A DNA stretch of 64,000 nt, from assembly GCA_963665235.2 (NCBI GenBank), contig CAXXLX010000001.1, positions 384,001 through 448,000 on the forward strand, given 5' to 3'. The position numbers and the translations under genes are program-made. The notes beneath the pieces were generated by a model, which was not told the origin of the DNA, searched no databases, and saw only the letters and a program-made list of their open reading frames with translations. Below, piece after piece: positions 1-64,000 of this stretch. The DNA is from Candidatus Poribacteria bacterium (lineage in GTDB: Bacteria > Poribacteria > WGA-4E > WGA-3G). Each line of letters begins with the position of its first letter. Positions within the stretch are counted from its first letter, which is position 1.

Positions 1-1059
1 ACTGAGCCAGTAATAGTTCACATTTGTAAATTTGGTAATGCGGGCGCGTCCGTAGAAGATGATTTTATCGGAGGGGTCGAACGTTTGATTCTGATTTTGG
101 TCTAAAATATAGTACCCTACTTCGTCGCCACCAGTTTTGATGAGAATGCTGTTCAAATCAATAGTTTCAGGCGAGTCCACCCCGGCAGCTTTGAGGTTGT
201 TGTAGCTGATGTAATACATATCACTGCGGGTGATAGGTGTTTTAAAACGGCGGCGGGAAACAGTTTGGACAGCTGGGGCGCGTGGCACATTAGCATCTAG
301 TGCTAAATTTCCGCGCCCGTTTGCAAACACTGCCTGTCGCCAGGCGGCAGCTTGGGTGTTGTTAATAAGCGATGTCCGAAAGATATTTTGATATGTTGCA
401 GCCCCCCCATTAGGTGGGAAATTCGAGGATTCCCACTGTCTATCGGAAACGGTGCCCTGACTCGGTACGCCATAAAAATCGATGCGGAACGTCAGGTCAT
501 GGGTGATACGCAGCTGTTGTGTCTTTGTGTTGTATTGTATCGGGTGAATACGCAAGATGCCAATCCGCTGTTCCCGAACGTATCCAACGGGTACGACCTC
601 TAACAACGCCGTAGGATAGAACGGGCCTGCTGCCGTTTCTGTGGGAGCGTCAGGAAACCGTGGGTCGGGCGGTGCCAGCTGCAACGCACGGACGTTCTTA
701 AAAGTAGTCTGTTTTTCAAGCACGGTTGCAGCAACATGGTTTGTAGGGGGCAAACCGATTTGGCTGGTATAGATAGGAAGCCTCGGTTTGCCGGTATCGG
801 TTGTCCAGGAGGCACCCTCAAGACGGATATGCGTGACCTCTTGTCCGTTGTGCAGCTGCTTTTGTATGGCATAGTTTGGCAAACGAAATCGTAGAATGAG
901 AAAATCCGGAGCAGTTCTGACAACTTGTAGGGGGGCTCTATGGGAAACAAGCGGGTGTGTGTTTCCGTTGCGCGGCAGCGAGGAAATGTCTTGCGCGCCC
1001 CCCGGTTTAACGAATGTGATGCTTATTATAAGACTGAGCAAGAAAAAAAAATGTTTCAT
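1..1059 (-). CDS. C25 family (gingipain/PorU-like) peptidase, N-terminal part with signal peptide and propeptide; runs off the left edge
   Basis: Absent from the ORF track, presumably because no stop falls inside the window. Manual translation from ATG 1059 gives MKHFFFLLSLIISITFVKPGGAQD...GKPRLPIYTSQIGLP; the same frame reads IFYGRARITKFTNVNYYWLS at the edge. Both match typical C25 propeptide/N-terminal motifs. Confidence 0.75.
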   Translation of the reverse strand, partial: MKHFFFLLSLIISITFVKPGGAQDISSLPRNGNTHPLVSHRAPLQVVRTAPDFLILRFRLPNYAIQKQLHNGQEVTHIRLEGASWTTDTGKPRLPIYTSQIGLPPTNHVAATVLEKQTTFKNVRALQLAPPDPRFPDAPTETAAGPFYPTALLEVVPVGYVREQRIGILRIHPIQYNTKTQQLRITHDLTFRIDFYGVPSQGTVSDRQWESSNFPPNGGAATYQNIFRTSLINNTQAAAWRQAVFANGRGNLALDANVPRAPAVQTVSRRRFKTPITRSDMYYISYNNLKAAGVDSPETIDLNSILIKTGGDEVGYYILDQNQNQTFDPSDKIIFYGRARITKFTNVNYYWLS

Positions 1060-1069
1060 CGGTTCATAA

Positions 1070-2131
1070 CTATTGACTATTTGCCATTTGTGCCGCGGCA
1101 GCTAGGGCAGCGATGAGACTCGTTTCGTTGGCAATGCCCTTTCCTGCAATATCAAACGCTGTCCCGTGGTCAACGCTTGTCCGTACAATCGGTAAACCTA
1201 AGGTGATGTTCACAGTTCGTCCGAAACCGAGCAGTTTTATCGGGATATTGCCCTGGTCATGATACATGGCGATGACGGCATCCCATTCCCCGCGGGCAGC
1301 CTTGATAAAGAGGGTGTCAGCTGGCAGTGGTCCATCAACGTGATACCCGGCAGCTTGTGCTTGTCGGATAGCAGGGACGATATAGGTTTCCTCCTCCCCA
1401 TTTCCAAGCATGCCGTCTTCGCCTGCATGTGGGTTCAATCCTGCTAAAACGAGCCTCGGAGACACAATGCCGAACTGCTGGAGGGCCGTATGTGTTATTT
1501 CAATGACATCGCGGATTCTTTCCACTGAAAGCTGCTGTGAGACCGAGGCGAGTGGAATGTGATTTGTGACGAAAGAGACGGTCAGTCGTGTTTCTGCAGG
1601 AGCCGCCTGGACACAACCGACGGGGTCCGCCCAAGTTTTCAGCATCATAACAACTTTCGGTGTTTGCGTCAAATCCGCAAGCATTTCCGTATGCCCCGGG
1701 TAGGGGGACCCTGCGCGTTGAATTGCAGCTTTACAAATCGGAGCGGTTGTGATAGCGTCAAGGCTCCCGTTGCATGTGAGTTGCACCCCGTGCTCAACCG
1801 CGCTAATTGCAGCACTGCCGCACTTTGCAGCTATGGTTCCCATTGAAAACGTCCCCGGTTGCAACGTGCTCACATCAAGGACATCAATTCGTCCGTGACT
1901 CGCGGGGGGCCACTGCTGGGCCTCTGTAATGGCACTTACTTTTGGATAACGCCATGCAGCTGTATCACAAGCGGTATAAGCGAATCTGAGTGCATCCCGA
2001 ATGACTGCCGAGCTCCCAATCACAAGCGGCTGACATAACGCGTAGACGTACTTGTGGCTCAGTGCCTTAACAATAATTTCAGGACCGATGCCTGCAGCAT
2101 CGCCCATCGTTATTCCTATACGCGGCAACAT
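1070..2131 (-). CDS. pdxA: 4-hydroxythreonine-4-phosphate dehydrogenase (PdxA family)
   Basis: ITMGDAAGIGPE, GHTEML, NPHAGE, AMYHDQG and RTSVDHGTAFDIAG motifs. Confidence 0.93.
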   Translation of the reverse strand: MLPRIGITMGDAAGIGPEIIVKALSHKYVYALCQPLVIGSSAVIRDALRFAYTACDTAAWRYPKVSAITEAQQWPPASHGRIDVLDVSTLQPGTFSMGTIAAKCGSAAISAVEHGVQLTCNGSLDAITTAPICKAAIQRAGSPYPGHTEMLADLTQTPKVVMMLKTWADPVGCVQAAPAETRLTVSFVTNHIPLASVSQQLSVERIRDVIEITHTALQQFGIVSPRLVLAGLNPHAGEDGMLGNGEEETYIVPAIRQAQAAGYHVDGPLPADTLFIKAARGEWDAVIAMYHDQGNIPIKLLGFGRTVNITLGLPIVRTSVDHGTAFDIAGKGIANETSLIAALAAAAQMANSQ

Positions 2132-2191
2132 TTTTTAATTATGGAGCCTCCGCTTCGCCAATCAACGGTTTTCGACTATGCCGATTCCCGC

Positions 2192-4723
2192 CTATCCAAT
2201 TATGTTTGTGTTCTGTAACGTGACATCTTCTACGACAGGCGGTACTACAGTGTCAGGATTACTTTCTATATCGGGGTCCGGTTCGGTTTTCAGGGCAAGC
2301 GTAATGACTTGTGTCATATCGTTGACTGGGTGCCACTGAATTTTGTCCCGAATGTCATCCGGTACCTCTGAAACGTCCTTCTCATTGTCTTCAGGGATAA
2401 TGATGTCAACAATACCGTTTCGATAGGCGGCGAGTGCTTTCTCTTTGAGCCCTCCGATTGTGAGGACATGCCCTCGGAGCGTGATTTCGCCTGTCATTGC
2501 GACATCTTTTCTCACCTTTTTACCGGTGATAGTGCTGAAAATAGCGGTTGCGACGGTGATACCTGCTGAGGGCCCGTCTTTCGGAACAGCCCCTTCTGGA
2601 ATATGGATATGGATGTCGTTCTTTTCAAAGATTGCTGGGTCGATGTCAAAGGCTTCTGCGCGGGACCGGAGGTATGCCACAGCGGTTTGCACAGATTCCC
2701 GCATCACTTCTTGGAGCTGTCCGGTCATATTCAATTTGCCTTCCCCGGGCATAAGCGTGGCTTCAACCGAGACAATATCGCCGCCGACCTGTGTCCAGAC
2801 CATGCCTGTTGCGACTCCGACCTCATCATGCTCCTGTGCCTTGGTACGTGTCCACTTTGGTGGCCCGAGGTAGTCTCTGAGCTCAGCTTCAATCACTTCA
2901 GTTTTCATATCGGGGGTATCTTCGGTGACTATCTGCTTCGCGATTTTTCGGCAAATATTGGTAATGTTCCGTTCTAGGCTACGGACCCCTGCTTCTCGCG
3001 TGTATTTGTGGATGATTTCAAATATTGCGGTGTCAGCAAAGGTGATATTTTCTGGGGACAACCCGTGCGTTTTTAGTTGCTTCGGAATGAGCCCATTCGG
3101 TTCAAAGGTTGCGATTTTGTGCTTCTCAAAATCGGTATAGCCTGGCAATTCAATCACTTCCATGCGGTCTTCAAGGGCGGGCGGTATGGTGACCCGCGTA
3201 TTGGCTGTGGTGATAAACATTACCTCCGAGAGGTCAAATTCAACATCAAGGTAGTGGTCCCGGAAGGTTTCATTCTGTTCCGGGTCAAGTACTTCCAGCA
3301 GTGCGGATGCGGGGTCGCCGCGCCAATCGGAGCTGAGTTTATCAATTTCATCGAGCAGGAACAGCGGGTTTTTGGTTTTGACATCGCGCAAGCCTTGTAT
3401 GATACGCCCCGGAATTGCCCCGATGTAAGTACGCCGATGCCCACGAATTTCCGCTTCATCCCGTACGCCGCCGAGCGACATCCGGACGAATTTTCTACCT
3501 GTCGCGCGTGCAACGGATTTCCCTAACGATGTTTTGCCAACACCCGGTGGGCCCACTAAGCAAAGAATCGGACCTTTGACCTGTTCAACTAATTTCAAAA
3601 CAGCGAGATATTCTAAAACGCTCGCTTTCGGTTTGTCTAGCCCGTAATGGTCTTCATCAAGGATTTGGGAAGCTTGTGTAAGTTCGATGCTATTTTCGGT
3701 ACGTTCTTTCCAGGGGACAGCGAGTAGCCAATCAATATAGGTGCGAATCACGCCGGACTCGGCAGAAAACGGAGGTATCTGCCCCAGTCGGTTGAGCTCC
3801 TTGAGTGCTTTTTCTTTTGCCTCGTCGGTCATGCCTGCTTCTTTGACCTGTTCGCGGAGGGATTCAACGTCGTCTATTTCCTCGCCTCGCCCTAATTTGT
3901 TTTGAATAACTTTCATCTTTTCTTGGAGGAAGAATTCACGTTGCGTTTTCTCAACAGATTTTCGGACATCGTTCAAAATTTCTTCCTCTAGCTCTAACGT
4001 TTCAAGGTCGGCTTCCAGCAGTGCTGTGACGAGTTGGAGCCGCTTCATCGGATTAAGTTCCTCAAGAATTTCTTGACGTTTGACAGGTGGGAACTTAGCA
4101 AATCGGGCAATCGTATCGGCAAGCAGTCCGGGTTCTGTTAGGTCTCGTACCAGAATTTCTGCTGCGGGCAGAATATCGTCAGAATGCGATTTGGCATAAC
4201 TCCGGAAAGCACGTTTTGCATCCCGCCGAAGTTCCGAGGCAGCAGCGGAAACACCGGTGACTTCAGCGACGATTTTTACTTCTGTCTTTAAGTAGCCATC
4301 AACAGTATCGCAGCTGGTGACGATTGCGCGGGCGATTGGCTCTATTGCAAGCCGGAGGGTACCATCCTTCGGGTCGTGAACATCAACAATCTTTGAAGCA
4401 ACACCGATAGTGTACAGGTCGTCCGGTTGCACTTCAGCGTCTTCTTCAAGGTCCGTTTTTTGATGCAGGAGCAAAACTCTCTTATTGGTGCGGAGTGCCT
4501 CATGTGCAGCAAGCACCCCCCTTTCACGCCCTACAGGCACAAGGGTCCAGTCCATTAACCGCCTTTCAACAACCGAGCCCGTTTTTGGCAGGTCAACAAC
4601 ATCTTTGGTTTTCGGAAAAACAGTCTGAAAATGGGGCGGTAAGGCGATAACAGGCAAAAGGATAGGGGTATCGCTTTTCGTTTGTGATTCGCTAGAGGCA
4701 GGCCGCTCTCTTTCACGGTTCAT
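2192..4723 (-). CDS. lon: Lon ATP-dependent protease
   Basis: Walker A GPPGVGKT, HRRTYIGA, catalytic PKDGPSAG and GGLKEK. Confidence 0.97.
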   Translation of the reverse strand: MNRERERPASSESQTKSDTPILLPVIALPPHFQTVFPKTKDVVDLPKTGSVVERRLMDWTLVPVGRERGVLAAHEALRTNKRVLLLHQKTDLEEDAEVQPDDLYTIGVASKIVDVHDPKDGTLRLAIEPIARAIVTSCDTVDGYLKTEVKIVAEVTGVSAAASELRRDAKRAFRSYAKSHSDDILPAAEILVRDLTEPGLLADTIARFAKFPPVKRQEILEELNPMKRLQLVTALLEADLETLELEEEILNDVRKSVEKTQREFFLQEKMKVIQNKLGRGEEIDDVESLREQVKEAGMTDEAKEKALKELNRLGQIPPFSAESGVIRTYIDWLLAVPWKERTENSIELTQASQILDEDHYGLDKPKASVLEYLAVLKLVEQVKGPILCLVGPPGVGKTSLGKSVARATGRKFVRMSLGGVRDEAEIRGHRRTYIGAIPGRIIQGLRDVKTKNPLFLLDEIDKLSSDWRGDPASALLEVLDPEQNETFRDHYLDVEFDLSEVMFITTANTRVTIPPALEDRMEVIELPGYTDFEKHKIATFEPNGLIPKQLKTHGLSPENITFADTAIFEIIHKYTREAGVRSLERNITNICRKIAKQIVTEDTPDMKTEVIEAELRDYLGPPKWTRTKAQEHDEVGVATGMVWTQVGGDIVSVEATLMPGEGKLNMTGQLQEVMRESVQTAVAYLRSRAEAFDIDPAIFEKNDIHIHIPEGAVPKDGPSAGITVATAIFSTITGKKVRKDVAMTGEITLRGHVLTIGGLKEKALAAYRNGIVDIIIPEDNEKDVSEVPDDIRDKIQWHPVNDMTQVITLALKTEPDPDIESNPDTVVPPVVEDVTLQNTNIIG

Positions 4724-4822
4724 AATCGCTCCTTTTATTGGCTTAGGGTTTATACTTTGTCGTTAATTTTTAAAAACCTATAGCTATTTCATAGGCGGGA
4801 TACCAAACCATGCCTCCAACCG

Positions 4823-6109
4823 CTACGATGCGGTTTTAAGGACTTCAGAGGCGTTGTTAATCAATTCAGGGGATTTGTTTTCTAAAACGCAGGCTTCCGT
4901 TACCTGACATGCTTGAACCTCCGAAAGCGAGGGTATCTGGTACATCGTATCCAACATAATACCTTCTAGGACAGTTCGGAGGCCTCTGGCACCGGTCTCT
5001 CTTGCGATGACCTGATCTGCTATTGCAGAAAGCGCGCCATCCGTTACATCAAATTCCACCCCTTCGTACGCTAAAAGTTGCTTATACTGTTTGACAAGGG
5101 CATTTTTCGGCTCTGTCAAAATCCGAATCAGCGCAGGGGCATCCAGGTCGTGCAGCGTTGCAAGAATAGGTAATCTCCCAATCAATTCAGGAATAAACCC
5201 GTATTTAATTAAATCTTTAGGGATAACATGTTCAAGGATTTCGTGAAATTTCTGTTTCTGTTTGGAAACAACCGCTGAGCCGAAACCGATGCTCTGTTTA
5301 CCGATACGCTGCTTGATAGCCGCATCTAAACCGATAAAGGTACCCCCACAGATAAAAAGGACCTGTTTCGTATCCACTTCTATCATCTCTTGATGTGGAT
5401 GTTTCCGTCCCCCTTGCGGTGGCACACTTGCAACGGTGCCTTCTAAGATTTTAAGAAGGGCTTGCTGGACTCCTTCGCCAGAAACGTCCCGGGTAATAGA
5501 TGGGTTTTCAGATTTTCGGGTAATTTTGTCTATTTCATCTATGTAGATAATACCGTGTTGTGCACGCCGCGTGTCGCCATCTGCTGCTTGAACCAATTTC
5601 CGCAGAATGTTTTCCACATCTTCACCGACGTACCCCGCTTCTGTCAAAGTGGTAGCATCTGTAATCGCGAACGGTACATTTAAAACCTTCGCGAGCGTTT
5701 GGGCGAGAAGCGTTTTACCTGTGCCAGTCGGCCCTATCAACAGAATATTGCTTTTGTCCAACTCAACATCGCTCGTTTCGGGATGTTGTAAACGTTTATA
5801 GTGGGTGTAAACGGCTACGGAGAGGATTTTTTTCGCTTGCTCTTGCCCGATAACATATTCATCAAGTTTCGCTTTAATTTCTGCGGGTTCCAGTAGTAAA
5901 ACTGGCGGTGGCAGTTTTTCCGCTTTTTGAGCGGTTTGGTCGTTGGCGGGGGTCTGTTTGGAAGAATCTCCCTCGTTAAGAATCTCGTTGCATCTGGCAA
6001 TACATCTATCACAGATATTCGCCTCGGGGCCTTGAAGAAGTTGCTGGACCTCCTCACGTTCTTTCCTACAGAAAGAGCAAAACATTTTCTGATTGATGAT
6101 GTCTGACAT
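4823..6109 (-). CDS. clpX: ATP-dependent Clp protease ATP-binding subunit
   Basis: CSFC..CDRC zinc finger, [15 protein letters not shown] and IGF loop. Confidence 0.97.
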
Positions 6110-6136
6110 TTTTTCCTCCGACTCTTTTTCGGACGT

Positions 6137-6727
6137 TTATTGACGATGTGTTACTACCGAATCAACGATTCCATACTCAAGTGCCTCTTGGGCAGTCATA
6201 TAAAAATCCCTATCCGCATCGGTTTCAATTTTTTCGATACTTTGCCCGGTATGTTCCGATAAAATCGTATACAAGCGGCCTCGTTCACGCAGGATTTCGT
6301 TGGCATGGATACTGATGTCCGAAGCTTGGCCGCCAATACCCCCTGCCATCGGTTGATGGATAAGTGCCTTCGCATGCGGCAACGCATACCTTTTCCCAGG
6401 CGTACCCGCTGCTAAAAGAACAGCTCCCATACTATACGCCCGTCCCAAACACCAGGTCTGCACATCCGCTTGGATATACTGCATTGTGTCGTAAATGGCT
6501 AAACCTGCAGAAACCGACCCGCCCGGCGTGTTCAAATACAACACGATATCCGCATCAGGGTCTTTTCCTTCAAGGAAAAGCATCTGCGCTGTCACTAAAC
6601 TCGCTACAGTGTCATCTTCAATAGCAGACCCAATCATAATGATTCGATCTTCAAGCAACCGGGAATAGATGTCGTAAGAACGCTCCCCCCGGCTCGTTTG
6701 TTCAACAACAATAGGTACAAGATTCAT
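6137..6727 (-). CDS. clpP: Clp protease proteolytic subunit
   Basis: [12 protein letters not shown] (Ser), HQP (His), DRD (Asp). Confidence 0.97.
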
Positions 6728-6790
6728 TTTTTAGGTAAATCCCGCGCGACGCGAAGCCTGCAAATCAATTCACACCACAATAGGCAGGGA

Positions 6791-8113
6791 TTAGGTGATA
6801 ATGAGCGGTTGTTTCGCAGAGGCGTGTTGAATTAAAAATTGATAAATTTTTTCGTGCTGCAGCTCAACCCTGAATTCCTCCAAACGATTGCTTGACTTCA
6901 ACAGGGCCGCATATTTCTGTGCATCCCGATTCGTTTGCTCCGCCACCCGCCGAATTTCTAATTCCAGCTCATCGTCACTTACATGGATGTTTTCAAGGGT
7001 CGCTATCTCATCGAAAATCCAAGTTTGCTTGGTCCGCTCAATGACATCGCGACGCAATTCCGCAGGCAAGGTTTCTAAATCTATCCCCGCGTCCGCCGCT
7101 GTCTGCCCCTGCGCCTGCAACTGATTCTGTACGTTTTCCATCGCCTGCTGCACAGACTTTTCAATGAGATACTCCGGAATAGTTATATCCGTGCTCTCAA
7201 TAAGCTGTGCCAGTATTTCTGCCTTCTGTTTATTAGTTTGAACCAGACGCTCCTCTTCAACCAGATTGTTCCAGATAACACCGAACAGATGCTGGTACGT
7301 GTCATACCCCAAATCCATAGCAAACTCATCGTCTAACGCAGGAAGCTGCTTCCGAGTAATTGCATGCAGCGTAACATCGTAGGTCACACATTTTCCGGCC
7401 AGCATTGGGATGTGATGGGTTGGCTCAAAAGTAACAGAAATCGACTTACTCTCTCCCGCATGCATGCCAAGCAGTCCAGCCCGCAGGTCCGGTTGTATAG
7501 TCTGCAAGCTTAAGTCAATATCTACATCCTGCCCCGCTTCAGTCTCAAATTCTTCACCATCAACAAAGCAGTTCCAATCTAAACGAATACAATCGGAGTC
7601 TTGAACTGGGCGGGTCTCTTCAATCGGCTCAAACGTCGCTGAGTCCAATTGCAACGCTGAAATATAAGCCTCTACATCCTCACGTGGAACGTTAACAGAT
7701 GCTTTGTCTGTCTGGATAGCCGCATAATCGGGAAGTGTAAAGGTCGGTTTGACATTGACAACGGCTGCAAAAACAAGGGGTTGATTTTCAACTACCTTAA
7801 ACTCAGACAACTCCGGCTCAAACACAGGATGCTCAAGCGGAAGGAGCTTTTTGCTTAATATCGCGTTCTCATAAGCAGGGATGACCAATTGTTTGACTAC
7901 CTCGCTACTGACATGCTCCGGATAGCGAGACTTGATAAACGATAAGGGGGCCCGACCTTTTCTGAAGCCAGGAAGGGATACATAGCTACGCAGCGTTTGA
8001 TATGCCTCTTTTAATGCTTCGTTTACATCTTCAATAGGTAATTCAATTTGCAACCGAACTCGCGTGCTATCCAGCATTTCAACTTCAACTTTCAAGCTAA
8101 AATCCCCTTTCAT
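6791..8113 (-). CDS. tig: Trigger factor
   Basis: PGFRKGRAP ribosome-binding signature; lies upstream of clpP-clpX-lon. Confidence 0.93.
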   Translation of the reverse strand: MKGDFSLKVEVEMLDSTRVRLQIELPIEDVNEALKEAYQTLRSYVSLPGFRKGRAPLSFIKSRYPEHVSSEVVKQLVIPAYENAILSKKLLPLEHPVFEPELSEFKVVENQPLVFAAVVNVKPTFTLPDYAAIQTDKASVNVPREDVEAYISALQLDSATFEPIEETRPVQDSDCIRLDWNCFVDGEEFETEAGQDVDIDLSLQTIQPDLRAGLLGMHAGESKSISVTFEPTHHIPMLAGKCVTYDVTLHAITRKQLPALDDEFAMDLGYDTYQHLFGVIWNNLVEEERLVQTNKQKAEILAQLIESTDITIPEYLIEKSVQQAMENVQNQLQAQGQTAADAGIDLETLPAELRRDVIERTKQTWIFDEIATLENIHVSDDELELEIRRVAEQTNRDAQKYAALLKSSNRLEEFRVELQHEKIYQFLIQHASAKQPLIIT

Positions 8114-8200
8114 GTCACAAACTTACAAAATAGCGAAACACTCGAAACGCAAATAACTGCCTGACGTTCCTCGCTCCAAACTAAACGTTTCAGATGCAAG

Positions 8201-8285
8201 TGGGCGAGGAGGGACTTGAACCCTCACGAGGCGTAACCCCAATAGATCCTAAGTCTATCCTGTCTACCAATTCCAGCACCCGCCC
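8201..8285 (-). tRNA. tRNA-Leu(TAG)
   Basis: Cloverleaf with long variable arm, anticodon TAG, T-loop TTCAAG. Confidence 0.92.
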
Positions 8286-8310
8286 CTATATTGATTGTCT
8301 TCCATAACGA

Positions 8311-8383
8311 TGCGCCGTGAAGGAATCGAACCTTCAACCGCCTGATTAAGAGTCAGATGCTCTGCCAATTGAGCTAACGGCGC
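8311..8383 (-). tRNA. tRNA-Lys(CTT)
   Basis: Acceptor GCGCCGT/ACGGCGC, anticodon loop CTCTTAA. Confidence 0.95.
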
Positions 8384-8469
8384 GCGGATTCTGTTCCTTC
8401 TCATCAAAATCTTCGGTGTGGATACCCTCTACCTTATCGAAAACGCGCACAGTAACCCACAAAAATATC

Positions 8470-8542
8470 CGCGTCCGGAGGGATTCGAACCCCCAACTTG
8501 TAGTTCCGAAGACTACTGCTCTATCCATTGAACTACGGACGC
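8470..8542 (-). tRNA. tRNA-Arg(TCG)
   Basis: Acceptor GCGTCCG/CGGACGC, anticodon loop CTTCGGA. Confidence 0.93.
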
Positions 8543-8549
8543 ATCTAAA

Positions 8550-8622
8550 GGTGGATGATGGGATTTGAACCCACGCCCTCCTGATCCACAGTCAGGCGCT
8601 CTACCCCTGAGCTACATCCACC
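8550..8622 (-). tRNA. tRNA-His(GTG)
   Basis: Encoded G-1 with an 8-bp acceptor stem, anticodon loop CTGTGGA. Confidence 0.93.
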
Positions 8623-8632
8623 ATATTCAAGG

Positions 8633-8706
<74 letters not shown>

Positions 8707-8713
8707 TTACCGA

Positions 8714-8789
<76 letters not shown>

Positions 8790-8825
8790 TAAATCGACAA
8801 CCTTCCAATTGCTTCGTGTTTATAT

Positions 8826-9720
8826 TATAACACATATTTTTGATGAAACGAGTAGGGCGCAATATCAGAAACTGGACGACACCCCCACAACCGTTTCATA
8901 CCCTCAAAAGTCAACGTCTCAAAACAGAGGTCAACGTCTGATCTTGTTCATGCACAAAACGCTTCGCGAGTTTCCAATGATGATCCTCACGTTGTCTCTT
9001 GATTTTACGGTGTTTGCGCGCCACATCTAAGCGGGAACGCTCACAGTTGTTGCTACCCTTTACTTTCTTAGCATGGGCACGTTGTGCCACAGACAAATCC
9101 GCCATAGAGGTTTTATAGAACTCAGGAGACTCATATTCTGTGCCATCGGAACAGGTGAACATCGTTTTGATACCGAAATCATACCCTGCAGCACTACCCG
9201 TCTTAGGTAGGATTTCAGATACGGTGTCATCTGTTACAACACACATATAGAAGTCACCAACACTATCTGCTTTGATAGTGACTGTCTTAATATTACCTAC
9301 TATCTCGCGGCTTAGATTAAACCGATATTGTTTTTCCATTATACGGACCCTATCACCATAGAAACTATAGCCAGAGGGGGACATTGTGAATGAATACGGT
9401 TTGCGCCATGAACGAAACTTAGGCGGACGCTTCGCAATACACTTAAAAAAACGCTGATACCCGGTGTCTAAACGCCGCAGTATATCACGCGCCGCCCAAG
9501 AGTCTAACTCACGCCAATGCGAAAACACTTCAGGATGTGAGTTCCTAAGGACGGTAAAGGCACGCGACATCTCAGGAAGCGACATATACGCAAGACCAAG
9601 AGAATAGCGCGTCCGCTGCCAACCTAAAAAATAGTTCCAAACATCATGGGCCACCCACGTTAAACGCTTGAGATTACGATTACGCGGGGCACGAAAAAGT
9701 TTGTATTTTGTGGTATACAT
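8826..9720 (-). pseudogene. tnpB: IS200/IS605-family RNA-guided nuclease TnpB, frameshifted and 3'-truncated
   Basis: HTH start YKLF, PPKFRS and RuvC-I GYDFGIK are present. After a frameshift near 8930 another frame reads LCFETLTFEGMKRLWG..VSD (RuvC-II), then stops. The zinc finger and RuvC-III are missing. Confidence 0.85.
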
Positions 9721-9857
9721 CTAAGGGTATCCTGCCTTGAAAAGTTGCTACCTGCCTCTAAAAAGGGGCGGAGAAGTCTATAGATTCTCCGCTAAGGCAT
9801 TAAATAGAGTATACCCCATTTTTCAGGAAAAGTCAAATTAAAATTTCAACTCATGCA

Positions 9858-9914
9858 CCGCTACTACATCCCCCAGCTAAAGCATGGGGGTTTTGTAGCG
9901 GAAGATTTGATAAA
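9858..9914 (-). mobile_element. IS200/IS605 left-end hairpin preceded by a TTTAT target motif
   Basis: Minus strand reads TTTAT|CAAATCTT-CCGCTAC..CCCCCA-TGCTTTAGC-TGGGGG..GTAGCGG, upstream of tnpB. Confidence 0.7.
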
Positions 9915-9977
9915 CTTGTATTTTTTCTAAAAATTCGGTATAATATTCCCATATCGCAAGTAAGGGTATTTAATTTT

Positions 9978-10856
9978 ATGCTAACTCCTGAATTTCTCGC
10001 CAAACTTGAGCAACACCGTATCCGCTGTCAGCAACCCTTTCGTGGGAAATTCAGAGGTGAACGCCGAAGCCTCAACCGCGGAACCGGTATAGAATTTGCC
10101 GATTATAGACGTTATGAACACGGCGACGACCTCCGATATCTTGATTGGAACATCTACGCACGTTTAGGAAAACTTTTTATCAAATTGTTCCAAGCAGACG
10201 AAGAATTGGCTGTCTCTATTTTGATAGACACAAGCCGGTCTATGGACTTCGGCACGCCGACGAAGTTAGCTTGTGCAAAGCAGATTGCTGCTGCAGTCGG
10301 GTATATCGCGCTAGCCAATTCTGAGCACGTATCAACTTACATGTTCTCGGAACGGTTGGTTGCTGCATCTCGGCCCGCTTACGGACGAGCGCAATTTGCA
10401 CGGTTTCAGAAAGTGCTTACCGGAATAGAGACAGGGGGAACAACCGATTTCGCAACGTGCCTTAAGCAGCTCGCTACATATCAACCGCAAGCAGGCGTTG
10501 CAGTTATTTTGAGCGATTTTTTGGACCCAGGCGGTTATGCTGATGGCATCAAGGCATTGCTAGGACGCGGTTTCGCTTTGACATTGATTCACCTGCAATG
10601 CCCAGAAGAAATTAATCCACCGCCCCCAGGCGAATGGCAATTGGTGGACGCTGAAACGGGAGTAACAAAAGAGATAACAGTGAATGAAGAAACGATTGAA
10701 TATTACCGAAATCGTCAAAACGATTTTTGTACGAACTTACACCGTTTTTGCGTCCAACGCGGTATCGGTTACACGCGAATTACTACGGATACCGCTATGG
10801 AGACGCTTATTTTGCAACAGCTGCAACAGATTGGTTTCATTCAGCGAAAACACTGA
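9978..10856 (+). CDS. DUF58 domain (vWA-like) protein
   Basis: GTGIEFADYRRYEHGDDLRYLDWN, DTSRSM and ILSDF motifs. Confidence 0.9.
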   Translation: MLTPEFLAKLEQHRIRCQQPFRGKFRGERRSLNRGTGIEFADYRRYEHGDDLRYLDWNIYARLGKLFIKLFQADEELAVSILIDTSRSMDFGTPTKLACAKQIAAAVGYIALANSEHVSTYMFSERLVAASRPAYGRAQFARFQKVLTGIETGGTTDFATCLKQLATYQPQAGVAVILSDFLDPGGYADGIKALLGRGFALTLIHLQCPEEINPPPPGEWQLVDAETGVTKEITVNEETIEYYRNRQNDFCTNLHRFCVQRGIGYTRITTDTAMETLILQQLQQIGFIQRKH

Positions 10857-10875
10857 AGGTTGAGGGACACATCCC

Positions 10876-11418
10876 ATGCAAAAACAATTTGGACAAACGA
10901 AAATAGAACTTATCCAAGGGGATATAACGAAGGCAGCGGTTGATGCGATTGTAAATGCTGCAAATAAAGAACTTGTCGGCGGTGGCGGGGTAGATGGGGC
11001 AATACGCCGCGCTGGCGGTGAGGCCATTGAAAAGGAATGCTCTGCAATTCGCGAACGTTCCGGCGGGTGTCCAACCGGTAAAGCCGTTATTACAACAGCA
11101 GGCAACTTAGCCGCACAATACGTAATTCATACTGCCGGCCCAGTGTGGGAGGGTGGTGAAACAGGTGAGGCGGCACTGCTCGCCAGCTGTTACCGAGAAA
11201 GCCTCCGTTTGGCTAGCGAAAATAACGTGGACTCCATCGCTTTTCCATCAATTAGCACCGGGATTTACGGGTACCCGACAGAGAAAGCGGCAACCGTAGC
11301 TCTGAAAACGGTACAGGAATTGGTAGATAGCAACGCAGCAATACCGAAGCATATTCAATTTATATTGTTCGATGAGGCTACGTACAGCTGTTATGCTGAT
11401 GCACTTTTGGCACTTTGA
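10876..11418 (+). CDS. Macro domain protein (O-acetyl-ADP-ribose deacetylase, YmdB-like)
   Basis: GDIT, AIVNAAN, GGGGVDGAI and FPSISTGIYGYP motifs. Confidence 0.93.
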   Translation: MQKQFGQTKIELIQGDITKAAVDAIVNAANKELVGGGGVDGAIRRAGGEAIEKECSAIRERSGGCPTGKAVITTAGNLAAQYVIHTAGPVWEGGETGEAALLASCYRESLRLASENNVDSIAFPSISTGIYGYPTEKAATVALKTVQELVDSNAAIPKHIQFILFDEATYSCYADALLAL

Positions 11419-11497
11419 ACAGAACGCACACAATAAAAAATACAGCACCGGAAAAGGGAACTTTCAAACCCTATTATGAGCAAAGGAGTAGGAACAC

Positions 11498-12967
11498 ATG
11501 TTAACACGGATGGAGAAGATACACCTAAGAAGACAGCAGCGTCGACGTGCTTTGTTGGTAGCACTTGTGCTTCATGGCATTGCAGTTATTATGGTAAGTG
11601 TATGGTTCTTAAACCAGCGGATAGAACAGAGTGACGATAAACTTTACGCCGAAATAATGGTGCAAGCTTTCCAGCGGACGCAGGTTAGACGTGATATGCC
11701 GAGGCCCAGGCCTAAGCCGCAGCCCCGAGTGGTACAGCGAGTTCAAGATGGCAGGAATGGAATCTCAAGTAGAATGCCGAACCCGGTTTCCCTTGACCCT
11801 CTCTCACCACTTGAAGAGGAAACACCTGTAGTGCAGGAAACACCTTTAGATGTCCCCTCAGCACTAGAGAACGTCTCAAGACTCGCACCATCTCCGGAAA
11901 GCGTTTTATCACAGTCGCAACTTGATGGAACAGCACTATCTGGAGGTAACCCGGCTGAAGGGTTAGTCACGACCAGAGGTACAGGGGGAAGTGGCGGTGC
12001 CGGGGTAGGTGAACGCGGTACAGAACGTTCCGGTTTTGGAAACTTTTCCAAAGGTGCCGGTTCCGGGGCAGGTATATCCGATCTAAGTGAGGGATTTGGA
12101 AAGCTGCCAACGCTCAAAGATGATATTGGCAATAAGCTAGGCGGTATTTTGAAAGGTACTGGGGCAGAGCTGAAGGCACACATCCGTATCATCCGTCTCA
12201 AGCATTCGCTCAGCGACTGGTGGCAAGACCCAACAGCTATTCCTTCTCTGATTAAGTGGTTACAAGATAATTCCTCCGCAATAAGTGCTGATATCAGTTT
12301 CGCAGGCGGTGCATTACCGCTAACTGACCCCCGAATTTTGGACGCACCGCTCATTATCATGACAGGACACGATGTCAAAATGACCAGCGACCGAAATTTG
12401 ATGCGCGACGGCATGAAGATGACCCCCGGATTCACTACCGAAGAACGCGCAATGCTACGCAAATATGTCCTCGAAAGAGGCGGTACCCTCTTCTTTGACG
12501 ACTGTGGATTCAAATCAGGGCTCGCACGAATCGTTGAAGAGGAACTCCGACAGATATTTCCTGAATACGCCCTAGAAAAACTCCCACACGACCACGAAAT
12601 CTACAAGCTCTTTTTCACACTTCACAAACCACCTGAAGGCGGAGAAGTCTTTTGGGAAAATGAAAATAACGCACAACCTACTAAATTCAAGTTCCACCGA
12701 GCCATATACGTTCCACGCACGCCAGGCGGAAGGAAAACCCCAAATCTCAGTTTTAAAGATGCACAGGGCATCCTCCGAACCACGAATAGGTTGGGCGTTT
12801 TCTTCAATAGAAAGGACTATCTCTGTGCTATGGAAACCGCAGAAATACAATCTAGAACCGCATTGCGAAACCGACGCTCTAATGATGTCTACCGATTTAT
12901 GACTAACCTCATGATTTATACGCTGATGTACGGCGGAAACACTGACCGTTCAGAGTATCAAAAATAG
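11498..12967 (+). CDS. Membrane-anchored DUF4159 domain protein
   Basis: N-terminal transmembrane helix, Pro/Gly-rich linker, C-terminal DWWQDP..MTGH..LRKYVLERGGTLFFDDC..HEIY domain. Confidence 0.75.
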   Translation: MLTRMEKIHLRRQQRRRALLVALVLHGIAVIMVSVWFLNQRIEQSDDKLYAEIMVQAFQRTQVRRDMPRPRPKPQPRVVQRVQDGRNGISSRMPNPVSLDPLSPLEEETPVVQETPLDVPSALENVSRLAPSPESVLSQSQLDGTALSGGNPAEGLVTTRGTGGSGGAGVGERGTERSGFGNFSKGAGSGAGISDLSEGFGKLPTLKDDIGNKLGGILKGTGAELKAHIRIIRLKHSLSDWWQDPTAIPSLIKWLQDNSSAISADISFAGGALPLTDPRILDAPLIIMTGHDVKMTSDRNLMRDGMKMTPGFTTEERAMLRKYVLERGGTLFFDDCGFKSGLARIVEEELRQIFPEYALEKLPHDHEIYKLFFTLHKPPEGGEVFWENENNAQPTKFKFHRAIYVPRTPGGRKTPNLSFKDAQGILRTTNRLGVFFNRKDYLCAMETAEIQSRTALRNRRSNDVYRFMTNLMIYTLMYGGNTDRSEYQK

Positions 12968-12968
12968 T

Positions 12969-13096
12969 GTTGGCTATTGGCTATTGGCTGTTGGCAATTG
13001 GCAAGATGTTGTGATTCTACGAACGCGGTCTGACGCGCGTTAGAGTCCTCTTCCTCTTGCTAAAGGTTTCCATAAGCCATAAACCCATGAGCCAAC
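12969..13096. repeat. ~130-bp dispersed repeat with heptamer (TTGGCTA-like) ends
   Basis: Shares GCAATTGGCAAGATGTTGTGATTCTA and CTCTTGCTAAAGGTTTCCATA with the reverse complement of 55763-55893. Confidence 0.75.
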
Positions 13097-13126
13097 GCGC
13101 CATTTAGTGCCGGAGTCACCTCAAAT

Positions 13127-14308
13127 TTGGCAGACAGCAATTTTAGACGAGCGTCCCTAATTCTACCTATCTATCTGCCCGCTCTACTTCTGTCGATAGG
13201 CGAAGGTATTATTTCCCCAACGCTCTCCATCTATATCAAATCGTTTGGGTTATCCTATACCCTAACAACGGTCGTTATTGCAGTCAGCATTGTGGGTAAC
13301 ATTCCAGCCGGGATTTTGGTAGAACGTATTGGTAGAAGGCGGGGAATGCTGCTTGCACTCGTTCTGATAAGCGTGTCAATGCTGGGCATGAGCCTAGCAC
13401 AAAATCTTTATCAGCTTATCGGTGCGCAATTAGTCGGCGGCATCGGGCAAGCGTTATGGATGCTCTCTCGACATGCATACATGGCGGATGTGATTCCAAT
13501 AACGAAGCGGGGTGGCGCAATCGCACTGTTTGGCGGTGTCAATAGAATAGGCACATTTATTGGACAATTCGGTGCGATTTTCCTCGGAGCAAACCTACGC
13601 ATTCCGTTCCTCGTTTACGCAGGGATTGCACTACTTACCCTCATTATCACTTTCGCCTACATGCCGAGAACAGCACCGAAACCGGACAGCAAAAAACAGG
13701 AAGCACAACAGTCCTACCTGAAACAACTTCTCAAAATTTTCAAACAGCATGCAAGGCTTTTAGCGACAGCAGGTGTCGGACAAATTTGTGTCCAAACACT
13801 CCGACGCGGGGGCCGTATTATCATACCGCTCTATGCACAAGAGGTCGCCGGATTGACAACAAAAAATGTACGGTGGGTCGTCATGCTCTCCTCTGCTGTT
13901 GATATGTCAATGTTTCCACTTGCGGGGCACATGATGGACCGTTTCGGGCGGCGATATGCAACGGTGCCCGGTATCTCTATTTTTGCTACAGGGATGGCAC
14001 TCATGCCGTTCACGAAAACATTTGTCTGGCTGCTGCTCGCTGCAATTCTGATGCGATTTGGCAACGGCCTCGCCTCTGGAACGATGATGACACTCGGTGC
14101 AGATTTAGCACCTAAGGATGGCACCGGGGAGTTTCTCGGGTTGTGGCGACTTACTGGTGATTTTGGGGGTGCCGCGGGCCCCGTCATAGTCGGAAACATC
14201 GCAGATTGGTTTGGATTGGGCTTTTCTGGATTTGCTTTAGGGGGTATCGGGTATCTGGCGGTAAGCATCTTTCTCTACTTAGTTCCAGAAACATTGCAAC
14301 GGGAATGA
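13127..14308 (+). CDS. MFS transporter
   Basis: About 12 hydrophobic helices; motif A variants GILVERIGRR and GHMMDRFGRR. Confidence 0.9.
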   Translation: MADSNFRRASLILPIYLPALLLSIGEGIISPTLSIYIKSFGLSYTLTTVVIAVSIVGNIPAGILVERIGRRRGMLLALVLISVSMLGMSLAQNLYQLIGAQLVGGIGQALWMLSRHAYMADVIPITKRGGAIALFGGVNRIGTFIGQFGAIFLGANLRIPFLVYAGIALLTLIITFAYMPRTAPKPDSKKQEAQQSYLKQLLKIFKQHARLLATAGVGQICVQTLRRGGRIIIPLYAQEVAGLTTKNVRWVVMLSSAVDMSMFPLAGHMMDRFGRRYATVPGISIFATGMALMPFTKTFVWLLLAAILMRFGNGLASGTMMTLGADLAPKDGTGEFLGLWRLTGDFGGAAGPVIVGNIADWFGLGFSGFALGGIGYLAVSIFLYLVPETLQRE

Positions 14309-14310
14309 AA

Positions 14311-14396
14311 TGCCGGGAAAGGGACTCGAACCCTTACGCGCGAAAAGCACACTAGAACCTGAATCTAGCCTGTCTACCAAATTCCAGCACCCCGGC
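14311..14396 (-). tRNA. tRNA-Leu(CAG)
   Basis: Acceptor GCCGGGG/TCCCGGC, anticodon CAG, long variable arm. Confidence 0.92.
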
Positions 14397-14413
14397 AGCG
14401 GACCTATATTTAT

Positions 14414-14494
14414 ATTATACCGCTATTTTCAGAAAAAGTCAAATTAAAAAATAGGGTATTTAATTTTGACACATCTCTACATGTATGCTATAAT
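14414..14494. promoter_or_regulatory. Divergent sigma70-type promoters (tRNA-Leu and oxidoreductase)
   Basis: Minus strand TTGACT-17-TATAAT at 14442-14414; plus strand TTGACA-17-TATAAT at 14466-14494. Confidence 0.8.
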
Positions 14495-14530
14495 AACATA
14501 TTCATAAACAAAATAAGGAGCCAAAATGTA

Positions 14531-15559
14531 ATGGCAGATATTATCAAAGGCGCTGTTCTCGGTTATGGAGCAGCGTTTAATATGGGAAAAGCACATGCAA
14601 ATATGATGGAACGCACCGACGGCATCACATGCGTCGCTGTGTGTGACATCGATCCAGAACGCACAAAAGCTGCGAAAGCGGACTTTCCTGATATCCGCAC
14701 CTATACCGCAGTCGAAGACCTCGTGGCTGATGAAGAGGTTGACCTCATCGCGAACGTCCTCCCTCACAGTCTCCACTGTGGGCCCACTGTAGCAGGGCTC
14801 AGCGCAGGCAAGCATGCCGTCGTTGAGAAACCGATGTGTGTTACAATCGCTGAAGCCACCGAGATGATTACAACCGCTAAAGAGAACGGAGTCATGCTAT
14901 CGGTTCACCACAACCGCCGCTGGGATGGCGATTTCTGGACACTCCGAGAACTGGTACAGTCCGGCATCATCGGAAAGGTATACAGTGTAGAGATGTGGGG
15001 CGGCGGCTACGGTAGACCGAACCCGAATTGGTGGCGCAGTGTCAAAGCCATTTCCGGTGGACAATTCTACGACTGGGGCGCGCATTACCTCGATTGGTTA
15101 CTCAATGTGCTTGAAGCCCCAATGATTAACGTCACAGGTTTTTATCAACCCAACCTCGTTTGGAAAGACATTAGCAACGAAGACCACGTCCAAGCGATTG
15201 TGAGATTTGCTGAGGGAGAGTTTGTCGCGGATGGAGCGTCCGCAAACATCCAGATGTCAAATATCGCCAAGGTCGGCGGACCGCGATGGAAACTGCTCGG
15301 CTCACACGGGTCAATCGTTTCTGAAGGTGGACAATTTAATGTCCTCTCCGAAGTCGAAGGACACCCGAAGGAGCAGAAGGTAGGACATCACGGACGTCCG
15401 GGCCCCAGCTACTATCAGAATATCGTTGCACACTTAAACGATGGGACCCCGTTACTGGTCACCCCTGAGTCCGCTCGCCGTGTCATCGCTATTATGGATT
15501 TAGCTGAAAAATCCGCGAAGACACATCAGGCGGAAACCGTGCCTTATGAGTTTGAGTAG
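14531..15559 (+). CDS. Gfo/Idh/MocA family oxidoreductase
   Basis: Rossmann start, EKP, HHNRRWD and DWGAH motifs. Confidence 0.92.
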   Translation: MADIIKGAVLGYGAAFNMGKAHANMMERTDGITCVAVCDIDPERTKAAKADFPDIRTYTAVEDLVADEEVDLIANVLPHSLHCGPTVAGLSAGKHAVVEKPMCVTIAEATEMITTAKENGVMLSVHHNRRWDGDFWTLRELVQSGIIGKVYSVEMWGGGYGRPNPNWWRSVKAISGGQFYDWGAHYLDWLLNVLEAPMINVTGFYQPNLVWKDISNEDHVQAIVRFAEGEFVADGASANIQMSNIAKVGGPRWKLLGSHGSIVSEGGQFNVLSEVEGHPKEQKVGHHGRPGPSYYQNIVAHLNDGTPLLVTPESARRVIAIMDLAEKSAKTHQAETVPYEFE

Positions 15560-15627
15560 AACTTGGCCCTCTAATCCGTACGCAAGAGCGGAGCGATGCT
15601 TCGCTCTTACCACCTCAGCACCTGATT

Positions 15628-16644
15628 ATGAAAACTGTCGTTTTTGAACAAATCCAACAGCTACGCATACAAGATAAACCTATTCCCGCGCTCAAGGCCG
15701 GCGATGTGCTTATTCAGATGGAGCTTTGCGGTATTTGTGCATCTGACCTCGCCGCCCTCCGAGGCGATGTATCCGATTACGCGCCCCCTGTTGTCATGGG
15801 ACATGAGCTTGCAGGCGTAATCGTAGCGACCCGACATCCCGATGTCAAAATCGGGCAACGCGTCACCGTCAACCCTATGCTCTCCTGTGGCGAGTGTATC
15901 TATTGCAACAGTGACCAAGACAAATATTGCAACACAATTGAGGGTATTGGACACGACATTGATGGCGGGCATGCAGAATACATCCATATACCGAAACACG
16001 GTGTAGACACCGGTAAACTCATCCACGTTCCTGACAGCATTCCCCCGGAAGAACTGCTATTTCTGGAACCGTTAGGCTGCTGTATAAATGCGATGCAGGA
16101 AACTATTCTCCAAAATTCTGTTGCAATTCTCGGCGCGGGGCCCATCGGCTTAATACTCACCCAACTATCAAAACGGATGGGGTTAGCAACTTACGTGGTG
16201 GAACCCCTTCCGCACCGCAGAGCAATTGCGGAAACCGTCGGAGCGGATGCCGCATTTGATATTACCCCTGACGACATCACACATCTCCGCGATATGAACA
16301 GTGGAGGAGTTGATACAGTTATCTCCGCAACAACTAATAACGCCACAGCCATCGCGCTCACTTACGAAATAGTCCGCAAAGGCGGATGCATCAATTTCTT
16401 CGGACTTGCCCCCGAAGGCGAAGAACTTCACATAACGCTCGAGGAATTTCATTATACCGGACACAAGCTTATGGCATCGTGGGCATTTTCCCGTGCAAGC
16501 CTCGAGGAATCCCGCCAACTTCTTATAGAGAAAACTCTCAATTTTGCCCCATTATTAACCGACCGGTATCCAATTGTGGAAGGTTTAGCCGCCTTTGAAA
16601 ATGCAAGTGCCCACCGTGGAGTCAAAACAGTGTTGCACCCCTAA
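15628..16644 (+). CDS. Zn-dependent alcohol dehydrogenase (MDR family)
   Basis: CGICASD, GHE, CGECIYC..C structural zinc site, GAGPIG. Confidence 0.92.
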   Translation: MKTVVFEQIQQLRIQDKPIPALKAGDVLIQMELCGICASDLAALRGDVSDYAPPVVMGHELAGVIVATRHPDVKIGQRVTVNPMLSCGECIYCNSDQDKYCNTIEGIGHDIDGGHAEYIHIPKHGVDTGKLIHVPDSIPPEELLFLEPLGCCINAMQETILQNSVAILGAGPIGLILTQLSKRMGLATYVVEPLPHRRAIAETVGADAAFDITPDDITHLRDMNSGGVDTVISATTNNATAIALTYEIVRKGGCINFFGLAPEGEELHITLEEFHYTGHKLMASWAFSRASLEESRQLLIEKTLNFAPLLTDRYPIVEGLAAFENASAHRGVKTVLHP

Positions 16645-16835
16645 CCGTTTTACCATTCAGACTCCTAAAGCCAAATCAACGCCAAATGCGCGTATTGAAG
16701 TCAAAAAAATCGCGGGCGGCATAATTGCCACAACAAAAGCCCGCGGCGGAACACTCCACAAAAAATTAAGTGTGCCTGCCGAGGACACTACAGAAGGAGG
16801 CACAACAAGAACAGCGAGAACAGCTCCTTTGGCGG

Positions 16836-17873
16836 TTACTCACCTTTCGCGCTTTGTTTGAGTGCCCCCCACGTTATCGTTTTTTTTTCTTTCGGTGAAA
16901 CAGACAACGCACCTTCTATCCAATCCGGACGTGTCTCAGTCTTCTCCCCCCAGGTCAAACGTCTGAGGTTCCGTGTCTTAAACTCATAGCGATAGATATC
17001 ATAATTCGCATTGGGTCTATCCCAGAACTTCACGTCGAAAAGAAGCGCACTGTCGTTTGCAGTCCAACTAAAGGTGCCGAAAAGAAAATCATCAGAGAGT
17101 AAGTCAACTTTGTCATGGAGACCCGAAACGACTTTTGCTCTGCCACCGATACGCAGAATCATCACGCGCTGCACATTTGCACCGAAGAGGTAATCATCAA
17201 AGATAACCTGTTGTCCATCCGAAGACCAGCGCGGGAAGAACCTCATGATGACCTCATCCGCACCCGGCTCAGGGTCAGGGAGGAGAGGACGCTGATTCTC
17301 ACCAGTAGCATCCATCACATAGATATTTTTATGGCTGAACGCGTTGCCACTGCGTATAAACTTCTCGTAAACGATAGCAGTCCCATCAGGCGACCAGTCG
17401 GGGGCAGCAGAACCTTGCCCCACTTCAACCCCCTCGATATTCGTTAGCTGCGTGACATGGCGCGTCGCTACGTCTATAACATACACCTCCATTTGTCCGG
17501 TTCGGCTGCTGGCAAAGACGATTTTCTTGCCATCGGGCGACCAAGATGGATACCCATCGCGGGCATTGTTATCGGTGAGGCGTTGAAGGTTCGTTCCATC
17601 GGCATTTATGACAAACAACTCATAAGAATTCTGTCTATTTTCTTTCATTTCTCGGACAAAGACAATTTGTTTACCATCGGGCGACCAGCGCGGGTAACTA
17701 TCGTACCACTGCGGGGCGTTTGTGAGCCTGCGTTTTCCACCGCCATTATCGTTCATAACCATTATGTCTCCTGCAGCACAAAAGACGATTTTCGCCTCAA
17801 TCGCAGGGCAAAACAACAAAACGGAAACCATAGAGCAGGAAATGATGAAATAGAGGTGCTTTGGAGCGTTCAT
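16836..17873 (-). CDS. Secreted TolB-like (PD40 repeat) beta-propeller protein with a C-terminal WGxLK tail
   Basis: Signal peptide, repeated PxWSPDG, C-terminus VSPKEKKTITWGALK. Confidence 0.85.
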   Translation of the reverse strand: MNAPKHLYFIISCSMVSVLLFCPAIEAKIVFCAAGDIMVMNDNGGGKRRLTNAPQWYDSYPRWSPDGKQIVFVREMKENRQNSYELFVINADGTNLQRLTDNNARDGYPSWSPDGKKIVFASSRTGQMEVYVIDVATRHVTQLTNIEGVEVGQGSAAPDWSPDGTAIVYEKFIRSGNAFSHKNIYVMDATGENQRPLLPDPEPGADEVIMRFFPRWSSDGQQVIFDDYLFGANVQRVMILRIGGRAKVVSGLHDKVDLLSDDFLFGTFSWTANDSALLFDVKFWDRPNANYDIYRYEFKTRNLRRLTWGEKTETRPDWIEGALSVSPKEKKTITWGALKQSAKGE

Positions 17874-18095
17874 GTGTGGACTCCTTTTTTTCTTTGGCAA
17901 CGTGAGCGGAGAACCGACCTCTCGGGGCTCCCTTAGTAAAGAAGAAATCTCCTGCTGTCTAAAGCAGAATCCTAAAATACGATTTCGGTGAAAGGGAGCC
18001 CATATTGACGTATACCTTTAGACGATATTAAGAGTATAACACTTTTTTCATTTTTGGGTCAACTCTTTTTTGTTTGGATTTCCATTCACCAATTT

Positions 18096-18124
18096 TTGAC
18101 AATTCTCGCCAAATATGTTATAAT
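18096..18124 (+). promoter_or_regulatory. Consensus sigma70 promoter upstream of the repeat array and WD40 gene
   Basis: TTGACA-17 bp-TATAAT with an extended TG. Confidence 0.75.
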
Positions 18125-18208
18125 AGGATGTTGTAACGTAATGTAATACCATTTTTATTAATTATTCTATCATTACCGGTTGTTAGAAATCAAACGGAGA
18201 ACGGAAGA

Positions 18209-18550
18209 CACAAACTGGAAGTTTATGCTACAAGAAAGTGCACAAACTGGAAGTTTATGCTACAAGAAAGTGCACAAACTGGAAGTTTATGCTACAAGAA
18301 AGTGCACAAACTGGAAGTTTATGCTACAAGAAAGTGCACAAACTGGAAGTTTATGCTACAAGAAAGTGCACAAACTGGAAGTTTATGCTACAAGAAAGTG
18401 CACAAACTGGAAGTTTATGCTACAAGAAAGTGCACAAACTGGAAGTTTATGCTACAAGAAAGTGCACAAACAATGCTACAAGAAAGTGCACAAACTGGAA
18501 GTTTATGCTACAAGAAAGTGCACAAACTGGAAGTTTATGCTACAAGAAAG
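18209..18550. repeat. Tandem array of a 32-bp GTAG-REP-like unit (11 units, one internally deleted)
   Basis: Unit CACAAACTGGAAGTTTATGCTACAAGAAAGTG. Its reverse complement holds GTAGCATAAAC-TTCCA-GTTTGTGC, which forms a hairpin. Confidence 0.92.
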
Positions 18551-18646
18551 AGACATTTCCAATTAGAAATGGTATAAGTTCAGGCGAGCTGGAGATGGAA
18601 CCTCCGGCACCGACAAAACGTTCATGCAAAAAAGGAACGATTTTTG

Positions 18647-19573
18647 ATGAAAAGGAACGAAAATATACCGACTGCCCTATCGAATTTACCCGAGGGAGCC
18701 AAAGCACGTCTCGGTAAAGGGCACATAACTGGGGATATCGTGTACTCCCCGGATGGTGCCCGTTTGGGCGTAGCAGGTGCTATCGGTATTTGGGTCTACG
18801 ACGCGAAAACCTATCAAGAGTTAACCCTACTTGTAGGACATACGCATTCTGTCTTCAGCGTAGCGTTCAGTCCGGATGGGCAGACACTTGTAAGTGGAAG
18901 TCGGGACAGCACTATCTGTTTGTGGGACACAAAAACAGGCGAACATAAACACACACTCGAAGGACACACCTCTGGGGTTTATAGTGTAACGTTCAGTCCA
19001 GATGGAAAAACAGTAGCAAGTGGCGGTTACGATAAAACTATTCGCTTATGGAACGCAAAAACAGGCGAACACAAGAAAACACTCACTGGACATACGTCCG
19101 ATGTAGAAAGCGTAACGTTCAGTCCAGATGGACAAACAGTAGCAAGCGGGAGTTATGACAAAACTATCCGGTTATGGGATGTCGCAACGGGAAAACACAA
19201 GAAAACACTCACTGGACATGCGTATGATATCCATAGCGTAGCATTCAGTCCGGATGGACAAACAGTAGCAAGTGGGAGCCATGATAAAACTATCCGTTTA
19301 TGGGATGTCGCAACGGGAAAACACAAAAAAACACTCAACGGACATACATCTGGGGTCAATAGTGTAACGTTCAGTCCAGATGGAGTGACGCTCGCAAGTG
19401 GGAGTCACGACAAAACTGTCCGTTTATGGGATGTGGCAACAGGAGAACACAAGAAAACACTCAACGGACATACGTCCGATGTCTTCAGCATAACGTTCAG
19501 TCCGGATGGGTTGACGGTTGCAAGTGGAAGCTCTGATGGTACAGTGTTGCTGTGGCACATCACACCTACTTAA
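18647..19573 (+). CDS. WD40 repeat protein
   Basis: Highly similar 42-aa repeats GHT..V.SV.FSPDG.T.ASGS.DKTIRLWD; N-terminal LPEGAKARLGKG. Confidence 0.92.
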   Translation: MKRNENIPTALSNLPEGAKARLGKGHITGDIVYSPDGARLGVAGAIGIWVYDAKTYQELTLLVGHTHSVFSVAFSPDGQTLVSGSRDSTICLWDTKTGEHKHTLEGHTSGVYSVTFSPDGKTVASGGYDKTIRLWNAKTGEHKKTLTGHTSDVESVTFSPDGQTVASGSYDKTIRLWDVATGKHKKTLTGHAYDIHSVAFSPDGQTVASGSHDKTIRLWDVATGKHKKTLNGHTSGVNSVTFSPDGVTLASGSHDKTVRLWDVATGEHKKTLNGHTSDVFSITFSPDGLTVASGSSDGTVLLWHITPT

Positions 19574-19665
19574 CCCAGAGACGTGGATATCCCACATACT
19601 TTAACAGAAGAAGGGAAACCGAATTCAGGCAGCTTTCAAACTGCCGAAATTGGTTAAAGAAAAAT

Positions 19666-20511
19666 ATGGTACTCGGAGCACATGTTTCCACTGCGGGTGG
19701 TATACATAACGCTATCAAAAATGGCGATGAACTCGACTGCAACGCAATTCAAATTTTTCTGGCAAACCCAAACCGTTGGGAATCAAAGCCGCCCACGGCG
19801 GAGGTCATCGAAAAATTTGGGAGGGGTTGGACAGATTCGTCTATTCAGGACGTGATTGTTCACGATATTCATCTCAGTAATATGGCATCTCCGAAGCAGG
19901 ATGTGTTAGAAAAATCGCGTCAACAGTTTAAGCGACAGATGGAACTTGCACAGACAGTCCAGATATCGTACATCGTGACGCACCTCGGCGCACACCTCGG
20001 TCAAGGTGAAACGTTCGGTTTGAATCAGTTAAGCGATAGTTTCAACTATCTGTTTGAAACGGCAGCGGCACCGGATGTTACAGTCCTGCTTGAAACGACT
20101 GCTGGACAAGGCACAAATCTCGGCTATTGCTTTGAACATTTGCGAGATATTATCGGGATGTCAAAATATCCCAATCGGTTCGGGGTCTGTTTAGATACGT
20201 GTCATGTCTTCGCTGCCGGTTACGACATACGAACCGAAACGGACTGCGAAACCATGTTTGATAGATTTGACACTATCATCGGTTTAGAAAGGTTACAGGC
20301 ATTTCATCTCAACGATGCGAAATCGGCATATCAGAGCCGCGTAGATAGACATGAACACATCGGCGAAGGAAATATCGGTACTAGAGCATTTGCTTACATC
20401 CTCAACGATTCGCGTTTTGCCGAAGTACCGCTTATCATTGAAACGCCCAATATGAACACTATGCACGGGAAAAATCTTGAAACCCTACGCAGCTTAATAA
20501 AAACAGAGTAG
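19666..20511 (+). CDS. nfo: Endonuclease IV
   Basis: LGAHVS, LETTAGQG, CLDTCH, HLND and DRHEHIG motifs; start taken at ATG 19666. Confidence 0.93.
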   Translation: MVLGAHVSTAGGIHNAIKNGDELDCNAIQIFLANPNRWESKPPTAEVIEKFGRGWTDSSIQDVIVHDIHLSNMASPKQDVLEKSRQQFKRQMELAQTVQISYIVTHLGAHLGQGETFGLNQLSDSFNYLFETAAAPDVTVLLETTAGQGTNLGYCFEHLRDIIGMSKYPNRFGVCLDTCHVFAAGYDIRTETDCETMFDRFDTIIGLERLQAFHLNDAKSAYQSRVDRHEHIGEGNIGTRAFAYILNDSRFAEVPLIIETPNMNTMHGKNLETLRSLIKTE

Positions 20512-20548
20512 CAGGCACGCGACACAGTGCCGTTCACGAGGTGAAAAA

Positions 20549-20731
20549 TTGCAAATCGGGCTGTTGGAGGTAGCATTTCTTCTCCTTCTCTTCTTAGGAA
20601 TAATTCTGGTATCCCGGATAGTCACACATTTACAGACAAAACGTGTTTGTCCTGATTGTGGCTTAGCAATCCGTACTTATGTAGAGAGTTGTCCGGCATG
20701 CGGACGCAATTTTTCAACAAAAACCAAGTAG
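20549..20731 (+). CDS. Small membrane protein with zinc ribbon
   Basis: One transmembrane helix followed by CPDCG..CPACG; GAGGTG ribosome-binding site. Confidence 0.6.
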   Translation: MQIGLLEVAFLLLLFLGIILVSRIVTHLQTKRVCPDCGLAIRTYVESCPACGRNFSTKTK

Positions 20732-20767
20732 CGAATAGCAAATGGTTTCCAATAGTCAAAACACAAT

Positions 20768-22057
20768 ATGGACACAGCAAGAATTCAGGTTAAAGCAGGT
20801 AACGGTGGCAATGGCTGCATAAGTTTCCGCCGAGAGAAATATGTGCCGCGCGGGGGCCCCGATGGGGGGGATGGTGGCAAGGGTGGCAACGTCCTCCTCG
20901 TCGCTAACAGTGGGATGAGTACGCTAATTGATTTGCGGCATAATCCACGCCAAGTCGCTGAAAACGGCAAACATGGCGCAGGTAAACAGCGAGACGGTGC
21001 TGATGGTGCAGCGCGTATCGTTAAAGTACCTACCGGCACCGTCGTCAGAGATTTGCAGAGTGAGGAGCTGCTCGCCGATTTGACCGAACCGGAGCAGGCT
21101 ATCGTTGTCGCGCATGGTGGAATCGGCGGCAAAGGTAACGCCCGCTTTAAGAGTAGTACATTTCAAGTGCCACGCGTCGCGGAGAAGGGGGAACCCGGGG
21201 AAGAACGCGAGATAAGTCTAGAGGTCAAACTCATCGCAGATGTTGGCTTAGTCGGGTATCCGAACGCTGGCAAATCCACGCTCCTTGCGCGAACCTCTGC
21301 TGCAACGCCCAAAATTGCCGCCTATCCCTTTACGACGCTCATCCCGAATTTAGGCGTTGTCCGTATTGACCAGGAGCAGAATTTCGTACTTGCCGATATC
21401 CCCGGCTTGATTGAAGGTGCACACAAAGGTGCAGGCTTAGGACATCAATTTCTGCGACACATCGAACGCACTAAGATGCTAATTCATGTCATCGACCTTA
21501 GTGCTACCGATGGCAGAGACCCTATCACCGATTACGAGAAACTCAACCTTGAACTGGGCCACTACAGCACAATGTTAACGCAACTCCCGCAACTGATTGC
21601 ACTTAATAAGATAGATATGCCCGAAGCGGCGGCGAATCTCACGCGTGTCCAAGAATATTTCGGAAAACGTCCAGTTTTTCCAATCTCCGCAATTACCGGT
21701 GAAGGCATCCAGCGTCTGATGCACCAATCCTACCGGTCCTTACAACACCTAGCGGCCCGGGCACGAAAAGAGGCAGAGACAACAACACCGTTAGCGTCTG
21801 AACTCCCCCCGGAACCGAAGGCTCGGTTTGAGCTCACACAAACCGCGGAAGGGTTCATCGTTAGCGGGGCAGAACCGCGCCGCGCTGTCCTCATGACAGA
21901 TATGGAAAACGAACAAGCATTGATTCTGCTTTATAGAAAACTGAAAAAGATGGGGGTGATGAATGCCCTCAGCCGCGCAGGCGCGACCGAAGGAGACACA
22001 GTCCAGATTGATGAATTTGAGTTCACCTACAACCCAAAAGCCGTGCAAGCACGTTGA
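20768..22057 (+). CDS. obgE: GTPase Obg/CgtA with C-terminal domain
   Basis: Gly-rich Obg fold, GYPNAGKS, YPFTT, DIPG and NKID motifs. Confidence 0.97.
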   Translation: MDTARIQVKAGNGGNGCISFRREKYVPRGGPDGGDGGKGGNVLLVANSGMSTLIDLRHNPRQVAENGKHGAGKQRDGADGAARIVKVPTGTVVRDLQSEELLADLTEPEQAIVVAHGGIGGKGNARFKSSTFQVPRVAEKGEPGEEREISLEVKLIADVGLVGYPNAGKSTLLARTSAATPKIAAYPFTTLIPNLGVVRIDQEQNFVLADIPGLIEGAHKGAGLGHQFLRHIERTKMLIHVIDLSATDGRDPITDYEKLNLELGHYSTMLTQLPQLIALNKIDMPEAAANLTRVQEYFGKRPVFPISAITGEGIQRLMHQSYRSLQHLAARARKEAETTTPLASELPPEPKARFELTQTAEGFIVSGAEPRRAVLMTDMENEQALILLYRKLKKMGVMNALSRAGATEGDTVQIDEFEFTYNPKAVQAR

Positions 22058-23180
22058 AACTGAACGGCGAATCCACTTAGCAGATGTCCAACGTATTGTT
22101 GTGAAGGTCGGCAGTAGCACCCTTTCTGAGGGCGCACATCTCAACGAAGCAGCCCTCGACGGGCTCGTCCACGACCTAGCCCTCGTCCAACAGACCGGTA
22201 TTGAGGTTATCCTTGTCACCTCGGGGGCAATCGCCGCCGGGTGGCCGCAACTCGGTTTTAACCAGCGACCCCTGACGTTACCCCGTCTACAAGCTTCTGC
22301 TGCTGTCGGACAAATCCGGCTAATGGCAGCTTATGAGGAACGATTTTCTCACTATGGACTACGCACCGCACACATACTGCTCACCCGCGACGATTTCTCG
22401 GACAGGGAACGTTACACACGCATGAACGATACACTGCGGACACTGCTACATCTCGGTGCAATTCCTATTATCAATGAAAATGACACCGTCGCGGTGGACG
22501 AAATTAAGGTCGGTGACAACGACACGCTTTCTGCTTATGTGACCAACCTTGCACAAGCCGAGCTACTGGTTATTCTATCCGATCAGGCGGGATTTTACAC
22601 AGCTGACCCAAGGGACAATCCGGATTCGGAATTGATTCGGACTGTCAACGTTATTTCAGAAGAACTCTGGAAAGCTGCGGGGCATGCTGGCACTGAAAGT
22701 GGCACAGGCGGGATGGTCACGAAGTTAGGTGCTGCGGAAATTGTCACCGCGTCCGGCGAGATGATGATAATCGCTTATGGACGCGAACCGCTTGTCGTCA
22801 CACGACTACTGAAAGGCGAATGTCTCGGGACGCTTTTTCTTCCGCAATCCCGTATCTCTGGAAAGAAACGTTGGATTGCCTATTCACGTCCCCCGAAAGG
22901 CAAACTTTTCGTAGATAACGGTGCACGCTCCGCGCTCGTGCAAGGCGGAAAAAGCCTATTGCCGGCAGGCATTCGACGCGTTGATGGCAATTTTGAATAT
23001 AGCGATACCGTCTCATGTCTCACCGAAAACGGCATAGAATTCGCACGCGGGTTAGTTAACTACAACGCAATTGAAACAAGACAACTTGCAGGCAAGCAGA
23101 CAACCGATATTGAGAAAATCCTCGGTTACCGAGATTACGATGAAATCATACATCGAGATAACCTCGTCCTGCTTAGTTGA
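22011..23180 (+). CDS. proB: Glutamate 5-kinase with PUA domain
   Basis: VVKVGSS, NENDTV, GDND and GTGGMVTK motifs; start uncertain because it overlaps the end of obgE. Confidence 0.93.
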   Translation: MNLSSPTTQKPCKHVETERRIHLADVQRIVVKVGSSTLSEGAHLNEAALDGLVHDLALVQQTGIEVILVTSGAIAAGWPQLGFNQRPLTLPRLQASAAVGQIRLMAAYEERFSHYGLRTAHILLTRDDFSDRERYTRMNDTLRTLLHLGAIPIINENDTVAVDEIKVGDNDTLSAYVTNLAQAELLVILSDQAGFYTADPRDNPDSELIRTVNVISEELWKAAGHAGTESGTGGMVTKLGAAEIVTASGEMMIIAYGREPLVVTRLLKGECLGTLFLPQSRISGKKRWIAYSRPPKGKLFVDNGARSALVQGGKSLLPAGIRRVDGNFEYSDTVSCLTENGIEFARGLVNYNAIETRQLAGKQTTDIEKILGYRDYDEIIHRDNLVLLS

Positions 23181-23195
23181 ACTGAAAGGAATATT

Positions 23196-24458
23196 ATGAG
23201 CCAAGATATACAAAAAATGATCCAAACAAAAGCCCGAAAAGCAAAATCGGCGATGCGCGTTTTGTCACGCAGCTCCGTCGATGTCCGAAATAACGCGCTC
23301 TTAGCGATGGCCGAAAGCCTCCGCAGTGCCAAAGACAGAATTCAGGAAGCGAACCGTATCGACCTTGACACCGGAGAAAAAACGGGGCTGGCGGCCCCGC
23401 TCATGCAACGGCTCCTGATAGATGATAAAAAGATTGACCGGATGGTGGATAACCTCCGGCAGGTCGCCGCACTGCCTGACCCGATTGGTGCTGTTATCAG
23501 CATGGGGGAACGGCCCAACGGTCTGAAAATCGGCACGGTCCGTGTACCGATTGGGGTGGTCGGAGTCGTCTATGAATCGCGGCCTGATGTGACCGTGGAG
23601 GTGTCCGCGCTTTGCATCAAATCTGGAAACGGTGTTATCCTTCGAGGCGGCTCCGAAGCCATTCACTCCAATACTGCGCTCGCTCAGATTCTTAGCGACA
23701 CCGCTGCAGTTGAAGGCGTAACAGATGCTATTCAGTTCGTTGATACCACCGACCGGCAGGCAGTTTATGAACTCATCCGCCTCCCGGAATATATCGACTT
23801 GGTCATTCCACGCGGCAGCAACGAATTCGTGCAATTTTTGATGCGGGAGTCTGAAGTTCCAGTGCTAGGGCATGCCGATGGTATCTGTCATATTTACGTT
23901 GACGAAGCCGCTGAACTTGACATGGCAACAAAACTCTGCATGAATGCGAAAGTTGGCTACAAAGTGGCTGTCTGCAACGCCGTTGAAACGCTTCTCGTTC
24001 ACAATGCAGTCGCCGAAAAATATCTGCCTGTTATTTGTGAACAGCTCCGCAAAGCAGACGTTGAAGTGCGCGGATGCGAACGCACCCGACAGATATACCC
24101 TGCAGCACACCCCGCAACTGAGCAGGACTGGCACACAGAATATCTCGATTACATTCTTTCCATCCGAGTCGTAGACGATATAGGCACAGCGATTGACCAT
24201 ATTGAAACCTACGGTTCACACCATTCGGACGCAATCATCACTGAGAGCTATACGGCAGCACAACGTTTCCTCAAAGAGGTGGATTCAGCGGCAGTTTATG
24301 TCAACGCCAGCACCGTCTTCACCGATGGCTACGAATTTGGATTAGGGGCTGAGGTAGGCATTAGCACACAGAAACTCCACTCCCGCGGCCCGATGGGTCT
24401 TGAAGGATTGACAACTTATAAGTATATTGTCTACGGAAACGGACAGGTGCGCGAGTAG
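23196..24458 (+). CDS. proA: Gamma-glutamyl phosphate reductase
   Basis: YESRP, CNAVETLL, NAST.FTDG and ISTQKLHSRGPMG motifs. Confidence 0.96.
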   Translation: MSQDIQKMIQTKARKAKSAMRVLSRSSVDVRNNALLAMAESLRSAKDRIQEANRIDLDTGEKTGLAAPLMQRLLIDDKKIDRMVDNLRQVAALPDPIGAVISMGERPNGLKIGTVRVPIGVVGVVYESRPDVTVEVSALCIKSGNGVILRGGSEAIHSNTALAQILSDTAAVEGVTDAIQFVDTTDRQAVYELIRLPEYIDLVIPRGSNEFVQFLMRESEVPVLGHADGICHIYVDEAAELDMATKLCMNAKVGYKVAVCNAVETLLVHNAVAEKYLPVICEQLRKADVEVRGCERTRQIYPAAHPATEQDWHTEYLDYILSIRVVDDIGTAIDHIETYGSHHSDAIITESYTAAQRFLKEVDSAAVYVNASTVFTDGYEFGLGAEVGISTQKLHSRGPMGLEGLTTYKYIVYGNGQVRE

Positions 24459-24474
24459 GAAGTGCCTAATCGAT

Positions 24475-24556
24475 TTGGCTATTGGCTATTGGCCAGAGAA
24501 AGAGAACTCTGACGCGCGTCAAAGCGCAGACTATAATCACAACATCTTGCTAAAAC
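24475..24556. repeat. Shorter copy of the heptamer-ended dispersed repeat
   Basis: TTGGCTATTGGCTATTGG, CTCTGACGCGCGTCA and AATCACAACATCTTGC are shared with the copies at 12969 and 55763. Confidence 0.65.
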
Positions 24557-24621
24557 GTGAGCTTGATAATAAATATCCGTTTGCTCTAAACCTTTTTCAC
24601 CGCGAAAAAAGCGGTATAATT

Positions 24622-24748
24622 GTAGCATAAACTTCCTAGTTTGTGCTGTTTTTTGCTAAAACTACCAGAGAACGCTGTAGGTCAAAACTTTTTTCAAACT
24701 CGCGTTGCTAAAAGTCAAAGGGCTTGTAGTAGGGTGATTTATCACCCG
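24622..24748 (+). repeat. Two GTAG-REP elements
   Basis: GTAGCATAAACTTCCTAGTTTGTGC at 24622-24646 (same family as the 18.2-kb array) and GTAGTAGGGTGATTTATCACCCG at 24726-24748. Confidence 0.7.
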
Positions 24749-24961
24749 TTCCGAAATTACCGAATTTAAAAAATTAATCTTCATTCAAGCGCGCTTACAC
24801 CTCCCCCAACTATCTGCTATTTTTAATTCTTGACATGGGAAATAAAACATGATAATGTATTTGCAATCGATAGTGAGATTTGTACTTTACTTTAAAATAC
24901 GGTGCCTTGGACAGTCCCACGCCATAGGGGAGTTCAGCATCGAGACTGGGGGAAATCACCG

Positions 24962-25834
24962 ATGCGCCCTAACAAAATTCTGATTCTGCTCTGCTTTATA
25001 GGTGTCTGTGCTGCCTTAGTCTACCTCCTCATCTGGCTAGAGGATTCTGAACGCAAAAAGGAGGCAGGTATCACCCCCAAAGTCCTTCCGTACACGCAAC
25101 TTGGAAATATTAGTAAGGTGGCCATCGCGGAATCCTCCGGGGTGACCTATCATCCGATGCGAAAAACGTTATTTGTCGTAAACGATGAGGGATACATCCA
25201 TGAAATCCGTCCGACGGGCACCGTTGTCCGAACAAAGGCGCTTCAAGAGCGGGACCTTGAGGGAATTACGGTTAATCCGGAAACCGGCTGGCTTTATGCT
25301 GCGGTTGAGGATGAGGAAGTTATTTTAGAAATTAACCCACAGACACTCACAATTCGTAGAGATTTTAAAATTAATCGTGTTTTTGAAGGCAAATCCATTT
25401 TGAAAAAGGGTGGGACTGGGATAGAGGCAATCGCTTTCGTGCCAGATGCCTCACACCCGGAAGGGGGCACTTTTTGGATTGGCAATCAATCCTTCAGCCG
25501 TAAACCGAACGGAGAGCCTTCTGTCGTATGTGAGGTGATAGTTCCGCTGCGCACATCCACAGCACAAACCGCTGAAGCCACTATCATCCGTTGTTTTGAG
25601 ATGAACTTCATGGACATCTCCGGGCTCACCTATGATTCACAGGCGGATTGTCTCGTCGTCATTAGTGATACGACAAACCTATTAGTTGAACTCAAACGGG
25701 ATGGCACCCTCCTCGGGCAATACCTGTTACTCGGAGATGACCAGGAAGGTGTCGTGTTAGATGGACTCGGCTATATGTATATTGCTCAGGAAAACGGACA
25801 AATTATAAAATTGTCCGATAGGCGGCTCCGGTAG
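24962..25834 (+). CDS. SdiA-regulated/YjiK-like beta-propeller protein
   Basis: N-terminal transmembrane helix; repeated ESSGVTY, DLEGIT, GIEAIAF, DISGLTY and DQEGV. Confidence 0.75.
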   Translation: MRPNKILILLCFIGVCAALVYLLIWLEDSERKKEAGITPKVLPYTQLGNISKVAIAESSGVTYHPMRKTLFVVNDEGYIHEIRPTGTVVRTKALQERDLEGITVNPETGWLYAAVEDEEVILEINPQTLTIRRDFKINRVFEGKSILKKGGTGIEAIAFVPDASHPEGGTFWIGNQSFSRKPNGEPSVVCEVIVPLRTSTAQTAEATIIRCFEMNFMDISGLTYDSQADCLVVISDTTNLLVELKRDGTLLGQYLLLGDDQEGVVLDGLGYMYIAQENGQIIKLSDRRLR

Positions 25835-25872
25835 GTTGGCAGTCGGGGCAGCTTCCCACAGAAAGGAGAGAA

Positions 25873-26484
25873 ATGATGCAAGAAAATTGTATGCGCGTAA
25901 TACTGATACTCGGTATGATTCTGCTAAACCTGATAGCTGGTTGTAACGGGGAGACAGATAAACCGCTCAGTCCAACGGAAGAAACAGAAAATCCCGAAGA
26001 TTTGCCCAGCCTATCCATAGAAGATTTGGTTGGGACGTGGGTAGTTGTATCAAAAAACGGTGAGAATTTTGAAGAAACTTTCGTGAAAGCCTTAGTAGCT
26101 GATATGCGAAACAAGTTCCAGAACGTTGAACAGAAGATTACGTTGAACAGTTGGGCTTTTGCTGAAGATGGTTCATGGACTTGGGAGCTTGGGGCAGAAA
26201 TTTTGGCTGGGGGGGAAGGTGGATTTTTCAAGTTAGGTATAAGCCTCATGCAAAAAGGACGTTTTGATGTGTCCGCTGCAACCTTTTCACTCCAAATAGA
26301 CAACGTTGCGGTTCAATTTAAACCGAAAGACTTGCTGCAATTGGCAGGACTTAAGGAGATAGTGCTTCAGGAGGCGTTGGCACAGCAAGTAATTGTACCC
26401 GCAAAGTCTACTTGGGACTTACAGGAAAATTTATTTACCTTGACAGGCGAAAATGGTGAAGAGGTGGTTCTCAGAAAACAGTAA
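25873..26484 (+). CDS. Putative lipoprotein (lipocalin-like)
   Basis: Lipobox LIAGC, LVGTW motif, AGGAG ribosome-binding site. Confidence 0.65.
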   Translation: MMQENCMRVILILGMILLNLIAGCNGETDKPLSPTEETENPEDLPSLSIEDLVGTWVVVSKNGENFEETFVKALVADMRNKFQNVEQKITLNSWAFAEDGSWTWELGAEILAGGEGGFFKLGISLMQKGRFDVSAATFSLQIDNVAVQFKPKDLLQLAGLKEIVLQEALAQQVIVPAKSTWDLQENLFTLTGENGEEVVLRKQ

Positions 26485-26517
26485 AGGGGCACTCGTTAGG
26501 AGGCCCCACGTCTTTCG

Positions 26518-26745
26518 CTACGAATCCGGTAAATTGGGTGTAACCTCGGTATCTTGAAGGCGGAGCACAACGACACCGGGCATCAAATCCAAAATAAGAT
26601 TGAGCGATGCGTACTGCTCGGCTGTGTAACCAATATCGGTTCGCCATAAGACCTGCACGTTCCCTTCGTCATAGAGAACGCCTGTGGCAAGCTTTGTACC
26701 GTCAGCATCTTCTAGGCTGAAGTTTCGGCGGCGTTTTGTGTCCAT
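26518..26745 (-). CDS. Hypothetical protein
   Basis: 75-aa ORF of normal composition directly downstream of mqnD. Confidence 0.6.
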   Translation of the reverse strand: MDTKRRRNFSLEDADGTKLATGVLYDEGNVQVLWRTDIGYTAEQYASLNLILDLMPGVVVLRLQDTEVTPNLPDS

Positions 26746-26787
26746 AACGTGTCTTCCGAAAGCATTTAGTTGCGTCCGAGATATGCG

Positions 26788-27624
26788 TCAAAGATTCACG
26801 AAATTAATATCTACCCGATGCGGAATAATCCCCGCTTCATACCCTCGGTTGAGGAGCTCATGCACTGCTGCTCTGCCTTTTTCACCGTAATCTAGGGTAT
26901 AGTGATTGACATACATTCCGACAAACTTGTCGGCGAGGTCTGTTTCCATATCACGTGCGTAGGTCATAGCGTATTCAAGCCCGCGGGCTCTATGTTCAAG
27001 CGAGTATTGAATGCTCTTCTTAAGAAGTGCGGTTATGGTTTGAATTTTCTCGGTGCCGAGGTCCCGCCGTATGACGTTTGCACCGAGTGGCAAGGGCAAG
27101 CCTGTCTCCTCATGCCACCACTCTCCTAAATCGACGACTTTGTGGAGCCCTTCGCGAGTGTATGTCAGTTGTCCTTCGTGGATAATGAGGCCTGCCTCAA
27201 CCTCTTCCTGCTGTACGGCTGCTAAGATTTGGTCGAAGGGGCGCGTCTCCGGTTCAAAATCGGGTTGGAAGAGCCGCATCGTCAGGTAGGCAGTCGTCAT
27301 TTCGCCGGGGATTGCAACGCGTTTGCCTGCCAGGGTTCGTAGGGGTTTTTTAGAAACAACTATGGGCCCGTATCTATCGCCAATACTTGCACCGCACGGC
27401 ATAAGTATGTAATTCGTTGCAATATAGGCGTAAGCGTGAACGGAGACTGCTGTGACTTCGAGCTCCGCGGCGAGCGCGCGTCGATTTAAGGTCTCAATAT
27501 CTTCAATAACATGGACAATTTCAAAAGGGTCGGTTGGCACAAGCCCCTTCGCGAGGGCATAGAACATAAAAGCGTCATCGGAGTCCGGGCTGTGTCCAAT
27601 CCGAATTTTCTCGGTCTGTGGCAT
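26788..27624 (-). CDS. mqnD: 1,4-dihydroxy-6-naphthoate synthase (futalosine pathway)
   Basis: GHSPDSDDAFMF, LIIHEGQLTY, LPLPLG and MYVN motifs. Confidence 0.9.
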   Translation of the reverse strand: MPQTEKIRIGHSPDSDDAFMFYALAKGLVPTDPFEIVHVIEDIETLNRRALAAELEVTAVSVHAYAYIATNYILMPCGASIGDRYGPIVVSKKPLRTLAGKRVAIPGEMTTAYLTMRLFQPDFEPETRPFDQILAAVQQEEVEAGLIIHEGQLTYTREGLHKVVDLGEWWHEETGLPLPLGANVIRRDLGTEKIQTITALLKKSIQYSLEHRARGLEYAMTYARDMETDLADKFVGMYVNHYTLDYGEKGRAAVHELLNRGYEAGIIPHRVDINFVNL

Positions 27625-27681
27625 CCTATAATTCCTTTCAGCTATGACTGTTTTCGTTTGTTTAGCGTATCCTAACAGATT

Positions 27682-28617
27682 ATGACCGTTCAAAAATATT
27701 TATACCTCATGGCAATTCCGGACCGACTTACCGAGCTTGCAAGTGCTGAATCGGTTGCCCTAACGGGGGCATCCCCGAATGCACATGGCATTACGGTGTC
27801 AGAAACATGTGTTGACGTTCGCCGAGGGGCGTACGTCAAAAGTTGTACCCAAGTCCTGTTTGAGGCAACAAGTACTGCTGAGCTCTATGCGAAAGTCCGG
27901 GGAGCAGATTTATATGCGGACGCGTTCCGGGTGTCGATTGTTAAAAAACCGCGTTCTCTGAAAGTGGATTCAACTGCCTGTGCCCGGCAATTAGGCAGTT
28001 TTATTGGCGGTCAGCCGAATTTATCACATCCGCAGGTTGTTTTTGTTGCCGTGTTCACGCCAGAGAGGATTTGGTTTGGCCCGCGTCTTTCCGAATCGGA
28101 TGGGACGTGGGTGTCCCATAACCAGCGTCCCTATATGACATCAAGTTCACTCCCTGCGCGGCTAGCGCGTGTGCTCGTCAATTTAGTTGCATCGCCCGGG
28201 GAACGTTTGCTTGACCCGTGCTGTGGTACCGGCACAATTGTGATGGCAGCTGCCCACAGCGGTATGCAAGCGGTCGGTTACGACATCAACCCGCGCATGG
28301 TTGGCGCGACGACAAAAAATCTTCAGCATTATGGACTCACCGCTGATGTCCAACTAGCCGATGCCCGGGAGATACAAGAGCGGTTCGACGCGATTGCAAC
28401 CGATTTACCTTACGGCCTGAGTCTCGTCAAAGATACGGCCCAGGAACAGGAAATTTTGGCGAACCTACGCACACGCGCGCCGAAAACAGCACTTATTCAT
28501 ACACGCGACATGAGCCCCCTGCTAAGCGACCTAGGCTATCGGGTAGAGGCTGTTATACCGGTGCCGAAGCAAAGACTCGTCCGCCGCATATTTATCACTT
28601 CGAGCTTAGCTCAATAG
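27682..28617 (+). CDS. SAM-dependent RNA methyltransferase (Trm11/THUMP-like)
   Basis: LLDPCCGTGT and TDLPYG motifs. Confidence 0.8.
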   Translation: MTVQKYLYLMAIPDRLTELASAESVALTGASPNAHGITVSETCVDVRRGAYVKSCTQVLFEATSTAELYAKVRGADLYADAFRVSIVKKPRSLKVDSTACARQLGSFIGGQPNLSHPQVVFVAVFTPERIWFGPRLSESDGTWVSHNQRPYMTSSSLPARLARVLVNLVASPGERLLDPCCGTGTIVMAAAHSGMQAVGYDINPRMVGATTKNLQHYGLTADVQLADAREIQERFDAIATDLPYGLSLVKDTAQEQEILANLRTRAPKTALIHTRDMSPLLSDLGYRVEAVIPVPKQRLVRRIFITSSLAQ

Positions 28618-29063
28618 TCATCAACATCTTCATAAAAATCGGTTTCCGGTAAGTACTCTTTTTCGTCAATTTCTTCCTCTTCATACGCTGCATACTCATC
28701 TATATCCAAAAGAGAGTTGAGTTCAGAGAGGTTGTCAATATGGATTTTGCAAATCCAGCCGTCCCCCTCTGGCAAACGGTTGATGAGTTCAATATCATCT
28801 TCAAGTGCCGCATTAATTTGGTGAATTTCACCAGCGACGGGGGCATAGAGGTAGAAATTTCCGCCGGATTCGGTCTCAATTCTACCAATAATTTCGGCTT
28901 GCTCACATTCTTGTAAGGGTGAAATATCGACAAAAACAATTTGACCGTACATGAGCTGTGCGCGTTCTGTGATGCCGATTGTTCCTTCTGTGATGCCGGT
29001 TGCTTCTTCTGTCTCATCAACCTCAATCCATTCGTGTGTAGTTGTATATTTCACCGTGCTCAA
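28611..29063 (-). CDS. Glycine cleavage H-like protein lacking the lipoyl lysine
   Basis: YTTTHEWI, IGIT, APVAGEI..IN and GWI motifs are present, but ETESGG replaces ESVKA. Confidence 0.8.
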   Translation of the reverse strand: MSTVKYTTTHEWIEVDETEEATGITEGTIGITERAQLMYGQIVFVDISPLQECEQAEIIGRIETESGGNFYLYAPVAGEIHQINAALEDDIELINRLPEGDGWICKIHIDNLSELNSLLDIDEYAAYEEEEIDEKEYLPETDFYEDVDDY

Positions 29064-29192
29064 TGCGCATTCCTCCAACAAGTTAAAAACTTTAATGTGA
29101 ATGTCCCTTTTAAGCGTGTAGCTATTGGTTATTAACTATTAGGTGTCCTTACAAACATAGCGGTGCCCTAACAAGGCACGCTGCTTAGTGTT

Positions 29193-30377
29193 TCAAAAAT
29201 CCTGCCCGACTGAGAAGGTATACACAGCAGCACCTTGGACGACGTGGATACGTTCATCTGCTGCCAAAGTAGGTTGGAATCGCGGGATGTATGCCGTATT
29301 CAACGTTAGATTTCCAAGCCGGAAACCGAGCCCGAAGGATATGCCCTCCGCTTTCCATACCCGCTCCGTTATTTCAATTGTATCATGTTCCAGCAGCAGT
29401 ACCGAAGCATAACGTTTTTCAGTGTCCCGAAGATACCCGATTCTTACGCCAATACGTTCATGATACCATGCTTCAACACCGAGGTTGGCTCGGATACCAT
29501 CGCGGAAGGGGGGATGTACGTCTAACCCGATACGTAACGCTACGTTGGAAATTTTGCGGTGATAGGTGATACCTACAGCAATATCGGGATGCAGTGTGTC
29601 CGGGATAGCCGTGTCGAAAAACGACAACCCGTTGCTCAAATTTCGCGCAACAATACCAATCTGAATTCGCTTATTAAGACGTTGGATGATGCCGACGTTG
29701 TACGCATAACCGTAACCCACATGCTCGGTGCGCGTAGTATCAGTGACCTTAGACCGTAGCCATCTTGCATCAAATCCAACAACGGTGCTATCGAACAAAT
29801 TCAACCCGTAACCGAAACCGATAGCTAGGTTATTTTGTGGAAAGTTGTTGAGGGCTTTGCCGAGATGATTGACGCGGCGAAAAGGGCCCGTTTGTGCAAA
29901 GGAGAAAGCGATTCCAAACGTGCCGAATTTACCCATAGGGACCGCCCAATTCAACGTTTCAATTCCAGATTCCTGCTGTTCATACCGCTGATAATCCTCA
30001 TAGTTCGCATCAAAGTTTTGTTTGGACACCAGGGCGATAGTGTGTGGGAAGCGGGTGGTGTGAATGATAAAACGGGTCCCGCCTGCAAGACTGATGCCAG
30101 CAGGATTGCTACCGAGAGCGTTCGCCCCCCGGGTGGCACTAACAAAACTGCCCCCCATGCCGTGCTGCTCAGCCCCGACTAACTGTTTGAGAAACCTGTC
30201 CGCTGCCGCTGCTGGTGTCGATGCTGCGGCAAACCCATGATATAGGAAAAAACAGAATAGGGACGCAAGCTGCAAAATCAACAAAGAGAGTTGCGAACGG
30301 CGCAGCATTGCTAACCGATTGTGCAAATATCTCAATTCTTTTCCTCTTGTTGTTACAGACATTCGTGAGGTGAACAT
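29193..30377 (-). CDS. PorV/PorQ-like (UPF0164/FadL-type) outer-membrane beta-barrel
   Basis: GMGG..SNPAG N-terminal plug motif, amphipathic beta strands, terminal Phe. Confidence 0.7.
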   Translation of the reverse strand: MFTSRMSVTTRGKELRYLHNRLAMLRRSQLSLLILQLASLFCFFLYHGFAAASTPAAAADRFLKQLVGAEQHGMGGSFVSATRGANALGSNPAGISLAGGTRFIIHTTRFPHTIALVSKQNFDANYEDYQRYEQQESGIETLNWAVPMGKFGTFGIAFSFAQTGPFRRVNHLGKALNNFPQNNLAIGFGYGLNLFDSTVVGFDARWLRSKVTDTTRTEHVGYGYAYNVGIIQRLNKRIQIGIVARNLSNGLSFFDTAIPDTLHPDIAVGITYHRKISNVALRIGLDVHPPFRDGIRANLGVEAWYHERIGVRIGYLRDTEKRYASVLLLEHDTIEITERVWKAEGISFGLGFRLGNLTLNTAYIPRFQPTLAADERIHVVQGAAVYTFSVGQDF

Positions 30378-30387
30378 CTATCAAAAA

Positions 30388-30780
30388 CTAAGCAGTGCAA
30401 AGCGTAACTTGTGCAACAGCATAATCAACAGCGTGCGATAAACTGACGAAGGAGGTGACAATGCCTAATTCAGCGGCGTAACGTTTAACTTCTCCGTGCA
30501 AAACAAGTATAGGTTTGCCAGCAACGTTCGCTCGAATTTCTACATCCTGCCACGACATGCCTGCTATTAAGCCGGTGCCGAGTGCCTTGAGTGTTGCCTC
30601 TTTCGCAGCAAAGCGGGTGGCGAGCCGGGCATATCGTATCGGTGTCTCACCACAATAGGCGCGTTCATAGGGTGTATAGACCCGCTGCTCAAACCGAGCC
30701 CCCCATTGAAGAGAGATACGCCGGATACGTTCTATCTCAATAATATCAATACCAATTCCTTGAATGTGTTGTTGAGACAT
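30388..30780 (-). CDS. acpS: Holo-ACP synthase
   Basis: GIGIDIIE, RFAAKEA.LKALGTG and SLSH motifs. Confidence 0.95.
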   Translation of the reverse strand: MSQQHIQGIGIDIIEIERIRRISLQWGARFEQRVYTPYERAYCGETPIRYARLATRFAAKEATLKALGTGLIAGMSWQDVEIRANVAGKPILVLHGEVKRYAAELGIVTSFVSLSHAVDYAVAQVTLCTA

Positions 30781-30804
30781 CAGTTTCTTTAAATCGTTTT
30801 CCGC

Positions 30805-31632
30805 TTACCGGTAAAGGACATCGGTCATTTTTGCAGCGCGGGCGGTCGCCTGTACATCATGGACGCGGACAATATCTGCCCCATGCGCGATTGCCCAACA
30901 CACTGTTGCCACAGTCCCTTCAACCCGCTCCGCTATAGGGAGGTTTAGCACGTTGCCGATAAAGGATTTCCGGGACGTACCAATTAATAACGGTGTGTCT
31001 AAACGTTTGAATATGTCAAGGTGCCTTAGAATCTCTAGATTGTGTTCTGTTGTTTTGCCGAACCCGATGCCGGGGTCAACGATTATTTTGTCCGGGGCGA
31101 TGCCGTGTTGCGTTGCGGCGCGGATACGTTCTGCTAATGTGTCGTAAATCTCTTTGATGGTATTGTCATAATGTGGGGCGCGCTGCATTGTGCGCGGTGT
31201 CCCCTTTATATGCATGAGAATGATACCGGCATCCATTTCCGCAGCGACGTGTGCCATGGCGGTATCCCCCTGGAGGGCTGTGATGTCGTTGATGATGTGT
31301 GCACCCGCTTCAAGGGTGCGTTGTGCCACCACTGCTTTCGTGGTATCAATAGAGAGCAGTGCATCAATTCCTTCGGATGCAAGGGCACGGATAACAGGTA
31401 ACACGCGCTCCAATTCTTCATCAACGGACACAGGCATTGCCCCCGGGCGAGACGATTCTCCACCGATATCGATTAGCGTCGCGCCTTCGGCTACCATCTC
31501 CTTCGCGTGCGTTACCGCGGCTTCAACAGTGAGGTATGCCCCGCCATCTGAAAAGGAATCCGGTGTGACGTTCAAGATTCCCATAATATGGGTGCATTCC
31601 CCGAAATTGAGCGATTTCCCCCGGCAGTTCAT
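30805..31632 (-). CDS. folP: Dihydropteroate synthase
   Basis: [33 protein letters not shown] and RVHDV motifs. Confidence 0.96.
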
Positions 31633-33548
31633 GCGAAAGATTTGGCGGGCGGCTGCGGCCGCGGGCCGAGAATTTCTTCAATTTCTTCGGTGATGAGTGT
31701 TTCACGCTCCAACAGCGCATCGGCAAGTTTCTTCAACCCATCAAGGTTCGTCTCTAAAATCTCCTTCGCCCTTTGATAACACTCCATCACAATATCGTGA
31801 ACAGCCTTATCAATTGCAATGGCAGTTTGTTCACTGTAATCTTTATGAACAGCCAGCTCCTTGCCGAGGAAGACCTGTTCATCCCTGCGGCCGTAGGTTA
31901 AGGGCCCCATCGGGCTCATCCCCCACTGCGTGACCATTCTTCGGGCGAGGTTTGTTGCCTGTTCGAAATCGTTTTGCGCGCCAGTTGTCTGTTCACCGAA
32001 GATGATTTCTTCCGCGACGCGCCCGCCGAGTGCAAAAATAATATGAGCGAGAAGCCCCTTCTTACTCATGTTATGCCGCTCCTCAAGCGGAAGCTTGGCG
32101 GTTACGCCCAATGCTCGCCCGCGCGGGACAATCGTACATTTATAGTTCGGGTCGCTTTCAGGCACGAAATGAAGCATGAGCGCATGTCCAGCCTCATGAT
32201 AGGCGGTAATCTGCCGCTCATCATCGCTGATGACAAGACTTCGACGTTCCGGGCCCATGAGCACCCGGTCTTTTGCCTCATCAAAACAGCTCATGTCGAT
32301 GTTTTCTTTGTCAAGTTTGGCGGCGAGTAGTGCGGCTTCATTGGCCATGTTTTTCAGGTCAGCCCCGGAGAATCCGGGAGTCGCTTTCGCCAAAATTTCT
32401 AAATTGACATCGTCAGAGAGCTTATAGGGCTCTTTTGTGTGGACACCCAGAATCGCTTCCCGTCCGCGAACATCGGGTAAATCGACGACAATCTGCCGAT
32501 CGAATCTTCCCGCCCTTAGCAGGGCAGGGTCAAGCACATCGGGTCTATTTGTAGCAGCGATGAGAATAACGCCCTCGGAGGCTTCAAAACCTTGCATCTC
32601 AACGAGCAGGGCATTTAAGGTCTGCTCACGCTCATCATGACCGCCTCCGATACCTGCGCCGCGATGCCGTCCGACAGCGTCAAGTTCATCAATAAAAATA
32701 ATGCATGGCGCGTTTTTCTTACCCTCTTCAAACAGGTCACGGACGCGGGACGCGCCTACACCTACAAACATCTCCACAAAGTCGGAACCGCTAATCGTAT
32801 AAAACGGCACATCCGCTTCGCCTGCAACCGCCTTGGCAAGCATCGTTTTTCCAGTTCCAGGGGGACCGACAAGCAGGACACCTTTCGGAATTGTACCCCC
32901 AAGCCGTTTAAATTTACTCGGTGCCTTTAAAAATTGAATGACCTCTCCAAGGGCCTCCTTTGCCTCATCAACGCCAGCGACATCTTCAAACGTCACCCGC
33001 GTACCATCGTCAGAATGAAGTTTGGCACGACTCTTGCCAAACGAAAGGGCACGGTTACCGCTGCCTTGCATCTGCCGAGAAAGAAAAATCATCAGCCCTA
33101 AGAAGATTAACAACGGCACTACCGTCGTGCCGAAAACAAGTAACCATTGTGGAAAATCGGAAGCAGGCTTATTCCTAAAAGGAATCCCTTTCTCGTAGAG
33201 CTTTTTCTCAAGCTCGTCACCATGGGTCGCATCGCGACTGACTTTAAAAACCCCCTTCCACTTCGGGGGCACCGTTATCTCCTTATGCCCACTCCAGTCC
33301 TCACGTAGCCTATCCACTTGGGCACTGTGAAACTTACCTTCAACCCATTCCGTATCCAGAACAAGATAGCCATCAAAGATGGTCTCTTCGTCTATATATT
33401 GATAAAAATCAAATATTGGCAACTTGCAAACCTGGTCACTATTATTGATAAGTTGATAGATAACGACAACGATAACCAAGCCTAAAATAAACCACATGAA
33501 CATGTTTTTTGTGTTCTTGTTCACAATCAATTGCCTCACTTGTTTCAT
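31629..33548 (-). CDS. ftsH: ATP-dependent zinc metalloprotease
   Basis: Two transmembrane helices, [17 protein letters not shown] and HEAGH. Confidence 0.97.
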
Positions 33549-33838
33549 TAAAATTTAATTCAGCTCCTGCAGCTTACGGCATACTTACATTCGGAACCGA
33601 TACCTAATTGAGCATGCCCAGGCAATTTCTAGCGGTAACCTCAACTTCCTCGTTACGCGTTTGCCTTCGGAAAAATGTTTTGAAACTTTATCACGTAAAT
33701 TATAACACACTTTTTGATTAATAGCAACTGAATTTTTAAAAAAATGGACATTTACACACCTACTCCAAATTTTTAGTTGACAAGGCACAATTCCTTAAGG
33801 TATACTTAAATTAAAACTACGCCAAAAGGAGAAAAATT

Positions 33839-34549
33839 ATGAAATTACGTACATACATGCTCTTGACCGGCATACTTTTGCTGGCAGCGATGTCGTACGC
33901 TTTAGCGCATCTTACCGGTGAAAAACTTCAAAATTTTCAATATAACGCAGAACTTGTTCCTGTCGCACCTATCGTGGATGGATACCTTGATGATCCGGTT
34001 TGGGAAAATATACCTGCAGCAAAACTCAATCAGGAACTGATAAGCGGGTTCGAATGGCCAGACTCCGAGGATTTTACTGGCTCCTTCAAAGCTGTTTGGC
34101 GTAGCGGCTACCTTTATGTCGCCGTGAAACTAACCGATAATCAGCTCGAAAAACATCAGTCTAAACTTTTTCCGGAAGACACGCTCGTCATCTATATTGA
34201 CCCATACCACACGGGACGAAAAGATGAACGGAACCGCTATGAAATCCCTATTGGCGAAGAGATGAACGTCCTGAAAGACCCGCTGACGCTCGTGGCCTGG
34301 GGAAGCGATAAGCAAACTTGTGAATTAAGCTTCCGACTTAACGGAATCGCTAATAAGGGTAATAGTATCGGTTTCAGCATCGAATATAATGACGTGGACA
34401 GCGGTCTCTTGCAAAATAAAATTGCCTGGGCACCGCCAGGTTACACAGAGGAAAACGACCTCCTCCCCGATATCGTTTTCACTGCAAAAATTAATCCGAA
34501 TACAGAACAAAAATTAATCCGATGGGGACAAATCAAAAGGGTTTACTAG
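33839..34549 (+). CDS. Secreted CBM9/DOMON-like sugar-binding protein with a WGQIK tail
   Basis: Signal peptide, PIVDGYLDD..W and YND.D motifs, C-terminus KLIRWGQIKRVY. Confidence 0.7.
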   Translation: MKLRTYMLLTGILLLAAMSYALAHLTGEKLQNFQYNAELVPVAPIVDGYLDDPVWENIPAAKLNQELISGFEWPDSEDFTGSFKAVWRSGYLYVAVKLTDNQLEKHQSKLFPEDTLVIYIDPYHTGRKDERNRYEIPIGEEMNVLKDPLTLVAWGSDKQTCELSFRLNGIANKGNSIGFSIEYNDVDSGLLQNKIAWAPPGYTEENDLLPDIVFTAKINPNTEQKLIRWGQIKRVY

Positions 34550-34578
34550 GTTGCTGCCCCAAATAACGACCGTGACCC

Positions 34579-34785
34579 ATGCTGATAAAAAGTGAGGAAC
34601 AGGTGTACTATATAGGTAAAACTCTGGAGCTAATGGGCATAGCATGCCTCGGCGCAGGACTCTACTTAGGCTGTGCAAATCCGTACGGTTATAGTGAGGC
34701 AAAAGCGATGGGTGTCGAAATTGGGTTCATGACGGTCGGTATCCTCATTTTTTTTGTCGGGCGACTCATTGAGAAACGTTTTTAG
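34579..34785 (+). CDS. Small two-helix membrane protein
   Basis: 68-aa ORF with two hydrophobic segments. Confidence 0.6.
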   Translation: MLIKSEEQVYYIGKTLELMGIACLGAGLYLGCANPYGYSEAKAMGVEIGFMTVGILIFFVGRLIEKRF

Positions 34786-34957
34786 CACGTCTTTTGATAG
34801 GCGCGGTTTCAAATCGCGCCTATCAAGGTTTGGACAATTTATACGCTATGAGCGGCAGGTTCACAAGAGGGCTCTTCTAATCGGGCAGGGAGACCCGGCC
34901 CCTATGGACATTAACCAAAACTTTACACACTCACCTTTTTTTCTTTGATATCTTTCA

Positions 34958-35677
34958 GGAATGTGTTGATGCAACGCTTGCCGCTCCCGTCGACCAAGGG
35001 ACACGAGCAGATTTGCTTTACGGCATCTCCGTCTTCGGCGGCGTAGTGCATGATTCTCAACTATTTGATAGAAATATACCGGAGGAGATTATGATAGAAT
35101 CTAAAACTTACCAACGACAACGCGAACGAATTATCCGAGAAAATACTGTTAAACACATCTTGGCATTATTGAAGATGAGATTCCGGGCAGAGGCAGTGGA
35201 TGCTTTACAAACTATCGAGGCGTGCCTCAACGTATCCATTAAAACGCTATAGTCAAGTGGTAGTTTCTATAGCTATGCTCCCCAAGGGTTGGGTTCATGC
35301 GGGTATCGTGATCGGGATGGGGCAATATACACTCCGAAAGGACTTACCTGTTTTGCAAAAATCAGGTCAAGTAAACAGAAAGTGCGAGTTCTGTTGAACG
35401 AAGCAGCACAGTTTGCGAGGAGCGCCTACGGGAAACTTGTGGCGAAAAAACAACCCGATGGGGGAAATCTAAAACGAATAGGAGCGGTGTTTCCTCCCCC
35501 GCATAAATGCTGGGGGTTTCCACACCGAATATTTTGATGAGATTCCGGGCAGAGGCAGTGGATGCTTTACAAACTATGCTGCTAAACATTACAGATTTGC
35601 AAAAATTGGAGGATTTGCATCTCGCAGCAGCAAGAGTGCCAAACATCGACGCGTTTGCAAAAATGCTACACGAATAG
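34958..35677 (+). pseudogene. Rpn/YhgA-like (DUF4351-type) C-terminal fragment interrupted by a ~320-bp insert
   Basis: Reads ECVDATL..IPEEIMIESKTYQRQRE..MRFRAEAVDALQT, then resumes after the insert as MLLNITDLQKLEDLHLAAARVPNIDAFAKMLHE*. Confidence 0.65.
35216..35536 (+). mobile_element. Degenerate IS200/IS605-family (probably IscB-type) remnant
   Basis: End hairpin CGGTGT..CCCCCGCATAAATGCTGGGGG..ACACCG followed by TTTTG|ATGA; flanked by a 42-bp direct repeat. Confidence 0.55.
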
Positions 35678-35802
35678 CAGCCTTTGCGCGTGTTGATGGG
35701 CAGATGCGGTCCGTTGTATAGACCCGTATACTGGGGGGACTTATGCTCGAATCCAAAACTTACCAACGACAACGCGATGGAATAGCACTATATTTCGCGG
35801 GG

Positions 35803-36040
35803 AGTAGGGGCTCCGCAACAGCTGGAACCCCTACTACAAACTACACACGACTGCATCCCTCCAGCACACAGACTAAAACATCGCGTGCAAAGCACGCTCT
35901 CGCGGAGCGGGCTGCTTGCCCGAATACTAGAAGAACGGAAAACGTACGCCCCGTAATATCGCGTGCACAGCACGCTCCTACATAAGAACAGAAATGAAAC
36001 CACACAATATCGCGTGCACAGCACGCTCCTACATAAGAAC
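35803..36040. repeat. GTAG-REP cluster downstream of the tricorn gene
   Basis: 35-bp direct repeat AATATCGCGTGCACAGCACGCTCCTACATAAGAAC at 35955 and 36006, a partial copy near 35880, and hairpin GTAGGGG..CCCCTAC at 35803. Confidence 0.75.
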
Positions 36041-36050
36041 GGAAAATGCA

Positions 36051-39000
36051 CTATTCCACTTTCGGTAAGGTTGGCAGTGTGAGTCGCGGGCGTTCGCCGA
36101 AATCGGGGAGTTGGGGTGGATTGTCCGCCATCTCCTGTAGGAGCTCCGCAATTGCTCGGTCAAGTTGCGGGTCGCAACCATCGGCATAATCCTGCGGGCG
36201 GTAATCGACCTCAATGTCCGGGTCGGTGCCGTAGTTCTCGACACGCCATCCGACATCAACGAACCAGAAAGAGTACTCAGGTTGTGTTGTTCGACCACCA
36301 TCTACAAATGCTTGATGTGGCGAGATACCGATAACACCGCCCCACGTTCGTTTTCCGATAAGTTTGCCGAGTTTCATTAGTTTGAAACAGTGCGAGAAAA
36401 TGTCACCATCTGAGCCAGCATTTTCGTTAGTGACAGCTACCATCGGGCCCAGGACCGAAGCATCCGGATAAGGATGCGGTGTACCCCAGCGTGGGACATC
36501 ATATCCGATGCGGCGGCGTGACAATTTCTCCAAAATGAGTTGTGAGACGTGTCCCCCGCCATTGTAACGGACATCAATTAGCAGTGCGGGATAGCTGACT
36601 TCAGCGAGGAAACCACGATGAAACTCTGCATAGCCGCGCCCCATCATGTCGGGAATGTGTACGTATCCGACCTTACCATCAGTCTTTTCGTGGACGTACT
36701 GCCGATTTCGCGAGACCCATTCGCGATACCGGAGTTCCCGTTCTCCCCGTAGCACCTTGAGCGTGACAACGTGTTTCTCGTCATTTTCAGCGCGTTGGAA
36801 CGTCGCTTGAACTTCCTGCCCCGCAAGATTGACGAGGAGTTCACCGGGGGTGACGGTTTTGCTGACGTTTTGTCCGCCGATAGCGAGGAGAATGTCCCCT
36901 TTTTTGACGTTAATCCCCGGTGCGTTGAGTGGGGAGTCTTTTGTCCTTTCCCATGCGTCTCCGTTTGGGATGTGTGTGATACGATATCCGTTGGTTTCTT
37001 CATCGTAAGCGAAATCTGCTCCGATAAACCCGATTGCATAATTTGGGGAGCTGCGGTAATCTCCGCCGGATTCGTAGGCGTGGGATGTGCCGAGTTCTCC
37101 CTGCATCTCCCACATGAGGTCAGAAAATTCGGCGCGGGTTGCCACCCGTGATAGGAGCGGCAAGTACCGTTGATAAACATTTTCCCAATCTACGTCGGAC
37201 ATATCCTCAGTCCAGAAGTAATCTCGCTGCAGTCGCCATGCTTCACGGTACATCTGGTGCCATTCAGCAGTAGGGATGATGGCGGCTTTGACACGGTTGA
37301 GGTCAATCCACCCTGTGTGTCGGTTTGCGGCTCCGCCTTTGTTATCCTTTGCATCATCTTCAGCCTTCTTTCCTGCTTTGATAACGCGTAGCTTGTCGCC
37401 GGTGCGATATACGAGGGTTTTGGCATCTCGGGAGAGTTGGAAGTTATCAATGCCCGCGACGAGCACCTCCTTTTTCTGTTCCTTGAAATCGTAGACGTGG
37501 AGTTTGCCCTTGGTGTTGGCTGTATCCTCAGTATCGGGGGCATTAAGTGTGTGTCGGACCGGAAAAGAGGTGAAGATAACTTTGCCTTCAATGCCATCAA
37601 TTTGTCCGTACCGTCCATGTGGGTAGGGGAAAGCGATAACGCGTTGCATGATGCCCTCAAGTTCAATAGTAATCGGTTTCCGCTTCTTTTTCTCTTTTTC
37701 ATTAGATTTCTCGTCCTTCTTTTCTGCGGATTTCTCCTCCTTCTCCTTGTCCTCCTTGTCCTTGTCCTTTTCATCTTCAAGCGGTCGGGGTTCAGGAATG
37801 AACGGGTTCCGTAATTCTTTCTGCAATGTGACGAGCAGAGGGCGTGTCGCTGTGGGGAATCCGAGGTCAAAGTGGAGCGCATCATATACAGGGTTGAATT
37901 CGCGAGCGGAGAGAAAATAGAGGTATTTCCCCTCTGGGTCCCACGCAGGTGAGAAATCGTTGAATTCCGGATGGGTGACGAACGTCGTTTCGCCAGTCTC
38001 GACGTTGCACAGTTTAATGGAGGATGTCGTCTCAGTTGCAGGAAAACTGTATGCAATCCACTTGCCATCGGGTGACCATGTTGCGCCTTGGATACGGTTG
38101 TAGTGGCTTTTGTCAAGTACGCGAAGCTCCTGCGTTTCCAATTCGATGTGTAGCAGTTCGAAGCGGTGATTGACGATGAGGAGTTGGTCTTTCAAGTCAT
38201 CACCCTTCGGACAAACTGAAAGCTGGCGGACATGTCCGATGTCAAGGGTGGATAGGCGTTGGACTTCAGCACTACCATCGCAGGTATGGATTTCGAGGGC
38301 TTCTTCGCCATCAGCATCGGAGAGGGTGAGGATACGTTTTCCGTCGTTAAGCCAATGCGTCCTTCGGTATCGGGTGCCGTTGCGTTCACCGTGCTGTAGG
38401 ACTGCGCCCTCCCAATTTGACATCGTAAACGGTTTACCGCGGACAGTGAGGGATAGTGCCTGGCCGTCGGGAGTAGGTGCATATTCTTGCAAATATTTTG
38501 ACGTGCTAACGAATTTGCGTTGTCTCTGGACGCGCGGGCTCCGAAATTCAACGTTCACCAGATAATTTGTATCGTTTTCAATTTCATAGATGTGGAGTTC
38601 TGCCCCAGCATGGTAAGCGATACGGGTTCCATCGGTTTGTGCGGCGCGACAGTAGTAGGTTTCCTGATGTGTGTGACGTTGCATATCTTCGCCGGTGGGG
38701 AGGCAGGAATAGATATTACCAATACCTTCGTGGTCGGAGATAAAATAGATGCGTTCCCCAATCCACATCGGTGTGGTGAAGTTGCTATTGACAGGTGCAA
38801 GTGGCTGAAATTGTCCATCTCCATCTGTATCTATCCAAAGTTGTCCCGCAGTGCCGCCACGGTAACGTTTCCATCGTGCGGGGTCGCGTGTCAATCGTCC
38901 GAGAACAACGCCACCAGCATCCCCGAAGGCGATGTGGTTAGCGGGGCCGTAGGGTAGACGTTGCGGTTCGCCCCCCTCAGTGGAGATTTGCCATATCCAT

Positions 39001-39332
39001 GCGCCGAATGCTGTCCCTGCGCCGCTACTATAGAGAATATTTTGTCCATCGGCATCCCATCCGATGATGTCCGCGCTGCTTCCTTGATAGGTGAGCCGTT
39101 TTGCCTCGCCGCCGAGGGCAGGCATGAGGTAAACTTCTGAGGGGCCCTCTTCTCGTCCTGCAAACGCAAGCTGTTCTCCATTCGGAGATAAGCGTGGTGT
39201 GCTGGTGGCACCGAGGTTTGAGGTAAGTCGGCGAGCAACACCCCCGCTGATTGGAACTGTCCACAGGTCGTCCTCACAAACGAACACGAACGTTTCTTGA
39301 TAAATTGTTGGAAATCGATAGTATCCTGACAT
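36051..39332 (-). CDS. tri: Tricorn protease (S41 family), no signal peptide
   Basis: EDDLW, WKRYRGGTAG, GELGTSH (His), PDZ domain, AGSDGD (Ser) and GKRTWGG. Confidence 0.95.
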   Translation of the reverse strand: MSGYYRFPTIYQETFVFVCEDDLWTVPISGGVARRLTSNLGATSTPRLSPNGEQLAFAGREEGPSEVYLMPALGGEAKRLTYQGSSADIIGWDADGQNILYSSGAGTAFGAWIWQISTEGGEPQRLPYGPANHIAFGDAGGVVLGRLTRDPARWKRYRGGTAGQLWIDTDGDGQFQPLAPVNSNFTTPMWIGERIYFISDHEGIGNIYSCLPTGEDMQRHTHQETYYCRAAQTDGTRIAYHAGAELHIYEIENDTNYLVNVEFRSPRVQRQRKFVSTSKYLQEYAPTPDGQALSLTVRGKPFTMSNWEGAVLQHGERNGTRYRRTHWLNDGKRILTLSDADGEEALEIHTCDGSAEVQRLSTLDIGHVRQLSVCPKGDDLKDQLLIVNHRFELLHIELETQELRVLDKSHYNRIQGATWSPDGKWIAYSFPATETTSSIKLCNVETGETTFVTHPEFNDFSPAWDPEGKYLYFLSAREFNPVYDALHFDLGFPTATRPLLVTLQKELRNPFIPEPRPLEDEKDKDKEDKEKEEKSAEKKDEKSNEKEKKKRKPITIELEGIMQRVIAFPYPHGRYGQIDGIEGKVIFTSFPVRHTLNAPDTEDTANTKGKLHVYDFKEQKKEVLVAGIDNFQLSRDAKTLVYRTGDKLRVIKAGKKAEDDAKDNKGGAANRHTGWIDLNRVKAAIIPTAEWHQMYREAWRLQRDYFWTEDMSDVDWENVYQRYLPLLSRVATRAEFSDLMWEMQGELGTSHAYESGGDYRSSPNYAIGFIGADFAYDEETNGYRITHIPNGDAWERTKDSPLNAPGINVKKGDILLAIGGQNVSKTVTPGELLVNLAGQEVQATFQRAENDEKHVVTLKVLRGERELRYREWVSRNRQYVHEKTDGKVGYVHIPDMMGRGYAEFHRGFLAEVSYPALLIDVRYNGGGHVSQLILEKLSRRRIGYDVPRWGTPHPYPDASVLGPMVAVTNENAGSDGDIFSHCFKLMKLGKLIGKRTWGGVIGISPHQAFVDGGRTTQPEYSFWFVDVGWRVENYGTDPDIEVDYRPQDYADGCDPQLDRAIAELLQEMADNPPQLPDFGERPRLTLPTLPKVE

Positions 39333-39460
39333 CTACACCTCCGGTTGTCGGGTTTGGTTTATTAAGGGTAAAAAAATAGGTAAGGCGAGGCCTGAAAACC
39401 TCGCCCTACAAATAGGAACGCGCTGATGTGCCTTACAGGTTACAGCGTGTGCGGCTGCGA

Positions 39461-42445
39461 TTAGTTTCCGTTAAGGCGAGCCTGCTCCTCTGAATTCGGC
39501 GGGGGGCCGAGCCAGAGTTTTACGGCGGGCGTACTTGCGACACGCCGGTTGCCAACAGCTGCGTTAATAACAAAGGTATAAGGTCGAGTTTGCCTATTTC
39601 CCATGAACGGGTTCCGCCGTATTTCGTTGTTTCCGCTGGCGACGATATTCGGCACAAGCGTCAAGATTGCCTCCGTTTCATTCCTTCGGAGGACAGTAGT
39701 TTGTCGCTGGAGTCGAACGCCTAAGGGCAAGCCGACCGCTGTTAGATTCATGTTCTGCCGATTCCCACCCCGTCTGTCAACCTTCACGGTGATTTCAACC
39801 GGTCCGTCTGGAGTCACTACAATTTCGTCGGGAACTGCGGTAAGGATGATAGGTGTGGATTCCGTCACGCTAACAACGACGTTTTTGCGCTGAACAGTCC
39901 GGTCGTTGTTCTGAATACGGTAGACTTCAATCGGTGTTGCAGCGCGTTGGATTTGGCTCCCGGAGCCAGTCGTAACGGTGCCGACAACCTGTACGACGCT
40001 ATGTGTTAGGTCAGCGTCTGCTGCAGCGGTTAGGGTGATATACCCTTGGTCATTTCCGCCTTCAGAGAGGATAGCACTCTGGCTGGCAGTAATCCCTTTC
40101 GGTAGATTTTCGACAGAGAGCAAAATCGGTTCAGTAAAACCGACGCGGCGTTGGAGTGTAACATCCAATAGGATTGTTCCGCCCCGGCCGATATTTGGGT
40201 TATCGGGTGTCACCGAGATAGCGAAATCGGGTGCAGTAGGGCGCACGTCTAGGTGATAAACATAGCCTGCGCCACCTTTGCCGGCGACATCTTCTACTCG
40301 GACTGCATAGACACCGGGTTGTGCAAAGCTGTAATCGATAATAGCGTTGCGTCGTCCGCCTACGCCTGCGTTATTCCGTAGCACTGCGCCTTCAGCATTC
40401 AACAGGGTTAGGGTGGGGCTCAGCGGTGAGTTCAATTTTTCTGCGGATAGTTCAATAGAATAGCCGCCAATGTCCGCGAAAAATCCCCACGGCCCGTAAC
40501 CGTTCGTAATCTTGACAAGAATTTTGTTTTTCCCTTTAGAGATAGGCAGTTCAATGACATCGTCCGCGCGGCGTAGGGGACGGTGAACGTATTTACTGAA
40601 GATGAGTTTATCGTTCACCCATATCTTAATCGTATCGTCGGAGCCGAGGGATAAGAGATATTTTTGGTCCCGGTCAGACTCAATATAGGTGAGTGCGTAG
40701 CCAGTGACATCGTCTTCAGGTACATTTGAGAAGACGTTTTCGCCTCTGCGATTGGTCCGGTACCAACTGATTTTGCGTCCGGCTTTACCGTCGTATTCTT
40801 TCTCTAAATCGATTTCAACTTCAGGCGGATAGACGGTATCAAATCCTTTTTCATCTGTGTTATCAAAGGGGTGTATCACCCACCACGGGCCGAGGCGTGA
40901 GCCTTCAGCAATTGTGAATTGGTAATAATCGGCTTCTCCTGGTTCAGAGATGCGTCCACTTATGGCACCTGGCGTTGTGATGTCCTGTGCATTTTCGATA
41001 CGTTTTGCGATGAGTTGGCCGAGGCGTGTGACTTCATCTGCAACGAAAGCGATGAGACGGTCGCGTTGGGTGGGGGTAATATCAGCATTCTCCTTTTCGG
41101 ACATGCGTGTGATAGTATTTTCCCACTGTTCGGCGGAGAGCGCACGATTGTCTGGTGAGCGGAGCTCATGGCAGGCGGTGCATTTGGCTTGGAAAAGGAT
41201 TTCGGATTCGGCATTCCTTGCCAGTTCTCCGTTTTCTGCATCAGATTCCGTAGAGTCATCTGTTTTCGGATTGCTGCTGTGGGTTGCCGATGCGGACACC
41301 TCAACATCTTCGGTAAACTCATTGGCGATGAACGGAAAAATGCCGTACGGGGTCCGGATAAGTTTGAGCCCCGGCTGCTCACTGCTACTGAGTTCAACCT
41401 GCCAATCAGTTTCCGGGAGGTTTTCGCCGCCAATTTTCGCTTTAATCACCTCGCCAATTTTTCCACCAGTTGGAAAAAGGTAGGTGTTATATGGAACAAC
41501 GCCACTTGTCAAACGGTAAACGGAGTCTGGGTTGCCACGATAGAGCAGGTCTCGCACCCGAAGGTAATAGGTGCCATCCGCAGGTAAAGTGTAATCAATC
41601 AGCGGGTCAAGACTATAGAATCCGTTGTTTCGGATAAGTTCTGTGCCATGTTCGTCAAAAAGGTAGAGGGTTGGATTGAAAAACTGCTGACTGACATTGT
41701 TAAGCCGATAAGCCTTGACGTTGAAGACACACCTGTCCCCTTTTTTTCCTTCAAAGACGTAATAATCTTCATCACCGCCAGGGTTAACAACCCCGTTTAT
41801 GATAATAGGCAGCTGAATAGCTGTCGCGGATTCCGGGAGGTTATTGGATTCAGTTTCAAGGATATCCGCAGCGGGACTCACCTCGAAGGGCCATGCGGTT
41901 GATGTGCCTTTTTTTCCGACGATGCGAATTTCCCGCAGTCCAATGGGGGCGTCCGCTGCGATTGCGAATTCAGCGGTTAACCCGCCGCTCGCTCTTGCTG
42001 CGGATTTGAGGTAATGGACAATCTTGGTTTGGTCATCGGCACTGATTTCAGCCCCCTTCTCTGTTATCATGCGTGCGACTGTGACTTCCCACTGTGTAGC
42101 TGTCATTGAGCGGTTGCTTGGGGAGCGAAGTTCGTGACACTGTCCACAATTTGCTTCAAAAACAGGTTTATGGGTCTCGTCCACTTTTCCACCGCCAGCG
42201 TGGAGCGTACCAGCAACCCCAGGGGGCCCCTCTACAATTAAGGTATGTGCGCCCCCTAAATCTGAGCCCTGTATTCTCACGTCGACGTTCATTCCGACCT
42301 TCCCACCTGCGGGAAAGAGCGAATTCAGGCGTGGCGTGTCTTGTGCAAATAGGGAGACAGGCGCGCAGAGTAAAACTATAAACAGCAAACGTAGGAGGGG
42401 TTGCAAACCCCAATAGAGACCGCTATTTTTTTTATGGACATTCAT
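39461..42445 (-). CDS. Secreted PPC/Ig-domain protein with two c-type haem inserts and a PA14-like domain
   Basis: FPAGG starts, ESNNLP, DEDYYVF and DPLIDY motifs; CGQCH and CTACH; GSDD..IWVND. Confidence 0.8.
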   Translation of the reverse strand: MNVHKKNSGLYWGLQPLLRLLFIVLLCAPVSLFAQDTPRLNSLFPAGGKVGMNVDVRIQGSDLGGAHTLIVEGPPGVAGTLHAGGGKVDETHKPVFEANCGQCHELRSPSNRSMTATQWEVTVARMITEKGAEISADDQTKIVHYLKSAARASGGLTAEFAIAADAPIGLREIRIVGKKGTSTAWPFEVSPAADILETESNNLPESATAIQLPIIINGVVNPGGDEDYYVFEGKKGDRCVFNVKAYRLNNVSQQFFNPTLYLFDEHGTELIRNNGFYSLDPLIDYTLPADGTYYLRVRDLLYRGNPDSVYRLTSGVVPYNTYLFPTGGKIGEVIKAKIGGENLPETDWQVELSSSEQPGLKLIRTPYGIFPFIANEFTEDVEVSASATHSSNPKTDDSTESDAENGELARNAESEILFQAKCTACHELRSPDNRALSAEQWENTITRMSEKENADITPTQRDRLIAFVADEVTRLGQLIAKRIENAQDITTPGAISGRISEPGEADYYQFTIAEGSRLGPWWVIHPFDNTDEKGFDTVYPPEVEIDLEKEYDGKAGRKISWYRTNRRGENVFSNVPEDDVTGYALTYIESDRDQKYLLSLGSDDTIKIWVNDKLIFSKYVHRPLRRADDVIELPISKGKNKILVKITNGYGPWGFFADIGGYSIELSAEKLNSPLSPTLTLLNAEGAVLRNNAGVGGRRNAIIDYSFAQPGVYAVRVEDVAGKGGAGYVYHLDVRPTAPDFAISVTPDNPNIGRGGTILLDVTLQRRVGFTEPILLSVENLPKGITASQSAILSEGGNDQGYITLTAAADADLTHSVVQVVGTVTTGSGSQIQRAATPIEVYRIQNNDRTVQRKNVVVSVTESTPIILTAVPDEIVVTPDGPVEITVKVDRRGGNRQNMNLTAVGLPLGVRLQRQTTVLRRNETEAILTLVPNIVASGNNEIRRNPFMGNRQTRPYTFVINAAVGNRRVASTPAVKLWLGPPPNSEEQARLNGN

Positions 42446-42495
42446 GTGTATTCCCTCCAAAAGAGCTATCAGTATTTAGTTCCGACAAACACGGG

Positions 42496-43545
42496 TTAAA
42501 ATTCTTGGGTTAATCTACGGTTTCTGATATTCCAAATCCGGACTTTTCCATCTCGGCTGCCCGCAGCAACAAGGTTGCCTGTAGGGCTAATCTGCACAGC
42601 ATAGACCGCATCTGTCGGTTCATTAAACGTACGCCGCCGGTTACCTGTACGGAGATTCCATATAATTACGGAGGTGTCGGCACCGCCGGAGGCGATAATC
42701 TCTTGATTATCCCAAACCCCGCAGTCAACGCTATAAACGGGCCCCTGATGCGCATTGTATTGGCGAACGAGTGCGCCGCGGGTCTCATTTTCACCGTTTT
42801 GCGTGACACGCCAAGAACGGACAACGTTATCGGCGGACCCAGACACAATTAACCCATCCTCCGCTGCATAAGCGAGCGAATAAACCGAATCATCGTTCCC
42901 ATCAAAATTGACGAGGACGGTATAGGTTTCCGGGTGCCACACTTTTAAGGTTTTATCCTCACTCCCGGTGACAAAATAGTTGCCATCCGGATGGTACAAG
43001 GTGCAGAGCACCCTGCCAACGTGTTGTGTGAGCCATTTCGCCTGTTCGTCTATAGGTAGGGTTTCGTCGTGCTGCGATAAATCGATAACAGTACTGTATT
43101 CATCCATGCTTGCGGTGAGCAGTTTTGTGTTATCCGGGCTGATAGCGATAGATTCAACGGTATCGCCATGGATTTCGAGTGTTTTAATGAGGTCTGCCGA
43201 TGCGACATCCCAGATGCGTATTTCGCCACTTCGGGCAGCCAATCCGCCGCTTGCAAATAGGCTTTTGCCATCCTTTGAAAACTTAAGGCATCGCACCCGT
43301 CCAGCGTGCGGTTCATAAGTGTTAACTAGCTGCTGCGTCTCCAAATCCCAAAGTTCGACCCACTGATATTTTCCGACAGCTACTGTTTTGCCATCCGGAC
43401 TAAATTGCAGGGCCCAAACTGGAGATAAGGGGACCGCGTTTTCTTCAACGGGATGCTCCTCTGCCACCGATAGGGTGCCAGGCAGCGTGAAGAGTGCTAA
43501 CGTTATGAACACAGATAAGAGAAGATAGACGTAATTACTTTTCAT
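42496..43545 (-). CDS. Secreted WD40 repeat protein
   Basis: Signal peptide MKSNYVYLLL and about 7 WD repeats. Confidence 0.85.
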   Translation of the reverse strand: MKSNYVYLLLSVFITLALFTLPGTLSVAEEHPVEENAVPLSPVWALQFSPDGKTVAVGKYQWVELWDLETQQLVNTYEPHAGRVRCLKFSKDGKSLFASGGLAARSGEIRIWDVASADLIKTLEIHGDTVESIAISPDNTKLLTASMDEYSTVIDLSQHDETLPIDEQAKWLTQHVGRVLCTLYHPDGNYFVTGSEDKTLKVWHPETYTVLVNFDGNDDSVYSLAYAAEDGLIVSGSADNVVRSWRVTQNGENETRGALVRQYNAHQGPVYSVDCGVWDNQEIIASGGADTSVIIWNLRTGNRRRTFNEPTDAVYAVQISPTGNLVAAGSRDGKVRIWNIRNRRLTQEF

Positions 43546-43660
43546 CCCGCGTCCTCCGTGTCCTCCGCGATAATCCGCGATTTGTGGCTTACTCGCCCCC
43601 GCAAATGCGAACTCATAAAATTGTCCAAAGTTCAGTCTTTTTAGAGACATATTCGATGGC

Positions 43661-43924
43661 TTATTGTGTGCTATTTCCGTTGAGGTCAATATCCTCTAAG
43701 GTTGTAGCGGTGAGTATCTGATCGAAGAGTGTATCAAGCCGTGAGAATTCCTTAATTTCTCGGATTTCCTCTACAACAGTATCAGAGATTTCAGGGAATT
43801 GGTGCGTCAGCAACTTGATAACATACTCTTGTTTGGTGCGGAATTCACCTTGTTCAATGCCTTGTTCAATGCCTTGTGTGATGCCGCGTTGCATTACCTG
43901 TTCGTAAAAAGGAGATTCTTGCAT
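43661..43924 (-). CDS. Stand-alone Rpn C-terminal module (DUF4351-like, RpnS-like)
   Basis: GGAGG-5-ATG; MQESPFYEQ..GITQGIEQGIEQGE followed by a helical tail. Confidence 0.7.
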   Translation of the reverse strand: MQESPFYEQVMQRGITQGIEQGIEQGEFRTKQEYVIKLLTHQFPEISDTVVEEIREIKEFSRLDTLFDQILTATTLEDIDLNGNSTQ

Positions 43925-44036
43925 GATTGCCTCCAATTTCTCTTGCTAACGGTTTCCATTAACCAACAGCCACAAGCCATATAATAGTAGGCAGGTGTGA
44001 GGCGCGAACGCCTCACACTACAAAGCTATGCTTGAC

Positions 44037-45350
44037 TTAAGACAGAACCCCTCGGATGGGCCTACCACCGCGTGATAGGACAATTCGGACACCATCCGGT
44101 GACTCTATGCTCTGCTCATAATCGATGCCAAGGCTCTGATAGATAGTTGCCGACAGGTCTTCTGGACGCACTGGCGTTTCAGCTGGCTCCATCCCAAACG
44201 GGTCGGAGGCACCGACTACCTGTCCGCCTTGGACACCACCGCCTGCCATCATGATAGAGAAAACACGCGGATGATGGTCGCGTCCTGCGTTGCGGTTAAT
44301 GACCGGGGTTCTACCAAATTCACCCATCGCCAGCACCATAGTGCTTTCGAGGAGCCCACGCTCAGAGAGGTCACTGATTAAGGTAGCCATCGTCTGGTCA
44401 AAGGCGTTGAGTTTGCCTGGGAGCGATGAGAAGATGTTGTTATGGTTATCCCATCCGCCATTGCTGACGGTAACGAAGTTGACTCCCGCCTCGACAAGTC
44501 TTCGTGCAAGGAGACAGCTCTGTCCGAAGGTGTCGCGCCGGTATGCATCTCGGACCTTCCCCGGTTCTTTAGAGAGGTCAAATGCGTCGCGTGCATCGGG
44601 GGAGCTCATAAGATTGTAAGCGGCGGTATAGAAGCTATCCATTGCCTCTGCTGCAGGGTTTCCTGATTCATATTTCTTGAATGCAGCGTCAATGGCTTCG
44701 CGCAGCGTTCGGCGGTTTTCAACGCGTTCAAAGGTGACACCTCTTGGCGGTTGTAAATCGCGAACTTTGAAGTTTTTGCTTGCCGGGTTGCCGCCTGGTG
44801 AGAACGGGGCAAGAGATGCACCCAGGAATCCTCCACCGCCATAAGCTACCGGGCCTGGGACAGCGATGTAGGGGGGCAATGCGCTCCGCTGTTCTTTGAG
44901 TTTGGAAACGACAGCACCGTGTCCAGGGACAGCGAAGCCGGGAAGCGGTTGATACCCTGTCATCATGTAGTGTGTACCCCGCTCATGCGCGCCTTCTGGT
45001 GAGGTCATTGAGCGGATAATGCAGAGTTTATCTGCCTGTTGGGCAAGCTTCGGCATGTGCTGACTAATCTGGATGCCGGCTACGTTTGTCGGAATCGGTT
45101 TGAAAAGCCCGCGTATTTCTTCGGGTGCTTCGGGCTTAAGATCCCACATGTCAAGGTGGCTTGGGCCGCCGCCTAACCAGACAAGAATGACGGATTTAGC
45201 GGTGCCTTGTTTCGCCGTAGGTGAAGCAATTGCTTGTAACCGGAAGAAGTCGGTCAGGCCAAAACTAAAGAGGCCTAGCACCCCGGCTTTAAGCAGGTCT
45301 CTGCGATAGAATCCTTCACAGTCTGTGTGTGTGCAGTTTCTTTGGGACAT
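44037..45350 (-). CDS. DUF1501 domain protein (Tat-exported)
   Basis: RRDLLK signal, GGPSHLDMWDLKP, LLARRLVEAGV, WDNH and GEFGRTP..GRDH. Confidence 0.92.
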   Translation of the reverse strand: MSQRNCTHTDCEGFYRRDLLKAGVLGLFSFGLTDFFRLQAIASPTAKQGTAKSVILVWLGGGPSHLDMWDLKPEAPEEIRGLFKPIPTNVAGIQISQHMPKLAQQADKLCIIRSMTSPEGAHERGTHYMMTGYQPLPGFAVPGHGAVVSKLKEQRSALPPYIAVPGPVAYGGGGFLGASLAPFSPGGNPASKNFKVRDLQPPRGVTFERVENRRTLREAIDAAFKKYESGNPAAEAMDSFYTAAYNLMSSPDARDAFDLSKEPGKVRDAYRRDTFGQSCLLARRLVEAGVNFVTVSNGGWDNHNNIFSSLPGKLNAFDQTMATLISDLSERGLLESTMVLAMGEFGRTPVINRNAGRDHHPRVFSIMMAGGGVQGGQVVGASDPFGMEPAETPVRPEDLSATIYQSLGIDYEQSIESPDGVRIVLSRGGRPIRGVLS

Positions 45351-45436
45351 AGTTAGTCCTCCTCGTATTTTGTACGCGTGTCGGTAGAATTTACCGAGGG
45401 CGCGGTTGAACTTCCCATTAACGTTTGATATCTGGT

Positions 45437-46897
45437 CTACAATCTTTGTCGAAGTTTAAGCGTATTGAGCCATTTTTCAGCTTTCGGTATTGCCGTATCA
45501 AACGGCTCTTTCATCTCAAAGCATTCGGTTTGTCCAGCGTAGATGTGGTGCCAATCGACAATACAAGGTATTTTTCGTTTTTGTAGGTTTCGCATAAGAT
45601 AACCGCGTACCCTTGCCCGCGTATTGCGGGGTGCATTGCAAATGGCATAATTAATTTGTTGTTCAGTAATAATGCGTCTCATACATCCTTCATTCTGAAG
45701 GGCGTAGAAGATGCCTTTTTCCAGGTCGATGTTGTGATATTCTAGGTCAAGACTTTTAAGCCATGAATCGTTCCAATGAAGGTCTTCTTCGGCGATGAGT
45801 GCGTCGAGAAACCATTTCTTCGCCGCCCAATCAATCCGTGTTGTAAGCCGGGTCCAATCCGCTTCAAGGTCGTTGAGGACAGCTTCCCATTGTGTGAGAA
45901 TCCATTCGGTATCGTCAGTAGGTTCGGTTACCATGTCTTTGACGAAATTTACATATTTACGTTGAATATCAACGGCAGAAAGTGTTTTTCCGTTACGCAA
46001 GTCGACCTGCCATGTGAACGTTGCATCTCGTGAGATGTGGCGAATGGCGGCGATTGGGTCAGCGATGTCAAGTTCTGGCAGCGGCAGTCTTTCCCCGTGG
46101 GTTTCATAAAACCGCTCGATAGCGTCAAGTATGAGTGCGGTTGTGCCGACCTTGAGTGCGGTTGCATATTCAGACATATTGGAGTCTCCGACGAGCAGAT
46201 GGAGTCTGCGATATTTGGTATAATCGCTAAGGGGTTCATCGCGTGTATTAATAATGGCTCGGCTGAACTGTATCCATTCATAAATTTCTGTGACGATGTG
46301 GTCTGCGCGTTGTGAGATTTGGTATCCGTGAAAGTCGTCGACGCTGTATTGTCCATCTCCAAATTCGAGGATGTCGTCGTATCCGCCGACTCTGCCCGCG
46401 CCTGCGTAAATTTGGCGTGTGACAAAAAAGGGCAGCAGGGTTGGGATGACAACCCGATAAAACGGTATATCCCTACGGACTTGGAAGTTTTCGTGGCATC
46501 CGAAGGTGGCCCCCGTGAAATGGTCAATATTATTTTTGTAGAAGGCGATATGGTCTGCCAGCCCGGTTTCGTGTAAAATTGCGGTAATGACGCGCTCGAT
46601 AGCTTTATCGTAAGCGATAAGGTCAAAGATATTTGCACATTCAGGCGTAGCATATTCAAGGTGTCCCATGTCAATGTAGAGTCTACCGCCGTTGAAGAGG
46701 AATCCTCCGTTCCCGGGGGGTTCACCCCAGTCGCGATAGTGAAGGTCAGGGATACCGAGTTTGAGTGCTTTAAAGACGTGGTCTCGGACGCGTGCTGAGA
46801 TGCCTTCAGGGGAGACTCTTGCGCGTTTGGTCTGTATCGCCTGTCCCTGTATCATGCACCCAAATTCTGTTTCGATGCCCATGATTCTGTGTGCCAC
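45437..46897 (-). CDS. pafA: PafA-family Pup/UBact-protein ligase
   Basis: GIETEFG, NGGRLYIDMGHLEYATPEC, GCHENF and RRLHLLVGDSN motifs. Confidence 0.88.
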   Translation of the reverse strand: MAHRIMGIETEFGCMIQGQAIQTKRARVSPEGISARVRDHVFKALKLGIPDLHYRDWGEPPGNGGFLFNGGRLYIDMGHLEYATPECANIFDLIAYDKAIERVITAILHETGLADHIAFYKNNIDHFTGATFGCHENFQVRRDIPFYRVVIPTLLPFFVTRQIYAGAGRVGGYDDILEFGDGQYSVDDFHGYQISQRADHIVTEIYEWIQFSRAIINTRDEPLSDYTKYRRLHLLVGDSNMSEYATALKVGTTALILDAIERFYETHGERLPLPELDIADPIAAIRHISRDATFTWQVDLRNGKTLSAVDIQRKYVNFVKDMVTEPTDDTEWILTQWEAVLNDLEADWTRLTTRIDWAAKKWFLDALIAEEDLHWNDSWLKSLDLEYHNIDLEKGIFYALQNEGCMRRIITEQQINYAICNAPRNTRARVRGYLMRNLQKRKIPCIVDWHHIYAGQTECFEMKEPFDTAIPKAEKWLNTLKLRQRL

Positions 46898-46969
46898 GTT
46901 GCATTCCTCTCGCCGTTTAGTTATATACTGCTGTAGGTTCGATTGCAAACCAGCAGCCTGCCTACGTAC

Positions 46970-47737
46970 TTAAATTTTCCGGGCTGTCTGAATTTCTGCT
47001 TCGCTAAGTAGCCGAAATTTGATGTCCCCAGGTTGTGTAGCATCTAATACGGCTGCCTCAATCTCCCCGGTCTCTAGTTCCGCCTGAATGATGTCATCTA
47101 TCTGTTCGTCCGGTATTTCGGTATTCTCTTTTATATTTTCTAGGTTTTTGCTTAACCCTCTGCCGACCGCCCACGTTTTTAAGGCGAGCTGTAGGGCATC
47201 GGCAAGTTCCAGTTTCGTGGGCTCTGCTGTGTTATCGAGGTAGTTTTGCATTGCCATTTCAATTGGCTCGGTTCCGCCGACGACAGCGAATTGGTTCTGT
47301 GTTTTCACGTTGCCATCGTAGTTGATGTGGGTAAACTGTGTTGTTGTCCCGGTAGCTCCGATTTCAGCGAGCAACATTTTGATGATGTAAGCCTCGCCGA
47401 CAATTGCTTCAAAGGCTTGCTTGAAAGAGTGCGCCAAAACGAAATAGGTGAGCCGGTGTAAGTTTACATCTTCGGTTGCGCTCTGAAAAGCTTGGACACT
47501 TGCGGTATCTGTGACGAGCATTCGGAGTCGTTCGATATCCGCAGGGTGCCCGATTGCAGAGAGGGCAATTCTGTCATGAACTTCAAAGATTTTTCGCGCT
47601 CCCCCACCAACGGTTAAGAGTAGGCTCCCGTGTGCATAAGGTACACCAACGACTGGACTTCTGAGCTGCAGTTGGTCTTCTATATAGTCGCGCCGGTCCT
47701 GAATTGCTTCAATCCAGCGATAGGGCAAGTCTCTCAT
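46970..47737 (-). CDS. prcA: 20S proteasome alpha subunit (UBact-type)
   Basis: PYRW N-terminus, KIFEVHDRIA..GHPADIERLR and EAAVLD motifs; operon position. Confidence 0.85.
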   Translation of the reverse strand: MRDLPYRWIEAIQDRRDYIEDQLQLRSPVVGVPYAHGSLLLTVGGGARKIFEVHDRIALSAIGHPADIERLRMLVTDTASVQAFQSATEDVNLHRLTYFVLAHSFKQAFEAIVGEAYIIKMLLAEIGATGTTTQFTHINYDGNVKTQNQFAVVGGTEPIEMAMQNYLDNTAEPTKLELADALQLALKTWAVGRGLSKNLENIKENTEIPDEQIDDIIQAELETGEIEAAVLDATQPGDIKFRLLSEAEIQTARKI

Positions 47738-47755
47738 AATTTTATCCGTTTTGCG

Positions 47756-48664
47756 TTATTCTGTTCGGTGCTCAACTTGTGCTTCTGCGTAGCATTCGGT
47801 TAGGTATGGGTCAGTGAGTGTTAGCACACCGTCCCGGGTGACAGTTTTGACAGTGGGGAAAATTTCGGTTTTTGCGTTGTAGCCGCTTGTGGCTGCGTCA
47901 TATTCACTCGCGATGTCAAAAAGTCTTAACATAGTGATAGTTGCTTGACGTTCATCCATCTTTTCCAATCGGGTTTCGCCCCATCGATTGAGATATTGTA
48001 GTACGCCCCGTATCCAGATGGAGCCGGAGCCGGTTGTTGCAAAGTCGACGTTCTCAAAGTGTGCGCCGAGTGCGTCATAGAAAAAGATTTTTCCGCCATT
48101 TTGTTCCGTTTCCGGTGCTTCAGGTGCATACAAGGCAAAAATCGGTATGACTGCGCCGATGCCTTGCATCGCCATAGGCAAGTTTTCACGTATAAGCCGG
48201 GACAATGTCCGCAATTTTCCCTCAACACTGAGTTCTTGAAGTTGGCTCCGCCGAAAATATTGGAACGAGTGTTTGAGCACTCGCGCCATCTCATAAGCGA
48301 TAGCAGGTGACCCGGAGATAGCGAGTACAGAGTGCGTATCTACCGGTATAACTTTCTCAGCCCTATCATGAATGACAGCGGTGCCCGCGGTTGCCCGGCG
48401 GTCCCCTGCGATGATTATGCCTTTTTGGTACCGCATGGCGATGACTGTTGTGGCTTCCGCGATTTCCAGCGTATCGGCATGTCTCGACATCCGCTGTGGG
48501 TGTTCCTTAAGAACGTGTCGTGGCGAGTTCATACCTGCGGTTTGGAATGGTGCACGCTCCGGATGTTCCATGAATTCAGACGCGTCGGGTGCAGGATTCG
48601 CTGCCGCTAGCAAGGCATCAGCCTGTTTTAAAAGGCTGAGAAAGTCTCCTTTATGATTCATCAT
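47756..48664 (-). CDS. prcB: 20S proteasome beta subunit with a ~71-aa propeptide
   Basis: A|TTVIA..AGDRRAT..EKV, TGSGS and DAATSG motifs. Confidence 0.9.
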   Translation of the reverse strand: MMNHKGDFLSLLKQADALLAAANPAPDASEFMEHPERAPFQTAGMNSPRHVLKEHPQRMSRHADTLEIAEATTVIAMRYQKGIIIAGDRRATAGTAVIHDRAEKVIPVDTHSVLAISGSPAIAYEMARVLKHSFQYFRRSQLQELSVEGKLRTLSRLIRENLPMAMQGIGAVIPIFALYAPEAPETEQNGGKIFFYDALGAHFENVDFATTGSGSIWIRGVLQYLNRWGETRLEKMDERQATITMLRLFDIASEYDAATSGYNAKTEIFPTVKTVTRDGVLTLTDPYLTECYAEAQVEHRTE

Positions 48665-48855
48665 TCCCCCGTTCGTTGCCGATATCTCCGGGATTGGTCT
48701 TTGTCAACCCGCCGCATCCGTTTGAGGAGTTCTTGGGTGTCCGGTCTATTGACATCTGGGCGTTTGGGTTCACTATCATCTCCACCATCGCCCGGTTCAA
48801 TCGGTTTTACGGGTCGCTGTTTACGTTCGGGAAAATAGACAATTTTAGGGTTCAT
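48661..48855 (-). CDS. ubact: Ubiquitin-like modifier UBact
   Basis: 64 aa, disordered, ending ELLKRMRRVDKDQSRRYRQRTGE; lies between dop and prcB; GGAGG ribosome-binding site; stop overlaps the prcB ATG. Confidence 0.92.
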   Translation of the reverse strand: MNPKIVYFPERKQRPVKPIEPGDGGDDSEPKRPDVNRPDTQELLKRMRRVDKDQSRRYRQRTGE

Positions 48856-48902
48856 CAGAAATTCCTCCATCTCTTTCGGTCTAGCACATGGCTTGTGCTG
48901 TT

Positions 48903-50420
48903 TTAATTTAAACCTAATTTCTCAACGAGGGTTTGAGGGTTAGGGGATTGGTCAAGTGCTTCATTATACTGACGTGCGATTTCTGGGTTTGCCAGTCCAT
49001 TCATATTAATAGTGACGGGACTGCCATTGACTGTGAAGGTAATGCTGTCCCATTGGACGGTTTTTATAGAGTCCTCAAATTTATTGAGGGCTTTTCCACG
49101 AAAATAGGCGCGCGTGTCCGAGGGCGGGTTGGACATAGCCTCATGAATCTGTTCGTCTGTTACAACGCGCTGCATCGGCAGCCCATAGTACAACCCTTCC
49201 TCTTGGTGAATGTTATGATATTCTAAATCGAGGCTCTGTAGCCAGGGGTCATCCCATTGAACGCCTTCCTCTTCAGCGAAGGTTTCAAGCAACCACTTTT
49301 TAGCGACCCAATCGAGTCGGTCGATAAGGGTCATGGGGTCGTTTTCGAGGGCATCGAGCGTCTGTTCCCAGTTTGCCAGTATCCAGTCGGTATCACTATT
49401 TTGATGTGCAACATATTTTTGTGCAAGTGCAAGGTACTCGCGTTGATGGTCAATTGCGCTGATAATTTTGCCATCTTTTTTCTGCAATATCCATCGATAG
49501 GTTTGGTCGTGTGAAATAGTTTTAATGGTATCGATAGGGTTAGCGATTGCAAGTCCTTCAGGGATACGTCGTTGTTCAATTAAATCGATGACGAGTGCGG
49601 TTGTGCCGACCTTGAGTGCGGTTGCGTATTCAGACATATTTGCGTCTCCGACGATACCGTGAAGTCTGCGATATGTTTTTGGGTCCGCGTGCGGTTCGTC
49701 TCGGGTGTTGACGATAGGTCGTTTGTGCATTGTATCCACACTCGCTTCGACGTGAAAGAAATCGGAGCGTTGTGCAAGTTGAAAATGTCCGGGTGTTGCA
49801 AGTCCCGCTTCGGTTTCAATGCCGATTTTGCCGGCTCCGGCAAAAATTTGCCGAGTGACGAAAAAGGGCAAAATGCTGGCTTTGAGATAATCGAAGGGCA
49901 CCTCCCGTGCCATGAGATAGTTGTCGTGGCATCCGTAGCTGTGTCCGTAAAAATCGGTGTTGTTTTTGTATAGGATAACGCGTTTTCCGAGCTGTTCACT
50001 GCGAGTTTCAGCACATTTCTGTAGGATACGTTCTCCGGCCTTGTCGTGTGCAACGAGTTCGAAGATATTTTGACACTCCGGTGTTGCGTATTCTGGGTGT
50101 GCATGGTCATTGTAGAGTCTTGCGCCGTTGATAAGGATTCGGTCACTTTTGATTTCAAGAAAGGAGCGGCCAGATTCTTGTTCGGCCCGTTCGCGGTCTC
50201 GCTTTTCCTCCTTAACTTCATCAGGGTGATTATTGAGTTGTTTTGCGCGGAAGCCGCGTTCATCTCGAAACGGGTCTTCCCCCCGGTAATCCCAAATCGG
50301 CAAAAAAGGCTCGCGCCGATAACTCTTAATCAGCTCAATGGATTCCCTGACGGGGTCAATTTGTTCGGCATTTTCAAGGGTAATGCCGTATTCGGTTTCA
50401 ATCCCAAAAAGTCTGTGCAT
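48903..50420 (-). CDS. dop: Dop-family depupylase/deamidase
   Basis: GIETEYG, NGARLYNDHAHPEYATPEC, NTRDEPHAD and RRLHGIVGDAN motifs. Confidence 0.9.
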   Translation of the reverse strand: MHRLFGIETEYGITLENAEQIDPVRESIELIKSYRREPFLPIWDYRGEDPFRDERGFRAKQLNNHPDEVKEEKRDRERAEQESGRSFLEIKSDRILINGARLYNDHAHPEYATPECQNIFELVAHDKAGERILQKCAETRSEQLGKRVILYKNNTDFYGHSYGCHDNYLMAREVPFDYLKASILPFFVTRQIFAGAGKIGIETEAGLATPGHFQLAQRSDFFHVEASVDTMHKRPIVNTRDEPHADPKTYRRLHGIVGDANMSEYATALKVGTTALVIDLIEQRRIPEGLAIANPIDTIKTISHDQTYRWILQKKDGKIISAIDHQREYLALAQKYVAHQNSDTDWILANWEQTLDALENDPMTLIDRLDWVAKKWLLETFAEEEGVQWDDPWLQSLDLEYHNIHQEEGLYYGLPMQRVVTDEQIHEAMSNPPSDTRAYFRGKALNKFEDSIKTVQWDSITFTVNGSPVTINMNGLANPEIARQYNEALDQSPNPQTLVEKLGLN

Positions 50421-50485
50421 ACTTCGCGCTTTCCCTTAGTAGTCAGCACTTTCCGTGTGATGGTGCTGCGATGAAGGGGAATAGT

Positions 50486-52204
50486 CTAATAAATCACGGA
50501 ACTCGCTGTGTTTCGCTCTTCCTGTTTCTCAGGTTGAATAGGTGTGACCTTGACAACATTCATCGGGTCATAATCGAGCAGTTTGAGCCAATCTTCGCTA
50601 GCGTCACTCGGTGGGAAAATGTCGTTTTCGCTATATTCTGCCTGGAACGCTGCGAGGAGGTCCGCGATAGAGATACCTATTTCGGTGTCGGGGTCAGCAA
50701 TTGCTCGTTTCATTGCGGATTCCTTTGCTCGCTGGACAATAGATTCAATAATTGCCCCGCTACAGAGATGGCCACGATAGAGAATGTCGCGTCTACCGCT
50801 CCGGAGGACAACTTCAAGGAAGCGGTTTTCTGCTGTTTCCTGAAACATCTCATCGACGACTCGCGTAATAAGTTGCTCAATTTTTTCTTCGGCAGTTATA
50901 TCGTCCGAATCTTTCTCAATGGGAAGGTCCGGGGTTAAGTAGATGCTGAAAATATCCTTGGCCGCTGTTTTATTCGGTCGGGTGACTTTGATTTTTCTAT
51001 CAATTCGCCCTGGGCGGAGGATTGCTGGGTCGATGAGGTCCGGTCTATTGGTTGCAAGAATAATAACAACATCTTGTAGCGGTTCAATGCCATCCATTTC
51101 GGCACAGAACATTGGGACGAGTGTGTTAGAGATGTTGTGTGCCCGCATAGCCCTGCGGGTGCCCAAAATGGACTCCGCTTCATCAATAAAGACGAAGGCG
51201 AGTTTACCCTCAGCCCGTTTTTCACGTGCTGTTTTAAAGATTTCGCGTACCTTCCGTTCAGATTCACCGAGCCACATGTTCAGAATTTCGGGGCCCTTAA
51301 TATGGAGGAAGGTTGCCTCAACGTCCGCGCCAGTTTCCGTTTTGAGACGTTCGGTTAGATTGTAAGCCGTCGCTTTCCCGATGAGTGTTTTTCCACAGCC
51401 CGGAGGTCCGTGGAGTAGAAATCCCTTCGGCACACTATACTGAAATCGTTTAAACAGTTCCGGGTGTAGAATTGGCTGTTCAATCGTATCCTTAATCCGC
51501 TGGATAGTCTCCTCAAGTCCACCAACTTTCGTCCATGGAATCTGTGGTACGGCCTCCAAGGCGTAATTGTTCTGTTCAGTTGAGGCTATCCGTTCAATAG
51601 CGACCTTTAAGCTTGCATCAAGCCGAACTTCGTCTCCCGTTTTGAGTTTAACATTGGCGAGGTCGGTTCCGCGTTCTATGATAACAGATTGGAGGCTCGG
51701 TTCCGAGCCGACGCGCAGTCTACCATCCGGTAGCACTTCAGCGATTTTCGCAATCGGGCCCGATTCGCCGTAACCAATTTGACCTACGATGACAAACGCC
51801 TCGTTCAGCAGGACACTGACCCCTTTTTTGAGAGGGTCGGTCTCCAGCTGTGGGTCGATGTTTGCATAGTATTCGGCACCGCCCATAGTGACACGCGCGG
51901 TGTCGTCTTCGGGTACTGTGAGCAGTGTCCCGATACGGTTCGCTGGCGCGGTGAGCTTTTCAATATGCTCCTCCATTTCAGCGTGGATGCGAACGGCTTC
52001 CTGTTGAATTGCTTGAACCCTTTGTTGGAATTCGCCTTCATCGCTGATGATAGAGCGGCGTAGTTCCATGAGCCACTGCCTGCGCCAATCTTCTACAGGT
52101 GTCTCTTCAATAATTTGATGTATCAGTTGTAAGGAATAGCCGGAGCTAGCTTCGTTTTCTTCAAGCTCTATGTCCTCTTTCCTACGTTCCTTCTTATCGT
52201 ACAT
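50486..52204 (-). CDS. arc: Proteasome AAA+ ATPase (ARC/Mpa)
   Basis: Coiled coil plus OB domains, GPPGCGKT, GPEILNMWLGESE and DPAILRPGR; ATG 52204 has a GAGGAG ribosome-binding site (alternative start TTG 52225). Confidence 0.92.
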   Translation of the reverse strand: MYDKKERRKEDIELEENEASSGYSLQLIHQIIEETPVEDWRRQWLMELRRSIISDEGEFQQRVQAIQQEAVRIHAEMEEHIEKLTAPANRIGTLLTVPEDDTARVTMGGAEYYANIDPQLETDPLKKGVSVLLNEAFVIVGQIGYGESGPIAKIAEVLPDGRLRVGSEPSLQSVIIERGTDLANVKLKTGDEVRLDASLKVAIERIASTEQNNYALEAVPQIPWTKVGGLEETIQRIKDTIEQPILHPELFKRFQYSVPKGFLLHGPPGCGKTLIGKATAYNLTERLKTETGADVEATFLHIKGPEILNMWLGESERKVREIFKTAREKRAEGKLAFVFIDEAESILGTRRAMRAHNISNTLVPMFCAEMDGIEPLQDVVIILATNRPDLIDPAILRPGRIDRKIKVTRPNKTAAKDIFSIYLTPDLPIEKDSDDITAEEKIEQLITRVVDEMFQETAENRFLEVVLRSGRRDILYRGHLCSGAIIESIVQRAKESAMKRAIADPDTEIGISIADLLAAFQAEYSENDIFPPSDASEDWLKLLDYDPMNVVKVTPIQPEKQEERNTASSVIY

Positions 52205-52328
52205 TGTGAACGTCTCCTCAGGCAAAAGGGGATGACTTTACGATAGAGTTTACCACATTTGCAACAATTTTGCGAATCTTTACGACGTACGTTTTGCAAA
52301 AAAACGTCTTAAATATGGCATTTGTTAC

Positions 52329-52478
52329 CATTTTAACATATTTTAAAAATAGATGCAAGCAAAAAAATGCATATTGCCAAAAATTAGCCGGACCTGCCGC
52401 CTTAAATACGCTAAACTCGGGTGACTGTAGCAATTTATATCAGTTTAACATATTTTAAAAATAGATGCAAGCAAAAAA
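52329..52478 (-). promoter_or_regulatory. Duplicated sigma70-like promoter upstream of the proteasome operon
   Basis: 35-bp direct repeat at 52332-52366 and 52444-52478. On the minus strand the copies read TTGCAT-17-TAAAAT and TTGCAT-17-TAAACT. Confidence 0.6.
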
Positions 52479-52616
52479 TGAGGGTCAAATCAAAAAAGCT
52501 TGTTTTTTTGTGTTAAATAAGGTATACTAATTGTGTAAGATAATTTTCTGATTGCCCACGCCCGGTATGCGTATCACACGAATTAATTTTGAATCCTACT
52601 ACTACAAAATAGACTT

Positions 52617-55600
52617 ATGAACACTCTTCACGATTTAAACGAAAAACAGAAAGAAGCCGTAACACATGAAACTGGTCCACTGCTCGTCATTGCGGGGCCC
52701 GGCACGGGGAAAACAAAGGTCATCACACAGCGCATTGCGTACCTCATTCGGCATCACGGTGTCAAGCCGGAACGAATCCTTGCGATTACTTTTACCAACA
52801 AGGCAGCGCAGGAGATGCAGGAACGGGTTAGCGCCGAACTCGGCGCGCCGCACGGTGGTAACGTTAAGGTCGGCACCTTCCATGCGTTTTGCGTCGGGGT
52901 TCTCCGGAATCACGCTGAAGAAATTGGGTTGAGCCCAAACTTTACTATTTTCGAGCAGGGAATTCAGGACGAAATCTTAATAGAGGCGACCCGCGAACTG
53001 AATCTCAACCGTTACGACTACCCCGCATGGCTGCTACGGAATATTATCGGGGACGCGAAGTGTAAACTCCACAATATACCGGATGCTTTGGAGATTTCTC
53101 CTGACATTATCGCCAAGATAGATGACCCGATGGCAAGTGAGAATATTGAAAAATCGCTGAAACTTTATCAGCATAAACTATCGGAATATAAGGCCTTGGA
53201 TTTTGGCGACCTGCTCGTAAAAACGGTCGAGCTGCTTGAACAGGTGCCGAAGGTGAAGGCGGAGTATCATAAAAATATTTCACATATCCTCGTTGACGAG
53301 TACCACGATGTGAATAGAGCACAGTACCGCCTGCTACAACTGTTGTGTGCGCCCCCAGAACGGAATCTTACGGTCGTCGCTGATGAAGACCAATCGATTT
53401 ACAGCTGGCGCGGCTCTAATCCACAGTATATTGAGGATTTTAAAGCCGATTTCACCCCGGAAACGGTTGAATTAGACGAGCACTACCGGTGTAGCGAGAA
53501 AATCTTGCGCGCTGCGGAGGAGGTTATCAGCAATAATCCAGAGCGACAGAAACAGCACACGCTTAAAACCCATAAAGATGCAGGACGCGACATCTTTCAT
53601 TACACCTTTGAAACACCCGTAGAGGAAGCCCAGCGTCTTATAGATATTATCCAAAAATTAGTAAAGGAACGCGGGAACTCTTATCGTGATATTGCGATTT
53701 TTTACCGGAAACACAATATTGCAGACGTGTTAGCGGAAAGGTTGCTAAAAAGAGGCATTAAATTCCAGCGGATTCACCCGACCAATTCCTTCGATGAGGA
53801 AAACAGCAGAGGCATCCTCTCTTATCTCCATTTTATCCAGTGGCAACTCCCCCGAGACCTTGAACACGTTATCAATTACCCCGAAAAACGGATTGACGAC
53901 CTGACCTGGGTTCGGCTCAAATGGTTGGCACAACGCAAAGGACTAGAATTAGTAGACCTTTTGAAAGATATTGAGGCGTACCCGCAAGACGTTGGGCCTT
54001 TAACTCAGCGGAATGTTCGTGAATTTTGGCAGCAGTTTGAAAAATTATCGGCTGAAATTAAGGGAGAAGAGATTATTAAAATCATCCCAAAACTCTTCGA
54101 TTATTTGGAATTGTCGCGTTCCCCTTACCGTGCTAAAGAGGTGGAAGAAATTGAAAAACAACCGGAGATGCCGAATCTGGGAGTCACGCAGGATATCCTC
54201 TACAGTGCAATTGACTTAAATCAACAGATTCAGATGACCGTGAATCCCGGCATTGACGAGTATTGTGCTGCACAGATTATCCAGCAAACGTTTAAGACGT
54301 ATCTCGGCAAAAATGTGCCAATCCACTTTTTGGAGTCAGAGTCGGGTGGCAAACCGATGCGGGATGCAGACGGTGTGCATCTGCTGATAGGTGATTTCAA
54401 CGAACTTGGTGAGAAGGGTGAAAGGGCGCGGACAATTCTTATCGGCACGGCGGTTACCGAAGATACAGAGATAACCCAGTTTGGCGCGGAGGGGGTGCGA
54501 AGCATCGCTGTGCTTAAACTGTGTCAACGTCTGGTGAGCCGTTTTGAGAGCCCGAATATGGCAGACATGGTCATCTATGACTTGGAAACGACCGGTGTCA
54601 AACCGAAAACTGCAAATATCGTTGAGATTGCTGCGCGCCGGCTCAGTGCTATCGGCGATGAAGTTGAACGTTATTACCAACTTGTGAAACCGCCAGGCGG
54701 ACATATACCTAAGGAGAGCACACGCATACACGGCATAGACGAAGAGACTGTCAAAAATGCTCCGAGCATCGAGATGGCCCTCCCAGAATTTTGTGGATTT
54801 ATCCAGGACCGCATCCTGATTGGGCACAATGTAGCGCGATTTGATAATCCTATCCTTGAGCGCGACCTACAGCACTATCTGAAGCGCGGTTTGCCAAATC
54901 CACATTACGATACGCTTGTCACGGCACGGCGGCTTTTTCCACGTCAACGGTGTAATCTGGGGGCACTCGCTGAAAAGTTTGGCATTGAACACGGCCGCTT
55001 ACATGGTGCCTTGGAGGACGTTGAGGTCAACCGGAAAATCTTTAAAGAGCTCATCAAAATTGATTTACAAAAACGTGAGGTGAAATCTCTGACAGAATTT
55101 CTGCCGCTTGTCGGTGCGGGTATTCTTGCGAAAATGGATGCGCTACCTGAGGGAAAAAACTTAAGGGAAGTCAGGGCATTTTTAAATGCTGCGAAACGGT
55201 TTGTTCGAACGCATCAGCCGGCTTTACCGGACAATACACTAACTGGACTGAACGAGCAGGTTGAAACGTTGATTGAGCAGTTAGCGCAACTCGATATTCT
55301 TCCCTCTCCGGAGGATACCGAATGGCTGGAACGTAGGTCGAAATTCCTGAACACTCTCGTCCAATTTGAAAAAATCGGGGATGGGCATCAGTTGACTAAC
55401 TTCCTGGATTATCAGAAATTGCTCACCAATTTTGACGAAATTGACGATAAGAGCGAACAACTGACACTGATGACGTTGCATGCCGCAAAAGGCACAGAAT
55501 TTCCGATTGTGATTATCCTCGGCATGGAGGAGGGGAGTTTTCCGATGTGGCAGCAGGATATGACACAAGAGTATATTGAGGAGGAACGGCGACTTTTCTA

Positions 55601-55745
55601 TGTGGGCATGACACGCGCGCAGGAGCAGCTTTATCTCTCTTCCACTGTCTACCGGACCGGGGATTATGAGCGTTCTACCTCTATGTTCGTCCGTGAGGTG
55701 CCATCTAACTACGTCGTCAAATGGAGTCCGCGGCGTGGTCTGTAG
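52617..55745 (+). CDS. UvrD/PcrA-family helicase with an inserted RecJ-like scaffold and DEDDh 3'-5' exonuclease
   Basis: Helicase motifs AGPGTGKT, DEYHD, DQSIYSWRG, TLHAAKGTEF and EERRLFYVGMTRA; internal YDLETTG..GHNVARFD..HGALED. Confidence 0.88.
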   Translation: MNTLHDLNEKQKEAVTHETGPLLVIAGPGTGKTKVITQRIAYLIRHHGVKPERILAITFTNKAAQEMQERVSAELGAPHGGNVKVGTFHAFCVGVLRNHAEEIGLSPNFTIFEQGIQDEILIEATRELNLNRYDYPAWLLRNIIGDAKCKLHNIPDALEISPDIIAKIDDPMASENIEKSLKLYQHKLSEYKALDFGDLLVKTVELLEQVPKVKAEYHKNISHILVDEYHDVNRAQYRLLQLLCAPPERNLTVVADEDQSIYSWRGSNPQYIEDFKADFTPETVELDEHYRCSEKILRAAEEVISNNPERQKQHTLKTHKDAGRDIFHYTFETPVEEAQRLIDIIQKLVKERGNSYRDIAIFYRKHNIADVLAERLLKRGIKFQRIHPTNSFDEENSRGILSYLHFIQWQLPRDLEHVINYPEKRIDDLTWVRLKWLAQRKGLELVDLLKDIEAYPQDVGPLTQRNVREFWQQFEKLSAEIKGEEIIKIIPKLFDYLELSRSPYRAKEVEEIEKQPEMPNLGVTQDILYSAIDLNQQIQMTVNPGIDEYCAAQIIQQTFKTYLGKNVPIHFLESESGGKPMRDADGVHLLIGDFNELGEKGERARTILIGTAVTEDTEITQFGAEGVRSIAVLKLCQRLVSRFESPNMADMVIYDLETTGVKPKTANIVEIAARRLSAIGDEVERYYQLVKPPGGHIPKESTRIHGIDEETVKNAPSIEMALPEFCGFIQDRILIGHNVARFDNPILERDLQHYLKRGLPNPHYDTLVTARRLFPRQRCNLGALAEKFGIEHGRLHGALEDVEVNRKIFKELIKIDLQKREVKSLTEFLPLVGAGILAKMDALPEGKNLREVRAFLNAAKRFVRTHQPALPDNTLTGLNEQVETLIEQLAQLDILPSPEDTEWLERRSKFLNTLVQFEKIGDGHQLTNFLDYQKLLTNFDEIDDKSEQLTLMTLHAAKGTEFPIVIILGMEEGSFPMWQQDMTQEYIEEERRLFYVGMTRAQEQLYLSSTVYRTGDYERSTSMFVREVPSNYVVKWSPRRGL

Positions 55746-55762
55746 AGCGTATCTCATAAATT

Positions 55763-55893
55763 GGTTCATAGAAACCTATGGAAACCTTTAGCAAGAGAAA
55801 GAAATAAAAGGAGAAACCTCTGACGCGCTTCAGAGTTCTTCTTAGAATCACAACATCTTGCCAATTGCTAATTGCCAGTGAGCCAATCGCTAA
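55763..55893. repeat. ~130-bp dispersed repeat (inverted relative to 12969-13096)
   Basis: Shared 26-bp and 21-bp blocks, a central CTCTGACGCGCTTCAGAG hairpin and a GCCAATT-type heptamer end. Confidence 0.75.
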
Positions 55894-55894
55894 A

Positions 55895-56959
55895 ATGAAA
55901 TTAACATCGATTTCAACACTTATTGAAAGTAGTATCACAGAAAAAATATTTCCTGGGGCAGTTGTCGCAATTCTTGAAAATGATAACGTTACCTACTTTT
56001 CAGCGTTCGGATATCGCAGTATAAAACCCAAACGTGCAAAGATGTGTCACGATACGTTGTTCGATGTCGCCTCCTTGACAAAACCGATTGTCATCGGCAC
56101 CCTCGCGATGCAACTCGTTGAAAAGAATACGTTATCACTAGATACACCTGTCCAGACGTATCTTCCCACGTTCGCACATGCTCACATTACGTGTCAGCAC
56201 CTGCTAACGCACACCTCTGGCCTCCCTGCTTGGAAACCGGTCTATCTATTAGCCAATTCCCCTGCGGATGCGGTGCAGGTTATCGGTGAGATGCCCCTGG
56301 AGTCGCCTCCCGGTGAGAAGGTGACCTATAGTTGTTTAGGATATATCCTCATGGGTATCTTAATTGCGAAGCAGACAGGCGAGCCGTTAGACAGTTTGGC
56401 AAATCGCTGTATCTTTGAACCGCTTGCTATGACCCGGACCTGCTACAATCCGCCTCCCGACTTGCAGCTATATTGCGCGGCAACCGAAGATTCAAATAGT
56501 TTCGAACGCCGGATGGTCAGCTCAGATGGGGATGACAGGAGATACGCACATCATAACTGGCGCGATGGGGTCATTATTGGGGAGGTTCACGATGAAAATG
56601 CCCACTTCCTTGGCGGCGTATCCGGAAATGCGGGGCTCTTTTCCACTGCTGCGGACCTTCTCCTTTTTTGTAAAACAGTGCTACAGGGGGGTGGCACGCT
56701 TTTGCATGCGGACAGTGTCAAGACGTTAGCTACACCACTGACACCAGCAACAGAGACAGAACGTCGTAGTATCGGCTGGCACATACTCAGTGATGGGTCG
56801 CTCTATCATACAGGTTTTACCGGCACCTCTGTCCGTTTGAACCTACAAAGGCGACTCGCTGCGATTCTCTTGACGAATCGGGTGCACCCGGACGCGCAGC
56901 GCCCGGGCATCATTGCATGTCGGAATCAATTCCATAAAATCATTTTCGGAAAATCGTAG
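55895..56959 (+). CDS. Serine hydrolase, beta-lactamase fold (AmiE/NamA-like)
   Basis: SLTK, HTSGL, YSC, VHDENA and HTGFTG motifs. Confidence 0.85.
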   Translation: MKLTSISTLIESSITEKIFPGAVVAILENDNVTYFSAFGYRSIKPKRAKMCHDTLFDVASLTKPIVIGTLAMQLVEKNTLSLDTPVQTYLPTFAHAHITCQHLLTHTSGLPAWKPVYLLANSPADAVQVIGEMPLESPPGEKVTYSCLGYILMGILIAKQTGEPLDSLANRCIFEPLAMTRTCYNPPPDLQLYCAATEDSNSFERRMVSSDGDDRRYAHHNWRDGVIIGEVHDENAHFLGGVSGNAGLFSTAADLLLFCKTVLQGGGTLLHADSVKTLATPLTPATETERRSIGWHILSDGSLYHTGFTGTSVRLNLQRRLAAILLTNRVHPDAQRPGIIACRNQFHKIIFGKS

Positions 56960-56978
56960 GGGCGAGGTCACCTCGCCC
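56956..56978 (+). repeat. GTAG-REP element (family also at 58160-58181, 60498-60520 and, inverted and variant, 39384-39409)
   Basis: GTAGGGGCGAGG-TCA-CCTCGCCC hairpin. Confidence 0.8.
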
Positions 56979-56994
56979 TCATAAGGAAGCAAAT

Positions 56995-58185
56995 GTGATA
57001 ACGCTCGGCATAACACACCTCTTGACTGAAAAGCGGTCGTGGCTATCAGGAAAATCGGTAGGATTGCTAACCAATCACACCGGTCTTGATGAAAACCTAA
57101 CGCCCAATATTACGCTGCTCCGCGAACATGTTAATCTATCCGCGCTCTTTTCGCCAGAGCATGGGTTGTGGGGGGCAGCACAGGACGGTATCAAGATAGC
57201 GGATACAGTCCATCACGAGCCTGTAAATGAAACTCAACATAGGACGAAGGTTTACAGTTTATATGGCGAAACACCGCTATCATGGGCAGAAGTGTACCAG
57301 AATTTAGATGTGCTCATTTACGATATGCAGGATGTTGGGGCGCGGTATTATACCTATTTAGGCACGCTCCTACAAGCGATGCAAACGTTTGAATCTCTGA
57401 TAGACACCGGAAAACGTGTTGAATGTATTGTCGCTGACCGTCCGAATCCTATCGGCGGGGTGCAAGTAGAAGGGCCGATGTTAGACCCTGCACACACCTC
57501 ATTAGTGGGCCCCTATCCGCTTCCCGTGCGTTACGGGTTGACGATAGGTGAAGTTGCAAGGCTTTTCCATGCAGAACAGGGATTTCGTTTTCCGCTCAAG
57601 GTCGCGCCGATGCAGGGCTGGCACCGAGAAATGGTGTATGCCGATACCGGGTTGCTGTGGGTACCGCCTTCACCGAACATGCCGACACTTGACACCGCAA
57701 CCCTCTACCCCGGCACCTGCCTGTTTGAGGGAACAAATGTAAGCGAAGGAAGAGGCACAACAAAACCGTTTGAACATATTGGGGCACCGTGGATAGATGC
57801 GGAGACATGGGCATCCCGTTTGAATGCGTTGCAGCTGCCAGGGCTCCTTTTCCGACCGCTCCAATTTATTCCGCAGTTTTCCAAATATGCTGGAGAGACA
57901 TGCTGTGGGATTGCTATTCATATCACTGCGCGGAAGGAGATAGCCCCGGTCGAAGTAACAGTCCGGATGCTAGCACTGCTGATAGAGGAACACCCCGCTG
58001 AGTTTGCATTTCGCGAGGAACACTTCGATAGACTATCAGGCAGTCCTGCTCTCCGCAAAGCCTTGGTAGCGCGAACGGACTGTTCCGATATTATTGCTGG
58101 ATGGTCAGCGGACGTGGAACAGTTTCGCGTCCAACGTGCGTCTCCGCATCTATTATATCGTAGGGGCGAGGTCACCTCGCCATAG
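56995..58185 (+). CDS. namZ: Exo-beta-N-acetylmuramidase (DUF1343)
   Basis: FSPEHG, DMQDVGARYYTY, DRPNP, PPSPN and SEGRGT motifs. Confidence 0.9.
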   Translation: MITLGITHLLTEKRSWLSGKSVGLLTNHTGLDENLTPNITLLREHVNLSALFSPEHGLWGAAQDGIKIADTVHHEPVNETQHRTKVYSLYGETPLSWAEVYQNLDVLIYDMQDVGARYYTYLGTLLQAMQTFESLIDTGKRVECIVADRPNPIGGVQVEGPMLDPAHTSLVGPYPLPVRYGLTIGEVARLFHAEQGFRFPLKVAPMQGWHREMVYADTGLLWVPPSPNMPTLDTATLYPGTCLFEGTNVSEGRGTTKPFEHIGAPWIDAETWASRLNALQLPGLLFRPLQFIPQFSKYAGETCCGIAIHITARKEIAPVEVTVRMLALLIEEHPAEFAFREEHFDRLSGSPALRKALVARTDCSDIIAGWSADVEQFRVQRASPHLLYRRGEVTSP

Positions 58186-58200
58186 AAAAGCGGAGACCCC

Positions 58201-59379
58201 ATGATTCAATTTTTTTATGAACTCTTACAAAAACAGAAGCGGTGGGTTATCGGATTAATGAGCGGGACATCCGTCGACGGCATAGATGTTGGGCTTGTTG
58301 AGATAACCGGGGCAGGACTTGACACAGAGATAGACCTGATAACATTTGAAACGGTGCCGTATTCGCCAGATATCCGCGCGAGGATATTTTCGCTTTTCGA
58401 TGCAGAAACGGCGCGGGTAGATGAAATCTGTACGATGAATTTCGTGTTAGGCAGATTGTTTGCAGACAGCGTTAAGACGGTGTTGAAAAAAGCGGGCATC
58501 GCCACGACACAGGTCGACCTGATTGGGTCGCATGGGCAAACAATTCAGCATCTGCCTTCAGGCACCCCACGTTCAACATTGCAGATTGGGGAGCCTGCCG
58601 TAATTGCACATGAGACAGGAATTCCAACGGTGGCGGATTTTCGGGTGGCGGATGTCGCAGCCGGTGGGGAGGGCGCGCCGCTAGTCGCATACCCCGACTA
58701 TTTGCTATTTCGTCATCCCACCGAAACGATTGGACTTCTGAATATAGGCGGTATCGCTAACCTGACAGTGCTACCAGCAGGCTGCAGTGTGGCAGAGGTG
58801 GTCGCTTCCGATACAGGCCCCGGCAACATGCTTATAGATACATGCATCTCAACAATCACAGACGGTAAGAAGCGGTTTGATGAAGATGGCGCGCTGGCTC
58901 GGCAAGGTACAGTTTGTGAAACCCTCCTAAAGACGTGGATGGCACACCCCTTTTTGGCAATAAAGCCACCGAAGACAACCGGCAGGGAGATGTTCGGCGC
59001 GGTCTTTGCAGAAACGTGTTTGCAACAGATACAGACACACGGCATTTCAGAACGCGATGGACTTGCAACACTAACCGCCTTGACAGTTGAAAGTATAGCA
59101 CACTATTATCAAGAGTTTGTGGCGAAGGGTAGTCCAATGGACATTCTGTATGTAAGCGGCGGCGGTGCACAAAATACGTTGATGATGGAGTGGCTCGCCG
59201 AAGCATTCGCACCTGTACCAGTCGTTGATGTTACAGAAAAGGGAATTTCGGGAGATGCAAAAGAGGCAATCGCGTTTGCCATTCTTGCGAACGAAGCGGT
59301 GCATGGCAATTTTAGCAACGTTCCGAATGCAACTGGTGCCTCTGAATTCAAGGTCTTAGGTAAGTTTATTTTGCCGTAG
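58201..59379 (+). CDS. anmK: Anhydro-N-acetylmuramic acid kinase
   Basis: GLMSGTSVDG, GSHGQT, GGEGAPL, NIGGIAN, DTGPGN and KEAIAFA motifs. Confidence 0.95.
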   Translation: MIQFFYELLQKQKRWVIGLMSGTSVDGIDVGLVEITGAGLDTEIDLITFETVPYSPDIRARIFSLFDAETARVDEICTMNFVLGRLFADSVKTVLKKAGIATTQVDLIGSHGQTIQHLPSGTPRSTLQIGEPAVIAHETGIPTVADFRVADVAAGGEGAPLVAYPDYLLFRHPTETIGLLNIGGIANLTVLPAGCSVAEVVASDTGPGNMLIDTCISTITDGKKRFDEDGALARQGTVCETLLKTWMAHPFLAIKPPKTTGREMFGAVFAETCLQQIQTHGISERDGLATLTALTVESIAHYYQEFVAKGSPMDILYVSGGGAQNTLMMEWLAEAFAPVPVVDVTEKGISGDAKEAIAFAILANEAVHGNFSNVPNATGASEFKVLGKFILP

Positions 59380-59465
59380 TTTAGACACTATCTGTGAGAC
59401 AGATGCCCAATTTGAAAAGCATCGCTCATTTTGCCAATTGCCAATCGCCAATTACTAATTGCCAA

Positions 59466-60476
59466 CTAAAATTGCATTCTGGCGGAGATGCGGTTTGCTG
59501 TGCCGAGGTCCGGGTGTTGCTGATAGGCGTAGTCAACGTGGAAAGCAGTGCCCGTGATGAATCGGAGCTGGAGCCCCGCCCCGGCCGTGAAGTGATGGGT
59601 GCGGTTAAGTGCCCCGTTGCGTCCCTCAAGTCCGCAGCGTAAGGAGAGTAGGTCGAAAAGTGTCCATTCCGCGCCCGTGTGGAGTTCATAAGCGTTGCGT
59701 GTATCTACATCCGCCGTGAGGGTGAGTCTGCTATTGAAGATATGGAGTTTTTGATATGCAGCGAGTCCGATTTTGAGTCGCGGCGGTATCGTTTCTGTAT
59801 GTGGTGTTTCATTTTCAGTCACTGGGGGTACGTTCCAATAGAGTTTCGTTGTGAAAAAATCGGTTGCGACAATTCCGAGGGTGATAGCAGTGGATTTGTC
59901 TTGTGGCGTTGTAGCGATGAGTCCGATGTCACTTCCACCGCCGATGGCATTTGTGTTGCTATACGCGGTGATGTATAGGAGTTTTAGGGTTGCACCGATG
60001 TGGACAGAGATGTTCCGAGGTAAGGTAATGAGATGCCGCGCCCCGCTGAGTAGGAACGCGTTATTTGTGTTGCTGAAGGTGTCTGTGACGCGGGGACGAT
60101 TTGTCGGACCGACCGGTTTATTTGCGACAGGAAGACGGGTGATAGGGATGTCGTCGATGCCGACGCGTAACCAACTGATGCCCATTGTAGTTTTAGAAGT
60201 GATAGGGTGACTATAACATGCAATGTTGTATGCCGCAAGGTCAGCCAATGTTGCATGCATCAGGTTAACTTCACGTGTGCGCGATTGCGTGAGCCCTGCG
60301 GGGTTATAAAAGGGCGCGGTTGCATCGTTCGCGATTGCTGTGTAGGCGTTTCCCATGCCGAGTGGCCGCGCGCCTGTTGGGTACGTAAGAAAGTCCGCGG
60401 TATAGGATTCCGGTAGTGCGCTTTCTACCGCTGTCATCGTTAGAATGAGTATCAGAACAATCGTTATCTTCTTCAT
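59466..60476 (-). CDS. PorV/PorQ-family outer-membrane beta-barrel
   Basis: Signal peptide, FL..PTGARPLGMGNA..FYNPAGL, and C-terminal DYAY..DLG..RIS..F. Confidence 0.82.
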   Translation of the reverse strand: MKKITIVLILILTMTAVESALPESYTADFLTYPTGARPLGMGNAYTAIANDATAPFYNPAGLTQSRTREVNLMHATLADLAAYNIACYSHPITSKTTMGISWLRVGIDDIPITRLPVANKPVGPTNRPRVTDTFSNTNNAFLLSGARHLITLPRNISVHIGATLKLLYITAYSNTNAIGGGSDIGLIATTPQDKSTAITLGIVATDFFTTKLYWNVPPVTENETPHTETIPPRLKIGLAAYQKLHIFNSRLTLTADVDTRNAYELHTGAEWTLFDLLSLRCGLEGRNGALNRTHHFTAGAGLQLRFITGTAFHVDYAYQQHPDLGTANRISARMQF

Positions 60477-60540
60477 ACTTTCTCTTTTCTCCACATCGTA
60501 GGGGCGAGGTCCCCTCGCCCGCTAGGTTTCCCTATTATTT

Positions 60541-60665
60541 GGAAGCTGTTGGAAACCTATGGCAGATGGCAAGAGGCAGAGCCCTCTTTTCTTTCTTATA
60601 TTTCTTGCTAATTGCCAATCGCTAATTGCTAATCGCCAATGAGCCAATCGCCAATCGCCAACAGC
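60541..60665. repeat. Diverged heptamer-ended repeat
   Basis: GGAAACCTATGG plus runs of GCCAATC/GCTAATT; a similar heptamer run lies at 59430-59466. Confidence 0.6.
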
Positions 60666-60890
60666 TATTTCAATTTCATCATCTTGAGGATGTGCGTTTG
60701 GTCTCCTTCGCCTTCGAATCTTCTGATATTTCCTTGCGGTTCGTTAAGGACATAAGTCAAAAAAAGTTCTCTTGCGTATATCCAGCCCGGCACGTTGTTT
60801 GGGCTTACAGTTTCGATATTCCTTACGGTTCAAATTATTTCAATTTCATCATCTTGAGGATGTGCGTTTGGTCTCCTTCGCCTTCAAATC
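60666..60890. repeat. 55-bp direct repeat duplicating the 3' end of the C25 gene
   Basis: 60666-60720 versus 60836-60890, one mismatch. Confidence 0.9.
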
Positions 60891-63800
60891 CTTTGACGTT
60901 AATTTTTCCGTAGTAGACCCCGTTTGCGACGGGGGTTCCGTTGCTATCTGCGCCATCCCATTTAAGCATGATAAACCCAGCCGGCGCGTCCGTTTCCAGT
61001 TCTCGGATGAGGCGGCCTGTCACAGTATAGATTTTGAGTGTGAGCGCGTCAGCGGGCTGTGTGAGTTCACAAGTGATTGTTGTCTCTTTTGGAAAAGGGT
61101 TCGGATAATTGAGCGGTGCCTGAAGTTGCCGTGTTCCATGCACACGGAAACTGATGTCGTTTTCAGCACTGTTTCCATCGAGGTCACTGGCAGTGAGACG
61201 GACTTGATACTCCCGCGGCTCTAATTTAGGGGACTGATATGTGAGTATAAGTTGTGTCGAGCCTTTGTGCTGTGTGAGTCGGTATTCGGTTTGTGGGATA
61301 GGCTCGAACGCACCAAACGTGCCTAATGAGAGTTGTATGGGGCGCGTGATATAGTCAATACCTCTTTCGTCTGTAAGTGTCGCTTGGATGAGAGGCGCAG
61401 CATCGACCGGGTCTCCGGATTTAAAGTGTTGCTGGTTACCGATTGTGAGTTGTATCTCTGGAGGGAGCGTATCGTCACTCCGTAGACAGGTAAGCGTGCC
61501 TGTAAAGGCTGTTGTTCCTGTAATCGTTCCAACCGTTGCCGTTTTAAATAGAAACCTGTCACCTGCGACGAAGGGTTTTGTGCCTTGTGTGATGTGCAGT
61601 GTCAAGCCGTATTCAGGATATGTAAAAGTTTCTCCGACCGTTCCGTATATAGGTGTCTCGTCCGCTGTTTTTAGAGTGCCAGTTTTTTTCCCCTCAATTT
61701 GGAATTCGGTATTGTTAACAAAGAGAAGCAGCCATTCGTCTATCGGCATCCCTGTCCTTTGGTCGAGTGTCAAGTATCGCATCGCGCCATTCCCTGCGTT
61801 TTGGTTTTTAAAAGACGCAGCGTAGATTTGATATTTGACAGGTGCATTCGGGGTTTCATCAGGTATTTCAAACTGGGCAATACGAAAATGGAAGATGTCA
61901 CCGAACTGAAAAGGCGTTTCGCCGGGTCTGATGTCGAGCGTCCATCCATATTCCATTTCGGATTGTCCGAAACGTACGGATGGAAGTGCTTGCTGCGTTG
62001 CGATTTGTTGTAAGGGGCTGCCTTTTGGGGCATCTTCCGGCCTGAAGAGGACTCTATAGGTGTATTCCGTTTCGAAAAGGATTGTCCAGTGACCTATTTC
62101 TGCTCCATCGGGGTCGATAAGGACATCTGTGAGGCGGCTGTCGCTTATGTTATCGACGCGGATTTGGGTAACCCGTGTTGTTGTCTGAATGTCGCCATTG
62201 GGTGTTTCCTTAAGCGTTGTAGGGAGTTTAACCCAGTTGGCAAGGGAGGCTAGATAGAGGTACGCGCCAATGCTGCGTGTGTGTGCTACTATCCCCGCGG
62301 TGATATTTTCTTCAGGAATAATCGTCCCGACGGGGTCTACAATCACGGTGTCTGATTCATCACCACCAAGGTGTTCCTGGACGACCTGCTGTCGGATGGT
62401 TTCCATATCGAAATCAAGTTCGAAGGTGACAGCGGTCGGAAGTGTGTCAGCACCGCTATCCACTTGCAATTTGTAACCGGTGATAGCTGTGTAGGTCGAG
62501 TTGCCTGTAGGAGCGAGCTGTGCTCGCGACCGTCCGCCAGGCAAAACTACGGGTGAGAGAAGTGCTGTGCCAGCGGTGTTAGCGGGTAATCCGTTAGCGG
62601 GTAGATTCGGGTTCTGCTCCCATGTCCCATCCGCTAGCGGGGCGGATATTGTGGAAGCGATGGGCTGCACAGTAAGAACAGCGGGACGTTGTGCGCCTAT
62701 CGCTACAGCAGGCACTCGGAGCCGGAGCCCGCCATCGAGACTATCAATTTGTGTTGGCACCTCACCGATGTGTTGGCTAGCGACAGTTAATTGCCTGTAA
62801 CCTATATTATCTGTTTCGTCATTTTCGAGGAGGGCTCCGGGCGTGTCAGCTGTGTTGAAGATAGGGTCGACGTAAACGAACACGTCATAGGTGCCGCCAC
62901 GCAATGCTATCGGTATAGATGCAGTTGCAATAGGGTTCGTGTTGAGTGGCTGCACGGTGTATGCGGTTGTTGTATCTACCAATGGATTTCCGGCTGTCCA
63001 ATCGTCGGCGGTGAGTTGTATTTCTCCTATCAGGTGTGCGTCCGTATCTATGATAGCATCTTCGTCCTTATCGGGGTTACCGTGAAAGAACGCAACATTG
63101 ACAGAAGGCATAGCTGAATCCGTTTCATCATGCCCCGCCATTTCAATATCCGCTGAGAGATGCCACTGATAAGCAGCAGCGGATGCCCCGGGCGGGACAG
63201 ATTTGAGCGTATAATAGATGTGTCCTGCCTTGGTGTCTCGATTGAAAACGACTGAGAGGTTCGGGTATAGGTATGGATAAAATTTATGGATGTCGCTTAT
63301 GACAGTGTGTCCATCTGTATCGGTGACCTGAATTTCATATCGGAAGGCGCGTCCATCTGTTGGAACAGGTAGCGGCTCCCGCAAGTGCCACCATCTTGCA
63401 CCGGTATCGCTAACTGTTTCAACGGGCTGGAGCGATACTTTTTCCCAAGTGTGAGTTTTCGGATTCCGCCACTCTACCTCGACAGTGCTGATTAGGTTTT
63501 TATCATCGGAGACCTGTACAGCGAGTGTGAGCGTGTCTTTGGAAACTAATTCGGGACGGATATCCAGTATTTTGGGGACGTTGACAGTGAATCCATCCCC
63601 GCCGACAGCGATTTCGGTAGCATTTTCACCGTAGTATTCTACGTGTGCATCGCCGGGAGAGATATTGTGCGGAACAGCAATATCAACAGCCGGATAGCTC
63701 CCTTGCCTCACGGCGACTGTCTTTGTGACGAGCACATCTCCGGTGTAAAATTCCTTGGGTACCCCTGTTTTATCTATCCCGGTGGCGTGTTTTCCGGGGA

Positions 63801-64000
63801 AAACGGCTTTGACAGTGAGGTCTCCATTGAAATGTGTATTGCGTTTGAAAACCTTCCGTTTCGCTATGGGGTCATACCTGACGTTCTGAATGAAGCCTGG
63901 GGCGATTTTGAGGGTGTCCCCGGCTTTGACAGTTTTGGTTCTGATTTCGGGGCGGATTTCGTAATCTGCCATGGCGATACGCATCGCGGGGTCACCGAAA
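60835..64000 (-). CDS. C25/PorU-like protein, C-terminal part (Ig-like domains and FlgD/T9SS-type CTD); starts beyond the right edge
   Basis: The frame stays open to the edge and reads FGDPAM (end of a C25 catalytic domain). The C-terminus is NYPNPF..KIYTVTGRLIR..WDG..NGVYY..KMMKLK. Confidence 0.78.
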   Translation of the reverse strand, partial: FGDPAMRIAMADYEIRPEIRTKTVKAGDTLKIAPGFIQNVRYDPIAKRKVFKRNTHFNGDLTVKAVFPGKHATGIDKTGVPKEFYTGDVLVTKTVAVRQGSYPAVDIAVPHNISPGDAHVEYYGENATEIAVGGDGFTVNVPKILDIRPELVSKDTLTLAVQVSDDKNLISTVEVEWRNPKTHTWEKVSLQPVETVSDTGARWWHLREPLPVPTDGRAFRYEIQVTDTDGHTVISDIHKFYPYLYPNLSVVFNRDTKAGHIYYTLKSVPPGASAAAYQWHLSADIEMAGHDETDSAMPSVNVAFFHGNPDKDEDAIIDTDAHLIGEIQLTADDWTAGNPLVDTTTAYTVQPLNTNPIATASIPIALRGGTYDVFVYVDPIFNTADTPGALLENDETDNIGYRQLTVASQHIGEVPTQIDSLDGGLRLRVPAVAIGAQRPAVLTVQPIASTISAPLADGTWEQNPNLPANGLPANTAGTALLSPVVLPGGRSRAQLAPTGNSTYTAITGYKLQVDSGADTLPTAVTFELDFDMETIRQQVVQEHLGGDESDTVIVDPVGTIIPEENITAGIVAHTRSIGAYLYLASLANWVKLPTTLKETPNGDIQTTTRVTQIRVDNISDSRLTDVLIDPDGAEIGHWTILFETEYTYRVLFRPEDAPKGSPLQQIATQQALPSVRFGQSEMEYGWTLDIRPGETPFQFGDIFHFRIAQFEIPDETPNAPVKYQIYAASFKNQNAGNGAMRYLTLDQRTGMPIDEWLLLFVNNTEFQIEGKKTGTLKTADETPIYGTVGETFTYPEYGLTLHITQGTKPFVAGDRFLFKTATVGTITGTTAFTGTLTCLRSDDTLPPEIQLTIGNQQHFKSGDPVDAAPLIQATLTDERGIDYITRPIQLSLGTFGAFEPIPQTEYRLTQHKGSTQLILTYQSPKLEPREYQVRLTASDLDGNSAENDISFRVHGTRQLQAPLNYPNPFPKETTITCELTQPADALTLKIYTVTGRLIRELETDAPAGFIMLKWDGADSNGTPVANGVYYGKINVKGFEGEGDQTHILKMMKLK

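Follow-up and report, generated by a model that had tools for sequence, protein, structure and literature searches.

A six-gene UBact operon in a poribacterial genome

The window analysed here is a 64,000-nucleotide stretch of the genome of a sponge symbiont, a Candidatus Poribacteria bacterium. It contains a cluster of six genes, arc, dop-like, ubact, prcB, prcA and pafA-like, at 45437-52225 on the minus strand:

50486-52225, minus strand: arc/mpa-like AAA+ ATPase of the proteasome; 579 aa with TTG as the start, an alternative ATG lying at 52204
48903-50420, minus strand: dop-like deconjugase/deamidase homologue; 505 aa
48661-48855, minus strand: ubact modifier; 64 aa, the ORF being also readable from an ATG at 48870 (69 aa)
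47756-48664, minus strand: prcB, beta subunit of the 20S core, its propeptide about 71 residues long
46970-47737, minus strand: prcA, alpha subunit of the 20S core, divergent in sequence; 255 aa
45437-46948, minus strand: pafA-like, of 'PafA2' type and presumed to be the UBact ligase; 503 aa if read from a TTG, or 486 aa if read from the GTG at 46897, where gene callers place the start

All six reading frames are open and the family matches run through them without internal stops. Pfam and NCBIfam scans agree with the initial annotation, which had described a full UBact-proteasome system outside Actinobacteria. The extent given there, 45437-52204, is right as to the six genes but falls short at one end: 52204 is only the first in-frame ATG of arc, which reaches 52225 from its TTG. 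The UBact family, as had been noted, is already named, with models in both databases, and the five partner proteins of ubact all score under the NCBIfam Pup-system equivalog cut-offs. UBact-proteasome loci of Gram-negative phyla were reportedly described by Lehmann, Udasin, Livneh and Ciechanover in 2017 (BBRC 483:946), with a list of phyla said to include Poribacteria. As a UBact locus the operon is ordinary, one more copy of a catalogued system.

The tag and its coupling to the proteasome genes

The ubact product scores 68.2 bits against the Pfam UBact model (PF20513, cut-off 27.8) and 75.2 bits against NCBIfam NF033388 (cut-off 35), and gives no match to the Pup family models PF05639 and TIGR03687 at E values up to 0.01. 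Its translation is likely to start at the second ATG, at 48855 (64 aa), since a GGAGG lies 8 nt upstream and relatives start at the matching residue. The tag ends in RRYRQRTGE, so that the RQRTGE terminus reported earlier is indeed read in the translation. With its conserved basic tail this end fits R-[TS]-G-[EQ], which is said to be the C-terminal motif given in the 2017 UBact paper. An alignment of 16 UBact sequences from three phyla has 15 invariant columns, including Y-R-Q-R-T-G; among 75 related loci, 72 have a tag that ends in RTGE and three have one that ends in RTGQ. By established Pup chemistry a Glu-ended tag should need no deamidation, and the earlier proposal to that effect fits the prevalence of this terminus.

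The translational overlap claimed for ubact and prcB is also present: the ubact TGA overlaps the prcB ATG (ATGA), and a second prcB ATG overlaps the ubact stop by one base (TGATG). The ubact stop and the prcB start lie -8 to +4 nt apart in 65/75 related loci, so that this tight spacing is no chance feature of a single genome. Among 80 related loci, which come from Poribacteria, Latescibacterota and Gemmatimonadaceae, 74 have the six-gene order arc-dop-ubact-prcB-prcA-pafA.

A Dop-like enzyme and a presumed ligase of separate lineage

The dop-like protein matches Pup_ligase with 559 bits and scores 487 bits against the Dop model TIGR03688, just missing the cut-off of 492.3, versus 388 for the PafA model. 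It has a long insert at the position of the Dop loop and reads D-H-A-H after the catalytic Asp. In a 184-row FastTree tree it falls within the Dop supergroup (109 rows, local support 97); a 48-row tree paired it with its own PafA-like neighbour, a grouping that was not significant by the AU test.

The pafA-like protein matches Pup_ligase with 457 bits and aligns over its full length with Corynebacterium glutamicum PafA (4b0t), while its 364 bits against TIGR03686 lie far under the cut-off of 551.3. The motifs EPPGNGGF, DMGH and TEIY[EQ]WIQFSR are near-invariant among 17 pafA-like homologues. Residues diagnostic of Dop and PafA were taken from Table 1 of Hecht et al. 2020 (PMC7947786), and at five of these positions the window protein has the PafA-type residue (Ala and Phe at positions 3 and 4, Phe at 7, His at 25 and Asp at 46). 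In the alignment it lacks the one-residue insertion that follows the catalytic Asp of PafA (D-V-G-S), having D-M-G-H instead. Its alpha-loop, which reads EIYEWIQFSR, has I and Q in place of both threonines of the PafA S-S-A-T-T, which Hecht et al. (PMC7947786) found to be conserved in PafA and Dop and to matter for their function. The protein stands outside the canonical PafA clade of the 184-row tree (46 rows, support 96), and NCBI labels its relatives 'PafA2 family'. Because the five diagnostic residues are kept, it is predicted to work like PafA, yet to be of a separate 'PafA2' lineage. Tentatively, the UBact ligase may represent a third lineage within the Pup-ligase family, distinct from both canonical PafA and Dop.

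A model of the pafA-like protein in complex with UBact residues 25-64 gave ipSAE values of 0.75, 0.76 and 0.75, against 0.00 for the best of three controls, with at least 76% of contacts agreeing between runs and a partner pLDDT of at least 66; the pass mark used lets through 116 of 157 solved complexes and 2 of 215 mismatched pairs. In this model UBact residues 50-64 contact the pafA-like protein at residues 11-17 and 76-79, where its ATP motif and catalytic Asp lie. The modelled placement of the UBact C-terminus in the active site is compatible with attachment to lysine, and the PafA-Pup complex 4bjr being already solved, the high score may just reflect that likeness or memory of it. UBact chemistry had been called largely uncharacterised, in keeping with the literature passages retrieved: those that name the protein only cite it, and biochemical or proteomic evidence of UBact conjugation was not found in them.

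The unfoldase and the 20S core

The arc product matches Pfam AAA (112 bits) together with Prot_ATP_ID_OB_N and Prot_ATP_ID_OB_C, and scores 444 bits against TIGR03689, under the cut-off of 504.75. It contains what I take to be a Walker A motif (GPPGCGKT), a Walker B motif (FIDEAE) and a pore-loop-like WLG. Both prcB and prcA match Proteasome PF00227. The prcB product does so with 71 bits, and with 164 bits for TIGR03690 (cut-off 191.9); its residue 72 is Thr1, where the alignment with the mature Rhodococcus beta chain 1q5q_H starts, and an Asp at +16 and a Lys at +32 are readable at the spacing expected for Asp17 and Lys33. Of the 77 matched UBact-type PrcB frames, 74 have T-T at the processing site, preceded by G, A or S at position -1. 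The prcA product is more divergent, with 67.5 bits for TIGR03691 20S_bact_alpha (E 1e-18, under the cut-off of 139) and 24.6 bits for PF00227.

Docking of Mpa to the 20S core relies on a C-terminal GQYL motif. The window ARC ends in SSVIY and has no GQYL-type tail; V/I-[IV] closes the ARC in all 74 UBact-type loci, with no aromatic penultimate residue, whereas all 8 Pup-type ARCs end in [YF]L. Docking by the Mpa rule is therefore not to be assumed. The absence of a GQYL- or HbYX-like tail from all 74 UBact-type ARCs is what would be expected if UBact were no degradation signal at all, ARC acting only as an unfoldase or regulator and the 20S core working independently of the tag. This is very improbable, given that in 74/80 loci prcB and prcA are part of the operon, flanked by ubact and pafA, and that in 65/75 the ubact stop and the prcB start are coupled, so that tag and protease are likely made and used together; the conserved V-[IV] of the ARC C-terminus, moreover, points to docking by another rule, not to a lack of docking.

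A canonical Pup operon on the same chromosome

A second, complete operon, arc-dop-pup(GGQ)-prcB-prcA-pafA, lies at 3068873-3075490 of the same 4,364,704-base contig, 2.6 Mb from the UBact operon. Its Pup ends in RGGQ and scores 66.6 bits against PF05639 and 52.3 bits against the other Pup model, and five of its six proteins are above the NCBIfam equivalog cut-offs, the exception being PafA (518 versus 551). Counterpart proteins of the two operons are 28-41% identical (28% for the two PrcA), and BLASTP of UBact against the Pup of the same genome gave no match. The whole genome has four Pup_ligase genes and one UBact.

Almost all sampled genomes of the class have the pairing: 97 of the 101 examined from the order encode both tags, and at least four ligase-family matches in 112 of 121 sampled from the phylum, whereas nine UBact-bearing genomes examined outside Poribacteria have the UBact enzyme pair only. 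A literature search, outside which the 2017 UBact paper lay, found no published report of the co-residence of UBact and Pup. The useful point is not the UBact operon itself but its pairing with a Pup operon on one chromosome.

The assembly is of metagenome type, with an estimated contamination of 5.65%, and one might suspect that assembly or binning has produced the co-residence, or that the UBact operon is a decaying relic. Either is extremely unlikely. Both operons are on one contig, the pair recurs in dozens of single-contig genomes, the six frames are intact, and contigs from RNA libraries cover much of the UBact operon. Contigs of three metatranscriptome runs from one study cover 26, 20 and 17 of 30 operon bins with 95-99% likeness, and one of them, 285 bases long, crosses the ubact-prcB junction, although such contigs cannot prove transcription because DNA carry-over is possible.

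Opposite charges of tags and binding surfaces

The two tags differ in charge: the last 30 residues have a net charge of +5 in UBact and of -11 in Pup. The expected binding surfaces differ in the opposite sense. In ARC, the 60 residues that precede the OB domain have a median charge of -2 in UBact-type proteins (range -6 to +1, n=72) and charges of +1 to +3 in Pup-type proteins (n=8). For the ligases and deligases, charge was counted by alignment columns over the stretch forming the modifier groove (56 residues in the window protein). UBact-type grooves have medians of -7 for Dop and -6 for PafA (range -12 to -1, n=34), Pup-type grooves medians of +6 and +3 (range +1 to +9, n=14), and the ranges separate without overlap across the 48 enzymes.

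Charge complementarity is a correlation and so leaves room for cross-reaction. The two systems could be partly redundant, either ligase or either ARC-20S handling either tag, with UBact serving as a back-up or a condition-specific isoform. The enzyme pairs do belong to one family with a common catalytic core (112 invariant columns among the four paralogues), the gene order is identical in both operons, and both tags end in Gly-Glu or Gly-Gln. On the other hand, the tag tails and both binding surfaces are opposite in net charge, with groove ranges that stay apart, the counterparts share merely 28-41% identity, and the pair is kept almost throughout the order (97/101 genomes), where plain redundancy would not be expected to last so long. 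I consider such cross-talk unlikely.

A proposed model of two insulated pathways

Since tags and binding surfaces carry opposite charges, two insulated pathways are proposed. The UBact operon is probably a functional tagging and proteasome system that works beside the canonical Pup system, the two being mutually insulated electrostatically; gene content, conservation, co-residence and the charge pattern are observed, while conjugation, degradation and the lack of cross-talk I infer, with the mechanism drawn by homology from the Pup pathway. The pafA-like enzyme would use ATP to activate the side-chain carboxylate of the C-terminal Glu of UBact and then link it to lysines of target proteins, deamidation not being required. 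The acidic N-terminal region of the ARC hexamer would bind the basic helical tail of UBact, and the hexamer would thread the conjugate into the PrcA/PrcB 20S core reserved for this pathway, while the dop-like enzyme would take off and recycle the tag. The broader proposition, two complete and insulated ubiquitin-like degradation pathways kept by Poribacteria in one cytoplasm, one with an acidic Pup (Gln/Glu) and one with a basic UBact (Glu), with partner choice made largely by charge, is put forward tentatively, at slightly less than even chances.

The canonical Pup operon on the same chromosome alters what merits testing. Charge reversal on tags and expected binding surfaces provides a simple, falsifiable rule of partner choice, and the pairing supplies matched positive and negative controls for a first reconstitution of UBact chemistry. 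The two tags would leave distinguishable tryptic remnants, Lys+TGE with a calculated mass shift of +287.112 Da and Lys+GGE with one of +243.086 Da, which could reveal whether the pathways split the proteome. If true, the insulated pair would be a bacterial parallel to the multiple ubiquitin-like modifiers of eukaryotes.

Comparison with known systems

With the UBact loci of Gram-negative phyla the window operon shares the tag family (above both cut-offs), the gene order and the R-T-G-E end. In itself it is no different from them, and only the canonical Pup operon that accompanies it on the chromosome sets it apart.

The mpa-dop-pup-prcB-prcA-pafA locus of Mycobacterium tuberculosis has the same six roles in the same order, with a ligase and a deligase of the same carboxylate-amine ligase fold family. 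Actinobacterial Pup systems also resemble the window operon in having a Thr1-protease beta subunit and a tag ending in Gly-Glu or Gly-Gln. The window tag, however, is basic rather than acidic and has no Pfam Pup match, its five partner proteins are under the equivalog cut-offs, its ligase lacks the post-Asp insertion and the Thr-Thr of the alpha-loop, and the UBact-type ARC tail is V-I, not GQYL. The true counterpart of the actinobacterial system is the second operon of the same genome.

C. glutamicum has a Glu-ended Pup, an acidic tag, and is not known to have a proteasome. As there, deamidation would not be needed and the Dop homologue would serve just for tag removal, which is how the initial annotation had reasoned, but the window operon encodes a dedicated 20S core.

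Rhodococcus erythropolis, whose duplicated prcBA operons double the core subunits of one and the same Pup system, likewise has two sets of 20S subunit genes in one bacterium, and the beta-subunit structures 1q5q and 2h6j are among the structure matches of the window prcB. In the genome analysed here, by contrast, the pathway is doubled whole, tag, ligase, deligase, unfoldase and core, at 28-41% identity.

The UBact operon of the window

Six open reading frames, all on the minus strand and separated by short gaps, make up the operon:

50486-52225, minus: arc, proteasomal AAA+ ATPase, 579 aa
48903-50420, minus: dop-like, presumed deconjugase, 505 aa
48661-48870, minus: ubact, tag gene, 69 aa as an open reading frame
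47756-48664, minus: prcB, 302 aa
46970-47737, minus: prcA, 255 aa
45437-46948, minus: pafA-like, presumed UBact ligase, 503 aa

In Pfam searches, the arc product displayed an AAA domain and both proteasomal-ATPase OB domains, the dop-like and pafA-like enzymes matched Pup_ligase (559 and 457 bits), the prcB and prcA products matched Proteasome, and the ubact product matched UBact (68.2 bits, cut-off 27.8), as it did NCBIfam ubiq_like_UBact (75.2 bits, cut-off 35). These frames and matches bear out the arc-dop-ubact-prcB-prcA-pafA operon proposed in the initial annotation and its assignment of the modifier to an already named family. The RQRTGE ending that it reported agrees with the sequence, which terminates in RRYRQRTGE. 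The extent that it gave, 45437 to 52204, locates the operon properly and is short at the arc end: the first ATG in frame for arc is at 52204, and the longest frame opens at a TTG at 52225. The translational coupling of ubact to prcB that had been proposed is consistent with the overlap of the ubact TGA with the first prcB ATG (four bases) or the second (one base), and with a distance from ubact stop to prcB start of -8 to +4 bases in 65 of 75 related loci. An ATG at 48855, with a GGAGG eight bases 5' of it, gives a tag of 64 aa and corresponds to the residue at which ubact begins in relatives; it is the likelier start of the gene.

This strong Shine-Dalgarno sequence is the sole feature of the dop-ubact gap common to the window and the five relatives compared. 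A 6-bp hairpin (48882-48900) lies in the gap and folds better than shuffled sequences in the window (z -2.46), but I rejected it as a conserved element because the matching region of five relatives folds no better than shuffles (z -1.39 to +0.62). Scans of 45200-52700 gave no signal for promoters (9 sites, 9.2 expected from shuffles) or terminators (12 sites, 9.1 expected).

All or part of the operon stretch is present in eleven public runs from five studies; three of these runs, from a single study, are metatranscriptomes. Contigs from the latter, 95-99% alike, account for 26, 20 and 17 of the 30 bins; a 285-base contig with a single difference (48564-48846) spans the ubact-prcB junction and another RNA-library contig (48706-49107) spans dop-ubact, although such contigs prove neither transcription nor its strand or level, and the stretches that they leave uncovered are uninformative.

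The operon is flanked by the following genes:

36051-39332, minus: tricorn-type protease, 1093 aa (Tricorn_C1, PDZ_Tricorn, Peptidase_S41), about 6 kb downstream of the operon
39461-45350, minus: trio directly 3' of pafA, comprising a DUF1501 protein, a WD40 protein and a 999-aa protein
52617-55745, plus: UvrD-type helicase, 1042 aa, divergent, upstream of arc

The tricorn protease was considered as a part of the UBact system and set aside, since it was seen in the 8-kb flanks of just 5 of the 80 related loci. The trio recurs after the operon in 26-27 of these loci, all titled Poribacteria; its WD40 protein is seven-bladed with a hydrophobic N-terminal stretch, and its 999-aa protein combines cytochrome-c-like and PPC domains. 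The UvrD_C region of the helicase is interrupted by an RNase_T/DnaQ-like exonuclease domain (residues 652-809).

Distribution of the UBact operon

Relatives of the pafA-like enzyme were sought in public genomes, one genome per species. At least 560 places encode one, and this type of ligase is therefore widespread. Among the matches listed, the closest are all titled Candidatus or uncultured Poribacteria (54-84% identity), and more distant ones belong to Latescibacterota and Gemmatimonadaceae (51-53%). Gene order was compared in 80 of these loci, and 74 have the complete set of six, arranged as in the window operon. Five of the incomplete loci are cut by contig ends; the other, L048, is a solitary pafA-like gene on a 2.4-Mb Poribacteria contig, the other five operon genes being absent within 8 kb on either side. 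The tag ends in RTGE in 72 of 75 loci and in RTGQ in the remaining three (loci L065, L067 and L068). Taken as a UBact locus, the window operon is thus an ordinary, typical member of a known, named family.

A canonical Pup operon on the same chromosome

The window's genome (G000) contains a single UBact and four Pup_ligase genes. The second Pup_ligase pair shares the 4,364,704-base contig with the window operon, 2.6 Mb away from it, and belongs to a six-gene operon (G000:C1:3068873-3075490) whose gene order is identical to that of the window operon. On the fetched locus that carries it (L006), its neighbours are recA upstream (15651-16730, minus) and a pyruvate phosphate dikinase gene downstream (6189-8816, minus). 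The tag of this operon is Pup (PF05639, 66.6 bits; TIGR03687, 52.3 bits) and ends in YIQRGGQ. Its ATPase, Dop, Pup, PrcB and PrcA exceed the NCBIfam equivalog cut-offs and its PafA is slightly under (518 versus 551 bits). By contrast, the five partner proteins of the UBact tag in the window operon are all below the same cut-offs: ARC 444 bits for 505, Dop 487 for 492, PrcB 164 for 192, PrcA 67.5 for 139 and PafA 364 for 551. Identity between the two operons is 39% for ARC, 41% for Dop, 34% for PrcB, 28% for PrcA and 34% for PafA, and BLASTP gave no match between UBact and the Pup of the same genome. Judged from these comparisons, the Pup operon is canonical and the UBact operon deeply divergent; the two are no recent duplication.

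The pairing is conserved in the order. Among 101 sampled genomes, G000 included, four or more Pup_ligase matches were found in 97 and two in the other 4. Pup was found in 99 (absent from G093 and G016) and UBact in 99 (absent from G067 and G008); since the genomes lacking one tag differ from those lacking the other, both tags occur together in 97 of 101. The remaining four genomes are fragmented, their assemblies comprising 50-530 contigs. In a sample of the phylum (121 genomes), 112 genomes gave four or more matches, two gave three, four gave two, and three genomes of another class gave none; among five genomes of the same class and another order, four had four matches and one had three. Of seven other Poribacteria Pup operons that were compared, four come from the same order. 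All four, as well as L093, have the six genes in the same order; within the stretches fetched, pafA was not seen in two other Pup loci, L091 and L092, nor prcA in L092. With the operon of the window's genome counted, Pup ends in GGQ in four of eight cases and in GGE in four.

Outside the Poribacteria, the UBact pair are the only ligase-family genes in five of five complete Latescibacterota genomes, and likewise in four further UBact-bearing genomes, two of them Gemmatimonadaceae. A fifth genome examined along with these four, G145, matches G020 of the Poribacteria sample place for place and hence belongs to that phylum. The named genomes of this comparison come from Latescibacterota and Gemmatimonadaceae, UBact phyla also including Nitrospirota and Verrucomicrobiota, and the pairing is not claimed to be unique to Poribacteria. 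A literature search on the proteasome, pupylation and ubiquitin-like proteins of Poribacteria and on pupylation more widely, which did not cover the original UBact report, brought up no account of both systems in a single genome, but I cannot assert that the pairing is unpublished. The passages on UBact in PMC11354881 and PMC12751074 cite it or name it in passing only.

Assignment of the dop-like and pafA-like enzymes

Hecht et al. 2020 (PMC7947786) list positions that distinguish Dop from PafA, state that TIGRFAM profiles separate the two uncleanly, and describe single-copy relatives in some Planctomycetes; UBact has no occurrence in PMC7947786. The dop-like protein has a long insert at the Dop-loop position, the sequence D-H-A-H after the catalytic Asp, and a Ser followed four residues on by Ile/Leu, where Dop has Ser and Val. 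The pafA-like protein aligns over its full length with Corynebacterium glutamicum PafA, whereas it aligns with Dop structures from residue 82 only, and it displays PafA-type residues at several positions: Ala and Phe (3 and 4), Phe (7), His (25) and the Asp before the conserved Trp (46). It does not have the one-residue insertion (D-M-G-H versus D-V-G-S-H), and its alpha-loop reads TEIYEWIQFSR, the two threonines conserved in both PafA and Dop being replaced. Across 17 homologues, drawn from three or more phyla, this loop, EPPGNGGF and DMGH show no variation or next to none, a pattern that identifies the pafA-like enzymes as a stable, distinct subfamily; some of the records are labelled 'PafA2 family' by NCBI.

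Complex models that pair UBact residues 25-64 with the pafA-like protein gave ipSAE scores of 0.75, 0.76 and 0.75, the best of three controls giving 0.00; contact agreement was at least 76% and partner pLDDT at least 66. In the model, the last 15 residues of UBact contact enzyme residues 11-17 and 76-79, which include the nucleotide motif and the catalytic Asp, and the UBact helix rests on residues 363-405. The score passes a mark that 116 of 157 solved complexes attain, as do 2 of 215 mismatched pairs, but, since the PafA-Pup complex is itself solved (4bjr), the pass may reflect mere likeness to it.

In a 48-row IQ-TREE tree, Dop grouped with PafA inside each system (support 95/97), as two independent Dop/PafA duplications would predict. 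However, the alternative with both Dops together was not rejected by the AU test (delta lnL 14.5, p 0.119), and the within-system grouping could stem from the charged groove common to the enzymes of each system. Every protein recovered in a homologue search with the Pup-type PafA was at least 74% identical to it, the few named ones being Poribacteria, and the search hence gave no outgroup. A profile search of 1.84 billion proteins gave 7789 matches at E up to 0.001; of 150 representatives, labelled from motifs and not from names, 136 were added (184 rows) and 14, with lengths outside 420-640 residues, were dropped. In the resulting FastTree tree, insertion-bearing ligases, the canonical PafA of the window's genome among them, make up one clade (46 rows, local support 96), a single supergroup (109 rows, support 97) unites the two Dop types, and the UBact-type PafA clade is outside both. 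The two-duplication scheme was therefore dropped. With modest confidence, given FastTree local supports and motif-based labels, the trees suggest that the two Dops are orthologous and that the UBact-type ligase forms a third lineage of its own. That the operons have identical gene orders likewise suggests a two-enzyme layout older than their divergence.

Charge reversal between the two systems

The last 30 residues of the tag have a net charge of +5 in UBact and -11 in Pup. The 60 residues preceding the ARC OB domain are of the opposite sign: -5 in the window (median -2, range -6 to +1, n=72 for the UBact type) versus +3 for the Pup type of the window's genome and +1 to +2 in seven others. The same reversal was seen in the stretch that forms the modelled tag groove of the enzymes (56 residues in the modelled protein, tracked elsewhere by alignment column). 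For Dop, the UBact-type value is -8 in the window (median -7, n=17) and the Pup-type value +4 in G000 (median +6, n=8); for PafA, the values are -5 (median -6, n=17) and +2 (median +3, n=6). The ranges are disjoint, -12 to -1 for 34 UBact-type enzymes versus +1 to +9 for 14 Pup-type ones, and at single interface columns both enzymes shift the same way, position 370 for instance being Glu/Glu in UBact and Arg/Arg in Pup systems; 399 and 403 are further positions at which the systems differ. On the basis of this correlation between the charges of tag and binding surfaces, I propose that charge may keep each tag with its own enzymes and so insulate the two pathways. The interest of the locus lies in this systematic charge reversal together with the conserved co-residence of UBact and a canonical Pup-proteasome system, which makes the window's genome a natural setting in which to test UBact chemistry and to ask how specific the ubiquitin-like tags of bacteria are.

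Comparison with the Pup pathway

By analogy with the Pup pathway, the ligase would activate the side chain of the C-terminal Glu of UBact in an ATP-dependent manner and form an isopeptide bond between UBact and a lysine; the N-terminal region of ARC would recognise the tag, the substrate would be unfolded into the 20S core, and the Dop homologue would take the tag off. Walker A and Walker B motifs and a pore loop of the aromatic-hydrophobic-Gly kind can be read in the ARC sequence. Thr1 of PrcB aligns exactly with the start of the mature Rhodococcus chain, and Asp and Lys follow at the distances expected; the residue before Thr1 is divided about evenly among G, A and S in UBact-type PrcBs (74 of 77 frames matching the site pattern).

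The window ARC (C-terminus at 50486-50491) ends in SSVIY, with one extra Tyr compared with 74 related loci. The UBact-type ARC C-terminus is V/I-[IV] in 74 of 74 loci, and its penultimate residue is never aromatic. The Pup-type ARC of Poribacteria ends in G-x-[YF]-L in eight of eight cases, which resembles the GQYL tail of Mpa. The tail of the UBact-type ARC, devoid of an aromatic penultimate residue, suggests that its docking to the 20S core may follow a different rule from that of the Pup template.
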